Notes under the pieces: generated by a model
The model's database searches: none
The model's input: only the letters and a program-made list of their open reading frames with translations
What the model was told of the DNA's origin: nothing
Made by a program: the position numbers and the translations under genes
Shown: positions 1-64,000 of the stretch, one piece after another
Numbering within the stretch: the first letter of the stretch is position 1
Layout: every line of letters begins with the position of its first letter
DNA from: Botryllus schlosseri
Lineage: Eukaryota
Reading direction: 5' to 3'
Assembly: GCA_051294905.1 (NCBI GenBank)
Contig: CM119371.1
Location: 37,450,001 to 37,514,000, forward strand
Length of the DNA stretch: 64,000 nt

Positions 1-346
1 AGAAATCAACAGTACACTATGCGATATTTAGCACTGAAGCAGGTGCGCGAGAAAGTAGCTTGCTAACCAATTTGTGGTTGCTATGCGTATCTAGTCACGT
101 GATCGAAGTCCTGCAAAAGGCCTATTTATAACACTCCTGCGGTGTGTAGATCTGCGGAAATTATTAATAAACCGATACTTCATTTGAACCGACAGCTCTG
201 TAGATTTATTCATATCCTGCTTATATTTTGTTTTGAATTTTAAATTCGTTCGTTACATCTTTTTATTGTTGCCTGCTACTTTTGTTGTTGTTCCAACTTC
301 AAACTAACCACTGTTCGACCTGTTTATTCTTGACGCGGGATTCGAC

Positions 347-1973
347 CAAGGGCGAAGCCAGAAAAAATATTTGGGAGGGGCGAAAAATTCGATGACGTAA
401 ATGAATAGCCCCCTTAAAGATAAGTATAAAAAATAGGTAACAATAACGATATGGTCTTGGGCCCTTATTGGATGATTAACACGGCACCTGGGGCGATCGT
501 CAAGCATATATTCCACTCACAGACATAAATTGATGTGATAATATAATGATAGTGGAAATCTTGGGCATCGACACTTTCGCGAGAAAATTTTTCAGGGATA
601 TGAATGAAATTGGTTCCTTGTATTGTTACTTGCATATTGCAAATACGTTTTAATTATCAGATTCACCGGTAGGGCTGATATATGTGGTGTCATCGAACAT
701 TCAGGGGGCACTTAATTATACATATTGAACTATATATGTTCATACAACACGGCAAGCTATTTATGAATTTCTAGATGGTGGACACCGGGCGTGACAGTTA
801 ATTGTCATATCTTCCCGTTACTTTAGGACTTGCGGTGAATGCTGTCCCCATTCAAAAGATCGCTCACGCGCAGGATCTTATACCCACGTAACCAGAAAAA
901 AATTGTGGGGGGAGGGGGCAAATTGTTAATGAGTTTAGGGGAGCTCCCCCGTGGGAACACCTCGCAGAACCGTACACCGTTCCATTGCCTATTTTCATCA
1001 CTACCCTTGTATACATACGACCCTTAGTCACACGCACACGCATACCCTATGGAAGCTTCGAGTTGCCAACTATAGCTTGTATTAGGCGATCGTTTCACGG
1101 ACGAGCCCGGATTGCTGAACGGTCAGTGTGAGTTTCGGGCCTATAGTCGCGCCGACCGTAAATATTTTTGAATAAATAAAAGAATTTGATCGATAATATT
1201 GGTGCGTGTATACGAGCAAGTGGTGTCCATTCTTGGTAATTACTTTGTTGAAGCTAGGTTATCTCATCGTAAGCTCTTGTAAAGATCGACGCTACTTGAA
1301 AGATTGGAATCGCTGATACATATACCAAATCGAATCAAGAAAAACAAACTCCTTTGATCAGACTAGTGCGATTTCAAATTAGCCCTTTTTAAGGGGAGGT
1401 GGCGATATTTTCCTGTGTCAAACGCATTTATGTCGAAGGGGTCTGATTGCAGGGATAGGATCATCACTCGCCAGCCATTTAAGCAACCGAAAATCTATAT
1501 CGAAGGCTTCGGAATACATGCGTCGGTTTTATGGCCGTCAATCAATTGGGAACGCACTTAGCGGAGTCGCGTGTACCCTACTCTATATGTCTTCGTGTGT
1601 CCCGGAACGGAAATTGCCGGAACTAACATTCCCCAACCCACATACTAAACTGAAACTCCTCTAAACTCAATCAACTCAACGACCTCGAGCTACTCGACTC
1701 TATAGATAGTGTATCTACTGGTACTGTTGCATTCTTATAATTTCGAATGCAACAAAATTCAACTATGGGTATATGCGGAAGAATTTATTTTTCGGGATAC
1801 TGATAATAAAATCAAGACACGTAGGAACAATAAATCGCGCGAAGCGCGAATAAAATTTTTAGGTTACATTCATCTGCCCAAAAATACTGTAATATTAAAT
1901 GATTTTTCGAAAATTTTCCAAAAAATTGGGAAGGGGCGATCGCCCCTTTCGCCCCTCCCTGGCTACGCCAGTG
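347..1973. mobile_element. Non-autonomous hAT-type DNA transposon (1.6 kb)
   Basis: Imperfect TIRs CAAGGGCGAAGCCAG (347) and CTGGCTACGCCAGTG (ending 1973). Perfect 8-bp TSD GATTCGAC at 339-346 and 1974-1981. No transposase ORF. Confidence 0.8.
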
Positions 1974-2136
1974 GATTCGACGCTTTTGTACTCCATTGAT
2001 GCAGCTAACTGGATGATCCTGAAACTGTTTTTCTCTGATACAGACCCTCCTGAAAAATCTGGCAAGACCTATTCCAATCAATCAGGGAGAGCAATGTTGT
2101 TATGTTGTGGACATTTCGGCGCGTTTTCTAATTTCG

Positions 2137-3989
2137 CATCTGCGGCAGACCAGACGTGCCACCACTGGGTTTTTCCACCCAGATCTGTTTTTTTTAGCAT
2201 CACCTGGGTTTCTGGGTTTTTATCCTTGAAATCTGAGTTTTTTCAACTTGATGTTCGTCAGGTCAGTTTTACGCCCGAAAATTAATTAGATTAGTAAGAT
2301 CGTAATATCGTAAACTGCACGTACTGCAGTTCCTCATTGTCGATGAATTTTGCTGTTATTGTAACGACATATAGTCTTGAGAGACTGATTCAATACTAAA
2401 ATGAGAGGCCTCGGCGTGATGTGACAGAGCTTCATTGAACAGTAACTTACAGGCCGAAAAGAGTCATGTTCGTTACGGTATGCAACTCATTCGAAACACT
2501 GTCTTACAATTTGAAACGATTTAGGACTTCAATGCCAGTATCACTCCAACAAATTCGTAGTTTAGTGATAAATAACGTGTAGTTTTATTTATGGTATGCA
2601 CATGGGTTAGGTAGACCAGGTGATGATTGTTATCTCATTCTATTTAGTTCCAACAAGGACACACCAGTCCCGGCAAGTTATTCAGTGGCTGCGTTGGTTA
2701 TCACTTATCAGCACATTAGAATACACTCTGAATTTCATGACTTGGCAGTTATTTTTCGACTAAACATGCGTCTGTGTCATTATCCCAGATAAAAGTGATT
2801 TTCCCCGGATTAATCAATTGAAAGTTACTTTCAATCTGGGTCACTGAAAATATACGAAAATCGCCCTCAGAAATAGGAAATGGATGGCATTCTTACGAAC
2901 TTTCTGAGCGCAATGATATAATTAATACACTATTAACTATTGAAGCGGCGCACCAGTTGTTTCATAGTAATGCGTCGATAGGAAAACAACATATTTTTGT
3001 GGGATTTGCCGTTTTAACTGAGCAAAATGTTTAATATGAACTGTTACAAATTCAATAATAAAGACTCCTAAGACTGTATGATCGTACGATGACTATCAGG
3101 TCCCAGTTTCTCATCGCAGCTATTTTACCTAATTTTGAGTGGAATATAGGATCTGGGTTTATTTGGCCTCCATATCTGGGTTTTTCCGAAATAACCCAGT
3201 GGCATCTCTGCGGCAGACATGCCACTCCTGGGTTTTTCCAGCCAGATCTGGATTTTTCAAGCATCATCTGGGTTTCTAGGTTTTTGTACTTGAAATCTGG
3301 GTTTTTTCAACATCATGTTTGTCAGGTCAATTTCACGGCGCAAAATTGAGTATTAGATTAGTAAGATTTTATAATGTTGACGGAGTCTACTGTGATTGAA
3401 AAGGCAGAGTCTAAGGAAACCCATTTACTATGAAAATGAGAGGTCTTGGCGTGATGCGATAGCTCTTCATTGAATACTGACTACTAGGTCGCAGAAAGTC
3501 ATGTCCACAGGGCAACTCTGGAGCAGTTGTTTTACAATTCAAACTGATTTAGGACTTGAATGCTAGCGCTGCAACAAATTCGTTGTGTGTCAGTAAACAG
3601 TATGTAACTGCTGTAAAGTATGCAATTAATGCACACGGAATGACCAAATGCTGATCGAACTAATTTACCATGTTGACATCAAGAGTATATTCACTTTCAA
3701 CAGAGACACTCGAAGAGAGACAGTTTTGGCACCCTGGCATTGGGCAAGTTATTCAAAGAGAGAGGGGTTTGTTAAATTCAAATATACCCTCAATTTCATG
3801 ACTTGGCAGTTTATTTTTTGACTAAACATCCCAGATAAAAGTGCTTGGCCCAGGTTTAATGAATCGAAAGCTATTTTCAATATATCTGATCAGCTCACAG
3901 TCACTTGAACTACCTTAAAATCATCCTCATCATGGATGGGGATTAGCATTGCTACGAACATAACGAAAATATCATACACTACGTATTGA
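2137..3989 (+). repeat. Tandem duplication of an ~0.8-1.05 kb non-coding unit
   Basis: About 2137-2943 aligns colinearly with about 3201-3989. Shared strings include CTGGGTTTTTCCA..CAGATCTG, AAAATGAGAGG.CT.GGCGTGATG, GATTTAGGACTT.AATGC and AATTTCATGACTTGGCAGTT. Confidence 0.85.
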
Positions 3990-4352
3990 CCCCTATACCG
4001 AATGCCTCGTAGCCCCGTTTAGAATCGATGGCAGGTGCTCACTTGACGGCTTGCCATATGCTAATGCTAATCAAACTTTTTTGTTTACTCACCTGACGAA
4101 CCATTACTACTGTATAATATGCCCTACGGGAATTTCGGTACGTTTTGCCTAATATAATAGGTGAGCAGCAATGATTCTCCAAGTTGAAGTAATTAGATAT
4201 AAAATTAAAATAAAGAATTGTGTGAGTACAGGACACCGATTCCATACAGGTTAATCTGCAAGCCTTCTGCGAACCCTGATTTTTTGCCTCATCGCAAAAA
4301 TAAATATATCACATTACATATAATACATTACTATATATAGAATACTATAGAA

Positions 4353-5436
4353 CAGTGATTCCCAATCTGCCAGTATGGAATCGGTGTCCAAGGCACGCAG
4401 GATCACGCCGACTTGGTCGCCAGTTGCACGCGGTCACGCCGTCACGGGTCGTTGATTTCATTAAAAAAAAAAAAAAATTGAAAAAAAGTCAATGTCTCAG
4501 TCACCCCAAATGCTATATTCCAGTTAGTATGTGGTATATAATGTTTTGACCTAAACCTTAGGCCAGGATCTGTTGATTACTGTCTGTTGGTAAAGTACTT
4601 GCACCTTACCAGTTGCTAACCATTAGTATCTGATCTCCTGTCACTGGCTTAACACAGTCATTTGAAGTAAGTAACCTTGCTTGTCACGCCGCAAAGTTGA
4701 CTCTGTCACGCGAAAAAAGCTTCCATCACGCAGGATTTATTTCAAAAAAAGGACGGAGATTCCAATCAGGCCAATCTGTGTGCCGACCCAGATTCCCGGG
4801 TGTGCCGCAAATGTTTTTCGAGTTTTGAAAAAGGCCTGAAAACTAGTGCGCAACTTACGGGCGTTTTAACTTTTTTAACAGCTGATAAATAAGCACAATT
4901 GACAGTGAAATCAGGTATCTTAATAAATCAAGCAGTCTTTGCGCAGAAGAGTCGGCTGTATAATTAATCTATGAAAATTCAAAGCTATTTCTTCAAAAGA
5001 AATCGGGTGATTTTTATCTGTCTTCTAGCAAATCCTATTGCATAAAAAATCAGTGCGAAAACAATAAGTGTAGGTGTTGAAATTTGCATCTTCATGGCTA
5101 GGTGGACACTTTTCTTTTTTGAGTGAAGTTAAAAGCCGTTTGAACGAGAGACACTGCATGGAATTAATGACAAAATGTAGGTTGTTGTTGTTGATTATGT
5201 TTGTTACGCGGTTGCAACGCAAGTGATTTTGTTAGCCATATCGAAAAATCCTTTGAAAATCTAGGGATGTGCACTACAAAATGCCGGCTGTGAACAATTC
5301 AACCTCCTATTGTAGGCCTGCATCTTATGTTCATGTTTCATCTTTTCTTCGTTCATCTTTTCTCGGCCCAATTGTGCTGTGAGAGTTTTCTAACTTTTCT
5401 AGTCTGCCACAAGCCAAAAAAGTTTGGGAGCTACAG
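4353..5436. mobile_element. hAT (Charlie-like) non-autonomous element immediately upstream of ANKLE2
   Basis: Termini CAGTGATTCCCAA and TTGGGAGCTACAG. Perfect 8-bp TSD CTATAGAA at 4345-4352 and 5437-5444. Confidence 0.8.
4370..4770. mobile_element. MITE nested in the left end of the 4353-5436 element
   Basis: 8-bp TSD CCAATCTG at 4362-4369 and 4771-4778. Imperfect TIRs CCAGTATGGAATCGGTGTCC and GGACGGAGATTCCAATCAGG. Internal GTCACGC repeats. Confidence 0.65.
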
Positions 5437-5610
5437 CTATAGAATGTAATTGTGATTTAAAATATATAAGTATATAGTTCTAGTTCTATAGTTGCGCGTT
5501 TTATCAATCCGGTATAGTTTGTGCAGGTAGACCGGAGAACCTATGAGACTGGCTCTGCCAACAACCCAGGTTAAGAAGATAAGAAAGACTCCTTTTTGTA
5601 TTAAATAATC

Positions 5611-8076
5611 ATGTGTATTATGATCTCTGTTTTAGCATGCGTACTAAGTATCATCGTCATGAGTGACATACCTATACCGCAATATATCCAGAACCTCACC
5701 GATGACGATTTACGCAAAGAACTCGCAAAAAATGGCGAAAAGATCGGCCCGATCACTCCGACTACGAGAGCAATCTACAAGAAACGCCTCTTCAGGAAGC
5801 TTGCGTCCACAAGCCGACCGGTTGAAGATGGAGTACGTCCTACAAAGCCTGAAACTACCAATAACACACAAGTTGAGACTGAAACAAAGCAAGCTGTGAT
5901 TCCCAAACGTGATACAGTAGACAGATCTACAAACACTGTGATATTTCAACAAGACAATGATTCAAGGAACATAATTCAACAGAATAGCAAGGTTGACACT
6001 GATCGTAGTAAGACTTTGATATCATCAGAGCCTGACAAAGTCTTCTATGGTGTGCACATACCGAAGTCTGATGACGCTCACGATTTTGACGATCCGATTG
6101 TGTTTGAAAATAAATCGACGGCACTGTCGACATTAAAGAAGCATAAATCCGCGAGATTTAAGGAATTTCAAACGTTGAAACAGGCCGAGGAATTCTCGCT
6201 GTGCGGTAACCATGTATTGGAAGCAAAAAGTTCTCTATCGTTAATGTTAAGTTCGAAGTCAGAAAACGTTACTAAGGATTACCCTCAATTAAAACAACAG
6301 GACTTGAATAATCTAGTGCGACGTATAGAATCGGGCGATTTATCGGGTATGCGCGAGTTGGTTTGGTCTAACCCGAAATATCTAATCAGTTCAGCGGACG
6401 GTCCGGTCAGTCTGAAGCCGAACGCACGCTATAACGCACTCCACATCGCCGCGAAAAGTAATCAATCGGAAATTTGTAAAGAAATATTAACGCTGTTGAA
6501 TAATCCGCACTTCCAATCGTTGCTATTTTCTAATCTTGACGATGAAATTGTGTCAAATTATCGCACAGAGCATATTGTCGACTCTTACTTGAACACTCCC
6601 GACAAAATAGTGTTCGAAACTCCGCTGCATTTCGCCTCCAAAGCAGGATTCAAAGATGTAGTTCGCGAATTAATAGCGTATGATATTTGCTCGTTATGCA
6701 GCGTTAACAAATTCGGTCAAACGGCATCTGATATTGCGTGTAGTCGCGCATCGAGTGATGTGAAAGGGTGTAAAGATGAAATCAAACGAATGCTTTGTCC
6801 GCGATATTATGTTCCCTTGCTTCGTTGCCATGACAACTCAGAAAGAGCAGTGGTTGGTGAACCGATCAATTCATTGAAAGATCTTCGAACAGAAGGGTTT
6901 TGTCCGTTGAATTCTAATTTATCGGTAAAAGCAATCGCAGGCCCCATGCCAAAAGAGGACGCTTATGAGTTTCGGAATATTTGGGCCACCCCCTCAAAAC
7001 AGAAGCGTTTTGGGGATAAGTACAGATTCCTGCGTCGTAAGGATTTTGAAAAAGGTGACGAACAGATCGGTCGGGAATTAGCATCGCAGCGGGCCATACG
7101 TTGGCTCGAATTTTGGGATTTCTTGGATGATTTCGCGGATTTTTCGACAACCGAAGGAATGCAGAAGCTGGAGGATCATCTGAAATCAAATATTCAGCCA
7201 AGCGTCGATCTGGAAATGGAGAAATTGACAGATTCTTTCGAGTGCATGGGTTTATCGTGCGATAAAAACTCGGAAGAGGATTGCACCCCACGCGCGGCAC
7301 ATGATTTGCTTGGGGAGATGCCAAGCACTCCGAAACGCTTTGAGAGAATTCTTACAAATAATGTCTCGATGAGTGGAAATACAAACAATACATCACGAAT
7401 GAACTTTGGTTTTGATAACAGGCAGAAAAACCAATTTACAGCGGTATCTACGGCTGATATGCCAGTTTCTGTATCCGCGCTTCAGGGTACGTCATGTAAT
7501 GGCCGCTCGGACATTGCAGAGTCACAAAACACTGGTTCTGGCGATGTCATGAATCAGATTGGAAAAGTTGAAAAAGACTCGAAATTAAGATATGACTCGA
7601 AAGCCGAAAATGACTCAAAGTTCAAAATTGACTCAAGATTCGATTTTGCTCCGAAAAACCTATCGGAACAAATGTCTGTCGACAACTTTCATGTTTTGAC
7701 CGATTATCGCAACGCTACCGAGTCTGGCAGTGAGATATTTAGCAGTTTGTCTGCGTCTACGATTAGCGACACGTGCCCAGGCGTACAAAATGTCTTTATA
7801 ACCGGTTCGTCTCCTACTAAACGTGACCAGGATGTCGTCACTGCGATAGGTGAAACGCACGTTGATCCCAACAAGTTTCCTGCGATTAATCGTTGGCGCA
7901 ATTCAGTTCTTTCTTACGCTGAAAATGATCGCCAGAAATGGTCGACACCAAGAAAAAGGGGGGGACCCTCTCTGTTTCCATCGTGCGGAAACGTAGATCG
8001 TGAAACTACGATGGGCTTGCGACGCGTGTTGTTGGATTTTTTTGTGAAAAACAAACTTGAGAGTGTTGATCGGTGA
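5611..8076 (+). CDS. ANKLE2: Ankyrin repeat and LEM domain-containing protein 2 (ANKLE2/LEM4), single coding exon
   Basis: 821-aa ORF. LEM domain (LTDDDLRKELAKNGEKIGPITPTTRAIYKKRL), caulimovirus viroplasmin-like segment (VFYGVHIP...ALSTLKKHKSARFKEF), ankyrin repeats (YNALHIAAKSNQ, FETPLHFASKAG), then ANKLE2-typical motifs (YYVPLLR, AIAGPM, DFEKGDEQIGRELA, WLEFWDFLDDFADF, PTKRDQDV, KFPAINRW). The start may be 5611 (hydrophobic N-terminus) or 5659 (MSDIP). Confidence 0.93.
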   Translation: MCIMISVLACVLSIIVMSDIPIPQYIQNLTDDDLRKELAKNGEKIGPITPTTRAIYKKRLFRKLASTSRPVEDGVRPTKPETTNNTQVETETKQAVIPKRDTVDRSTNTVIFQQDNDSRNIIQQNSKVDTDRSKTLISSEPDKVFYGVHIPKSDDAHDFDDPIVFENKSTALSTLKKHKSARFKEFQTLKQAEEFSLCGNHVLEAKSSLSLMLSSKSENVTKDYPQLKQQDLNNLVRRIESGDLSGMRELVWSNPKYLISSADGPVSLKPNARYNALHIAAKSNQSEICKEILTLLNNPHFQSLLFSNLDDEIVSNYRTEHIVDSYLNTPDKIVFETPLHFASKAGFKDVVRELIAYDICSLCSVNKFGQTASDIACSRASSDVKGCKDEIKRMLCPRYYVPLLRCHDNSERAVVGEPINSLKDLRTEGFCPLNSNLSVKAIAGPMPKEDAYEFRNIWATPSKQKRFGDKYRFLRRKDFEKGDEQIGRELASQRAIRWLEFWDFLDDFADFSTTEGMQKLEDHLKSNIQPSVDLEMEKLTDSFECMGLSCDKNSEEDCTPRAAHDLLGEMPSTPKRFERILTNNVSMSGNTNNTSRMNFGFDNRQKNQFTAVSTADMPVSVSALQGTSCNGRSDIAESQNTGSGDVMNQIGKVEKDSKLRYDSKAENDSKFKIDSRFDFAPKNLSEQMSVDNFHVLTDYRNATESGSEIFSSLSASTISDTCPGVQNVFITGSSPTKRDQDVVTAIGETHVDPNKFPAINRWRNSVLSYAENDRQKWSTPRKRGGPSLFPSCGNVDRETTMGLRRVLLDFFVKNKLESVDR

Positions 8077-8235
8077 TACGAATTGAGTATTTTTGGTTGT
8101 CTGTCTTCATGCTCAATATATCTCGTTCCCTGTGTGGTGAGGCTGTGATTTGTTATTGTTGATCAGTTTCATTGATATCTTCGAAGCAACGCAATGAAAA
8201 GACGCCATCGAATAATATACTGATATATAGATATA

Positions 8236-8292
8236 CCCGAATAAATTTGGTTGACACTCGTCAGGGGTATTCTTCAGCAACTATTAGAGAAT
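8236..8292 (-). mobile_element. Degenerate fragment of the hammerhead-bearing Penelope-like family in the ANKLE2 3' region
   Basis: The reverse complement reads TAGTTGCTGAAGAATACCCCTGACGAGTGTCAACCAAATTTATTCGGG, matching 40937-40984 with the GAAA core mutated. Confidence 0.7.
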
Positions 8293-8312
8293 CCATCATG
8301 ATGTGTACCTCA

Positions 8313-10580
<2,268 letters not shown>

Positions 10581-10967
10581 CTATAATCTGATAAATTTTC
10601 TTGAAAATAAATATTGTAATGAGAAAGCTGTATTATTTGATCGATAGTTTATCCGGTTTCTCATTAAATGCAACTCAAATCAAAATGTATTAATAATTTA
10701 TTCATATATTTCGACAGATAGGTTATCTGGCTTCTGTTACAAAACCCACTCACACTTTCAAGCCAGGAGAATCTTCGTTGTAAAACCTCCACATTGTAGA
10801 GCTAGCGCCCATACTGGAAGAACCGCCAGACTTTGCACGAGTTGTGGGAGTGGCGCGTCGCTGACGAATTGTGGTCCCGCCACCAGGCCTGAAACATGAC
10901 ATTTACTTCATTCATCTCATTTCATGCTGGTGACGTCATATTGCGAGACAGGATTGTTGATATACAG

Positions 10968-12212
10968 CAGGGGTCGGCAACCTTTTGCTAGTCGCGGGCC
11001 AAATTTCGGGTGTACAACTTTTTGGCGGGCCGGATTTTTTCTTAGTACTATATTTTACGCTCACTTTGGTATATTATACTACATTGCTGCAATCTCAATC
11101 ATACCAATCAGAAGACACATGTATTTACACTTCAACAACACAGAATAATTGTGACAATTGACGCAGCTTGCTTTGTGAAAGGTTTTCAGCTTCTGGTAAC
11201 AAGTCAGATGAAACAAGAATCAGAGCCTATTCAAAATGGATAAATTTCGTATCACAGTTACAAATGTAGTGTTGGTACTAGGTTTTCTCTCCTCCAGTAT
11301 AGGAAAGTGAGCATAATTTTCTTTGTACTGTTGACATTTCCAGAGTCACAGATTTGTTTTGAATGCGCCTCAACATCTCATGTATTTAGTTGTTTTCCTC
11401 CTGAAGTTGCAAATTCAATTTGTTCAGATGTGACGTTAAATGTACCAGGAAAGCAAGATGAGATACCCAGTTTCCATTACAAGATCATGAGTCGGCGATA
11501 TTTGTGTTTTCGAGGAAAGTTGCTATTTCATTTCTCAGTTCATACACTCGTGTAAGCATAGCTGCTCGACTTAATGAGCGAAAATGACAGATATAGGCCT
11601 GCATGACATCGCCATATTGATTCTCTGCTTCTAGTGACATCTGGCGTAACTGATTCAGTTAATGAGACAAAAAATCATTTTAACAGTTTTCACCATTGTG
11701 GCCAAAACACTATTCAGGTTTTTTGTCTTGGCACACAATGCCTTCTGGAAAATCAAACTATAGATAGCCTAACTAACATACGGAGGCTAGTTATCTATAA
11801 TTGAACAGTTAGCGATTCCGTCATTGCGTCTGAGATGTTCCAAGCGTTTTTGAAGCAAAGGAAGAACACCTTTATTGTTACGCCCCGTTAGAGTGGTAAA
11901 CCCTTTAAAAAGTATTTAGCACCTTCGGTTGCGAGATACACCCGATTGATAAGCACTGATCCAGTCTAGTCTATCTCCATCTCCTACTTCAACCACTTTC
12001 GTTTTATGGCATAACAATAGACTAATACGATGTAGGCTACTGTTATATGGTAGCCATGCCGCATTTTTTTCATGCAGTGCTGCACTGCAGATTGAAACTC
12101 ATTAGGAAACGGCGGGCCGCATTCTTGTGATAACTAATTATTATGTCGCGGGCCGGACGGTTTCGCTTGGCGGGCCGGATCCGGCCTACGGGCCGTAGGT
12201 TGCCGACCCTTG
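10968..12212. mobile_element. hAT non-autonomous element (Charlie/SPIN-like termini)
   Basis: TIRs CAGGGGTCGGCAACC and GGTTGCCGACCCTTG. Subterminal GCGGGCCG repeats. Perfect 8-bp TSD ATATACAG at 10960-10967 and 12213-12220. Confidence 0.9.
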
Positions 12213-12245
12213 ATATACAGTGTTCTTTCCAATTCTCTACTAGTT

Positions 12246-12289
12246 GCTGACGATTACCCCTGACGAGTGTCAGCCGAAACTATTCGGGT
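12246..12289 (+). ncRNA. Minimal type I hammerhead ribozyme motif (copy with one stem III substitution)
   Basis: GCTGACG-ATT-ACCC-CTGACGA-G-TGTCAGC-C-GAAA-CTAT-TC-GGGT. The core is intact but the stem III palindrome is broken (ACTATT). Confidence 0.6.
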
Positions 12290-14377
12290 TCGTTTCAATA
12301 TGATTATACTATTCAATTGTATATCGAAGTTCTGTACCTCCAAGAAGCTCTTTTGGGAGCTATAGTAGACTACTTGAAGACTAATGAATCGGTCAGGTAT
12401 TCGAATTTGCCCAGGCTCTAATTATGAAGTCATTATAGTATGAAAGATATGGAAAAATCCTTTTATGCTATGACAAAAAAACATCATACTGGTTCTATAT
12501 CGCAATAAAGATAATTTGGTGCCTGTCTTTGCAAACATACCTATTTTTTGCACATTGTTTTGTAAGAGTGCTGTGGGTTGATCAGGACTTCACAGATATA
12601 TATGCCATTTCCATTACGTGGGTAGCTTTGTATTACATGTTCTTGATGCTGCGATACAACCAATCGAGGTTTCATGACTTCCACAGTGGAAAATGCTATC
12701 GAAAGCATAATTTTCGTTGATAAATCAACACAGTGGCAGAGAGCGTATAATTCTAGTACTCCAAAAAGAAACATCTTAGAGATCACAGTATCCTGCTCTA
12801 GTCAAGACTAAATTATCGTTACACTCACTTTGACGTGCGTCCTGGCGACCTGCCGCCGACGTTGGTTGCGCTTGACGATGGAAGAGGCTGAAAATGATGA
12901 GAAAATTTGTTGACATTCAAAAATGTGACACAAGATTTTGGATGTTTGTTGAAAACACTGATTGGTGGCAGACTTGGACAGTTAGATAATTATAGTTGCC
13001 TGTTTCGAGTAATTAGAGCAGAATATCGGAAATCTAATTCTAGTGTAATTTATTGAATGACTCCTTGCTCTAATTTTAATTTTCTGAGATTACTACAGGA
13101 GAAATGTATTGTACGAAACAGGCCAAGATTGCTGTGCAGACATTTGCCGATCTCATGCTTATCCTGTATGAAATCGATGTCCTCTGCACTACGTTTTATT
13201 TTTTATTGATTTTTTATTAAATTATTTCAACTAGGAATCATCGCTGCTCACCTGATATATCAGGCAAAACGTACCGAGATTTCAGTAGGGATGCTTATGA
13301 GAATGAAATTTGTATATGAGCAGAACATAATTCAATTTTCAGGTTTTCAACTACTACAGAACTACTCACTTCAATTCAATATCCACAATTAAGGAACTAC
13401 TTCTCACCAAATTAAATAATTCTGGTCGTCAAATCAGACTCATTAGAGCGAAATCACGGTAATCTATAATTCCAAAGTAATTTGTTAAATGATTATTTGC
13501 TTCTATCCTCCCAGGCTGGGAGGCTGCAGGGAGTCCCAGAAATTCTGATCTAATTTTTAGTTTTCCTCAATATACTACACCTACTCGTCATTGATTCACC
13601 AGTATGTGCCGTAATACGCATCATTTCATAGGACTGTAATCACTATATATCCAGAGTGTGAAAAACAGAAAATTTTTAGAACTTCAGAATCGGATTCCTG
13701 CGCTCACCTTTCTTCATTATTTTTTATCAAATTACTTCAACTTGGAAAATCGTCGCTGCTCACCTGATATATCAGGCAAAACGTACTGAGATTTCAGTAG
13801 GGGCCATCCACCATTATTTGGTAAATATGTGTAGCCTACATAGCGTCATTTTCCGGCTATACATTTGGTGATAAATACACAGAAACGGTTAAAGCATGAA
13901 TTTGCTTCGATGTGATGTACACACTTCCACCATCCACACTCACTTTTCGGCAGGAAAACTTGAAAAATATCACTCACCATTATTGTAGTATGCTATCTCC
14001 CGGTGCTTTACACGAAGTTTACTGGCAAAGTGACGCGTCAACGTCACCAGGTCCACAACTGTGCGCGTTCGGGCGTGACGGCTGTCTTGCCACATTTTGC
14101 TTTTTGACGCCGACCGACCGGTTTTCGCCGAATAACAGAATCGATCACCGGAATCGTTCAGTTCAGTGCGTGGCTCTTGCTCGACGACGGTATCATTGAC
14201 GGGAACATACCGTTCCTTTTGCTTTGTTTCGTTTTTGTAGCGTTTGCGTGCATGCCAAGGATTTGTAAAACATCATCATACTCAAGCGTAAAAATTCTGC
14301 TTTCGTTTCAATTGCCCGCAAAAATGTCATCTATTTGACTGCAGCAATGGCATACAGCGGACGCCTTACCATTACAC

Positions 14378-14937
14378 CATAGTGTCCTATATGGTGTCGA
14401 CACAGGCAAATCTCACGGCTCAGTGAAGTTGTATCACGTCACAATTTCCATTTGGCTATAGGCAATTTGACGGTCATGTTTGACCGGCTTGCCGAGCATT
14501 AAATTTGGTAAAACGGGTATCATTCGAAAGGTGACTCTGCACTGATTACGAAAATATAAATTTTATTCCGCTCGCGGCCCTGGAACCCCCACAATCAACC
14601 TAGAATCTTTCATTGTCATGGAGATTGGCATTGAGACGCAGCAATGCTGTCTGGCGAAACGAGAGATTGGCATTGGGACGCAACAATGCTGTCTGGCGAA
14701 ACGAGAGAGTTACTCTCTCGTTACTCTCTCGTTTCGCCAGACAGCATTGTTGCGTCCCAATGACAATCTCCACAACAATGAAAAATTCGAGGCTGAATTT
14801 GGGAGTTCCAGGGCCACGAGCTGAATAAAATTTATATTTCCGTCATTAGTGCAGAGTCAGCATTCGATTGATACCCGTTTTACCCGTTTCACTGAAGCGT
14901 GAGATTTGCTTGTGTCGACACCAAATAGGACACTATG
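14378..14937. mobile_element. Foldback MITE, probably P superfamily
   Basis: The whole element is an imperfect palindrome with termini CATAGTGTCCTAT and ATAGGACACTATG. 7-bp TSD ATTACAC at 14371-14377 and 14938-14944. CAT..ATG ends with a 7-8 bp TSD are P-element-like. Confidence 0.8.
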
Positions 14938-15374
14938 ATTACACTATATCGCCGTAGCACTAAACAACAATATGTTGTTCATATGCAATTGATTAATGTA
15001 CTGATATTGAAATAAACCCGTCAATTTCTACCTGATAATGATCGTCAGCATCTAGTAGAGAAAAGTACCAAGCTATCATGAAAATGTTATCGGATCGGAT
15101 TCGTCTGATACCGACGCTAAGAATATATTCTCACGAAATGGACTTACTTCTTCTCAGAATAGCATCAAGAATTCAAGATATATTAGTTTATGGGTGCGAT
15201 GGAGACGATTTTTCGCTGATTCGGTCGAGGGCAAAATGGGCGCTTATCAGATATATCGTTAGATGGCACGCTTGACTCAAGCAATTGCGTGGCGAAGTCC
15301 ACGGTTATTCTATCGAATGTAAGTTATTCAGAATTCAAACCAGTACATCCACCTGATCGGTGGTGATGCAGAGT

Positions 15375-15825
15375 ATGTAACGTGGAGTGGTATGATCCAC
15401 TATCCAAATGGTTGCGGGCAATGTTGCCTCTAAGCTGCGTGCGTGCGCAATTGCGCAGTGCTGACACGGCCTCTGCGGACAGAAAATCTAAGCTGCTCAA
15501 AATAAATCCTAAGTTACGCACTGTTGTCCAAGGGACCGCGCAGTATGTTGGTGAGTGCGTGCAGACCCGTGAAAATTTAAAGGGAACATTGGTTGCTGGT
15601 TCGTGTCCGACACAGGTCGACTCTCGAATTCATTCATAAGTGTAGGAGGTTGATCAAGGCTCCTCCTCGACATCCAATCATTGTGACCGGTGTTTTAAAA
15701 TACCTAGAAATGGGCCGTGCTACAAGTCGGTAGATGCGAAATTATGATGAAGAATGGTGGCCAGGTGTAAATGACCGTTGTAATCGAAAAACGCCCGGAA
15801 TGCCTCAAGCAACAACGCAAACTTG
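15375..15825 (+). mobile_element. tRNA-derived SINE family A copy, interrupted by a MITE
   Basis: Body AGGCTCCTCCTCG..., CCTAGAAATGGGCCGTGCTACAAGTCGGTAGATGCG and a CAA tail match the copies at 20328 and 62682. Confidence 0.75.
15419..15591. mobile_element. 173-bp hAT MITE inserted in a SINE head
   Basis: TIRs CAATGTTGCCTCTAA and TTAAAGGGAACATTG. 8-bp TSD GTTGCGGG/GTTGCTGG (7/8). The paralogous SINE at about 23870-23920 lacks it. Confidence 0.8.
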
Positions 15826-17331
15826 GTCTGTATTGTATTTTGTCAAGTAAATCATGATTACGTCATAATAAATTTAAAATAAGTAGAAGGTTCGTTATAA
15901 TTTCCCATTACTTCGTCCCAGCGGCACGGTCGTTAACTAGACATAATCAAAGAATAGCAAAATAGGAAACAAATTAACGGCAAGGATGTCCGTTAAATTT
16001 TGTTTATTTCACACGTCACGTTTTCAGAAACATGAAAACCACGAAGAGAGCCAATTGAACAAAAAGATACATACATATTTAACTGGGTCCCGTGAAAGAT
16101 CACGGATATCTTAGTGTTTTATTTCAATGTCGATAAAATTGTGTCATAATATCGATGACAATTTCTAGTTCGACGTTTCCAGATATTATTGCATGCTGTT
16201 GATCCATACGTCCCTCCGTGAGGTGGAAAAATGGTATAGATAGAGTAATAGACATGGAAAGCAAACATTAAAGGTCAATTTATCGGGATCTAGATTCGCC
16301 AAAAATTATGTGGGCGTCAAGTTGATAGTATCAGTCGTGATAATCATTCACAAAATAAAGACTATTATCGACCTGGAATAAATTACCATTGTAGTTGAAA
16401 AACACCATGACACCACACACCACAAACAACAACAACCAGTCATTTCTAAAAATATCGATCGTTCGAAATAACGGGAATTCTGGAAGTATAATCTATCAAT
16501 CATTATATATACATCGTTAGGTACGTACATTTGCAGATCATATATCAATGTAATTATCCAAGTTAACGAGCTGCAGGGTAACTATCCGTATTTTCATCAC
16601 GTAATTAAAGCACCATGAATAGGAAAATATTCAATTATCTGGTGCAAGCTTGAGGCTTGATCAAAACTAAAACAATCATGTCGTTCTCTTGCACGCAGAG
16701 CTTGGTAGCACGATAAGACCTTCTATAAATGTTTAGTTGTGGTGATATTATATTGTCGCACAAGACTTAGCCACATCGGAAATGTTGATGGAAATTGGAA
16801 ACAGTACAGAAAAGAATTTATGACGGAATCACTTCTCGGCGCGGCTGAAAAGGTCGGAATGATTCACGAAATGGAATACAGCGTTACTTTTAATTTGATT
16901 CAAAAACTTGATGAGCCGTATGATATTTCTCATGAGTCCGGTCCGAGTCAAGTCATCTTAGGGTGGTGACTAGAGTAATTTAAAGTCAATGGAAAAACGA
17001 GAGTGGAGTCATCCCAACATTGTGTTCTAGACTTGGTTTGAAACAAAAGTGTTGTGATTGTGCTACAAACTCATCGCCAATCGTGTAAGAGTTTATTGAC
17101 AGGTAATATTATGCCCCCAGAGGCTTGTCAAATTCGCGAAGTGTAAGTTTTAAATTATGAACGCTTGGATTTTATCGAACTGAGAGCCAATTTCTGACAC
17201 GACATTATTGTTTGGATAGCGATCATGAGGATAAATCAAATCGGCCGTATAATCGCGAGCGAAGTTCGGTGAGACTGGGGCGGAATATATGTCTAGACGT
17301 TACAAAACATCTGCAGTGGAAGTACGTATAT

Positions 17332-17995
17332 TAGGGCTCTTCAAAAATGACTTTTTTTTCTCAAATCGTACTGGCTACTTGATAAAATTGCTAGGTTACC
17401 TAATTTAAGCCTACACACAAAATTTGGTTCAATTCCAGCCAGTAACCGCTTTGCTACAGGAGAAGAAAGTTTCTATTTATTATATAAAAATAAATAATAA
17501 AAAATTTGAAAATTTTTTGTTCACCCCATGAAAGTGTTAGGCTGTCTATAGAAACGATGCTCACCAAATTTGATTCAATTCCAACCAGTGGAAGCGGAGT
17601 TATTGCCGTCGAAAAATTGGGATTTGAATAAAATACTATTTGCGGTGACCACAACTATATTAAATAAACAAAGAATCGGTCACCGTAAATACTATTTTAT
17701 TCAAATCCGAATTTTTCGACGGCAATAACTCCGCTTCCACTGGTTGGAATTGAATCAAATTTGGTGAGCATCGTTTCTATAGACAGCCTAACAGTTTCAT
17801 GGGGTGAACAGAAAATTTTCAAATTTTTCATCATTTATTTTTATATAATAAATAGAAACTTTCTTCTTCTGTAGCAAAGCGGTTACTGGCTGGAATTGCA
17901 CCAAATTTTGTGTGTAGGCTTAAATTAGGTAACCTAACAATTTTATCAAGTAGCCAGTACGATTTGAGAAAAAAAGTCATTTTTGAAGAGCCCTA
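17332..17995. mobile_element. Near-perfect 664-bp foldback hAT-type MITE
   Basis: Arms of about 319 bp (TAGGGCTCTTCAAAAATGAC...GGTGACC and GGTCACC...GTCATTTTTGAAGAGCCCTA) around an ~26-bp spacer. Perfect 8-bp TSD ACGTATAT at 17324-17331 and 17996-18003. Confidence 0.92.
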
Positions 17996-18660
17996 ACGTA
18001 TATAGTTAATTTCGTCGAAGGGTCGCCCAGCGGTTAATTTGAGACTACTAATTGGGATATTGCAAAATGAAACTAACGCAAAATGACTTATGACACTACA
18101 AATATGCAATCTTCGAATGATATTTAGTTACCATGATATATTATGGTTACCATATTTTGGAAATCTGAAAAGAAGACACTTTTTAAAAAATTTCAAACTT
18201 TTAATACAGGAGGGAAATCCGGGAAAATTGGCAAATTTATTCCGAGGTCATACTTGGTTGACTAAAAAAAAGGCATCACTTTGATTCGACTCACGAATTA
18301 CCCGCTTTTCCCGTTAATTTTATGGTGCTGACTAATAATAAGGTTGGTCGTCTTCCCGGCTCAACTCCCGAAAGACCCGCCGGAACGTTACGTGGGTACC
18401 GGTTTCCTATCTCAGTTGAATTTCCACATACATTTAACCCAAATTTTCGAAAAAGAGAACAAATCCTCTTAAAAGAGGACGTTTCCCGGGCGTATTTACA
18501 CAATTATGGCATAATTATACGTTTAAATTTTTTTTCAAAAAGGCATTTGTTTAAAACACTGTTTAAAACAATATTCAAACATGAAGTGTTTTAAAACACT
18601 GTTTGTTGTACACGCAACCCTATACCCCGTACTGATTACGACGCCACTACAGTAGACATA

Positions 18661-19627
18661 CAGGGGAGATGTGGTACCGATGGATCAAAAATTGGAAAAT
18701 GATCTCTGGCCCTCAAATCTTCAGCCGAGAATAGCAGATCTTTTGGTGTCTCAACACTTCGATACATGCTCTACCTATCGCGGACATTTACATGAATATC
18801 CGCCTTTTTAAAAAATATTGATAACTGTTTAAAATTTGTTGCTCGAACGTGTCATCGGTCCCCACCCGGTGGGTCCAAAGGCACACGACCATGGAACCTA
18901 TGAGACATACGCTAAAAAACTCAAATTTGTCAACTTGTTTTGTTGTGTACTAAGCTAAGCTACAGCAAGCCAATGAAGAATGTTTCGTCGCGACCTTCAA
19001 GAATAAAATAAATTATTTCAACTCAAATGTTGGCATAAAATCATGTTTTGATTTACGCCCAAACTTACAAAATTAATGCCACATGCATATTACCCGCAAA
19101 TCGGCATTCTGACTTTAAAATACCTCGTAATAGCGATAAAACACCACAGGTAACTATGATTTTCAGCATATGTATATGTAGGCGAGTTTCTGTTGTTAAG
19201 TGATTAGTTCGTCCATCTATTTTGCTTGATTTGGCTGTGGTGCCATAGGTCCCCCACACCATGAATATTGCAATTGAATTGAAAATAGTCCATCACTCGA
19301 GGATGGTATTAATTAAAAAAAAGTGTGCCATTATATACCCTGATACAAGCCCTATACTTTACGTCAAAAATTATGGTGGGTTTGTTAGTTTGAAAGGTGA
19401 TATAGAAAAATGCAAATGTCGATCCAAATTTACTTTACACCCCCTAAAACGTAAATCATTCGTCACAGACCCCATAACTCACGCAGGTCGAAATTTTTTT
19501 GCATGCGAGGAAAGATTCTGCCAGCATGTAATTGTAGACAAATTCACGGAGTGCAATCATGGAATTATCACGGAGAATTTTTCAAGTATTTTCGGTCCCA
19601 GTGATCCATCGGTACCACATCTCCCTG
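18661..19627. mobile_element. Tc1/mariner-pogo-like non-autonomous element
   Basis: TIRs of about 27 bp: CAGGGGAGATGTGGTACCGATGGATCA and TGATCCATCGGTACCACATCTCCCTG. TA on the left flank, CA on the right. Confidence 0.75.
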
Positions 19628-20327
19628 CAAGATGTTTACAGTGTAAACATGTATAGGGCCTACTTTTTACGCGACCACAAATAATATCATGCTGGTTTTG
19701 CATCGCAATCAGATAATTTGGTGTTCTTTCGACCATAACTATTGCATTGCACTCTTTGACAATACTGTGGGTGGACCACGACTTCCAGATATGTCATTTA
19801 CAGTAACGTGCGTAGCTTTGTATTATATGCTCTTCATGCTGCGATACTATACCAATCGAGGTTTCATGGCTCACACAGTGGAAAATAGTGTCAAAATTAT
19901 AATTTTCGTTGATGAATCGACTGTTAGGGCGCGGATATCATAAAGTTGGACTATCGTTCAACTCGATTATCTCGTTCATCAGGATTTAAGAACCCAGGAT
20001 TGAGGATACCGGTTGATGGCAGCGCATAAAGTTACTTATAACACCATGATTTAAAAACTGGAACAAACTCATGCGTACACTGGGTAACATTCGTGCGCGA
20101 AAATATTTCCGATGATGACCGTTACGATTGTCTGCAGAGCGATATATCTATCATAATCCATCAATATTCTCTATTCCATTTCTTCGATGTACCGTACTGG
20201 TTGCGCACGACTCTTATTTCGCGATGATCAAAATTCTACCTATATTATTCTTATATAATTATCAACTGACAGCCAACAACGCGTTTTCGAGTGATCATCG
20301 CGCGTAACCTTATGGAACTTTGTGCCT

Positions 20328-20610
20328 GGAGAGATATAGCGTAGTGGTCTAATCCACAGCTGCAACACCAATGGGTTGCTGATTCGAGTCCGACGGAGGT
20401 CGACTCCAGAATCCCTATCTAAGGGTTGGAGATTTAACTAGGCTCCTCCTCGCCACGTGATCCGCATAAGCGGTGTCTTATAAACAGCCTAGAAGTGGGC
20501 AGCGCTACAAGTCGGTAAATACGGAACAAAAAAAAAATACAGTATATCGGCCTAGTGTAAAATGACCATAATGTAGTCGAAACACCATGAATATCAAAAC
20601 AAACAAACAA
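20328..20610 (+). mobile_element. tRNA-derived SINE family A, full length
   Basis: A box TAGCGTAGTGG (20337-20347), B box GATTCGAGTCC (20381-20391), conserved body, 3' stem-loop and (CAAA)n tail. ~12-bp TSD AACTTTGTGCCT/AACTTTATGCGT. Confidence 0.88.
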
Positions 20611-21880
20611 AACTTTATGCGTTGCGATTAGCAGGTTTTGATCAGACGATTAGTATTCTTCTGGATCAGCTAACATTATGATCTCCGTCTAAAACACGTC
20701 ATGACTAGCAGTCTCCCAGATCAGCTACCTTTATGAACTCTGCCCTTAGTGCGATATAGGCTATCTATCATCATTCATCAATATTCTCTAATCCGTTTCC
20801 TCGCTGTACCGCACTGATTACGCACGACTCTTCGTGCGAGTATAATTCTAGTACTCGAAAGAATCATCACTCGCTATTCGACTCGAATCGCCATTAGGGT
20901 ATCCTGCATCCTGTATCCAGTATCCTGCCCTATAGTCAAGACTAAATTATCGTTACATGAAAATCTCACTTTGACGTCCGTCCTGGCGAGCTGCTGGTTG
21001 CACTTGACGATGGAGGCTGAAATTGAGAAGATAATAAGTTGACATTCAAAAATGTGCTATAAATTTTCGGATGTTTATTGAAAACAGTGATTGGTGGCAT
21101 ACTTGGACAGTTAGATAATTCTAGTTGCCTATTTCAGTAATACAGTTGAATACCGGCAATCTAATTCTAAAGTAATTTATTAAACGTTTCTTTGCTCTAA
21201 TTTCTTTTCCAATCTCATTTTTGATTTTTCTTAAATTACTAGGCCTACATAGCTGTATCGTACGAAACGAGCCAAGATTGTTGCACAGATATTTGCCGTT
21301 CTCGTGCTCTCAGGAGAATGAAATCTAATTTGATATGAGCCTACAGATTCATAATTTTCAGGTGTTTTACAACTACAGAGAACTACTCAATTTTTAATAT
21401 CCGCAATTATAGAACTATGAAACTACTCACCAGACTTGGAAAACTAAATAATTCCAGTTGTCGAATTAGACTTATTAAAGCCAAATCATGGTAATATAAT
21501 CCTTACGTAATTTGCCAAATGATTCTTTGATCTAATTTCAATGCCGATATAATTAGCAAAATGTTTCTATAATATACAAATTCTAATCTAATTTTAAGTT
21601 TTTCTGAAAATGCTACAGGAAAACTGTGTCGTGCGAAACGAGCCACCTCGGTGGACAGACATTTGCCATTCTCATGCTTGTGATTTGATATGAACTGAAC
21701 TGAATTCTATTACGGGCATTCCTAAAAGTCTGGAAGGCGGAGACAGCGGAGGATGCGGAGAGCGGAACTTTCCGTCATTGACCTTTATAGACACGCGCAC
21801 GTCGCGCATACGCAGTATAGCAAAGCAACTCTAAAACGTCAATCAATCAATATTTTCCTCGGAATTATACGCAATTATGT

Positions 21881-22670
21881 TAAGTCTAAATTGGGCGAGC
21901 AGCGCATGTATGCCGTCCAAACAGTTGGCGATATTCTCCGATAGTAATAGCGCACTGATGTCAATCAAAAACAATGGCAATTCGAATAGTTTAATTGAAA
22001 CTATTATCTGACTTTGCAGAGACTTGGCAACAAATGGAGTACAAGTGACGTTTATTGGATTCCCGCTCACACAGGAATACGTGGCAATGAAAGGGCGGAT
22101 AAACTCGCAAAACTGGCCGCTAGCACACCTGGATCCAATGACGTAAACGGAACGATTCTGTCACTTCCCGAAATGAAGTCATACACCAATGGATTATGTG
22201 CTGAGAAGTGGATGTCGGAATTAAATGGCATCGATCGAGACTCTGCGTACCTTCGTATGCACGCACCGTTCTCATTCATTCCCCGCCCACGAAATTTGTC
22301 GCGGAGGGAATCAGCAATTATATTGCGATTACAAACTGGACACTCTAAATTGAACTCGCACCTCCAACGCATGGGTTGTCACGACAGTGGTCTCTGCGAA
22401 ACGTGCAGCGTACCGGAAACTCTCGAACATTTTCTACTGACGTGTCCTCGATACGATCACCAGAGACAATATTTAAAAAACGTAGCCGAACGTAGCAGTG
22501 TGAGCTTTACGTTGGAATGTCTGTTACCTGATCCGCACATGGTTATTGCGATCGTAGAATTTGTTATTTTGTGTAGGCATATCTGATTCAACTATAGCTC
22601 CCTCAGGCCTGGTGCACAAGACCCTGGTAGTCGAGCACCATAAAACCCCTTATACATATACATATATATA
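21881..22670 (+). mobile_element. 5'-truncated non-LTR retrotransposon (I/Nimb-like): RNase H, CCHC knuckle and 3' UTR
   Basis: Translation gives QLAIFSDSNSALMSI (then one stop and one frameshift), WIPAHTGIRGNERADKLAKLAA, ILRLQTGHSKLNSHL and CETCSVPETLEHFLLTC, with the stop at 22586. 3' stem-loop at 22610-22640 and a TACA/TA-rich tail. Confidence 0.9.
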
Positions 22671-23864
22671 TAAACCATAAACTTCAGAGCTAAAGAAAAA
22701 TTAAAAGGCGAACATAACAAGATGAGACCAGAATCCATGTAAGCGGATACCGGTGATTAGCGTGAAAGTCAACCCTCAATAAGATGACATAATGGACTTT
22801 TTGGATACTGTTACAATATACTGAAAGCGGAGAGCAATGCGTCGCGGAAGATGTTTCGAAACAACTGAGAATAACGGAAAAGTCAACCGTGCGAGCTCCA
22901 AGCCATTTTGGCGACTGGCATCGATGAGCTGACATAGCGGACACAGTGATAAGTTTTTGGCGCATTTTTCTGCATTTTTCACTCGACGCAGATTAAACAG
23001 TGAAATTACAGATGTATGGCAAACCTAGTATATGATGGTGATCAAAGTATAGTCATTTTCTTAGTAACTTAAAGTAAAGCTGTTAATTTCTAATCAGTGA
23101 CAAGTAAAAGGGAATGGGAGAAGTAGGCCTATATAGCAACGTTTGAGAAACACATTCGACTGTGCGGCATCAGTTGAATCAGACATTTTACACAAATGCT
23201 AGGGTATTTGTCACGACAGAGAGATCGGCCTCATTTTGACTGCGTCATCGAAGTTATTTGACGATCAGGATGCGATAGGACCTTTTGGCAGAGGGTAATC
23301 TCGTTTTCAATACCGGGTCATTTCGCCAATCCGTCTCGTAATACGAGCGCCTGGCCTGTAAATCGCGGATATCTGTTTCACGTACAAGACTTATTTGGTC
23401 TCGGCACGGGGATCGAGCCCACGGCATACCGATCAACACAACGTATGACCTGTCATTACGTTATCTCTACGGAACACTGCACAACAATATTTTTCGATGT
23501 GTGGAATTTATTAATATTGAAATAAACACGTCAATTTCGTGCTGATACAATCGTCAGCGACTAGTAGAGAATTAGATAAAGTACGAGCTATCATGAAAAT
23601 TTTATCGGATATTATCATAATTCGTCTGCTACCATTTCTCACGAAATGAACTAACTTCTTCTCAGAATAACATCACGATATATTACTTTATGGGTGCGAG
23701 GGAGACGATCTTTTACTGATTCGGTCGGCGGTAAAATGGGCGATCATCAGATATCGCTAGATGGCGCGCTGGAATCAAACAATTGCGTGGCAACGTCCAG
23801 GGTTAGTCAGAATTCAAAATTTAAACCGGTACAATACATCCACCTGATCGGTGGAGGTGCAGAG

Positions 23865-24138
23865 TATTTCGCGTAGTATGGTACCATCCACTATCCACAG
23901 GGTTGTGGATTCGAGTCCGACAGAGGTCGACGCCCACGCCCGAATTCCTTCATAAGTGTTGGAGGTTGATCTCTAGGCTGATCCTCGCCATCCAATCCTC
24001 GTGACCGGTGTTTTAAAATGTATAGAAGTGGGCCGTGCTACCAGTTGGTAGACGCAGGATCTTAATAAAGAATAGGCGTCTGTTGTAAATGAAAATTGTA
24101 ATCGAAAAACACCATGACTACCACACACGACAACAACA
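23865..24138 (+). mobile_element. tRNA-derived SINE family A copy
   Basis: B box GATTCGAGTCC, body TAGAAGTGGGCCGTGCTAC and tail CGAAAAACACCATGACTACCACACACGACAACAAC. Confidence 0.8.
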
Positions 24139-24854
24139 GTCTGGTCTGTGTTGTATTTTGTCACGTAAATCATGATGACGTCAGTACATCCAAAAAAGGC
24201 AAAAAAAAAGTTTCTTTATAATTTTTCATGACTTCGCCCAAGCGGCACGGTCTTGAACTAGACATAATCGAAGAATAGCAAAGGAGGAAACAAATTATCT
24301 GCGAAGATGTCAGATTTATTTCGTTGATTTGGCACTTTGCGTATTCAGAAGCTTGAAAACCATGAGTAAGCTAATTCAAAACCTGTAAAAAATAGTTAAT
24401 ATAGAACAGGAGCTCTTTAACTGGATCCCACAAAAGATCATGGCAATCTTGGTGTTGTCATATCAAAGTCAATTCAATTGTGTCATATAATCGATAATAA
24501 CATAATACCACCTGGAATCGAAATTGATGCTGCGAACAGATATTATCGCATGCTGTTGTTCCATACATTGTTCCGTATGGCTGCAAATGCTATAGATAGA
24601 GTAATAGACAAAGAAGGCTGACATTAAAAGTCAATTTATCGTTCGGGAGAAAAAGGATGTGGGTGGTAAATTGGTAACATCAGGCATCAAAATCATAATC
24701 AAAATAAACAATGTCGGCCTGGAGTATGTGACTATTGCAGTCGAAAAACACCACGAATACCACAAACAACAGCAACCAGTCATGTCTAAAAATATCGATC
24801 GATCAATTGAAGTAACGGGAATTCGGGACAATTGGACGTCGAGATATTCTAGAT

Positions 24855-25216
24855 CCGTGGTCCCTAACCTTTTTCGACTCATCGTCCCCTTAGCCGGCTC
24901 GGCATGTATTTATCATCCCTCATATTTTCGGTTCCGGGAAAGAGGACATATAAACGGGAAACACATACAGCTAACTCTAATCGCTGGTAAGTTGACTATG
25001 AAAGGTCAAATTTCCGGGGCGATCACGTAACATCCAGTTATCTGAGGTTAGTTTGGGGCGAGTTTACATTGTTTTCTTCATAATAACCGACGGTATGCGG
25101 TTTCCGGGTAACCACATATATCTGAATGTACGTTCTAACATTTTCGCCCCTATCGCCCCCTTCGTTTTGCAAGACTGCTCACTAATGCGCGATATCGCCC
25201 ACGTTGGGAACCACAA
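24855..25216. mobile_element. hAT-type MITE
   Basis: Termini CCGTGGTCCCTAACC and GTTGGGAACCACAA. TSD TTCTAGAT/TTCAAGAC (6/8). Confidence 0.55.
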
Positions 25217-26179
25217 TTCAAGACCCAGGTTCCCGCTAATTTCGAAAGCGGGTTTCAGAATATATCAATTATATCAAATATATCAATTATAATTATACAT
25301 CGTTATGTATACATTCATTTGTACATATATGAATGTAGGCAGGCGCAGTTCATGAGCTAATGAGTTAATGTGAGAGGAAGAATATCGTCCCGACCGTAAT
25401 GAACTTGTTGATTGACACGCTGATTTTCCATGCGTTGTGGAATTAGCTCTCGACACTAAGCCATACATTTAAGTTTAAGTTTGCACACCCACAGGTATTA
25501 AAAGGATTTTTGGATATGGCGAACAATACCACTTGCGTTGTAATCTCCAATCAGAAAATAATCAATAACAACAACATGCGTTTGTTACAAAAGTGTTTTG
25601 ATATTGATACAAACTTTTTGTAAATCGTGTATTTTCATCCACAGGTAATATTATACTGCCGGAGGCGGGAAACAAGTTCGCGAAGTGTAACTATTAAATT
25701 ATAAACGCTTGGAGTTTAACGATCCGAAAGCCAATTTCCGACCCCATATTGTTGTTTAGATAGAGATATTGATGATAATATAAATCGGATGAAATCGCGA
25801 ACAAAGCTCGTTGAGACTGTGACGGAATACATTCGCGGTTGGTTCAAAGCATCCTGGAGTAGTAGTGGCGATTGTAAAGACATGTCAAAACAATTTTAGC
25901 TGGAAGTACACCAAGGTCTGCAAAGTGAAGAAGTAGGCATACGTAGTTTCGACGGTTAGTTAGGTGGAATGGTCGCATACCTTTAACAGTTTCTGAGATT
26001 TCTAATTGCGAAATTGCAAAATGCAACCAACGCAAAGTGACCAATGTCACTACAAATAAATCTTCGAATGCATATTCCGGTATTGCGATATATTTCATGT
26101 CGTAGCAAAGTAATACAACCTCATGGCCAATTTCTTTTCCACCTTTCAAAGCCCAGAATATCAAGTAATTCATTTTTGG

Positions 26180-26650
26180 GAAGCGAGTGGCGCAGTTGGT
26201 TAAACACTGCGGCCACGACACCAATGGTGTAACGGGTGAATAACCGCAGCCACGTGCCGGGGTTTTCCCCGCACATGTTTTCGGTGTCGGGCCCAGGAAA
26301 TGTGTGGTTCCCGAAGGATTGTCTTTTAATTTGTTTATATTCTTTTCGTTTAGAGCGAGTTAAATTATTGTTAACCGTTTCCAATAAATATCATAAACCG
26401 TTTAATGATTGATATAAAGAGGCCAAGAGACGTGTTAGCATCAAGACCGCTGAGCAGTGAGCAGGCTTACATTAATGTAGCAGTCTACAATCGACTCCAA
26501 TCGTCTAAAGTAACTGTTACAAATGGTTGCTGGCTCGAGTCTCGGCTCTGCCATGTCTCTATGTGTCGGGGGTTCATCTGGGCTCCTCATCGCCGAACCC
26601 GCTGTAAATACAGCGCATTGAAAAGCTCAGAGGAATAGAGAGCCAAACTC
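26180..26650 (+). mobile_element. tRNA-derived SINE family B copy, interrupted by a solo LTR
   Basis: A box TGGCGCAGTTGG at about 26188. After the insertion, GGCTCGAGTCTCGGCTCTGCCATGT.TCTATGTGTCGG matches the reverse complement of 51050-51100. Confidence 0.75.
26228..26521. mobile_element. Solo LTR (294 bp) of an LTR retrotransposon
   Basis: TGTAAC...GTTACA termini, perfect 5-bp TSD AATGG (26223-26227 and 26522-26526), internal AATAAA. Removing it restores a continuous SINE head. Confidence 0.85.
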
Positions 26651-28944
26651 TTGAAAGATGGCATCAAATGACTCAAGACAAGTGTACTGAAATATGTGTA
26701 TGTGTATGAAATTTACTGTGCGGGCGCATTTAACCAAGTTGTTGCAAGCGCCAATTACGAGTGTCAATAAACAAACAAACAAAAGTAATCCATTTTACAT
26801 GAACTGTTCAGGTAAAGGTGCCGTGGACGAAACCTGCACTTGAGTAAGAGAGTGCAAGAAATAGGAAAAGCGTATAGTGGTGAGCTTCGTCGCTATCTAA
26901 GCAGACGGTCCGCCTCGCCCCGCAGCGTTCTTCTGTTCTTACGGCGACAACAAAGCTAAGTTAAAAGACCCGATAAAGAAAGAAAAGAGCAAGAGATAGC
27001 GCGAAGAAAGACTAATATCGAAGAAGACAGTGACTGAGACATCTAAGTCTAAGATATCGTAAATGGTTGTTCGACATCCTCCTATCCGTTAATCACATCG
27101 CATTGTGTGTCATTGCATTGTACGTTTTTGTGTACGTCTTGGGCAAAGGAAATTATATTTATGACGAATATTGAAACCTACGCCAGTACTCCGTAACAGT
27201 GGAAGTGCTTCAATTATGACAGCCTCTTGTCGGAAACTAGAAAAATTTTTGGAGCGGAAGTACCTTTAGAATTTTCAGTTACAACAATCAGGATCAGTCT
27301 AATAATTTGATCATTTCAAAACGCCACGAGACTGCGATACAATGAAAAGATAGCAAGGTGTCGTAACGACTTGGAGTAGTCTTCGAAATCATGCACCCTC
27401 CTGCGCCTAGGCGACGTAAAGAAGAGGCATGCACACTGAATTGCAAGAAATATGGGATAACATAAACGAGTAGCGATGAAAATGAATGACGTGTGTATCG
27501 ATAGGTGAGGTCGATATGTCAGATCCACGCCCGGTAATCTTTAGGGATGACTTGTATTCGAATTATGGAGTCAACTTTCGAACCGATCATCCATCCTAAT
27601 TTCCTTTCAAGTAACAAGATCTCAACTATGTAGATAACAGTATCGAGGTGTCGATTTCTTGCGGCTACCACGCTGGCTTTTATCAAATATTTTTATCGGT
27701 CCGTACAATCATGACATTCGGCGTCGTCTATAATCAACGCGCTTATAACATAGGCACCTTGCGTAACATAAGATATCGAATATGATTACGCAAACACGAG
27801 AAAGCAAATTTGTAAGAAAGAGAGATGCGATTTTGTCCGAGTAGAGTACTCGGGATGCTTTTGGTGGTAATAATCGACCGTACTCCGCGTGATAACACGG
27901 TGTTACTTACATACAATTTGCAGAACTGCGTTCTCTATGTATGTGACACGCGAACGCAATTTAATTTGCCACGCATTGTATGCGAATTGCAACAAACCCA
28001 ATTCCTAAACGTATCAGGGGTGGCCAACCTGATTGGTCAATGAAGTCAAAGGGCCACATGCGGTTTAACGAACCATAACGCGGGTCACTTGCATATTGAT
28101 GACCTTTTACTTACAGGTGGATTAGGTAGCGGTGAACGCAAGACTGTCCACTCGCCAAAATCGCTAACATTTAAGCCCAATAGAATCAGTGGGCACGTGG
28201 CAATAATGTTTTAGCGGCCCGAACGCGAACATATATCCAGTTACCAAATGAATTTGGTCAATAATATCGGTGCTTGCATATATTGCAATGGTCCCGGGTC
28301 ACAATTGTACCACCGGGCTCGGATTGCTATTCATATTCGGCTCAGATGCATTTCGTATGGCGTATTTCGAGCCATTTCCGTCAGCATCTCGAGTCAAGTC
28401 AAGCCATTCAAAAAAATCGGAGCAACGGTTGTCAGTAACGCTATACCTCTACTTTTCCTGAGTACTCGAGTAGGCATTGCGTACTTGTTCTTCAAGGGGT
28501 TGTGATTTTAGTCTATTTGTACTTGTACTCAACATTTTGTACTAACGTGGAAATGACTACTTTCACTTGTAATTTATTAGGAATGATGACCTTACTTCTA
28601 CGTCTACATCAACGACGATTACACGGACCAGCTTCGAATAAGAGCTGAGTCATCTTAGCACTGTTGTCCCGTGATCTGTATGAATGTGTTATTATAGCGA
28701 TAGAAACTGTCAATCGTCTCCAATCGTATACTGTTGCATCCGTAGGTAATATTATACCGCCAGAGGCGTGAAACAACTCGTCGTATAACAAGTTACTAAT
28801 TCTAAAAACTTTTATTTGACACGAAATTATTGTTTGGATAGCGATCTTGATCGCAACACAATCGGCCAAAATCGAGCTCAAAGTTCGCTGCGACTGAGAC
28901 GAGCAAATTCCTACACGACGGTAAATCGAAGGTTGGGAATACTT

Positions 28945-29180
28945 TACTTGTTTGTGATATTCATGCTGTTTTTCGACATCAATGGTCATTTACGCCAGGA
29001 CTATATTCTTTATTGTGATTCCTTATCTGCCGACCTGTAGCACTGCCCACTCCTTGGCGATTTAAAACACCGCTTGCGCGGATCAGATAGCGGGGATGAG
29101 CCTAGATCACCAACACTAGGAAGGGGGCTCTGGAGTCGACCGCGGTCGGAATAGAACCCATAACCTATATTGTTGTTGCT
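28945..29180 (-). mobile_element. tRNA-derived SINE family A copy
   Basis: TTGTTTGTGATATTCATGCTGTTTTTCGAC...CCGACCTGTAGCACTGCCCACT...GAGCCTAG...GGAGTCGACC matches family A in reverse. Partial copies lie at about 16370-16437, 24715-24776, 32445-32610, 63210-63355 and 63890-64000. Confidence 0.75.
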
Positions 29181-32100
29181 TGATTAATGTGTAATTATTA
29201 TCAATGACAAATGAATGTACGCTGAATTTCCTTTCCAAGGACCTGATAATTGTTGATCAGTTGATCAGTTTTTTAGCTTCCGCTTATAAGGACTACAAAT
29301 AGGCTTTAGAAGAACAAAACTTGAACATTACAGCAAACAATATGTTACACAGCATTGTTCGATTCGTGCTGATGTGATCAAATCCCGATTGCTATTGCAT
29401 ACAGAGGTGATAAAAGTAGTCAGCGTCTTTACTCAAGTAGATGCGGAAGTAGCGATGTATATTTCGTATATTTCCACTCATGTACAAGTATAAGTAGCAA
29501 TTTCCAAGACATGACAAAGATAATGTAAAATTACACACATACCAACCCCACCAGCCGCCTATCAACGTATATTATGTAAAATATTGCTAAGGAATGACAA
29601 ATTTCTAACGTATTAAAATTCTTGACATCTGACGTACAAATCTGGATCACGAATCTGCACATGAACAGAATCCTGTAATCCTGAGCTTAATTTTTGGAAG
29701 AATCTTGGTTTTCAATATCAGTCGCCGTGAGTGATCTTAATGAGATAAACGGTCATGGACTGATGAATGTTTGTGGAATATTGTGCGACCAACTGCCGTT
29801 GATCCCTATACCCGTAAACGCCTTTCTTAGTTCGGTGTTCGCCAATTCATTACGAACAACATTTTGTCCACCCAAGCATCAATAGCATTATGTTTGCAAA
29901 GCGAAATCGAAATTTTCTGGGTGGTGACTCTAATTTCGTGGAATCACTTTTAAGCAGAGGTAGCATTCGACCTCTTGTCTTCTTTTTTAAAGTTTTCGTT
30001 AAATGTATGTGAAAATTGGATTGGGATATTGGAAATCAGCACTCAAATAACGGTCCGATGTATCTTCTGGAAGATGAGACGGAAAGAACACATTTTTTCT
30101 ATAGTCAACCAACGAAAAATCTCACGGCAAGTGGGTATTTCCGGAGTCGAGTCGTAACGACCATCTTTTTTGTAGTCAACCAACAAAAAACTCGAAACAT
30201 ATTCACCAATTTTCCGGATTTTACTCCGGTATTGTAAGTCTGAAAATTTTGAAATAGTGTCCTTGTCGGATTCCCAAAATATGGTAACCATATTTTTAGT
30301 ATAAGCTCAATTTATAAAACTCATAACATTAAAATCGCGCTGGAGGATATAGTATAACACTGGATAGATTTAAGTGATTCGCGCTATTTTAGTCAACGAG
30401 TATCATCGCGGAATACACGGGATAGGTTTATGTCACGTTTCCTAGAATGTTTAGTCGTATCAAATCTGGTACAGCGGAGTGAAATGAGATATGACGCAAT
30501 TGGACATTGAAACCGTGGTATTTTGCACATAACATCTCAAAGATAATATAATAGTTATATCATGTAGTCCAATACAACTTGAGAGAATGAACAACCCCGA
30601 CATAATTCGAATTACGCGGACATAAACAGCGAGCAGGCATTCAACATTCCGGAACACGAAGCAACGCGGCCTACGAGAGCGAGGGTTGATATCACTTTCG
30701 ACTTCAAGTTCATGAAGTGTCTCGAAGCGCTATTCTTGATGTATGTTGTTGGATTAAGTGAAGTCACGAGTAAGTTAAGGAATACAATAAGGATGTAATT
30801 GTAAATACATCAGAACGCTCGTGATTACCGCACTGTCATTCAATAACAACAGCGTGGGCAGTGACTAATCTACTCTTCATTTCCCGAGTAGGCCTACTCA
30901 AGCAGGTTATTGCATACTTATTCAATGACCTTAGATAATTTATAATTCTACGCAACAGTTTTCATATTTTAAGCAAAACTGGACTGGGAATAGTTACTTT
31001 TTATTTACTTGGAAATCGGTCTTACGAGTGGTACTTTACTCGAAATATACGATGAGTTATAAGTAGGGCTAAAATATTTTGGAATCGGGAAGGGAGGACA
31101 CATTTTCAAAATTTTCAGATTTACAATTGTGGGGTAGAATTTGGATACAATGGTTAATTTTTCACGACTTTGTGATTGGTTGACTGAGAAAAGGTCTACT
31201 TTCCGGCTAAACTCCGGAAATAAGGTTTTTCTTTCACGCTTCACACCTGTTGATTTAAAAAACGATGGTCACTTTCGTTCGGACCACGAATTTCCTATTT
31301 AGCGTCGTTCATGCCCATTTTTGGCTCTAAAAGCTGTAAAAGCGGACGAATTTCAAAAAGGTGAACACTTAGGCGTCGTCGGAGTACATTTTCAAAAACC
31401 TGAAAAAGCAGGACAAATCCTCCTAAAGGAGGACGTATGGTAACCGAATTATAAGGCTGGTAACCACGTCATTGGTCTGTTTAAGACAGTGGTCGGAAGC
31501 CCTTTTCGTCGAAGGAGCCATATTAACCAATATTCTCAGTTGTCAATGACAATCCATTGTGACGCCACAGTTAACGATTCATGACGTCATAGCTAGAATA
31601 AAAAATAATAAAAACAATAAAAACATGTCTTAAGCAAGCGCCATGTTTTAAACATGTTTGTTTTAAAGTGATTTTTGTTCTAAATGCAACCCTATGTGTG
31701 ACAGTGTTGTGATAGCGATACAAGTTTGTTTCCAGTCGTATGGTATCACATCTGCAGGTAATACTGGGCTATACCGCCAGAGGCGTGAAACAAGTATACT
31801 CGAATTGTAAGTTACTAATTCAAAAAGCTTGGTTTTAACACGAGATTATTGTTTAGATACCGATGTTGATGATGATACTATTGGCCGAGGTATGCTCGGA
31901 ATCGCGTGCTCGATTGCTGGTTTCAGCGCGCTAATCAGAAACTATATAATGTTCTGCGTACTTGGCTTCAAAATAACTCACTATTGGTGATCAATATTTC
32001 TCATTTTCACTCACGGACTCGACCCAGCAACACCGTGACCCGTGAATCTGCGAAACGTTGTTAAATTCAGAGCATCACGGTTGGATTTGATCAAAATTCT

Positions 32101-33986
32101 GTTAATGCTGAATGCAGAGGTGGCGATGTAATCACCATCGCTACTCGGACAGAGGTAAAAGTAGAAGTAAAGACTGTACACGATTTCAAATATAGAAGTA
32201 CCGACACCAGAACATTTAAACTCTAGCGGTTAATCGCGAGACTCTAATTACGAAATTGCATAATGCGACCTACGCAAACTACCAATCACGGACACTACAA
32301 ATAGGCGCAGTCTTCTAAAATATCAGTTACCGTGATATATGGTGCTGTAAAGCGAACCTCGAGTGGTCGTACGATATGCCAGCCGAAGAAGTTTCTAGCG
32401 GCTTGATTGTTTGATTGATTTTTTCGTGAGTTAATTATACCTATAGTTTGTTTGTTTGTTTTGGGGTATTTATGGGGTTTGTCGACTACTATGGTCATAT
32501 ATACCAGGCCGATATTCTTCTTATTTTCCGTAACTGCCAACTTATAGGACGGCCCACCTCTTTCGTAAGACAGCGCTGACGCGGATGAGGTGGCGAGGAG
32601 GAGCCTAGAAGCCTAGCCTACCTATAGTGTGTGTTGGTACATTAGGCTGCGCTTTGTAATCCAGTTCGTGTTTGAGCGCTCTGTTCGACAGGTATATTTC
32701 TTGGAGGAAGCTCCAAATTGAATGTTTTGGAAGACTAGAGCGGGATGAGACGGCATCGTATATTCAAACTCTGACGGTGTGAGGTGTTGGAGTAACTTAT
32801 CGCCTAAACATTGATTTATTCGTTTGCAAGGCGCTGATGTGTTTTGGAAATTTTGTTGATAATATTCAACATATGGAATATTTCACGTGGTTTTCATGAC
32901 AATTACACTTTTAAAAGCGATGCAAACACATATGACAAAATTTCGACTTTTCGAAATTCAAAGTGTAAAATACAGGTTGTTTTGCCGATGAACGATTCAG
33001 GTAGAAGTATGGAAGTAGTCTCAAATAAGTAATAGGAAAAGCTTACTCAAGTAGTCCGAATATTTATTTTCAATAACAACGAAATACTAATAATAACATC
33101 TCAAACTACATAGGCTAGATTACCGTATCGACGTATCTATTCCGTGCAACTATCACGTTAGCCATTATCAATACATTTGATCTCTTCGCAGAATCGTAAG
33201 ATTCTGCACCGTCTATAATTCACACGAGCAGAAAATGGGCGTATTGCCTAACGGAAAATATAGAACATGATTACATAAAAACGAGCGAGCAATTTTAAAG
33301 TTATGCGACATGCGATTGTTACAGCGTAGAGCACTCGGAATGTTATTGGTGGAAATAATCGAGAATACTCTGCGTCATATAACTGGGTGCAGGTTATACA
33401 AACAATTTGCAGCACCGTATTGTCTTTTTATATGACACGCGTACGCAATTTAATTTGTTATGTACGGGTTACAACAATCACAATGATTAAGTATATAGAT
33501 ATGATCTTGGATGTGGTCAAATTTTGTTTTGGAGGTAATCTTAGTCTACTTTTAAGCAGTTCGCTATAACACTTAACGTCGTTGTGACGGAGGATAAGTC
33601 AAAAGCATAGGACTTGATAATACGCCAGTTCTGAGTTATATGTTTTAAATTTATAGTTCCGATGAAAATTTGGTGTTTTATTTCTATCATCAAAGGAAAA
33701 GCGTTCAACCTCTCACATTGCGCAATTTAGAATAAAATCTAATAATATTTGATGGTTGAGATGTACTACTATAGGTTACGATAATGCCAACACCTAGGAA
33801 TACGGATCATTAGATATCATTGTATTTCTGAAAATATTTACAGATTTTTCGATGAAACATGATTCGACTCTCAGCCATCTCCAATAAGATTGGCCTCTAG
33901 AAAATAATTTCGTTTCCTAACATCGCAAAGTAAATGTCGGATAAATTCAAATCCCCGTTCGATAGTAAGCTCTCAACCGTCGCAAT

Positions 33987-34377
33987 TAGGGTTGCATTTA
34001 AAACATAAATCAATTCAAAACATGCTTCTTTATTGTTTTTTTTTTTGTTATTTTTAAAGCAATGACGTCACGTACATTGAAGTGTGACGTCATACTGGAT
34101 TGACGTTGACAACTGAAAATATGGGGTAAATATGCGTCCTTTGACGAAATATCTACGTAATATAGCTGATGAACCGACTTATTTGAAGGTTCCGACCATA
34201 CCATATCGCATACGTCGGCTATATCGGGTGGTAATTATGCAAGGGCTCGTACAACATGTTTTTTGGAAAGCATTTACCAAATTATGGCATAATTTTACAA
34301 CTTGAAAAAAACACAATTTTTGAAACATGTTTTAAACGAAGTGTTTTAAACAAGCATTCGTTTTAAATGGAACCCTA
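33987..34377. mobile_element. hAT MITE (TAGGGTTGCATT family)
   Basis: TIRs TAGGGTTGCATTTAAAAC and GTTTTAAATGGAACCCTA. TSD GTCGCAAT on both sides (right copy offset by TA). The paralogous site at about 47483 has a single GTCGCAAT, i.e. an empty site. Confidence 0.85.
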
Positions 34378-35482
34378 TAGTCGCAATTGCACGGTTAGTT
34401 AGAACAAGTCGGCGCTATAGTCGACGAAATCTTGGAAGGAATTCACTCAAAAAATATTTTCAGTGTCTCGCCTTCCGGGCGTATAACACTCGTAATGAAA
34501 TACCTTCTGTGACTTGTATCGGGTGTCACTAACTACTCGAAGTCGTGGTGTTAAGACTGGGCGCTACGAGAATAGTGTGTGGCTGTAGCATGCCCGTATC
34601 AACTACCGTTAATTCACCGGTTTCATCGCGGATAAGGAGTTGAATGATGTATAGATGTCAAATTTTAACGAATATCATCTTGGGTGTTCAATCACAGTTG
34701 TGTGGATTGTTACTATCTACTTCGTGAAGTTAGTACGTGATGCAGTTGTACATCGGTTACGGTTAAACGATTCTGTAGTAATGTTCCCGCCTTAATGCTG
34801 GTACCAGACTGGAATAACTAGATAGTTCATGTTGTTTATTTAGACCATTTTCAGTCTGTAATTTAATTGTCATTTAATTTGTGAAATGGTTCAATGCTCC
34901 CATTGAAATTCTAATCTAATTTGGGGTTTTCCTGAAAATGTTAACGTTACCAACCATGCTCGGTGTACTGACACTTGTCATGCTCATGCTTGCGAGAAGG
35001 AACCCGCATTTGATATGGACTGAATTTGATTTTCGTTGGATTTGATCTAATTCTGTATAAAATTCAATTTCCAAGTTTTCGCGAATTAAATCATTCTAAT
35101 TGTAATCAAAATTGAAATTGAGTTAAAAAATAAACTATGACCAGGGTTTGATAGCGGGCATGTATGAAGGCCCGAGTTCTGCGTGAAGGCGTGCGAATGC
35201 CGATGTGCCTCAGTTTGTTCACAAGTTGAAAGTCAAAAGCACAGGAAGTTGTCATGGAGCGTAATATTCACACCTCAGGCCTAGAATCCCGAAAGTTGAT
35301 GAGCCGTAGAATATTTTCGAGAGTAACGCGCATGAAAATGAAAAAGTAGATGAAATTTTATACGAAAACCCTACTGCAAAATGGTCGTAAACCTTCATCC
35401 ATCAAATTATCAAATGGCTTTCTTCGTAATCCACCTTCATGCTCATCTCAAATGACAACTGTTTTCAGCTCTGTAGGTTAAG

Positions 35483-36645
35483 ATGAAGATTTTCTTCGCC
35501 GTCTGTTTTCTCGCAGGTGAGATTGCGGTCAAATATATGTCGATCTGAAATTGAACCGCTTTATTTTCTCTCAGTCGCGAACCGGGCTTTTGGCACATCA
35601 GACGACGGCCAAACCGCCACCCGGCATGGAGTGGTAAGTTCATTGACGTCATCAGTGCAAGCCCGGGCTCCAACATCTGTTACATCACAGATCACGCCAC
35701 AAGGACAAGACCCAGACACACTTGGACAAGTCATAGGCTCACATTCTGTCACCCACCATCAATCCCAACCTGTCATACAATATCAACCCCCATCAATTCC
35801 ATACCGAGATTATCCAGTCCTGCCGATGGTTGACCCTAACCGCTATCCCCGCACTCCGACCAATAGCTTCATAGACACGTACATCAAGTACATGATTTAT
35901 ATGGAGCTGTTGAAACTGAGTGAGTTTATTTCGTGAAGTCAGTCGTTGTGCCAACTTTCCGGCCAAAACACTCTTGTTTTGTTGCAGTTCGTCCGACCAC
36001 GACCGTTGCGGCCACCGTATCGCCCACGACAGTCGTGAGTATATGTAGCTATGGTCGCTAACTAGTAGAGTTGTTAAGTTAGCAAGCTAAGTTAGTAAGC
36101 TACCAAGTAAAGCAATTTTATTTGCATGCAATCAGGACCCGTGTACTTCATGGAAAGAGGTTGATAGCTGCAGGTATTACGTCTTCTACGGAAAGATGAG
36201 TTGGAACGATGCCAAAGAGGCGTGCACTCAAAAGTGCAGTTCCAAACTCGCGTCGGAATCATCGGAGCTCCAAATGGATGGGGCGACAACAAGATCCACC
36301 TTCGAGTGAGTACTCGTCTCTGTTGCTGCACCAAAAGGCTGTGTGTACGATCGTGGCATTGTTGTTGGCAGAGAAATCATGGCGCTGTTTCCCGGAGTGC
36401 CTGCTGGATCGAACGTTTGGATCGGAGCTTCTGACGCGGACAGTTCGCACACCGTCCTCAATCCCATGTGGTTGGACATGACTCCTATCACGACTGATTT
36501 GACTTCTTACGACATAAACGCTGGAATCGCAAGTTGCAGATATTACGCACCAGCCAGCTCACCCTCAACCGGCATTCGGTACAACGTCTGCAGCACCACT
36601 TCGGCGGCAACGCCTTCTTATTACCTTTGTGAATTTTGTCCCTAA
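35483..36645 (+). CDS. Secreted protein with Pro/Thr-rich region and C-terminal C-type lectin-like domain (paralog 1, 270 aa, 6 exons)
   Basis: Exons 35483-35516, 35575-35633, 35691-35919, 35988-36034, 36136-36305 and 36372-36645, all GT-AG, 813 nt in frame. Signal-peptide-like MKIFFAVCFLAVANRAFG. CTLD motifs CRYYVFYGKMSWNDAKEAC, VWIGASD and YYLCEFCP. Confidence 0.88.
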
Positions 36646-37599
36646 TTATGTAATTGGACCAATCTTCGACACTACAACCGTACTCCCCACTTACCTTTGT
36701 GAATACTTTCTCTGTATGGTAATGTTACTCGACTAAAGGATTTGGTTCTCAAACTGGGGGAGCGCGTCCCCAGGGATGCGTGAGAGCATCTGGAGGGGGC
36801 GCGAAGCTGCGGTCAACTGATTTTTGTTTCTCGCTCCGCGTGATTTAACTCCGTTTTATTGTCATTACGCTATCTATATTCCGAATTTCATATTTGAGAA
36901 TTATGTCATCAACTGTCAATACCTTCCATCAAATTATCCGTTGGGAATGCCAGCATTCTGGTTTCTTTTCGTGATATGACGATAAGAGTAGTCTTCGAAA
37001 AGCTCAGATCAGATTAAGTAGTCTTTGCAGAAACTTGCATAATGTACATGGCTAACTCGGGAACTTCAACGCTCAATCAACAATGAAGCATCATGGGGTC
37101 AATAAATCATCTTATACCTGGCCCTAGTTTCCTTACTGCATTTCCCCCTTGGTAATAGCCCCTAGTCATGCAGCTGGTATTTCTAATGGGCCGAGGACTA
37201 GTCCGACACTAACCGTCTCATTATAGCTCATAGCAATAAAGGTATGAAATCCAAATTTCTAGTAATAACAATTTGCGATGCTTGGAGCAAGCAATGTAAT
37301 ATAAACGCAATACCAAAGAATCGCAGCAAAAAAGTGATAACGCGCCGTGACGATATCATATATCAATTCAGCTGGCTCGATTGCATGGCTTTCGCGTACT
37401 CAAGAATGATTGACAAAAATATAATCACACTACTCCAAACAGACCGAAGAATTTTGTCAAACCGTTCCCGAGATTACCGGACGACGGTCTGACATGTGAA
37501 CTTCGCTAACTGAGAAATGTCCCTCTATATTCATTGCTTTTGCCTAAAATGTGATGTTCTGCTACTTTTCATTCAGCGTACAAAATGCAGGTCTCTTAT

Positions 37600-37740
37600 T
37601 TACATTTCCAGATCGATATGACTGTTTGATAAAAGAGGACTCGAAGTCCTTTGCAGTCCTTCCTATCCGTTTGTATTAGTGCATCTTGTGGCGTTTTCGA
37701 ATCGATAAAGTTTATAGCAATAAACTGAACTGAACTGAAC
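37600..37740 (+). mobile_element. Probable 3' end of a CR1/L2-group LINE or derived SINE
   Basis: Hairpin AGGACTCGAAGTCCT, then AATAAA followed directly by (CTGAA)3. No ORF seen. Confidence 0.4.
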
Positions 37741-38449
37741 GTATATGATCATGGAACTGACAGTAATGAACAGTCGAAAATACGAAACTGAAAGATTTTC
37801 ACGAGTACGCTTGAGATTTGATTAAAAATGTATGAGCATCTATGAGGTGATTATAATGGATAGTATGTGGTAGGATCTTTGGCGGACGCACCAGAAACAT
37901 TAGGGGATCCCGTGTATTACAAAAACGATAAATAATCATGTGGCTGCGTAGTTGCTGGTTGGACTAAGTCACAGCCTTCGAGGTACAAGTCATTGCACAT
38001 TTTGAATCCGGTCACGTCAAGTCAAGACAGAATTGTAGTCAAATTGGATTGTAAAAGTATGTGGCATGATTTAAAATCAGTACTTTGTGTCAGTTGTAAG
38101 TCATTCTGAATCACGGAACGATATAAATATATAAGTGAACACGAAAAAGCGTTGGATCGCCCACGCAAAGACAGAACCGCTAATAAATACCGCGAGTAAC
38201 TACATAACCTCAGTCTGAAATTATTAGCCGGAATAGAGGATCAAACATGATACCCCGAGAAGTTGATGTAATGTAATGCACTATATATCTACACATCCAT
38301 GACGTACAATTTAAGCCTGCTGCTATGGACGAGTAATATAAGTTCATATCCTTTATTCGTTCGATTTGAATCATACAACAGGGTTCCGTAAGTTGAGCTG
38401 AGCAATCTTGGTAGACCAGAGATGAATTACTATCAAGATTCATTTACTA

Positions 38450-38556
38450 GGTAATTCTCTACTAGTTGCGGATGATTACCCCTAACGAGTGTCAGCCGAA
38501 AATATTCAGGTTCATTTCAGTATGATTACGCTGTTCAAGTATACCTCCAAGATGCT
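38450..38556 (+). mobile_element. Degenerate copy of the hammerhead-bearing Penelope-like family
   Basis: AATTCTCTACTAGTTGCGGATGATTACCCCTAACGAGTGTCAGCCGAAAATATTCAGGTT...TACCTCCAAGATGCT. The core CTGACGA is mutated to CTAACGA. Confidence 0.75.
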
Positions 38557-38603
38557 TTTCCAGTAATTAAATGGTAGTACGACACGTGAGGTTCCCTCTG
38601 TTA

Positions 38604-39914
38604 CAGTGGTTCCCAACCTTTTTGTCTTCATTCCCCACTTCAGATTTAATCCGAGCCTTTATTCCCCACTAGGCCCGTAACAGCACTTCGTCAGCCCCCC
38701 CAAAAAACCCTGGTCCTGGGCCCGCCACAGAGTGATAAACCAAACTTATCAGGTACATTGGGTCTACTGTTTAGTGCATCGCCTTATTTCGACTAAACGC
38801 GCGAAGCGCGAAAAATTTATGTAATTCATGTTTGAATCGGCCAATATGATTGGGATTGCATATATCTTGCTATCAATTTTTTAGCCCCTCTCTGCTCACG
38901 TAATCAGATTTACCGGTAGAGCTGAGTGAGGTGTATTGGAAAAGGTAAGACCCCTAAATAATAATTAAACATCTTCTGGCGGACCCGTTCGTATATTTTC
39001 CCTGCGGGATGGCACTTGTCGTGTGGGAATCAGATCGCCAGGACAGGAACATTCGGCGACAGTCGCCTATGGACAATTAAACATATATGTATTGTATACA
39101 TATGGAAGTTTTCGGTCACCACAAGGACATTCTTTCTCGGCCAAGCTCTTCTCGCTGCTGATCGTTCTGGCACACTTCTCGGAGTCGCATGTTGCGTGGT
39201 CTATAACTTCTTACGTCTTGGTGCGGCGATGCACAGTAATGGCCGACGCCGAAGTCTCCATTTCTATAAATCTACGTATTTTCGTGGGGGAAGGGTACCC
39301 AATAATCAATATATGCGGCAATATTAAATCGCACCCCAGCGCGAAAAAAATTTGAAAAAGTGGCATTAATTTCCCCCCAAAAAACTCTATAATTTATGTT
39401 AATTCACGAAATAACTTTGGGCCCCTTCGAGCTCGCCCGCCCCCCCCCCCAATTGGGGGATTTGTGGTGCGGCAGCTACGGTCCTGTTCCCCACTCCCCA
39501 ACACTTTTTTCATCACAGAGCAGCTATTTGCTGGTTTGACTACACAAGACACACAACCACACCAGTACGCGAGACCATCGCCTATAACTGCAGCATAATA
39601 CGTATTGTGAACCGATACCAGTAAAGGTCAAAATTTCGCAATAGTGGTATTTCACGTCAAACTAGTCGTGGTGGATGCGTTTGTGACGCCATCATTGGCC
39701 GTTCAGAGTTAAAAATGAGGTTTTGTGATCAACACGCAATATCATTTTCGATACATACATTTCAGAGCAGTTAACTGGTAACGGTAATTGCGCATGTGTC
39801 TCCGTAAATATGTAGACTGTCCTGTATATAATTTTGAGCAAATGCGTCTATTCCCCACAAGAAACCATTGAATTCCCCACCAGTGGGGAATTCCCCACCG
39901 TTTGGGAACCACTG
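38604..39914. mobile_element. hAT MITE containing a nested element
   Basis: TIRs CAGTGGTTCCCAA and TTGGGAACCACTG. TSD CTCTGTTA/CTCTATTA (7/8). Confidence 0.85.
38670..39486. mobile_element. Nested hAT-type non-autonomous element
   Basis: Imperfect TIRs TAGGCCCGTAACAGC and GCAGCTACGGTCCTG. Perfect 8-bp TSD TTCCCCAC at 38662-38669 and 39487-39494. Confidence 0.78.
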
Positions 39915-40780
39915 CTCTATTATCATTAGGGCGATTTTTTACTTGAAAAACCTAATATTATGCACTAAACAATGGAAATTTTGCTTTTTTTTACTTTAAA
40001 AACTGCAATTTTGACAACATGTTGCCAGCATATATGTAAATTAGGCTTTTTTTCGCAAATTATGTTAGAATTGCACTACTTTTCGTAATTTCTGATTGGA
40101 ACTCTGTGTCTTTACGAAGTAGCCTGGCCCCGAAAAACACTATTTGAATAAATAAAATCAAAATTTTACTTTAAAAAACTTTATTTTAACGATGTCTCAG
40201 ACGGCACTGGCCGTCCCCGGTTAGTGAGCAGCTGTCTTATCGTAAAGTTTAGTAGCTCGCACAAATGAATGTCTGCCGCTAGGAAGGCCTCAACCAACTT
40301 GCTCTTGAAGTCAGCCTTTGAACTTTTGCGTTGGTAGTATTCGATACTCTAAGCAGACGTTCATTTTTTACTGACGATTGGTGCCTTTCTACTCTAAAAC
40401 GCCTGTCACAGCTCAAGAATTGACTGCACGAGAATCAAAACAGTTTGGAATTTGGGTGCCTGCAAAACTCCTGCATAGAAATGGAAACTTATTTGTTTTG
40501 TGAGTATGACAATTTTGGCATTTCAAAAAGCAAAACCGAAGCAAGAACCGCACAATACCCACAATTGCCGTGAAATCAGTTTGAATGTTGCGGTAAGTTG
40601 AGCATAACACCTTATCCACTTATTAGTTTCATTTGACCGTTCATAATTCACATAGAGCAGAGAATGAGCCTTCTATAATGGCGGGCCTGTAAAATAGCCT
40701 ACAATCTGTAAAATTTGAACAGCTTCTTTGAGGTACAGAACTTCAATATACAATTGAATAGCATATTCATATTAAAATGA

Positions 40781-40824
40781 ACCCGAATATTTTCGGCTGA
40801 CACTCGTCAGGGGTAATCGTCAGC
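40781..40824 (-). ncRNA. Minimal type I hammerhead ribozyme motif (left arm)
   Basis: Exact reverse complement of 40942-40985. Confidence 0.68.
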
Positions 40825-40941
40825 AACTAGTAGAGAATTCGAAAGAACAGCGTATATCAACAATCGTAAATCATGCTGGTGACGTCATATTTTGTGTTAC
40901 GATTGTTGATATACGCTGTTCTTTCGAATTCTCTACTAGTT

Positions 40942-40985
40942 GCTGACGATTACCCCTGACGAGTGTCAGCCGAAAATATTCGGGT
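40942..40985 (+). ncRNA. Minimal type I hammerhead ribozyme motif (right arm)
   Basis: Stem I ACCC (40952-40955) with GGGT (40982-40985); core CTGACGA (40956-40962); G40963-C40971 closing loop TGTCAGC; GAAA (40972-40975); palindromic AATATT stem III; UUC triplet with predicted cleavage after 40981. Confidence 0.68.
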
Positions 40986-41282
40986 TCATTTTAATATGAA
41001 TATGCTATTCAATCTGTAAAATGTAAAATGATAAGTTCACTAAAAGTACAGACGTCAACGATACCAAACAAGTGCAAATTGCAGAAAATTTTTAACTTTG
41101 CAGACAATTCTGACAAGTTTTTGACATAACGCCACAATTTTGACAAAATTTAGAATTTTTTGCTCTGTCAAAAAGAGCAATGCTAATGATCGCATTGTTT
41201 GCGGTCAATTCATTTGTGAGATAACAATGAAGGAGCAGTAAAACGCAATAACATTAAGCTCATTTACATGCCCGCATTGGTA

Positions 41283-41663
41283 GGTTCCATACTATTACCG
41301 AGAATGCTAGTACCGAGATAGACATTACCGAAAATGCTATTACCGAGAACGGACATTACCAAGAATGGACCTTACCGAGAACGGACATTACCGAGAATGG
41401 ACATAACCGGGAATGTCCAATGCCAAGAATCTAGCTGAATGTAACGGACGTTGTCGAGAAATTTATACCTGAGAATCGATACCGAATGTGACAACGACGT
41501 GCTGCACACACACGACCTGTTCATATGCGTAACATGCCTGTATTTCATGTATCTGTCCAGTGTCCATTCTCGGTAATGTCCCTTCTCGGTAAGGTCCTTT
41601 CGCGGTGTTGTCCTTCTCGGCATTAGCATTCTCGGTAATAGCATACTCGGTATTGACCGGACA
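41283..41663. mobile_element. Foldback-type MITE with tandem ~16-17 bp subterminal repeats
   Basis: (CATTACCGAGAATGGA)-like repeats at 41290-41430 and their inverse (TTCTCGGTAATG) at 41563-41652. No clear TSD. Confidence 0.6.
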
Positions 41664-41775
41664 CTGTATTGGTAAGCTTCGAAGCTGACTCGTCAATCTG
41701 ACTCTCGCGATTTTGAAAAAGAGAATATGGCAACCTGCTTCAAGCTATCTTGAGGTAAATAAGTTCCACCTAGTC

Positions 41776-42165
41776 CAGGGGTCGGGGACCTTTTTCGACC
41801 GAAGAGCCATATTGATCAAATATTTCCAATTTTCACCCCGAAAGAGCCATACATTCCCATCAACTGTTACGTCACAATTGAAAATTCGTGACGTAGGCCT
41901 ATTGGAAACACTGATATATGGGATTCGTAGTGTGCGTCCTATTTCTCTGCCCACATTCGCAGGTGGAGCCAAACATGGTCACTACAGCAGTACGTATCCA
42001 CTGCATGGTACGATACGTCAATGACGTGGGCTTGGGGAAGGCAAGTAAGTCAGTGTCTCGCATGTCGTCAGGGATGAGGGCGGGAAAATTGTGAAACCTT
42101 AAATGATTGTTATCCGCGCGATAGTGAATAGATCGAATTCCTTAGAGGTGTTAGTCGCCGGCGGC

Positions 42166-42207
<42 letters not shown>

Positions 42208-42475
42208 AACAACAACAACAACAATAACTTAAATTTGAGAATTTTGAAACGGGGAGGGGGTACGAACCCCTAATCCTGGTTACTCCACTGTCTTGACCTC
42301 TCGAAGACATCTTTCTTCTGCCAAGGGAATAATTATTCGGGTCCTCATAGCAATTTATTAACAATTTGCTGGAATATTGATAAACTAATTACAAAATTAA
42401 AAGAGTGTCAAAGAGCAATATGTGATACCCAAAAGAGCCATGTATGGCTCGCGAGCCATAGGTTCCCGACCACTG
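41776..42475. mobile_element. hAT-type non-autonomous element
   Basis: Termini CAGGGGTCGGGGACCT and AGGTTCCCGACCACTG, with subterminal GAGCCA motifs. CCTAGTC is repeated on both flanks (right copy offset by 3 nt). Confidence 0.7.
42165..42227 (+). repeat. (CAA)n microsatellite
   Basis: About 20 CAA/TAA units. This explains the poly-Cys ORF on the minus strand. Confidence 0.95.
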
Positions 42476-42591
42476 AGTCCTAGTCCCTTGGAGACGGGTA
42501 GAGCTGAGCAGCACCGGTACTTGAAAACGAATCAGGACTCTACCACTTCCACCAACATTTTTATAAAATATATCCCGAACCCGGCACCTCT

Positions 42592-43252
42592 CTTATTATT
42601 ATTATTATTTTTGTATTTAAAAACGATTTTAGTGACGCATATAACAACTACGGTCTTTTGCGTCACGACATAACAGTTGCTGATCGAATCGATATTGCGA
42701 TAAGCAAATACAGTCAACTAAGCATTTAGTACTGTCTCTTTGTCTTCGCAATGAATTCCCACAGCAAAGGTGATATATAATCAGTAGCTATTATATTTTC
42801 CATTGTGAAGGGTACTCTCAAGTCCAGTACGGCAGCTCTAAAGTGGCATCTTTCGTTGGCGTGCTTCACACACTCGATAATAACGTGCTCTGCAGTTTCT
42901 TCAACATGGTATGTGGTACAATCAGGGGTATCGGAGCATCCAATTTTGCTAAGATGGGAGTTGAGACGACAGTGTCCGGTCCGTAATCTGAAAATGGTGG
43001 TTTCGGCACGGCGTGGCGTGGTTAAAGTAGGTGGTAGTTTTGTGTATATGTCAGGGCAGAATTGCTTGAAATGTGCTCCAGACGCGGTTTCGATGAAACG
43101 TCGGTTCCAGTCTTGCCTACAGTGACTTAAAATCAATCAGTTGGCCTCGCTAGAAGTAAGATCTACACTTTGGTTCAGCGAAGTCATGGGCCGCAGCCTC
43201 TTTCGCAAGTCGGTCAGCGACGTCACGTATCTGAACTGGATGAAACGGAGAG
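42592..43252 (-). mobile_element. 5'-truncated non-LTR retrotransposon (I/Nimb-like), second family
   Basis: The minus strand gives DVADRLAKEAA (RNase H C-terminus), IFRLRTGHCRLNSHL and CTTYHVEETAEHVIIEC (degenerate CCHC), with the stop at 42726. 3' stem-loop at 42632-42666 and a (TAA)n tail. Possible TSD TCTTATTATTA at 42591 and 43253. Confidence 0.88.
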
Positions 43253-44238
43253 TCTTATTATTACAGTACACATGACGTAATCATATTTCTTCATGATCAC
43301 GAATTATGAAGAGACTGGGGCCAACATTATAAATTGCACAATTTAGTGTCAGGGAAATACGCAAGGCGTGCTCGGACATTCTAGAATTGCGTAAACGTAC
43401 CTACGATGATTGTAACTGGCGTAGCATATTATCTGAGCCCAATCAAAGACTGCTTTGTCGCTTGAGCTGCGGCAAACTTTTGCCCCTATGCACTCAATCG
43501 TATTTTCAGCACTTCGGCAAGCCGTCTCATGACGTCACTGCAAGGTGATATACTCCGAGACGACTTCGCCATGTGAACGAGCTTAATGAATTTCTGGTTG
43601 CTCTTTCTTGTATTACCAAAATATTAGATGCCCGCTAATTTTAGTGATGGCTATTTTACTAATTGTGTATCATTACGGTGTACACGATAACGATCAATAT
43701 CACGCATCCTGTAACGTTTAGTCGTATCAAATGTGGTGCCGTGAGGGGAAAATGAGATATAACCTAAATAAACTTTGAAACCGCGGGTGAATTTCACATA
43801 AAATAACAAAGATGATATAATAGCTATATAGTGGAGTTTGCCTGTTTATATAATAATAGTGTATTAATGGTGTCGATGTGAGCCGCATGAGAAATACATT
43901 CTTACCACATGTCATGAACCGCTTCCAATAGAATTCGAGAGAATGAGCAACGCCAGACGTAATTCGAATTACACCATCACGGAAACAGTGAGCAGGATTT
44001 CAACATTCCGGAACATGAAGCAAATCCCTTCCATGATCAAATACTTTCAGCTTTATCATGTGCAGTTTTCCGAAATGTTATTCTAAACGTATGTTGTTAG
44101 ACTAATTAACGTCTCGAGAAACTTTAGGCATTCAATTCACACACAATTTATCGTCATCAGTCGAGAGCCGCTTCATACTAACACAGTGCTGTAATCCCGC
44201 ACAGACTTGTCAACTAGAATGTTTTAGTTATCTATAAG

Positions 44239-44958
44239 CATGGTTGCAATTCCTTCCTTGTTTCTAAGATTTGTCCTTATTTTGAAATGCCAGGTTTTAG
44301 AAAACTCAACCGTCCTCGTTTTAAAGAAATGTCCTTGTTTTCCACTTGCGTCCTTACTTTGTCTTATTTTCAACAACTACGGATCTTCGATCTTTTCCTC
44401 TGGTATCCCTTTTGCATAATATTCTGAATAAAATTATGCTTTTGCGTGGTGATTTTATGACATCATAAATGAAAGAAACACCCGTGGTGTCGGCCTGCAT
44501 ACCACAGGATTTGACTTCGAAGTGGTGAGATAGCTAGGGCGGCAGTGAGTGCCTGAGTGGTATAGCAATTTCGACTGTATCAATCTGTCACAGCGGGCGT
44601 CATTTTAACAGTAGACAGCAGTACCAGCAGTAAACAGAAGTACCAGTGCAGTCGACACATAGGCTAAAAAGTTGTGAAGCTGTAAATCATTGATAAATCT
44701 ATCTAAATTATATTGCACATATAGCTTTAGCAACAAATAAGGCTAAATCCGATTAGTTAAAATGACCAAGCGTAAAAACGTTATTCGTTACGATTATGAG
44801 AGAGAATTCAAAGGTATCAGACACAGTTGAATGGCTAGTCTTTCGCAGATTGCAATATCCGCAATCGTGGCATTAACATGGAAGCCATAGGAAAGACCGC
44901 TATTTCCACTTACACAGAGTATGTCCTTATTTTTGGGTCCATGTCGAAGGCAACCCTG
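44239..44958. mobile_element. hAT-type non-autonomous element
   Basis: Termini CATGGTTGC and GCAACCCTG, with GTCCTTATTTT subterminal repeats. Perfect 8-bp TSD TCTATAAG at 44231-44238 and 44959-44966. Confidence 0.82.
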
Positions 44959-47900
44959 TCTATAAGACTAAAAAGATTGAAATGCCCAGTATTCTAATTC
45001 TAATCGAAGTTGTGAATCTTTCCCCGCTTTAATTCTAATTCTAATCTAATATATGAAATGTGTCTTTGTTCTAATTCTAATTCTAATCTAATATATGAAA
45101 TGTGTCTTTGTTCTAATTTTAATTCTAGTCCGATTTCTGGTTTTCCTGAAATGCCGAAGGAGCCGTATGGTGCGAACCGAGCAAAGCTTACTGCATAAGC
45201 ATTTGCTATTCTCATGCTTATCAGAATGGGCTCTAATTTGATATAAACTGGACTTCATTCAATGTCCAAGTTTTCACGAGTTCGGTTATGTTATTCAAAT
45301 TCGGAAAAAAAGTTGCGTATTTATTATTATAATTCCAGTCTAATTTGAATGAAAAAATGTGAAGCTATAACTTTAATTCTAATATAACTCGGAAAAGCTG
45401 AAATTACTCCAGTCAATCAAGGCTGGTCACGTGTTCGGTGTCGCAGTGTTGTGACAGCGATACAAGTTTATTTCCAATCGTGCGGTATTACATGTACGGG
45501 TAATATAATACCGCCAGAGGCGTGGAACAAGTAGTTGGATTGTAAGTTACTAGTTCTAAATGCTTGGCTTCAACATGTTTTGATAGTGATGTTGATGATG
45601 GCACGATTGGCCGAAGTATGCCCGGAATCGCGTGCTTGATTGCTGGTTTCAGCGCGCTTATCAGAAACTTTGTAATGTTCTGCGTACTTGGCTTCAAAAT
45701 AACTCACTACTGTTGATCAATATTTTTCGTTTCCACTCACGGACTCGACCCAGCAATTTCGTGACCCGTGAATCTGCGAAACGTTGTTGAATTCGGAGCA
45801 TCACGGTCGGATTTGATCAAAATTCTGTTTATGCTGAATGCAGAGGCGGCAATGCAATCACCATCGCTACTCGGGTAGAGGTAGAAGTAGAAGTAAGGAC
45901 TGTACACGATTTCGCATATAGAAGTACCGATATCAAAACATTTAAACTCTAGCGGTTAATCGGGAGTTTCTTATTATGAAATTACATAATGCGACCTACG
46001 CAAACTACCCACGGACACTACAAATAGGCGCAGTCTTCTAAAATATTAGTTACCGTGATATATGGTGTTGTTAAGCGAACCTCGAGTGGTCGTACGATAT
46101 GCGAGCCGAAGAAGTTTCAAGCGGCTTGATTGATTTTTCATGAGGTAATTATACCTATAGTGTTTGTTGGTACGTTGGGCTGTGCTTTGTAATCCAGTTC
46201 GTTTTTGAGTGCTCTGTTCGACAGTTACATTTCTTGGAGGACGCTCCGAATTAAATGTTTTCGAAGACTAGTGCGAGATGAAACGGCATCGTATTCAAAC
46301 TCTCACGATGTGAGGTGCTGGAGTAATTTATTGCCGAGACTTTGATTTATCCGTTTGCTAGGCGCTGATATTTTTTTTTTGGAATTTTGTTGGTAAAATT
46401 CCATATATGGTATATTTCACGTGGATTTCATGACAATTACACTCGTAAAAGCGATGCAAACACATAGGACAAAACTACTTTCAACTTTTCGTAATTCAAA
46501 GCATAAAATACAAGTCGTTTGGCCAATGAACGGTTCAGGTAGAAGTACGGGAGTAGTCTCATACGTGTAATAGGAAAAACCTTACTTAAGTAGTCCGAAT
46601 AATTCTTTTCAATAACAACGAAGTACTCAAACTATACATAGGCCATATTATAGTATCGACATATCTATTCCGTGCGACTAACATGTTAGCCTTTATCAGT
46701 ACATTTGATCTGTTCGAAGAATCATAAGATTCTGCGCCGTCTATAATTCACACGAGCAGAAAATGGGCGTATTGCGTAACGAAGAATATAGAACATGATT
46801 ACATAAACACGAGCGAGCAATTTACGCGATATGCGACTGTGATAGCATATAGAGAATTCGGAGTGTTATTGGTGGTAATAACCGAACGTAGTCTGCGTCA
46901 TAACTTGGTGTTGGTTACAAACAATTTGCAGCACCGCATTGTTTCTTTCTGTGTCACTCGAACGCAATTTATTATGTAATGTACAGGTTACAGCAATCAC
47001 AATTATTAGGTATATATAAATTATATTGAATGTGGTAAAATTATGTTTTAAAGGTAATCTGAGTCAGTCTGCTATAACACTTGCACCGCAGTGACGGAGG
47101 ATAAATCAAAAATATAGGACTTGATATTACGGCAGTTCTAAACTATGCGTCTGAAATTCATAATTCGGTTTAGAATTTGGAGTTTTATTTCTCTAATCAG
47201 AGGAAAAGCATTCAGCCTTTCACATTGCGCAATTTTGAATAATATTTATATATATGTGATGGTTGAGAAGCACCAGTATAGCTTACGCTGATGCCAATTC
47301 CTCGGAATACGGACCTTTAGATATCATTGTATTTCTGAAAATACTTGCAGATTTACCGATGAAACATGATTCGACTCTCAGCCGTCTCTCTCAAGAGCGG
47401 CCTCTAGAAAATAATTTCGTTTCACGAGATCGCAAAGTGAATCTCGTCTAAATTTAAAGCTTTGTTCGATAGTAATCTAACCGTCGCAATTGTACGGATA
47501 GATAGCGCAAGTCGGCGGAACAAAGCGACGCAGGTACCTGTCGCCGCTAGTCGACGAAATCTTGGGGAGAATTCTCGCAATAACATATTTTCAGAGTCTC
47601 GCCTTGAGGGCGTATCAAAATTGTCATGAAATACCTTCTGTGACTTGTATCGTGTGTCACTCAGCAGGCGACGTCGCGGCGTTAAGACAGGGCACTGCGA
47701 GCAGAGTGCGTGACGGGAGCGCGAGAGTATCGATCACCCTAATTTAGCGGTTCCGTCACGGCTTTTGGCGTTTTCGCGAGCTTACGCGTCAGATCGCGTA
47801 GACGAGACGTGTCTAATAGAACGGACCTCGCAATGGATATGATAGAATTTATGTAGAGGTCCAATTTAAACGAATATCATCTCGGTTGCCCTTTCCGCAA

Positions 47901-48782
47901 TATTGCGGATTGTTGAACCGTAGTTTGTGAAGTCACTACGCGATTCACTTGTCAATCGATTACTATTAAACGATTCTATCGAAATTATGTTTTCATCTTG
48001 AAGCTGGTACGAGAATGGGACACGTAAATAGTTATAGTTGTCTATTTAGACCAATTTGTAATTGTAATTGTAATGTAATTATAATTTACTTTAAAATGCC
48101 TCTGGGCTCTCATTGTAATTCTAATCTAATTGCGGTTTTCCCGAAAATGCTAGTGTGATAGAGCACAGTGCGATACAGTGTGATACGAGCCAAGCTCGGT
48201 GTACAGACATTTGTCCTTCTCGCGCTTTCGAGAATGAACTCGAATTTGATATGCACTGAATTTGATTTTTGTCGTATTTCTTTCTAATACGAAATAAAAT
48301 TCAATTTCCAAGTTTTTTCGCATTAAATTATTCTATTTGTAATCGAATTTGTATAAACATCCTTCACCCGTCACTAAAATTCTAATCTAGTTGGGTGAAG
48401 CCTGAAATTTTCTAGCGTTCCAACTCTGACCAGGGTTGGATAGCTCACAGGTAACAGACCCAGCGTTGTGCGTGAAGGCGTGCGAATGCCGATTACTGCT
48501 CCAGTTTGTTCAGGAGTTTAAAGTAAGAAAGACAAAAAGTTGTCACGGTTGTAATTTGCGCACCTGTGGCTCTGAAGGCCGAAAATCGATAAACCACACA
48601 ATGTTTGTCAAAGGGACACGCCTCATTATTGGTTGTCACATGAAAACATTAGGAATTGTATACGCGAATCTTACTACAAAATGATCGTACATCCTCATCA
48701 ACCATGCCATCAAATGCGTATTTTCTAAATCCACCTACATGCTCTTATCAAATGCCAACTGTTTTCAGCTCCGTAGTTTAAG

Positions 48783-51763
48783 ATGAAGATTTTAGTCGCC
48801 GTCTGTTTTCTCGCAGGTGAGATTGCGTTCGAATATATGTCGATCTGAAATTGTAACCGTTTTATGTTCTCTCAGTCGCGAACCGGGCTTTTGGCTCTGG
48901 TGACGGATCGGATGAGGATGGTCCTGGCATCCGGCACGGAGCGGTAAGTTCATTGACGTCATCAGTGCATGCCTATAGGCTCCAACTTCTGTTACATCAC
49001 AGATCACGCCACAAGGACAACCCCAACCCCAACCTGTCATACAATATCCTCAACCAATGCCATACCCAGGTTACCCACCCCTACCGAATCCCAACCCCCG
49101 CCCTCCGTCCAGAAGCGTCATAGATACGTACATTCAGTACATGGTCTATAAGGAGCTGTTGAAACTGAGTGAGTTTTTTTATATCAGACGTGGCGCCAAC
49201 TTTCCCGCCACAACACTCTTGCTCTTTTGCAGTTCGTCCGACCACGACCACTGCAGCCACCGCTGCGCCTCCGACAGTCGTGAGTATTTGTAGTTAAAAT
49301 AACAAACTAGCAGGCTATTTGTACCATTTGAAGCTGGGGTTGGGAAAAGTCCGGTTGAATATTTCAGTGATACGGGAAGTAAGCTTTCAATCGAGTCATG
49401 ATATTAAGAATGTGCCTTTATATCGGTAATTTAATGCAGAGTTGCAAGCCATAAGAGTTATTTTTTTAATTTCTCGACAATGACTGTATCCTATTACTTC
49501 GTATTAATGCAGCTGCTTAATCATAGCCAGAGGTGGTGGAAGTTGTCGTCGTTGGTGTTCAATGTTCATGTAGAAATAGCGTCATAAACTTCTACTGAAA
49601 TACAATTGGAAGTAGCGTATTCAAAGTATTCAAAAAGTAAGTATTATAGCCGTAGTGCTGATTAAAAAAATGAATACCGCCAAGTGTTTTAAAGCATAAT
49701 AGTCTTAAAGCATAACGAGTTGAGGAAGTTCCGAAACACTTGAATACTTGTGCTTGAGGTGGTGAAATAAGGCGTTGCTAACACTGAAGCAAGTGTAGAA
49801 TGTAACTGCCTGGATAAATCGTATCATATTATCAGTAAGTAAGTAGACGAAGAGGAATTCTAGGCTTGATTTGTCCATAAACACTCTAGCAAATAGTGCA
49901 CATAACCTACTCGAGTGCTTCGAAAGAGTAAAAGTACTCTTTTGCCAGCCAGTGGTATAGCTTCCATTAAGATGTTACCTGTTTATGCTCAGCGTGATGC
50001 CACCGAGTCAGGCTTCAAGGCTTCTACGATGAGAAGAAATGACTGATACTAAATATTTGACATTGATAATATAACTGCTAGCGACAAAAAAAAATACGTT
50101 TTAGTTACTCTCTCCATACTAAAATCGATTCACAGTTCAAAAGTATCAGATTCAAATATTAGAGATCTCATATCCGATTTTGAGGCCAGTTTTAAAATAA
50201 TCAAAAATCAGGTCCGAATACCGCGCAAATCAGCAAATTTGTCTTTTCGACCGAAATCTAAATTCATCGTCATTAACTGTACCCTACGAACTGATACGAC
50301 GCATGTGACTGCACGGCTGGGAATCCAGACACAGCAAATGACTTGTGGCGCGCCAAATCTGATAAAACATGTATCAATCGTAAGCTACCGTTGCACTGAT
50401 TTCGAAAGCAAAATTCCAATATGGTCAGGCCACTACCGAAAAATTGTTCCAAAAAATTGCGTACTGATTGTGACGCCATTCGTGTGTTCGAGTCATTGTG
50501 TCCAGGATTGTTATACAATTCGTTGTCACAGGACCCGTGCACCCAGTGGAAAAAGGTTGGCACCTGCAGTTATTATGTCTTCTACGGGAAGTGGACTTGG
50601 AACCAAGCCAAAGACGCGTGCGCCGCGCGGTGCAGCTCCGAACTAGCCCATGAAGCATCGGCAATCAAAGCGACGGACGCTACTACGAAAACTACTTTCG
50701 CGTGAGTACGCCACTCTGTCTCTCTCTCAGTTCACCAAGCGACAGCGTGTACGATCGTGACAGAGGAGGCGACCAGATTAATATCATTATTATTAATAAA
50801 GTTTTTAAAGTGGCGCGTATCGCCTGTTTAGGGCTTGTGCGCCACGACCGTACATATCCTAAAGTCCAGTGTCTTTGCGTTGGCAATGAGGACGACTTTC
50901 ACTTCCACGTGCACTCCCACTCTTCATTCTCTCTCGGTCTTGTGAATCCACTTCAGGTCTCTGGTGCCGACTTTCGAGCGAGGTTCACTCTTCTTCTGGG
51001 CTTTTTTAAGAGGCTGCGTTAACAGCGAGGTCGTTGATGAGGAGCCTAGATAAACCTCCGACACATAGAAACATGGCAGAGCCGAGACTCGAACCAGCAA
51101 CCATTGGTGTCGCGACTGCGCCAGAGGCGACCATATAATTCTAGTTGTGTATTTATACTAGATAGAACGAAATGTAGGTAATCATATTCTAATCTATTTT
51201 TTGAAATATCTTTGTTCTCTCATTTTGATTATAATCATATTCCCGTTTAAAAAAAAATGATACAGGATTACTTTATAGTGCGAGACAATCCAAGCTTATT
51301 GAACAGGCATTTCCCATTCCAATTTTTCGAAAAGGAACTCTGAATTGATATGAACTGACCTGAATTTTAGTCGCAGTTGGTGCTAGTGCTGAATTTAGTT
51401 CAACTTCGTGATTCCAATACAAGTTGGAGAAGCTTATTATATTCTAGCTGTCTCCCTCAGAACATTGCAATTCTTGTTTGCAGAAATATCGTAGGAATGT
51501 TCCCAGGCGTGCCAGCTGGAGCCAACGTTTGGATCGGCGCTTCTGACGCGGACAGCGCCCATACCGTCGCGACTGCCAAGTGGGTGGATGGCACTGATTT
51601 CACGAAACAACCGACTGATGCGACTGATTACGACACTAGCCCTGCAATCGCAGGGTGCGCATATTATGCTCCGGGATCCGCAGTAACTACCGGCATTAGG
51701 TTCAACGTCTGCACCACCACTTCTGTGAACACCCCTTCCTATTACCTTTGCGAATTCTGCTAG
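48783..51763 (+). CDS. Secreted Pro/Thr-rich C-type lectin-like protein (paralog 2, 254 aa, 6 exons)
   Basis: Exons 48783-48816, 48876-48943, 49003-49168, 49233-49279, 50532-50701 and 51484-51763, 765 nt in frame, with the same intron phases (1,0,1,0,2) as paralog 1. Motifs MKILVAVCFLAVANRAFG, DPCTQWKKVGTCSYY, VWIGASD and YYLCEFC. Confidence 0.88.
50779..51123 (-). mobile_element. tRNA-derived SINE family B in intron 5 of lectin paralog 2
   Basis: Minus strand: TGGCGCAGT...GGTTCGAGTCT (B box), TAGGCTCCTCATC body, 3' stem-loop GTGGCGC...GCGCCAC (50810-50845) and a (TAA)n tail. 13-bp TSD GAGGCGACCAGAT/GAGGCGACCATAT. Absent from the 66-nt paralogous intron. Confidence 0.85.
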
Positions 51764-52122
51764 AAGTCAACTGACTCGAACTAAACTTTCGACTATGACC
51801 CGTTTTCCTTACCAACCGCAGAGCCGCAATTAACCTTTGGTGAATCTTGTTGTTGTCTTGGAATAAAACGGATACGCGGCGTGTGATCGTTCGCTCTTTG
51901 GAAAGCTCCGAAGAATAAGTGGGCCAGGAGCGAGTGGAAATCCCTGAGACGCGTGCAGACTGAGTATGAGGGGATGTAGAGAAAGTTACGACATTTAGTG
52001 TCACGCCCGTTATAGTTCATTGAAGCTGCGGCTCGGTTCAGATATTTTTCCGGAGATTCTATTTTGCGCGCGAACCTGCCGCGATCTAGCGGTAACATAA
52101 ATCATTTGAATCGCACGTAGCG

Positions 52123-52535
52123 TAGGCTAACCATACGTCCTCTTTTTTGGCTTTTTTGAAAGTGTCCTCGGAGGACGTACTTTTGTCCTCTTTTTTGAGA
52201 TTTTGTCCTCGTTTTTGAGGTCAGATTTAGAGCAAATTGCGAGTGATATGCCGTAAATTAGCACAGAAGTGACGCTCCGGAGGGTATTTCGGAGCGAAAA
52301 ACGCTATATTGAGCTCCGAGCGGAAAGATGACCTTTTTTTTTAGTCATCCACCTAGCAATGCGGAGAAAAACGGTATTTTGGGCTCTGAGCGCGAAGTGA
52401 TGAGCTTTTTTTTAGTCAACCGGTCACGAAGTGGGAAAAATTCACCGGTTTTTGAGAATTCTTCTCCGGTTTTACAAGAATCAAATTTCTGAAAAAAGTG
52501 TCCTCTTTTTACATTTCCAAAATATGGTAAGCCCA
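52123..52535. mobile_element. hAT MITE (TAGGGTTACCATA family)
   Basis: Termini TAGGCTAACCATA and TATGGTAAGCCCA. Perfect 8-bp TSD ACGTAGCG. Related copies at about 18143-18480, 29960-30292, 31065-31446 and 56597-56917. Confidence 0.85.
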
Positions 52536-53221
52536 ACGTAGCGGGGACGAGATAGAGCAGAGGTTCAACTCCTAGTCTAATTAGCGGTAGTTATTGGACA
52601 GGAAAGGACAAAAGGAATCGATTAGTCGAATCTAAATTTAATACAAATTCGAGTTGAGCAATAAGCGACGATTTATTCGAGTACTCAGAATCTTAGATAA
52701 TACACCCCTTTCCACTGAGAGTTAGTTCAACAACGAGAATCGTAGTTTCGGTACTGGAGATTTTGAGACCATCCGACCACAAGAAACATGCACCACAAGG
52801 CCGTGTACGTTATCCTAGGCGACATTCCACGGAAATAGAAATTGACCCGCAGCACAGTCTTAAATATGCTATGAAATAGATATGACCGAATTAATACATT
52901 ATCCTCAATTTGACCCAGAATTGGCATTGTTCCATTTTCCGTAGCATAAAAGGCACCGATATCATGTTGTGTAGGCCATGGGGGGTGTCTGATTAAAAGA
53001 CTACCAAAATTCGTTTCGAAATCCTTGATGCAACTGATCCTGATGAAACTTTCCATATAATAACTGAATACCTGACGATCCTGTAACGGTGCCGACTAAG
53101 CTTACCCTGGTGAGCCGCGGCAAAGGAACGCAGCGGTATTTCAGTGTTAAGCGAATCGCAACCAGAATTTATTGGATATGAATCACCAAGTCATATAATG
53201 GCAAACTTCGGGCCGAATCGC

Positions 53222-56200
53222 CTACGAACAGAACTCGCAGAGAAATCCGGCGGGTGTGTCGGTTGGCGTCTGATAACAATCTTGGAAATAGAAGTTGCTC
53301 ATTGAACCGTCATCGTAGTACCCGCACGAACGGACTCCTCCCAGGGTCAGATAGTCTGGCGCAGTAAATGTCGCGCTGATGGCACTGTTCCATTTCGCAC
53401 CAGCCCCTGTCGCTGGCCCGTCAGAGTCGGTGAGGCCGACCCAGAACGTGTCGGAGCTAATGCCTATAGTATTGACCACTGCACTGCAAAAATAAAAACG
53501 CATTAATGAGGCTTTGGGATGAATCGACAGACGCTTCTAAACTTGAGTACTGCTCTCAGTACGCTGTAAATCCAAATCGTGTATTTCGCCGATTTTTTAC
53601 CCTAGCATATGATGTAAATCAGGTTAAAACACTTTAATGTTCCCAATGTCTGCTGTCACGCCCTTATGAATAGGTGAAAATGAGTAAGATACACCAATTC
53701 TTATGGAGATATATCCCAGCGATGTTCCCGTGTAACATCTCATAACATACAAAAGCGGTGGAACACGAACAGAGAACTCACTATTCCCTCAGAGAACTCA
53801 CTAATATATCTCCATAGGGATTGGTGCACTTGTCCCATTTTCACTCTTTGGAAAGGGCGTGCATGCACGATTTCGTACCTGAAAGTGTCTTTGACCTGAT
53901 TTACAGCCCACACTATGGTGAAAATATAATAAATAGCCTACACCTAGTTTGCACCCACTGGTTTACAATGTTCTACATTCATTGAAGAAAAAGTTGCCTT
54001 GCCTAGAGTCATCTTCAAAAATTCAGTGACTTGACTTGCATCAAAATGTGCGGTGAATTGACTCGAGTCACCTTCAAAATCGAACTTGATTTGACTCGAG
54101 TCAGAATGTGCAATCGATCGATATGACTAGTGAGTCGAAGGTAGTGACACAATCTAGTATACGTCAGAGAGAAACTGGAAACTCACGACAATCCGCCAGC
54201 ATCTTGGATCTGTCGAAACGCGAGCTTCGAATCGCACGACATCTGACATTTGGCGTTCGCGTCGTTCCAGCTCAGCCGGTCTTCGAACAGGTAATACTGG
54301 CACGTGCCCACCGGCGTCCACTTAGTACAAGGATTCTGCAAAGGATTGGCCGTTACGCGCGGCCGTCGAGTCACTTGTGGTACACTCTTTGGTCTTAGCA
54401 AATGGACCGCGAATTCACATCCGCAAGGTGGCAACACGAAAACAGAGCCTAGCCTACTTCAAAATTCAGACTTGGGGTGTCGATTAAATATTGCGCCGGA
54501 TTTGTGAGAGACTGAACAGCATTTCCTTATTCGCGTGTTTCAATGTAAGCACGAGTTCAATCAGTGGTTCCTGACTTTCACAGACGCACTAACCCGGCTT
54601 AGCGCAGCTCCAAATTGTTACAGAGTCATTAAAACAAAACTCTACTACAATATACCTAACCCATAAGATATCTAATAAATTACCATAGATCGATGGTGGA
54701 CAATCTGAACTGTGCAACAAAAGAGTGTTAAAAATCGAATCCGTTTAAATATAATACCACGCAAAATGAAAATAATAATGAATATTAGATGAAAATCATT
54801 GTGACTTCTATGTTCCCGTTCAAATACCAGTTCAGAAATCAGAGTCTTCAACTTGTAAAGTGTCATCGTATTGTTCGTCCGAAACGCAACAGCTTGATAC
54901 CAATTGCCTGATACTAGGTCAAGTTTTTGTTGCAGTCAAATCCGTGGAAAGTTTCACTTATTTTTCACAAAAGTTCCACTAAAAAGTTGCATTTAGGGAC
55001 AAGTTCCTTGAAATTATTACGGTATGAGACGTTGGCGTAGTTCCGTATCAAAGGCACTGTAGCAAACCTAAATGTTGACGACTTCCAGAAAATCAATAGC
55101 CTGAAAAAGTTGGTCCGGTGAATATATAATTTTTGGCGGTCCAGCCTGCATGTACTTCAAATAAGAAAGGACCTCAAATTTAAACCACAGTGAAATGATC
55201 AAGCGATCTATTTACATATAGTAAAAATTATCTCCAGTAATAAGTTTGTTGTGTAGAAAATCGAAAAAACTTGCAAAAATTGCATGAAAAAATGAAGATT
55301 CCTCCAAACAGCTTCAAACAACACACTACATATCCTCTTATATCTCTCGTATTGATGCATCCCAGGAGGTATCAATTGTCGACAGAACTAGCATTTTTCC
55401 GAAACATGGGATAACAATTATAGTATTGATATGAAAATGCGACACTAACCCTTTGTCTACTAGAAGACGTCGTTTTAAAGAATATCATGTCATGGCCCCT
55501 TACGCCATATTATAAGGCCCCAAGTTCAGGCAAGGATAAAATATGCAAAAGTTGTATCTTATACGGTTTCAACACTTCGGGCGATTAGTATATGTTGATA
55601 ACAAATATTGTGGATCGTAGAATTTATATTTAGTGTGGCTTTATTTTCTGAAAATAGAGGCATTACCGCACTTGCTTTTATGCTTCAACTCAACATGTAT
55701 GTTCTGGAGACGCAAGAACTGAAAGTAATTAGAACTCAATGTATGATACTCGGAATTGAAAGCGAAATATAAATACCACTTCTGAAAAGCGGAAATATAT
55801 TTCATGTCTTTTGTCCATAAAGCTTCAATGATGATCTGCTAAAACAGGTGTAGCGTTAAAAAAACAGACTTTCCAGATTAGCAGGACACGTCATTGGCTG
55901 CAAGATTACGATATGAGAGGTAAGTGCTAGATTGCGAAACGGCAGTTTCAAACATTATTGTGAACCATATTTACTGTGATGATATATTTGATATGGGCGA
56001 CAATGCGGTGTGAGCGGAACCAAGCAATCCGGTACCTAATTATATTTACTGATGCTTTCGTGAGAACATATTTGTCACTACATAACTACTGTGCGCGAAG
56101 CGCAACAAAATTTCTGGGCTTTACCAGACTTTTATGAATATTAAATGTTAGTACTCCGTGAAAACAGCCCCGAAATTCCTCAGGTTATCTTTCGTACTGG

Positions 56201-57427
56201 GGGTTTAAGTTACTTCTACTTGACAAACTGAAAATAGCGAAAAGTAAGTAAGTAGATCACAAAATATTACCAAGTAGAAGTAGAAGTAGAGAAAATCATA
56301 TCTACTTGAGTAAGTACCAGAAGTAAGGGATACTACTTGAGTACTTCCAAAAAGTAGAAGTAATTCATTACTGAACAGTACTCTGTACTCTGGTTGAATG
56401 TGCCTTGACCTCCACGGAACCCCTGAGACTGGTTCATGTTACCCCTAGTGTTCGGTGGAACACTTGTTTCGAAACATTGGTTCAAGCCAATCATCATTAT
56501 CAATCGGCGTTTGTTTTAGCTGTATATATATTCAATCTCTAACTTTATTCACTTGGATATACTTTGCGGAAGAGACGGTTCTGATTGAATCATGGTTAGC
56601 GTTACCATACGTCCTCTGTCCTCTTTTTTGACTTTTTTGAAAGTGTCCAACTGTCCTCTTTCTTGAGATTTTGTACTCTTATTTTAGAATTTTGGTTAAA
56701 TATAGGGAGAAATTAGACTGAGATACAGTAAATCAGCAGTGAAGTAACGCTCCGGCGGCTATTTCGGGAGGTGAGCCGAGAAGTTGACCTTTTTCTTAGT
56801 CAACCGACCACGAAGTGGGGAGAATCTACTGTTTTTTAGGATTTTCTTCCGGTATTGCAAATCTTGAAAATTTTAAAAAGTGTCCTATTTTCAGATTCCC
56901 AAAATATGGTAACCCTATTCAAGGTGTAAATCATTGTTATAAATACTACGGTCCTTCGTTCCTTCTTAGGAAACTCACGGTTATTCTGATTTGTCAAGCT
57001 TCGACTTATAAAAAATATTTTGCTAGATTTATACAGCGGTATATAGGCTATCTGAGGTAGGTTTTGTTTTCGTGTAGCACCTTCTGGATGTGAATAGCCA
57101 CTCATTTCAGTTGGAGTGTAGCAACCCACCTGTGCAGGTAGTGTCGTGTCCGTGGTCACGTATGGTCGTGTAGTTGTCACTGTGGTCTCTGAGTCATCTA
57201 TCGTAGTGGTCGTTGTAATTTCTTCGACTTGGAACTCTGACAAAGAATATTATTGAAACCTCACTCGAGCTGAAGATTAGCTATTTCTTACCTCCGAGGT
57301 ACCACATAATAATTCTGTAGATGGCCAAGATTTCTGTGATGTCACGCCTGGGTGCCTCGATGGGTGGAGGGATGTGCGGGGTGAGGGGAACTTGGGAATC
57401 TAGCGGAACGAGGTCGTCGTCCAATTG
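53222..57427 (-). CDS. C-type lectin-like protein, divergent paralog 3 (5' exons not resolved)
   Basis: Minus-strand exons 57427-57292, 57236-57130, 54335-54187 and 53483-53222, GT-AG, 654 nt in frame, phases 1,0,2 as in the paralogs. Pro-rich and Thr-rich exons, then NPCTKWTPVGTCQYYLFEDRLSWNDANAKC, FWVGLTD and FLCEFCS. Confidence 0.82.
53595..53924. mobile_element. Degenerate foldback MITE in the last intron of lectin paralog 3
   Basis: Inverted arms, e.g. TGTAAATCAGGTTAAAACACTTT with AAAGTGTCTTTGACCTGATTTACA, and TATGGAGATATAT with ATATATCTCCATA. Confidence 0.6.
56597..56917. mobile_element. hAT MITE (TAGGGTTACCATA family)
   Basis: Termini TAGCGTTACCATA and TATGGTAACCCTA. TSD ATCATGGT/TTCAAGGT (6/8). 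Interior similar to 52123-52535. Confidence 0.75.
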
Positions 57428-58372
57428 CTGCGAAACAAACAAGTCGAATCACGCACGAAGAGTTTAAGGCCCTGACCGCAAATGATAAAGTCACTGGCGT
57501 CATGGCAGTACATTGTACACTGGTGGGGTTCTTATTCTATTGCAAGTTAACTTAAGGTTTAAAGTTATTGTTAGCGAGATCACTGATGAAAATTAGAAAA
57601 ATAAAATCCAATGAAGTAACTTGACCTACAGCTGCGGTGTGATATGCTTCACGCGCGCGTTATCGACTTCTCACTTTGCCTTTGGCTGATGACATTGCCC
57701 ATTTACGCCGGGCCGCTATCATTTATTACGATTGCTGAACTATCGACTCCTAGCACGACGCGCTTTTGTACACACCGCCGACGCGGATCGGATGACCTTA
57801 AACGCATTCTCCTGTCAATAAGTATTCACTGATATGCGCCCCGGCGCATCAGATCACAACGATGCATGAGAATTAAATCACTCCTTTTACGAGACCCCGA
57901 CCAACTCTTCACAACGAATCGAAACGACCAAGTCTGTTCTGGAATCTGTTCCACAATAACAACTATTTTAGATGTTTCCATATTTTGTTGTCTCGAGCGT
58001 GCAACACATCTCCTGATCGTCATGTTTTAGTTTTAGCGGAAATCAGGTACGTCCTTTGGAATTGCTCTCAGCCGGTCATGCATTTTCGGATAAATTCCGT
58101 TTGATGTCGTCGGCCTTGAACCAGTATGGCATCACAAGCGCAGCATACGCGATAGAGCAAGCATGTGATTACAGGCGTGCTCGATTATCATAATACCACT
58201 GAGCAGTAGACGTCGAAAATCCCCAGTTAGCGTACAAAAGAATTACAACAGCAATTGATGGCAATGATTGTAACAATCGCAGTGATAGTAACAATCGCAG
58301 TGTTGCCAATGAGCTAAGGAAAATTGATGATACAATCTGCATTCCAAAAAGACTATAACAAATGGGTATATT

Positions 58373-58670
58373 TAGGGTTGCATTCAAACAAAGGCCTTTT
58401 TGAAAAACAAAAACAAAATTGTGTTTACGATATGGGATGGTTGGAACCGTCAAAATAGTCGGTTCAGCAGCTATAGTACGTAGATATTTCGTCAATGGAG
58501 CTAAATTCACCCTATATTTTTTATTGTCAATGTCAACCCACTATGACGTCACAATTGAAGATACGCGACGTCATGTCCTAAAAACAACAACATTAAAAAC
58601 ATGTTTTAAATATGGGCCTTGTTCTAAACGTGTTTGTTTTAAATTGATTTTTGCAATAAATGCAACCCTA
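58373..58670. mobile_element. hAT MITE (TAGGGTTGCATT family)
   Basis: TIRs TAGGGTTGCATT and AATGCAACCCTA. Perfect 8-bp TSD GGTATATT. Right halves of the family also end at about 18622 and 31693. Confidence 0.88.
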
Positions 58671-60436
58671 GGTATATTACTTCATGTAATGTTTTTACAA
58701 GTGCTTATGTTCCCCACCAGAAACGACAGAATTTCCAACCGTTTGGATACACTGATTCACTTGATATACACGCTACGCTATGATGGAAATCTAATAAATA
58801 TACTTATATGCCATCCAAGGACTTATAGTGTAGAAAATGCACAAAGGTCTGATCAATGATTATTGCGGTGTTGGGTGCTGATAAGCGTCAGTGCCACGAG
58901 AAATACGAATATTCTGCCAAACAGTGGAATTTTGATGATGGACTTCAAGTTTTCTCGTATCCTTTCTATCTTTCCATTTTATCGCAGTCTAAATTTATAA
59001 ATATGATATTTACTCGACTGAAACGATGGTTTTCGTCAATCATAGAGTCGTCATTTTGTCGCATATACTCAGTTACTCACTCTACTGAAACTTGGTTCAT
59101 TTCCCGCCGCTCCTTGCTGTCCGTTGACGGCAACTGCGAAAAGATCATCGTTAAATAGTTTCCAGTAAATACGGTGTCACTAAAGTAATATGCAGCAGTA
59201 TAGTTATGAAGTAATTAGGCTGTACGGGACTGTTACCCTAAATTTTTTTTTATTGGACATCATCTCCTTAGCATAGTTGGCTTGCTGTCAGTAGGCTATA
59301 CTACAGATGCGATGTTTTGTATGGTCGCTAGTTGTTGCTTTGAGGCTGTCGTCGGTTATGAAGTGTCCTTCCTAACCACAGGCGATCACTATTTTAAAAC
59401 CTAATGGTACGACATAACTTGGTTTGCTATATTGTGATACTTCTTCGCTTACGCCATTTGTTGTAAGATATATCAACCTTCATCAATATACCTCCATTTC
59501 TCAGGTTTGGGTCGGGGGATTCGTGTTTAATTACGAAATTGCAAATAATGACGCACCTTGTTAGGAGCGATTACGCATGCATATGCAAACGGGATATTTC
59601 CGTGCTATGACAGAATTTTTGGTTGTGTAAGCAATGTTGCAGTAGAAAATTCAGAATACCGAAAAAATCATGAAGGTCGAAACAGAATCTTACCGAACGC
59701 TAGCAAGAAAATAAATCCTTCGCAGCAGAACTGCCCGTTCATGATTCTTCAGAATGCAAGCAAGTTATAATCTAAAAATAATCGCTCGCGTTTAACAAGA
59801 AAGCGTTCTTAAGTTTGCAAACTATCTGGATAAGCTTGTCAATGGAAACGTGAACGAAATTGACGATTTCAACAGCTGCTAAATCTGCAATCCGGTGGAA
59901 GGACCTGTTTCATGATATTAGCTAACTAGGGAAGCCGGCACCTGCTTGGAGAACTAACGAAACTCCGAAATGATACCGGGGGAGGGAACTGAATCTCGGC
60001 AGATTCCCGTCTCGCCCAAAGGCGTGTCGACTCGATTATGTGCGGGGTATAATTGTAAACAAATCTGTCGTGAGAGAGGGTTGGTGTCGAATCGCGATAA
60101 AGCGCCTATAAGTGAACTTAATTTGCACGCTTATTAACAAACACCTGACGCTCGTAATAAAGCCAACCTGACAGCCGATAGGGTTTCCTATGATTTTTTT
60201 CCGTTTAAGAGGAGAGGCTCAAATATCAATCTCTTAGGAAATATCATAAAACAACACAGATGAATTTTATATGTGTGCACATCTTGCACAACATTAGATT
60301 GAACATGCTTGAGAATTTGACAGTCATCAATCGATTGCGTGGTGATTGCTATGCTCGTGTGTAGAAGACGGTCCGATACTGGATAATATCTAAAATACGA
60401 CACTTGTATATAGACATTATTGATTGTCATCCTATA

Positions 60437-61813
60437 GGGGAGACCGGGGACAAATGTAACTAGGGGCAAATGTAACAATCGACCTCACCGCTAGTAGGAT
60501 GGAGAAATCAGCTTGATATTTTAAGTGCGCATGCAGTAGTTATCTCTCCTATTATACCTGGAGTTACGTTGAGCTACGATGCGAAACCCCGGAATAATTT
60601 GCAAAAAACGAAATTTTTGACCCCTGAGTAAAGTTTTTCTGGTCTGGAATAATTTGTCTAGACGAATAGTACCTCAAGTAGTTACAACGTAATATGTGTA
60701 GCTGGAACAATGTTGCTATAGTCTACCGTGGTGATGGAAAGAATAGGACTTGCATCGCCGGGAAGGTACCATACTGAGACGCTAATCATGGTCGAGAGTG
60801 TCAGGGGCAATCGTAACACTCTGTTACTTTTGCCCCGTTACAATATGTCATCAATTCTGAATGTCTCTGTTCTATGTTGGTATTACCATTCATCTATACT
60901 GCAGAATAATCTTGCAACAGCCAGAAGTTCAACAGAACAGATACTGCCTTGCGATACCAATTCTAACATGATCATCTGGCGAAACGGCCATACAATAGTG
61001 TTGAAGTGAATCTGACGGTTCGGTTATTTTCGTGATTCAACAACCCTTTATCATGTTGATCGACTTTTGGTGTGTCGAACTTCAATAGTCATGGCTTAAA
61101 TCTCGTCCTCTGACTATGATCATGGCCCACTTACATTTTGATATTTGATGTGAACAATTTATGTTAATTTTCTACAGCACAGATAAATGTCATTATAGCT
61201 TTGACGCCACACAATGTTGCGTCCTCGTTTTACTATAATATCATCGGCCCATTCAACCAAGATATGTTAGCCAGGTCGGTTTCGCACCTTCGCAGGTGAC
61301 CGAATGACCAACCCATTATGCCCACTGAACAACAGAATCTTGGTAGAAGAGGCCGAATATGTGTAGGGAGATGATAGAATGAATGTGTCTCTTGTACACT
61401 TTAAGCTTGAACAAGACACGAAGGGTGATATTGCATTCAGATGACATAAATGCGGTGGGGCGTAGCCTGGAAGCGTTCAAACGTCTCTTTCTTTAGTTTC
61501 ATACAATATTACAATTTGTGCTTTCGTGTTCGTTGTTCATTTAGTTTCTGTTTGGTTATAAATAACACTGTTACAATTGCCCCGCAAGGGTGGTACAATT
61601 GCCCCAGGGCACGGGGCGATTGTAACATTTGAGCAGCAATTTTTGCGACCCAAAATTTCCATGATTGATTGTTGATTGAGTTCCAATTTAGTTTTCATAT
61701 CAACTATCGAGTTGTTGGCTTCTTTATATAAAACTTTGGAAGTGAAATTTCCACGAGAAAAACACGTAATGTTGGAAAATACGAAAAGTGTTACAATTGT
61801 CCCCGGTCTCCCC
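60437..61813. mobile_element. pogo-like (Tc1/mariner superfamily) non-autonomous element
   Basis: 24-bp TIRs GGGGAGACCGGGGACAAATGTAAC and GTTACAATTGTCCCCGGTCTCCCC. TA TSD on both sides. Internal GGGGCAA.TGTAAC repeats. Confidence 0.88.
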
Positions 61814-62681
61814 TACATTCAGCGCTCATACATGAGATGGACTCCGACTCTCAAATATCGGAATCCGAATGGGTTCGTCTCGGGGTGCTAATTTGAATTC
61901 GGATTCTGAAAAAATATCACTGTTGTTCCACAAATGTAGAGTCCGGAATAATCCGGCAAGGATCCGGGAAATCCTGCTAGACTTCCGCATTTCAGCGGAA
62001 GAATTCTGTTAAAATCAGTATTTCAAGACGAAGTCAATATCCGAATTCTGTCAGGCTACGATAAAACAAACAAATTCTGGTTCATGAACAGGGTCGTGAT
62101 GACCTCTGATGGTTGAGACACTTTCATATTCCTGATGCCAATGATATCTGTATGTGTAACCAGGTAGGTATCCAGGTTGATAGGCGCTAGTGCTGGGCGG
62201 ATCGACAAATGTCCTGGTCCGACTCCAATCATGTTGCTTCAAAAGGGAATACGGCTCAGATCCGACCCCGGTCGCATCTAGAAAAGGTAAGGATCCAGCT
62301 AAGATGCTGCTCCGGCCAAAAATTCAAAATTCCTGCTTACATCCGCCCCAGTTCCGGCTCAGCTCTATTACGCCGGTAGTGTTATTTAAAGGGAAATCTG
62401 GTTATAACACGATTCCGGACGTATCATGAAAAGTATGAATCCGGTTCAGATTTAGCTCCGGCTCAAAGTTGAAGATCGGTGTGATTATGCTGTTCCCTTT
62501 CAGATACCAGTTCAGAAATTCAAGGCATTACCTCGGAAAGGGCCATTGTATTGTTCGGCGTCACAGCATGATACCGATTACTTAATTAAAAATGAGCTGA
62601 CATTTCAAAAAGACTGGGGTTGCTTGTCGAACCACAGTCTACCCCGTGTGCGCCACTGCACACGAACTGCCACCTGATCAA

Positions 62682-62960
62682 TTGTTGTTGTTGTCTGTGG
62701 TATTCATGGTGTTTTTCGACTACCATGGCCATCTACACCAGGCCAATTTTCTTCATTTTTATTCCGTAGATGCCGAGTTGTAGCACGGGCAACTTCTAGG
62801 ATTTTCTAAGACACCGCTTGCACGGATGAGATGGCGAGGAGGAGTCTAGGTAAACCTCCAACACTTATACAGGAGTTCTCGAGTTGACCTCGGTCGGCCT
62901 CGAACCCGCAACCCATCGGCGTTGCAGCAGTGGTTTATACCACTACGCTATCTCACCACC
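62682..62960 (-). mobile_element. tRNA-derived SINE family A, full length
   Basis: Minus strand: TAGCGTAGTGG (A box), CTGCAAC, GGTTCGAGGCC (B box), conserved body, stem-loop TGGTGT...ACACCA (62707-62740) and a (CAA)n tail. Confidence 0.88.
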
Positions 62961-64000
62961 CACCGCTACAGTAAAATTCGACTACTGCTCGCTCCCAATT
63001 ACCTGCAATCAATGATGACCAAGACGGGCGAAATCATATGTACGAGTCGAGTTTGTGTATTTACGTCCACGAAACCCCCGTGACTTGCTCACGCAACACC
63101 TATCGTTTTATTGAACACAAGTTTAAACCACTGTGTTAGTATCTTCCCTCCAACCTTTGTATATGACTAGTTGCTTAATCCGTGACAAAATTGTTCCATT
63201 GTTCGTTCCGTGGTGTTTGTTTGTTTGAGGTATTTATGATGTTTGTTGACTACACCGGTCATTTGCATTTGGCATATTTTCTGAATTTTTTTATTCCGTA
63301 TCTGTCGACTTGTAGCACGGCCTACTTTTAGGCTTTTTGTAAGACACCGCTTACGTGATGTGGTAGCTTATATCATATTTGACATTACTGACTTATTTGA
63401 AGATATATTAGATTTGAATTGCATTGGACATTTAACCTTTATCATGGAGGTTCTACTAAGACGGAGCTGGACGGAGTCATCGTGGCCAAGTCCCAGCTTC
63501 TTGACGAAGAAAAAGTTCGATCGGCTGGGGGCGCTATTCTCAGAATGCTATTTTCAGCTCATTTGAATACCGGATTGACAAGCCGATTGTCTTTGTATGT
63601 AGAAATAACGACAAATTTTGTACAGTTTTTATCAGTGACGACTCACCTGTTCTTTACAATGAAGAAGAACCTAACGGATATAAGCAGAAATGAATTAAAT
63701 TACGATATATCATTCCATTTGATGCATCCTGATAGATATAGCTTCCAACAATAAAAGCTGCAGGTCTTCATGACATGCGCTGCTGGCGTGTTTCTATATG
63801 GTGGTAGTCTCGCGATAAATGTAACAGCAGCCATCGTCCTCTGTCCGAGCTGAATATTCTAACGGGTTCTGAAGACATCAGATCAGATCATCAACAATTG
63901 GGATCTAGGCTTCTCTCCATCCCCGTGATCCGCGCATATACGGTGTCTTGTAAACGCCTAGGAGTGGGCCGTGCATCGTTTTTTATGCGGTAGACAGTAA

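What the first reader, a model, noticed from the sequence alone, without database searches (positions are those of the whole stretch)
40702..41022. Hammerhead-ribozyme retroelement: inverted repeat, two ribozymes and a 13-bp TSD
Seen: a 117-bp inverted repeat with no mismatch that I could find. Each arm contains ACCC-CTGACGA-G-TGTCAGC-C-GAAA-ATAT-TC-GGGT, a complete type I hammerhead core with a 4-bp stem I, a one-pair stem II and a palindromic AATATT stem III. One arm has an ~35-nt extra tail, and the unit is flanked by CAATCTGTAAAAT twice. Established: minimal type I hammerheads with a palindromic stem III (active as dimers), inverted pseudo-LTRs and a short 3' extension are hallmarks of Penelope-like elements, and long TSDs point to target-primed reverse transcription. 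Inference: what looks like a MITE is a recently inserted truncated or non-autonomous PLE, or a retrozyme-like element. At least six more fragments occur in the window (8236, 9572, 10923-12350, 15004, 23514, 38450).
Basis: partly seen in the sequence, partly recalled or inferred. Interest (0 to 1): 0.85.

Follow-up and report, generated by a model that had tools for sequence, protein, structure and literature searches.

The report
Truncated head-to-head Penelope retrotransposon insertion
The hairpin is a recent, shortened, head-to-head double copy of the tail end of a protein-coding Penelope-type jumping gene that is intact elsewhere in this genome, which is a known kind of insertion; its hammerhead RNA motif has a predicted knot that the published Penelope examples read here do not show.

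Summary
Observation confirmed: a perfect 117-bp inverted repeat, a type I hammerhead motif in each arm (0.05 chance hits per 64 kb) and a 13-bp duplication. The site is single in 9 of 9 uninterrupted copies of the host repeat. The unit is not a MITE, a retrozyme or a non-autonomous family. Both arms are 5'-truncated ends of an autonomous Penelope-like element (845-aa RT + GIY-YIG ORF, 2,683-bp tandem unit, thousands of fragments). This layout, tail included, is in print, and this scan noted the family before on other DNA. Two details go further. First, 16 of 16 head-to-head pairs picked without regard to their ends have one long and one short end. Across 34 pairs the duplication is 12 bp in 22, and neither arm can be a copy of the other here. 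That points to priming from both target strands at two RNA sites about 38 nt apart. Second, loop II of the one-pair stem II pairs over 7 bp with the sequence 5' of stem I, and this helix covaries in related families. Cleavage is untested; four RNA runs showed no read pile-up.

The parts
40702..40714 (+). left copy of the 13-bp target-site duplication (last 2 bases also match the element)
40715..40869 (-). [quoted passage not shown]
40715..40752 (-). 38-nt tail, present on this arm only; codons 7-19 of the element's ORF
40781..40824 (-). hammerhead motif of the left arm with its 5' pseudoknot strand (C3 at 40810)
40870..40870 (.). head-to-head junction; one base that matches neither arm's continuation
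   Evidence: read
40871..41013 (+). direct 5'-truncated Penelope end, -125 to +14/+18; ends at the short site
40942..40948 (+). 7-nt strand 5' of stem I, complementary to loop II (predicted pseudoknot)
40952..40985 (+). type I hammerhead: stem I 40952-55/40982-85, CUGACGA 40956-62, G10.1 40963, loop II 40964-70, C11.1 40971, GAAA 40972-75, palindrome 40975-80, predicted cut after C40981
40996..40998 (+). first ATG of the parent ORF, 14 nt after the predicted cut; only 6 codons follow in this arm
41010..41022 (+). right copy of the target-site duplication (first 4 bases also match the element)
40576..41174 (+). older dispersed repeat (about 81-83% to paralogues, 1,911 candidates) that the element interrupts
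10918..12352 (+). older copy of the same end (92%), split by a 1.2-kb element with terminal inverted repeats and an 8-bp duplication
8207..8292 (-). decayed fragment (80%), GAAA lost
9573..9599 (-). tail-only fragment
14981..15062 (-). decayed fragment
23549..23576 (-). decayed fragment
38453..38543 (+). decayed fragment (88%), core changed to CTAACGA

Best explanation
This is a dead, very young insertion made of two 5'-truncated 3' ends of an autonomous Penelope-like retrotransposon, joined head to head and likely produced by priming reverse transcription from both cut strands of the target. Shown: the parent element (RT + GIY-YIG ORF in a 2,683-bp tandem unit), the two end sites, the duplication and the single empty site in paralogues. 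Inferred steps: (1) a tandem source locus yields an RNA that runs through the downstream pseudo-LTR into the next ORF start. (2) The element's protein, probably as a dimer, cuts both strands of AT-rich DNA 12 nt apart. (3) Each free 3' end pairs by about 2 bases with the RNA, one near +16 to +20 and the other near +54 to +56, both at or beside a similar TTCAA stretch. (4) Both cDNAs stop early, here after about 140-155 nt, and are joined; fill-in makes the duplication. The hammerhead is a passenger here. In the parent it is predicted to cut as a dimer through the palindromic stem III, helped by the loop II pseudoknot, 14 nt before the start codon.
For: Parent: ORF P0002 has RVT_1 at E 1.1e-7 (above cut-off) and a weak GIY-YIG hit at E 0.019 (below cut-off); DKG, YVDD and VVY-CxCxC-YVG motifs; 961 relatives at E<=1e-20; period 2,683 bp. 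Youth: 100% matches to the arm on many contigs, 2,620 candidates. Site: 9 of 9 paralogues of the host repeat hold the motif once; in 7 of 9 BLAST joins left and right flanks with a 13-base overlap. Ends: 21 of 22 pairs long+short, and the exception is a long end split by a later insertion. 16 of 16 pairs chosen by the endonuclease protein alone are long+short. Duplication 12 bp in 22 of 34, 13 in 6, 14 in 4, 8 in 1, 16 in 1, 80% A+T; junction match 1.9 and 2.5 bases against 0.7 for shuffled pairings. The short arm reaches further 5' in 19 of 34 pairs, the long arm in 13; in those 19, as here, neither arm contains the other. Arms of a pair differ at 73 of 21,540 sites, against 1.6% between young pairs; at site +8, 0 of 29 pairs are discordant against 14.1 expected. 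The layout is described in PMC8557442 and PMC3846280 (passages), and two internal start sites in PMC11167929.
Against: No step of the mechanism was observed; it rests on junction geometry. PMC11167929 reports initiation at RNA sites not homologous to the cut DNA and no difference in start site between strands; the 2-base match found here is small. PMC3846280 prefers self-priming on an antisense template. Allele concordance fits one RNA but also two RNAs from one active source. The ribozyme's minimum-energy fold is two inactive hairpins. Four RNA runs show no pile-up of read ends, and depth of 0-3 over the 5' ORF. Several older copies share a G-to-A change in loop II with no compensating change upstream.
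Confidence: 0.9

Rival explanations
1. Same element, other route to the inverted copy: one priming event, then fold-back or self-priming, with the tail made when the endonuclease resolves the intermediate.
For: Proposed in PMC3846280 and PMC8557442 (passages). It explains why the two arms carry the same alleles.
Against: A fold-back copy must lie within the first cDNA. In 19 of 34 pairs, this one included, the short arm has extra 5' sequence and the long arm extra 3' sequence. Both outer ends show a match to the target above chance. A route through an antisense template is not excluded by this argument.
Confidence: 0.2
2. A non-autonomous, retrozyme-like family of about 300 bp that spreads as a unit through its ribozymes.
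For: This copy codes for nothing; pseudo-LTR fragments are abundant in RNA reads; retrozymes are related to PLE ends (10.64898/2026.07.22.740005, abstract, introduction and part of methods read).
Against: 5' ends range from -8 to beyond -2,000 and run into coding sequence. No second copy with this junction was among the loci fetched. No short tandem unit with a ribozyme in each repeat was seen. 67-98% of laid RNA reads run on into unrelated sequence, on both strands.
Confidence: 0.03
3. A DNA MITE or fold-back element moved by a transposase.
For: Perfect 117-bp inverted repeat, small size, flanking duplication.
Against: The repeat is not terminal on the left (38-nt tail), sizes vary from 0.3 to many kb, many copies have one arm only (28 single ends), and the arm is the end of an RT + endonuclease gene.
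Confidence: 0.01

Closest known systems
Inverted-pLTR insertion units of canonical EN+ Penelope-like elements, e.g. Pen2a_Av of Adineta vaga (PMC3846280, passages; PMC8557442, passages)
   Same: RT + C-terminal GIY-YIG ORF of about 840 aa, partial tandems, adjacent inverted 5'-truncated copy, 30-40-nt tail at one end covering the first codons, target-site duplication, hammerhead in the pseudo-LTR.
   Different: Duplications here centre sharply on 12 bp (8-10 bp in the A. vaga cases read). The tail, called optional or often one-sided there, is one-sided in every resolved pair here.
Poseidon element PAc of Anolis carolinensis (PMC11167929, main text and start of methods read; supplements searched, no hits)
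   Same: Two internal start sites that bound the tail, AT-rich targets cut on both strands, predicted dimer, hammerhead beside the start codon, no RNA ends at the cut site in RNA-seq.
   Different: There the cut lies 26 nt after the start codon, here 14 nt before it. That paper reports no strand difference in start site and no homology; here each insertion uses each site once, with about 2 matching bases.
Minimal hammerheads of metazoan PLEs (PMC4209133, parts 1-2 of 4 of the main text and parts 1-2 of 3 of supplement file 2 read)
   Same: Type I core, short stem I, G10.1-C11.1, palindromic stem III implying dimers, opposite-strand pairs 100-700 bp apart.
   Different: Every row of its Fig. 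S3 alignment has helix II of 3 bp or more and most an extra base after position 9. Here helix II is one pair and loop II forms a covarying 7-bp helix with the 5' flank; 'pseudoknot' does not occur in the two supplement files searched (one file not searched).
Pseudoknotted hammerheads (PMC3088659, passages)
   Same: [quoted passage not shown]
   Different: That tested example is described as type II and not as part of a retrotransposon; stem III here is a dimer-type palindrome.

Membership tests
EN+ Penelope-like element | single ORF with RT and C-terminal GIY-YIG endonuclease | tested here: met
   Met for the parent (P0002; the GIY-YIG Pfam score is below its cut-off, the motif is present). 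The window copy holds only the first codons.
EN+ Penelope-like element | cysteines between GIY and YIG (CCHH finger) and DKG motif | tested here: met
   VVYEFKCHCDCGYVG at 725, DKG at 270; definition from PMC8557442
EN+ Penelope-like element | pseudo-LTRs from partial tandems; inverted 5'-truncated copy; 30-40-nt tail at one end | tested here: met
EN+ Penelope-like element | target-site duplication with single empty site | tested here: met
EN+ Penelope-like element | hammerhead motif in the pseudo-LTR | tested here: met
   conserved at the same place in relatives
EN+ Penelope-like element | intron in the pseudo-LTR (some members) | tested here: inconclusive
   no splice-like joint in four RNA runs, but the full element is barely covered
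Penelope/Poseidon clade | no CX2-5CxxC finger in the RT-EN linker | tested here: met
   no such motif in P0002; definition
Penelope/Poseidon clade | placement in the RT phylogeny | not tested
   no named reference proteins were held; the relatives found are almost all unnamed
minimal PLE hammerhead (Cervera and De la Pena) | core CUGANGA/GAAA/UH with palindromic stem III | tested here: met
minimal PLE hammerhead (Cervera and De la Pena) | multi-pair helix II with an extra unpaired 5' base | tested here: not met
   one pair plus a 7-nt loop in a pseudoknot against Fig. S3 rows
hammerhead ribozyme | self-cleavage after C17 | not testable with these tools
   no read-end pile-up in 4 RNA runs, a weak test
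non-LTR retrozyme | short non-coding tandem units, each with a type I hammerhead | tested here: not met
   the tandem unit is 2,683 bp and coding; this copy is inverted, not tandem
MITE | symmetric terminal inverted repeats, uniform size, no coding parent of RT type | tested here: not met

The most novel reading that the evidence does not exclude
Penelope elements of this clade insert by obligate asymmetric twin priming: a dimer cuts the target with a fixed 12-nt stagger and starts one cDNA at each of two sites 38 nt apart on the same RNA, which explains both the inverted copy and the one-sided tail. Their hammerhead is a distinct one-pair-stem-II, pseudoknot-braced, dimer-dependent form that cuts fast just before the start codon and so makes the 5' end of the mRNA.
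Probability: 0.35. Interest if true: 0.55.

Novelty: new member of a known kind. Interest (0 to 1): 0.3.

Why it matters
As an insertion it is ordinary: one of thousands of dead Penelope ends. Its value is as data on an open question, since how Penelope elements make inverted copies and tails is unresolved (PMC8557442, PMC11167929). A young, abundant family with a strict long+short rule and a 12-nt stagger gives exact predictions for the existing in vitro assay. The knotted ribozyme could explain why some PLE hammerheads, tested without their 5' flank or from other clades, look slow, and gives a simple compensatory-mutation test.

Tried and rejected
Rfam: no match at gathering score in the window; at E<=10 only miRNA-like hairpin noise. 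The 823-aa ORF at 5605-8076 is not the element's protein but an ANKLE2-type LEM/ankyrin gene. No RT or endonuclease remnant of the element lies in the window beyond its first codons. No close solved structure: three weak RT hits only. A guessed 3' splice site before the ribozyme got no support. No listed holder of the locus is on record as RNA. Lunse, Weinberg and Breaker (PMC5785218, seen only as a reference) is not held; it covers PLE hammerhead variants and may already describe the knot. Searches for prior description: hammerhead + Penelope + pseudoknot + stem II or helix II, hammerhead + pseudoknot + loop II, Penelope + twin priming, Penelope-like + TPRT + tail since 2023; listings only, except the papers named as read. 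The descriptor count was faulty (0 hits) and was redone. Dropped before counts: L204 (tail-to-tail duplication), L209 (arm ran off the stretch), L212 and L213 (tandems) from the 20 regions; L014, L074, L208 and L215 from the 34 pairs. L154 is misaligned in A2 and adds mostly gaps.

Full report
Observation. The arms 40753-40869 and 40897-41013 are 117 nt and fully complementary, and CAATCTGTAAAAT flanks the unit at 40702 and 41010. Each arm holds a type I hammerhead motif. A descriptor finds it at 40956 (+), 40810 (-) and 12260 (+), plus one loose hit at 15048, against 0.05 hits per 64 kb in 200 resamples. Rfam does not detect it. The six other places named are fragments of the same sequence at about 78-95% identity.

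What it belongs to. A search of the genome with the left arm gave 2,620 candidates, of which 40 were scored, at 99-100% identity. Upstream of these copies the sequence runs into a GIY-YIG and RT reading frame, and stops at a different point in each locus. Locus L031 holds a tandem of period 2,683 bp with an open 845-aa ORF, P0002. It has an RT domain above the Pfam cut-off and a GIY-YIG hit below it, DKG, YVDD and cysteines between GIY and YIG, and no linker finger. By the definitions in PMC8557442 (passages) this is the Penelope/Poseidon type; no tree was built. A search with its endonuclease part gave 8,532 candidates, 150 scored, in subfamilies at about 99% and 90%. The window unit is the last 99 and 125 nt before the start codon plus the first 56 and 14-18 nt of the next ORF.

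The site. The flanks are an older repeat. All 9 paralogues examined carry the duplicated motif once and continue into the right flank; in 7 of 9 the two BLAST hits overlap by 13 bases. In DNA run X1, one contig aligns to 40509-40714 with 17 letters left over and another starts at 41010; 13 + 17 = 30 fits a graph branch between a filled and an empty allele. I could not see those 17 letters, and X1 may be the source of the assembly, so polymorphism is an inference.

The ends. 3' ends fall into two groups, earliest positions mostly +14 to +21 and +48 to +57. Of 22 head-to-head pairs from the first two searches, 21 had one end of each kind; the other has its tail displaced by a later insertion. 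The first search required a tail, so I took a second set by the endonuclease protein alone: of 18 opposite-strand neighbours fetched, 2 were dropped (L204, L209) and 16 of 16 were long+short, L208 read by eye. In 34 pairs the duplication is 12 bp in 22, 13-14 in 10, 8 in one and 16 in one; it is 80% A+T; and the junction matches the element by 1.9 (short) and 2.5 (long) bases against 0.7 for shuffled pairings (32 pairs). So the 13 bp here is probably a 12-nt stagger plus one chance base. The two arms of a pair share alleles (0 of 29 discordant at +8, 14.1 expected; 5 of 334 cells overall, all in L008, with eight columns being one deletion). The short arm reaches further 5' in 19 of 34 pairs, so in these neither arm can be a copy of the other. 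I infer two priming events, one from each target strand, at two RNA sites of one source. The layout is in print (PMC3846280, PMC8557442), as are two internal start sites bounding the tail and a predicted dimer (PMC11167929). I did not find the one-of-each rule or the fixed stagger stated in the passages read or the listings.

The ribozyme. Folded alone, the motif prefers two inactive hairpins, one pairing loop II with the core. Loop II (40964-40970) is also complementary over all 7 bases to 40942-40948 (duplex -9.6 against -4.7 kcal/mol for the core pairing). In 79 metagenome loci of related elements, a relaxed descriptor gave 24 distinct motifs; about 20 are this form, many from one family and its decayed copies, and 4 look like chance. 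Five other distinct families keep full pairing with different letters (L115, L118, L119, L189 with 7 of 7, L154 with 6 of 6); chance of full pairing is about 1% each, 6% for L154. On an 8-row alignment, 5 of 7 pairs change on both sides, 98% of cells pair, and 0 of 500 shuffles reach the covariation score; slid controls fall to 17-41%. The structure was derived from these sequences, and three rows are one family. Stem I and the stem III palindrome vary in step too. Against: a loop II change shared by several older copies is uncompensated. Published PLE hammerheads in PMC4209133 Fig. S3 all have helix II of 3 bp or more, while a one-pair stem II with a pseudoknot is known from a fast metagenomic hammerhead (PMC3088659). 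The paper most likely to hold this form could not be read. In relatives an ATG in the homologous frame follows the predicted cut by 3 nt (read); here by 14. A role in making the mRNA 5' end is inference; cleavage-dependent translation is reported for viral hammerheads (PMC13725137, passages).

Expression. In four RNA runs, 3-6% of each read, the pseudo-LTR is covered from many diverged copies on both strands, 67-98% of laid reads run on into other sequence, the 5' ORF has depth 0-3, and no place shows many read ends. This fits passenger transcription and a nearly silent parent in those samples; it is a weak test of cleavage. A transcript through this unit would be a 117-bp duplex, so its ribozymes are predicted inert; it could feed small-RNA pathways (untested).

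Verdict. A real, young, truncated Penelope insertion of a known layout. Earlier notes of this scan reached the same reading on other loci of this genome (consulted). Interest rests on the end rule and the knotted ribozyme, both testable and neither shown biochemically.

Noticed in passing
window 5605-8076 (+): Uninterrupted 823-aa ANKLE2-type gene (LEM, ankyrin, ANKLE2_3rd domains), with no intron in the coding region; a natural single-exon gene or a retrocopy.
   Followed up: partly
window about 10969-12201: 1.2-kb element with terminal inverted repeats and an 8-bp duplication, hAT-like by recall, inserted into an older Penelope end.
   Followed up: partly
window 41289-41655: Inverted-repeat element built of 16-nt subrepeats, right beside the finding; high copy in DNA runs.
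   Followed up: no
window 17331-17996 and 14378-14937: Long palindromic elements (94% and 82-92% arm identity).
   Followed up: no
window 21999-22586 (+) and 42726-43136 (-): Remnants of non-LTR retrotransposons (RNase H and zf-RVT weak hits).
   Followed up: no
window 31696-36051 and 45438-49296: Several-kb diverged direct duplication (70-87%).
   Followed up: no
L208 (G000:C1:7709900-7712750): A head-to-head Penelope pair inserted into the pseudo-LTR of another head-to-head pair of the same family.
   Followed up: partly
L002-L004 (G000:C17:2644288, 2660399, 2676510): Identical Penelope copy and flanks repeated every 16,111 bp, a large tandem array.
   Followed up: no
L121, L146 and related metagenome loci: Related hammerheads with U at position 3 (UUGAAGA, UUGACAA, UUGAAAA cores).
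   Followed up: no

Follow-up and report, generated by a model that had tools for sequence, protein, structure and literature searches.

The question raised at positions 40942 to 40985 of our window, the whole 64,000-nt stretch of the Botryllus schlosseri genome that was analyzed, is whether loop II of a putative hammerhead ribozyme pairs with the bases just 5' of stem I and, if so, whether this pairing would help the ribozyme or hinder it. An abstract by Lünse is said to state that most known hammerheads have a pseudoknot or another contact between the bases preceding stem I and loop II. The first-pass annotation of this locus had proposed a 7-bp pseudoknot between GCTGACG (40942-40948) and the loop TGTCAGC (40964-40970), had pointed out that the upstream strand repeats the core heptamer CTGACGA, and had offered two readings, an activating contact or a competing fold that switches the ribozyme off.

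The motif at 40942-40985 and its copies in the window

The positions in the annotation are all correct, including those of the core (40956-40962) and of the 5' strand of stem I (40952-40955), and the heptamer repeat is indeed present upstream at 40943-40949. The proposed pairing stands as a 6-bp helix, in which 40942-40947 (+) pairs with 40965-40970 and which is indicated by both sequence and covariation. Its seventh pair does not stand, given that G40948, in the linker at 40948-40951 (+), lies opposite U40964 as a G-U that is not a conserved standard pair; just 3 of the 12 lineage representatives have a pair at this position, and we rejected it as a conserved pair. Stem I is formed by 40952-40955 (+) and 40982-40985 (+). 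The core from C3 to A9 (40956-40962, +) was assigned from its sequence, from pattern matches across the genome, and from a U3-A8 swap in sister lineages. It is followed at 40963-40971 (+) by a 1-bp stem II, G10.1-C11.1 (G40963-C40971), which closes the 7-nt loop that holds the 3' strand of the pseudoknot. The segment 40972-40981 (+) contains G12-A14, the self-complementary stem III/loop III hexamer at 40975-40980, and C17 at 40981, and the hammerhead consensus places the predicted cut between 40981 and 40982 (+). As judged from the tandem copy L028, an ATG at 40996-40998 (+), 14 nt past the predicted cut, is homologous to the first Met of an RT-endonuclease ORF; the ORF itself is missing at this locus.

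The core CUGANGA...GAAA...UH with G10.1-C11.1 and A15.1-U16.1 fits a type I hammerhead, and these pairs are intact in 14/14 representatives. The open-ended stem I is backed by covariation in this set, with both-sided changes at three of the four core-proximal pairs. No Rfam family matched within the window at gathering score, and the hammerhead model RF00163 reached 15.1 bits, against a gathering score of 34, in one of eight loci scanned. Perfect 6-nt complements of the loop occur in 221 of the 63,986 14-nt stretches of the 64-kb window (0.35%). Judged by its sequence, this is a hammerhead of type I, and the terminal repeat in which it lies is that of a young Penelope-type retroelement.

The window holds five copies of this family, and the 40942 copy itself is a dead fragment. 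An identical, inverted copy that the annotation did not list lies at 40781-40824 (-; core at 40810) and forms an inverted repeat with it. Both belong to a 5'-truncated Penelope insertion at 40713-41013, which is built from a pair of terminal-repeat fragments in inverted orientation that end 72 and 32 nt beyond the cut sites. Read-through RNA of this insertion folds into one long hairpin (-221.5 kcal/mol; 0/100 shuffles as stable) that buries the ribozyme, and the 40942 locus is thus very unlikely to act. The pairing reported at 12246-12274 is intact in the copy at 12246-12289 (+), where 12246-12252 faces 12268-12274 and the stem III palindrome is broken. This copy is a member of the same family, and it therefore adds no independent support. 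Two decayed copies, also absent from the annotation, lie at 38468-38511 (+; core at 38482), where core G5 and the pseudoknot 5' strand have changed, and at 8235-8278 (-; core at 8264), where G12 is lost. An intron-free ANKLE2-like gene occupies 5605-8076 (+), with an uninterrupted 823-aa frame and matches to the LEM, ankyrin, and ANKLE2 third domains; one decayed ribozyme copy lies on the opposite strand about 160 nt beyond its stop. About 280 nt downstream of the element, two 16-bp tandem arrays stand in inverted orientation at 41289-41655 and probably represent a further small repeat element.

The host element

A first look with a 121-nt stretch gave 1,701 candidates in the 495-Mb genome, and the core pattern with a 7-nt loop gave 7,008 genome matches versus 0 for a reversed control. 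RT ORFs were present in several of the 30 loci retrieved. In L028, the end of one ORF is followed by the terminal repeat with the hammerhead and then by the next ORF, and in both this tandem copy and L356 the hammerhead sits in the terminal repeat of an element that encodes an RT with a C-terminal GIY-YIG domain. The element has an RVT_1 match, and the GIY-YIG Pfam family PF01541 was matched for 2 of 120 homologues. The Penelope context assumed in the annotation is supported by these tandem copies, with their RT ORFs, RVT_1, and GIY-YIG; the clade label Penelope/Poseidon is our assignment from domain order. The tandem unit is about 2.7 to 2.8 kb long. L356:1-2951 is an intact young tandem copy of lineage D2 that would be a good test element; its unit measures 2,778 bp, and its 850-aa ORF has an identical counterpart among the proteins of a public collection.

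In the element, the predicted cut lies 14 to 19 nt before the start codon. The helix is therefore upstream of the start codon, and coding cannot explain its covariation. The RT-endonuclease proteins of family A are 55 to 62% identical to those of C and 58 to 60% identical to those of D2. A tree of 14 protein pieces, drawn without the E, F, and U lineages, gave A, B, and (C, D2) with starred support, and U1 is linked to the element through its ORF start. A search for homologous proteins, without DNA context, found 627. The protein-led search for related elements with DNA context found none in viral contigs and one in genome contigs (L358, 37% identity), in which no matching motif was seen by eye. 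L358 is a Penelope-type RT fragment whose 1.4-kb contig is deposited as part of a cyanobacterial metagenome-assembled genome, where it is probably animal contamination.

Covariation of the 6-bp helix

Other lineages were found by pattern searches that excluded the dominant family, and their flanks were then read. The upstream and loop hexamers are GCTGAC/GTCAGC in families A, B, and F, ACTGGC/GCCAGT in C, ACTGAC/GTCAGT in D1, ACTAAC/GTTAGT in D2, GCCGAC/GTTGGC in E, CGTGCC/GGCACG in U5, and TGTGCC/GGCACA in U2. The abundant lineage U1 carries TGTGCC/GGCACC, with 5/6 paired, and a repeated composite carries GGTGCC/GAAACC, with 4/6 paired. Our main set comprised 12 representatives that were chosen by hand as the commonest form per lineage, with two imperfect ones included and older decayed groups (such as L089, L099, L107, L108, L388, and L389) omitted. 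In this set, 69 of the 72 cells at pairs 1 to 6 are paired, and both sides have changed at five of the six pairs, transversions included. Both-sided cells number 17, compared to 4.5 ± 1.7 in shuffled sets, and 0/500 shuffles reach this value, although the shuffle tests overstate significance given that the representatives are hand-chosen and the lineages related. Slid registers are 24 to 35% paired, versus 86% in register. A parsimony count gives at least 8 double changes and 3 breaks for the helix.

The larger set of 114 distinct copies, many of them chosen for mutant loops, has 90 both-sided cells versus 39.8 ± 7.4 shuffled, and an earlier set of 14 sequences, among them L089, L099, a further loop mutant, and L182, which is off register, beat 500/500 shuffles. 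When two pairs were left free in the search, 98 of the first 100 of 527 genome rows were, by eye, fully Watson-Crick in three haplotypes (46/30/22), 2 were G-U, and none was A-C. Among the first 100 of 445 rows of a U-core search, 24 had the perfect U5 form and 14 were the broken composite (by eye). In single dead copies, changes in the loop have no compensating change, as neutral decay predicts, and we rejected an apparent single-copy compensation in L074 because two other copies with the same loop are uncompensated. Covariation in both segments had been suggested as the check on the pseudoknot, and the pairing passed it clearly in the 12 representatives, the 114 copies, and the free-pair rows.

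The end of the helix is separated from the core by 8 nt in 12/12 representatives. This distance is made up of the linker and the stem I 5' strand, and its composition ranges from a 4-bp stem I plus 4 nt to a stem I of up to 7 bp plus 1 nt; 9-nt subvariants are also present. Loop II is 8 nt long in two of the 12 representatives. In the sister lineages, the core pair C3-G8 has been swapped for U3-A8. At the level of sequence, it is shown that the helix, stem I, G10.1-C11.1, the self-complementary stem III, and the 8-nt distance have been kept via compensatory changes, and we consider the 6-bp pseudoknot almost certainly real and selected.

The U3-A8 swap is found both in an F-like lineage with the family A helix (L377-L379) and in the divergent U lineages (L363-L375 and L384-L389), so that either two separate origins or a transfer by recombination may lie behind it. 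L390 and some U-core rows belong to a repeated composite, present on several contigs, in which about 280 nt separate two U-core repeat fragments in inverted orientation. The pseudoknot is broken in one fragment and the spacer is 3 nt longer in the other, and the composite may have spread as a unit without a working ribozyme.

Stem III is a self-complementary hexamer that differs between family A and families B to F, and in the U-core lineages it is, by eye, a near-palindrome with a central U-U. Palindromic stem III has been taken as a sign of dimer cleavage (PMC4209133 and the available portion of PMC6765202). By analogy, a hexamer that differs between families yet stays self-complementary would be such a sign here.

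Competing folds and rejected features

We considered whether loop II might be conserved for pairing with the core instead. The hairpin between core and loop is absent in 5 of the 12 lineages and weak in another 3 (about -0.8 kcal/mol or less), and it reaches -4.1 to -6.0 kcal/mol in only 3, whereas the pseudoknot duplex is -4.5 to -10.8 kcal/mol in all 12. We rejected the hairpin as a conserved switch given that it is strong in only 3/12 lineages. Its patchy strength, set against a pseudoknot duplex that is stable in 12/12, suggests that it is a hazard that the helix would remove. In the predicted monomer fold of family A, loop II pairs with the core and the ribozyme is inactive, a prediction from a program that cannot form pseudoknots.

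The duplicated core heptamer, although present here, is not conserved; it occurs in families A, B, and F only. It was rejected as a conserved decoy because it is missing in 9/12 representatives and as a second working core because, by eye, it has no closing 10.1-11.1 pair in register. Two other groups with longer loops were set aside. Family G, with an 11-nt loop, was rejected as a hammerhead, given that its core match belongs to another element with three internal repeats, lies within one of these, and is accompanied by no in-register stem I; in its loci L359-L362 (G000:C1:7565400-7566400 and three others), the internal repeat with the core also holds a 10-bp inverted repeat, and these loci are not ribozymes on present evidence. 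The 12-nt-loop family (L380-L383) was not counted, since no stem I was found in 4/4 copies read. This very abundant repeat, the majority of the first 100 of 3,276 rows, is U-A-core-like and has a short direct repeat of the loop upstream.

Comparison with known hammerheads

The closest relative in architecture is the RAGATH-1 or PK hammerhead (RF03152; Zhan 2024, PMC11300833, in the part of the text available), which has the same type I order, a helix II of G10.1-C11.1 only, a 7-nt loop, and a 6-bp pseudoknot strand 5' of helix I. In its crystal structure, as described in the same excerpt, the place of helix II above G10.1-C11.1 is taken by the 6-bp pseudoknot, which runs parallel to helix I. 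The RAGATH-1 model aligns at the same G-(7 nt)-C stem II and was the best Rfam ribozyme match for two of the eight loci scanned. Its scores were 22.6 and 16.4 bits, versus a gathering score of 56.3, and covered model positions 25 to 77 only, leaving 1 to 24 unmatched. Compared with the accessible description of RF03152, the motif here lacks helix IV and the A-rich minor-groove linker, its partner strand lies 1 to 4 nt from helix I, its stem III is a short palindrome where RF03152 has a stable hairpin, and it is hosted by an animal retroelement. Overall, there is no support for a RAGATH-1-like helix IV, given that 48% of the cells of a candidate 4-bp helix are paired and 284/500 shuffles do as well; 3 or 4 pairs are possible in this region in families A, B, and F. 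The Penelope motif is not a member of RF03152.

Perreault 2011 (PMC3088659, partial text) predicted a brace of at least four Watson-Crick pairs linking the side of stem I to that of stem II in about 40% of hammerheads, across all three types. That work also tested a 1-bp stem II with a 6-bp pseudoknot, in which disruption of the pseudoknot slowed cleavage 20- to over 100-fold, compensation restored it, and a change in spacing also hurt; the example is a type II hammerhead from a metagenome. A repetitive type I group was excluded from its stem-length analysis, and the portion available makes no Penelope link.

The minimal PLE hammerhead (PMC4209133) shares with our motif the type I order, the location in a terminal repeat, the short helix I, the palindromic helix III implying dimers, the thousands of mostly truncated copies, the inverted pairs, and the U3-A8 core variant. 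The metazoan motifs described there have a long helix II (at least 3 bp), an extra base after A9, and no recognizable contact between helices I and II, whereas in the motif here stem II is a single base pair, the extra base is missing, and a 6-bp brace covaries. Truncation of a tested minimal PLE motif at its 5' end made no clear difference, and Penelope hammerheads have been described as being without tertiary interactions (PMC6155905, in the text available). The short-stem-III Penelope hammerheads of Lünse 2017 (PMC5785218, going by its title and by papers that cite it) have the same very short stem III, dimer cleavage, and Penelope association. The type I hammerheads with a short helix II from chrysoviruses and fusariviruses (PMC13725137, available sections) likewise have 0 to 2 bp in helix II and a cut just upstream of an ORF; they differ in having a long helix III and are reported there to lack clear loop-loop contacts and to be slow in vitro.

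Pattern scans of metagenome and viral sequences gave 185 loci, nearly all of them chance matches; at least two had a stem I of at least 4 bp, and at least one (L182) had the helix. L182, from a public metagenome record, has the same layout with TGACGC/GCGTCA at a 9-nt distance. Directly downstream of this hammerhead, L182:44-145 (-) has two hairpins resembling histone 3' stem-loops (27.7 and 18 bits; gathering score, 34). In the PMC8557442 supplement, on Naiad elements with "HHR_core" motifs, five 8-mers were found in 21 places, none of which had the layout by eye, a comparison that falls short of a full test. In the Naiad consensus file of that supplement, four 3' ends have a split core with, by eye, the cleavage-site strand between the core halves. 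Their stems I, II, and III all appear pairable, and these ends resemble the non-circularly permuted hammerheads of PMC10085705.

We found no description of a pseudoknotted Penelope hammerhead in the literature, including the available portions of PMC8557442, PMC6765202, PMC10085705, PMC6155905, PMC7229834, PMC6466107, PMC8490949, PMC7936874, PMC8782182, PMC13725137, and bioRxiv 10.64898/2026.07.22.740005; there is an appreciable chance, well short of even, that one has already been drawn, for example in Lünse 2017. The brace is a known principle (Perreault 2011, PMC3088659; Zhan 2024, PMC11300833), and its Penelope version is one for which the consulted parts of the literature gave no description.

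Evidence on cutting and insertion

Read ends did not accumulate at the cut site in any of three RNA raw-read runs. These are ordinary cDNA libraries, of which 3 to 6% of each run was read and which mostly capture read-through of truncated copies, and the result neither shows nor excludes cutting. Reads on the terminal repeat came from both strands, and 64 to 98% of them continue into unrelated sequence. In one run, three reads joined opposite strands at the cut site, and these were not counted. Among 55 family A copies, 30 end 28 to 47 nt past the cut, 24 end 65 to 74 nt past it, and one is the tandem reference. None ends at the cut, and insertion therefore does not need it. An anole element uses an uncut template and a two-start "tail," and its hammerhead cut only with the element's protein (PMC11167929); the family A insertion ends match both the "tail" and the uncut template. 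Those Penelope hammerheads that have been tested cleave slowly, depend on a second copy or on the protein of the element, and can be dispensed with for insertion in vitro (PMC4209133, PMC11167929).

Discussion

We hold that the pairing is probably an activating stem I/loop II pseudoknot that replaces helix II, combined with a dimer-type palindromic stem III. Of the two readings offered in the annotation, the activating one is favored, given that the helix is compatible with stem I, keeps a fixed distance to the core, and has the crystallized 1-bp/7-nt geometry, while the competing fold is unconserved. The activating role is one that we infer by analogy. During transcription, the 6-bp helix would already form while the 3' strand of stem I has yet to be made, and would keep loop II off the core, with which it could otherwise pair in families A, B, and D. 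The helix would stack on G10.1-C11.1, as in the crystallized pseudoknot hammerhead, and the 8 nt of stem I strand and linker would span to its far end, so that helices I and II would be parallel. Stem III would be too short within one copy, and cutting would thus require a second copy, as in a tandem transcript. A cut 14 to 19 nt ahead of the start codon could release unit-length RNA or reset the 5' end of an mRNA, and transposition would proceed from uncut RNA.

The observation that insertions come from uncut RNA could also be turned the other way, given that slow cutting would then benefit the element. The helix might be an off-switch that locks loop II to the 5' flank, blocks catalysis, and shields the template until protein or a second copy remodels it. 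The predicted monomer folds of several families do have the helix without stem I, and one paper, known to us from its title, deals with an alternative tertiary structure that attenuates a satellite-RNA hammerhead. However, the helix uses no bases of the core or stem I and is therefore compatible with the active fold, stem I covaries alongside it, and its geometry is that of a fast, crystallized hammerhead. A further brake also seems unneeded, since hammerheads with an unbraced 1-bp stem II already run at about 0.01 per min or less in the viral examples (PMC13725137, available sections). We therefore regard an off-switch as quite unlikely. It is unlikely, too, that a real helix is kept mainly for a noncatalytic job, such as a shape recognized by protein or a control element for translation or transcription just ahead of the start codon. 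The location of the motif just before the ATG would suit such a job, as would the RNA reads without a sign of cutting and the finding that catalytic mutants had no effect on insertion in vitro (PMC11167929). What speaks against it is that the catalytic core is conserved too, including the paired swap of C3-G8 to U3-A8, and that the helix is free to vary in sequence yet keeps a constant distance to the core.

We also considered that the complementarity could be a by-product of local duplication or chance that all copies inherited, as might be supposed from the core heptamer repeated in the upstream strand of the window's family and from the single decayed copies whose changed loops are uncompensated. 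The pairing nevertheless stays in the 9/12 representatives without the heptamer repeat, and the both-sided changes at 5/6 pairs between lineages, transversions among them, refute this explanation unless the representatives are unrepresentative. We judge it very improbable.

Going beyond the activating pseudoknot itself, we tentatively put forward a broader possibility that we think more likely wrong than right. The motif may represent an undescribed animal Penelope hammerhead that joins a fast RAGATH-1-type pseudoknot core to a dimer-dependent stem III. Such a ribozyme would be fast and gated only by a second copy, would cut tandem transcripts before the start codon without protein, and could be widespread in animals and missed by searches that require a real helix II.

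In summary, the structural principle itself is not new, and what our analysis adds is a selected brace across deep lineages, which indicates that the quality of the fold matters in at least this Penelope clade. The natural compensatory variants, together with the intact young element L356, provide material with which to test rate, dimer gating, and the effect on translation. Given that standard models miss the motif, with no Rfam match in the window against thousands of genome matches to the core pattern, the number of ribozymes in animal genomes may be underestimated.
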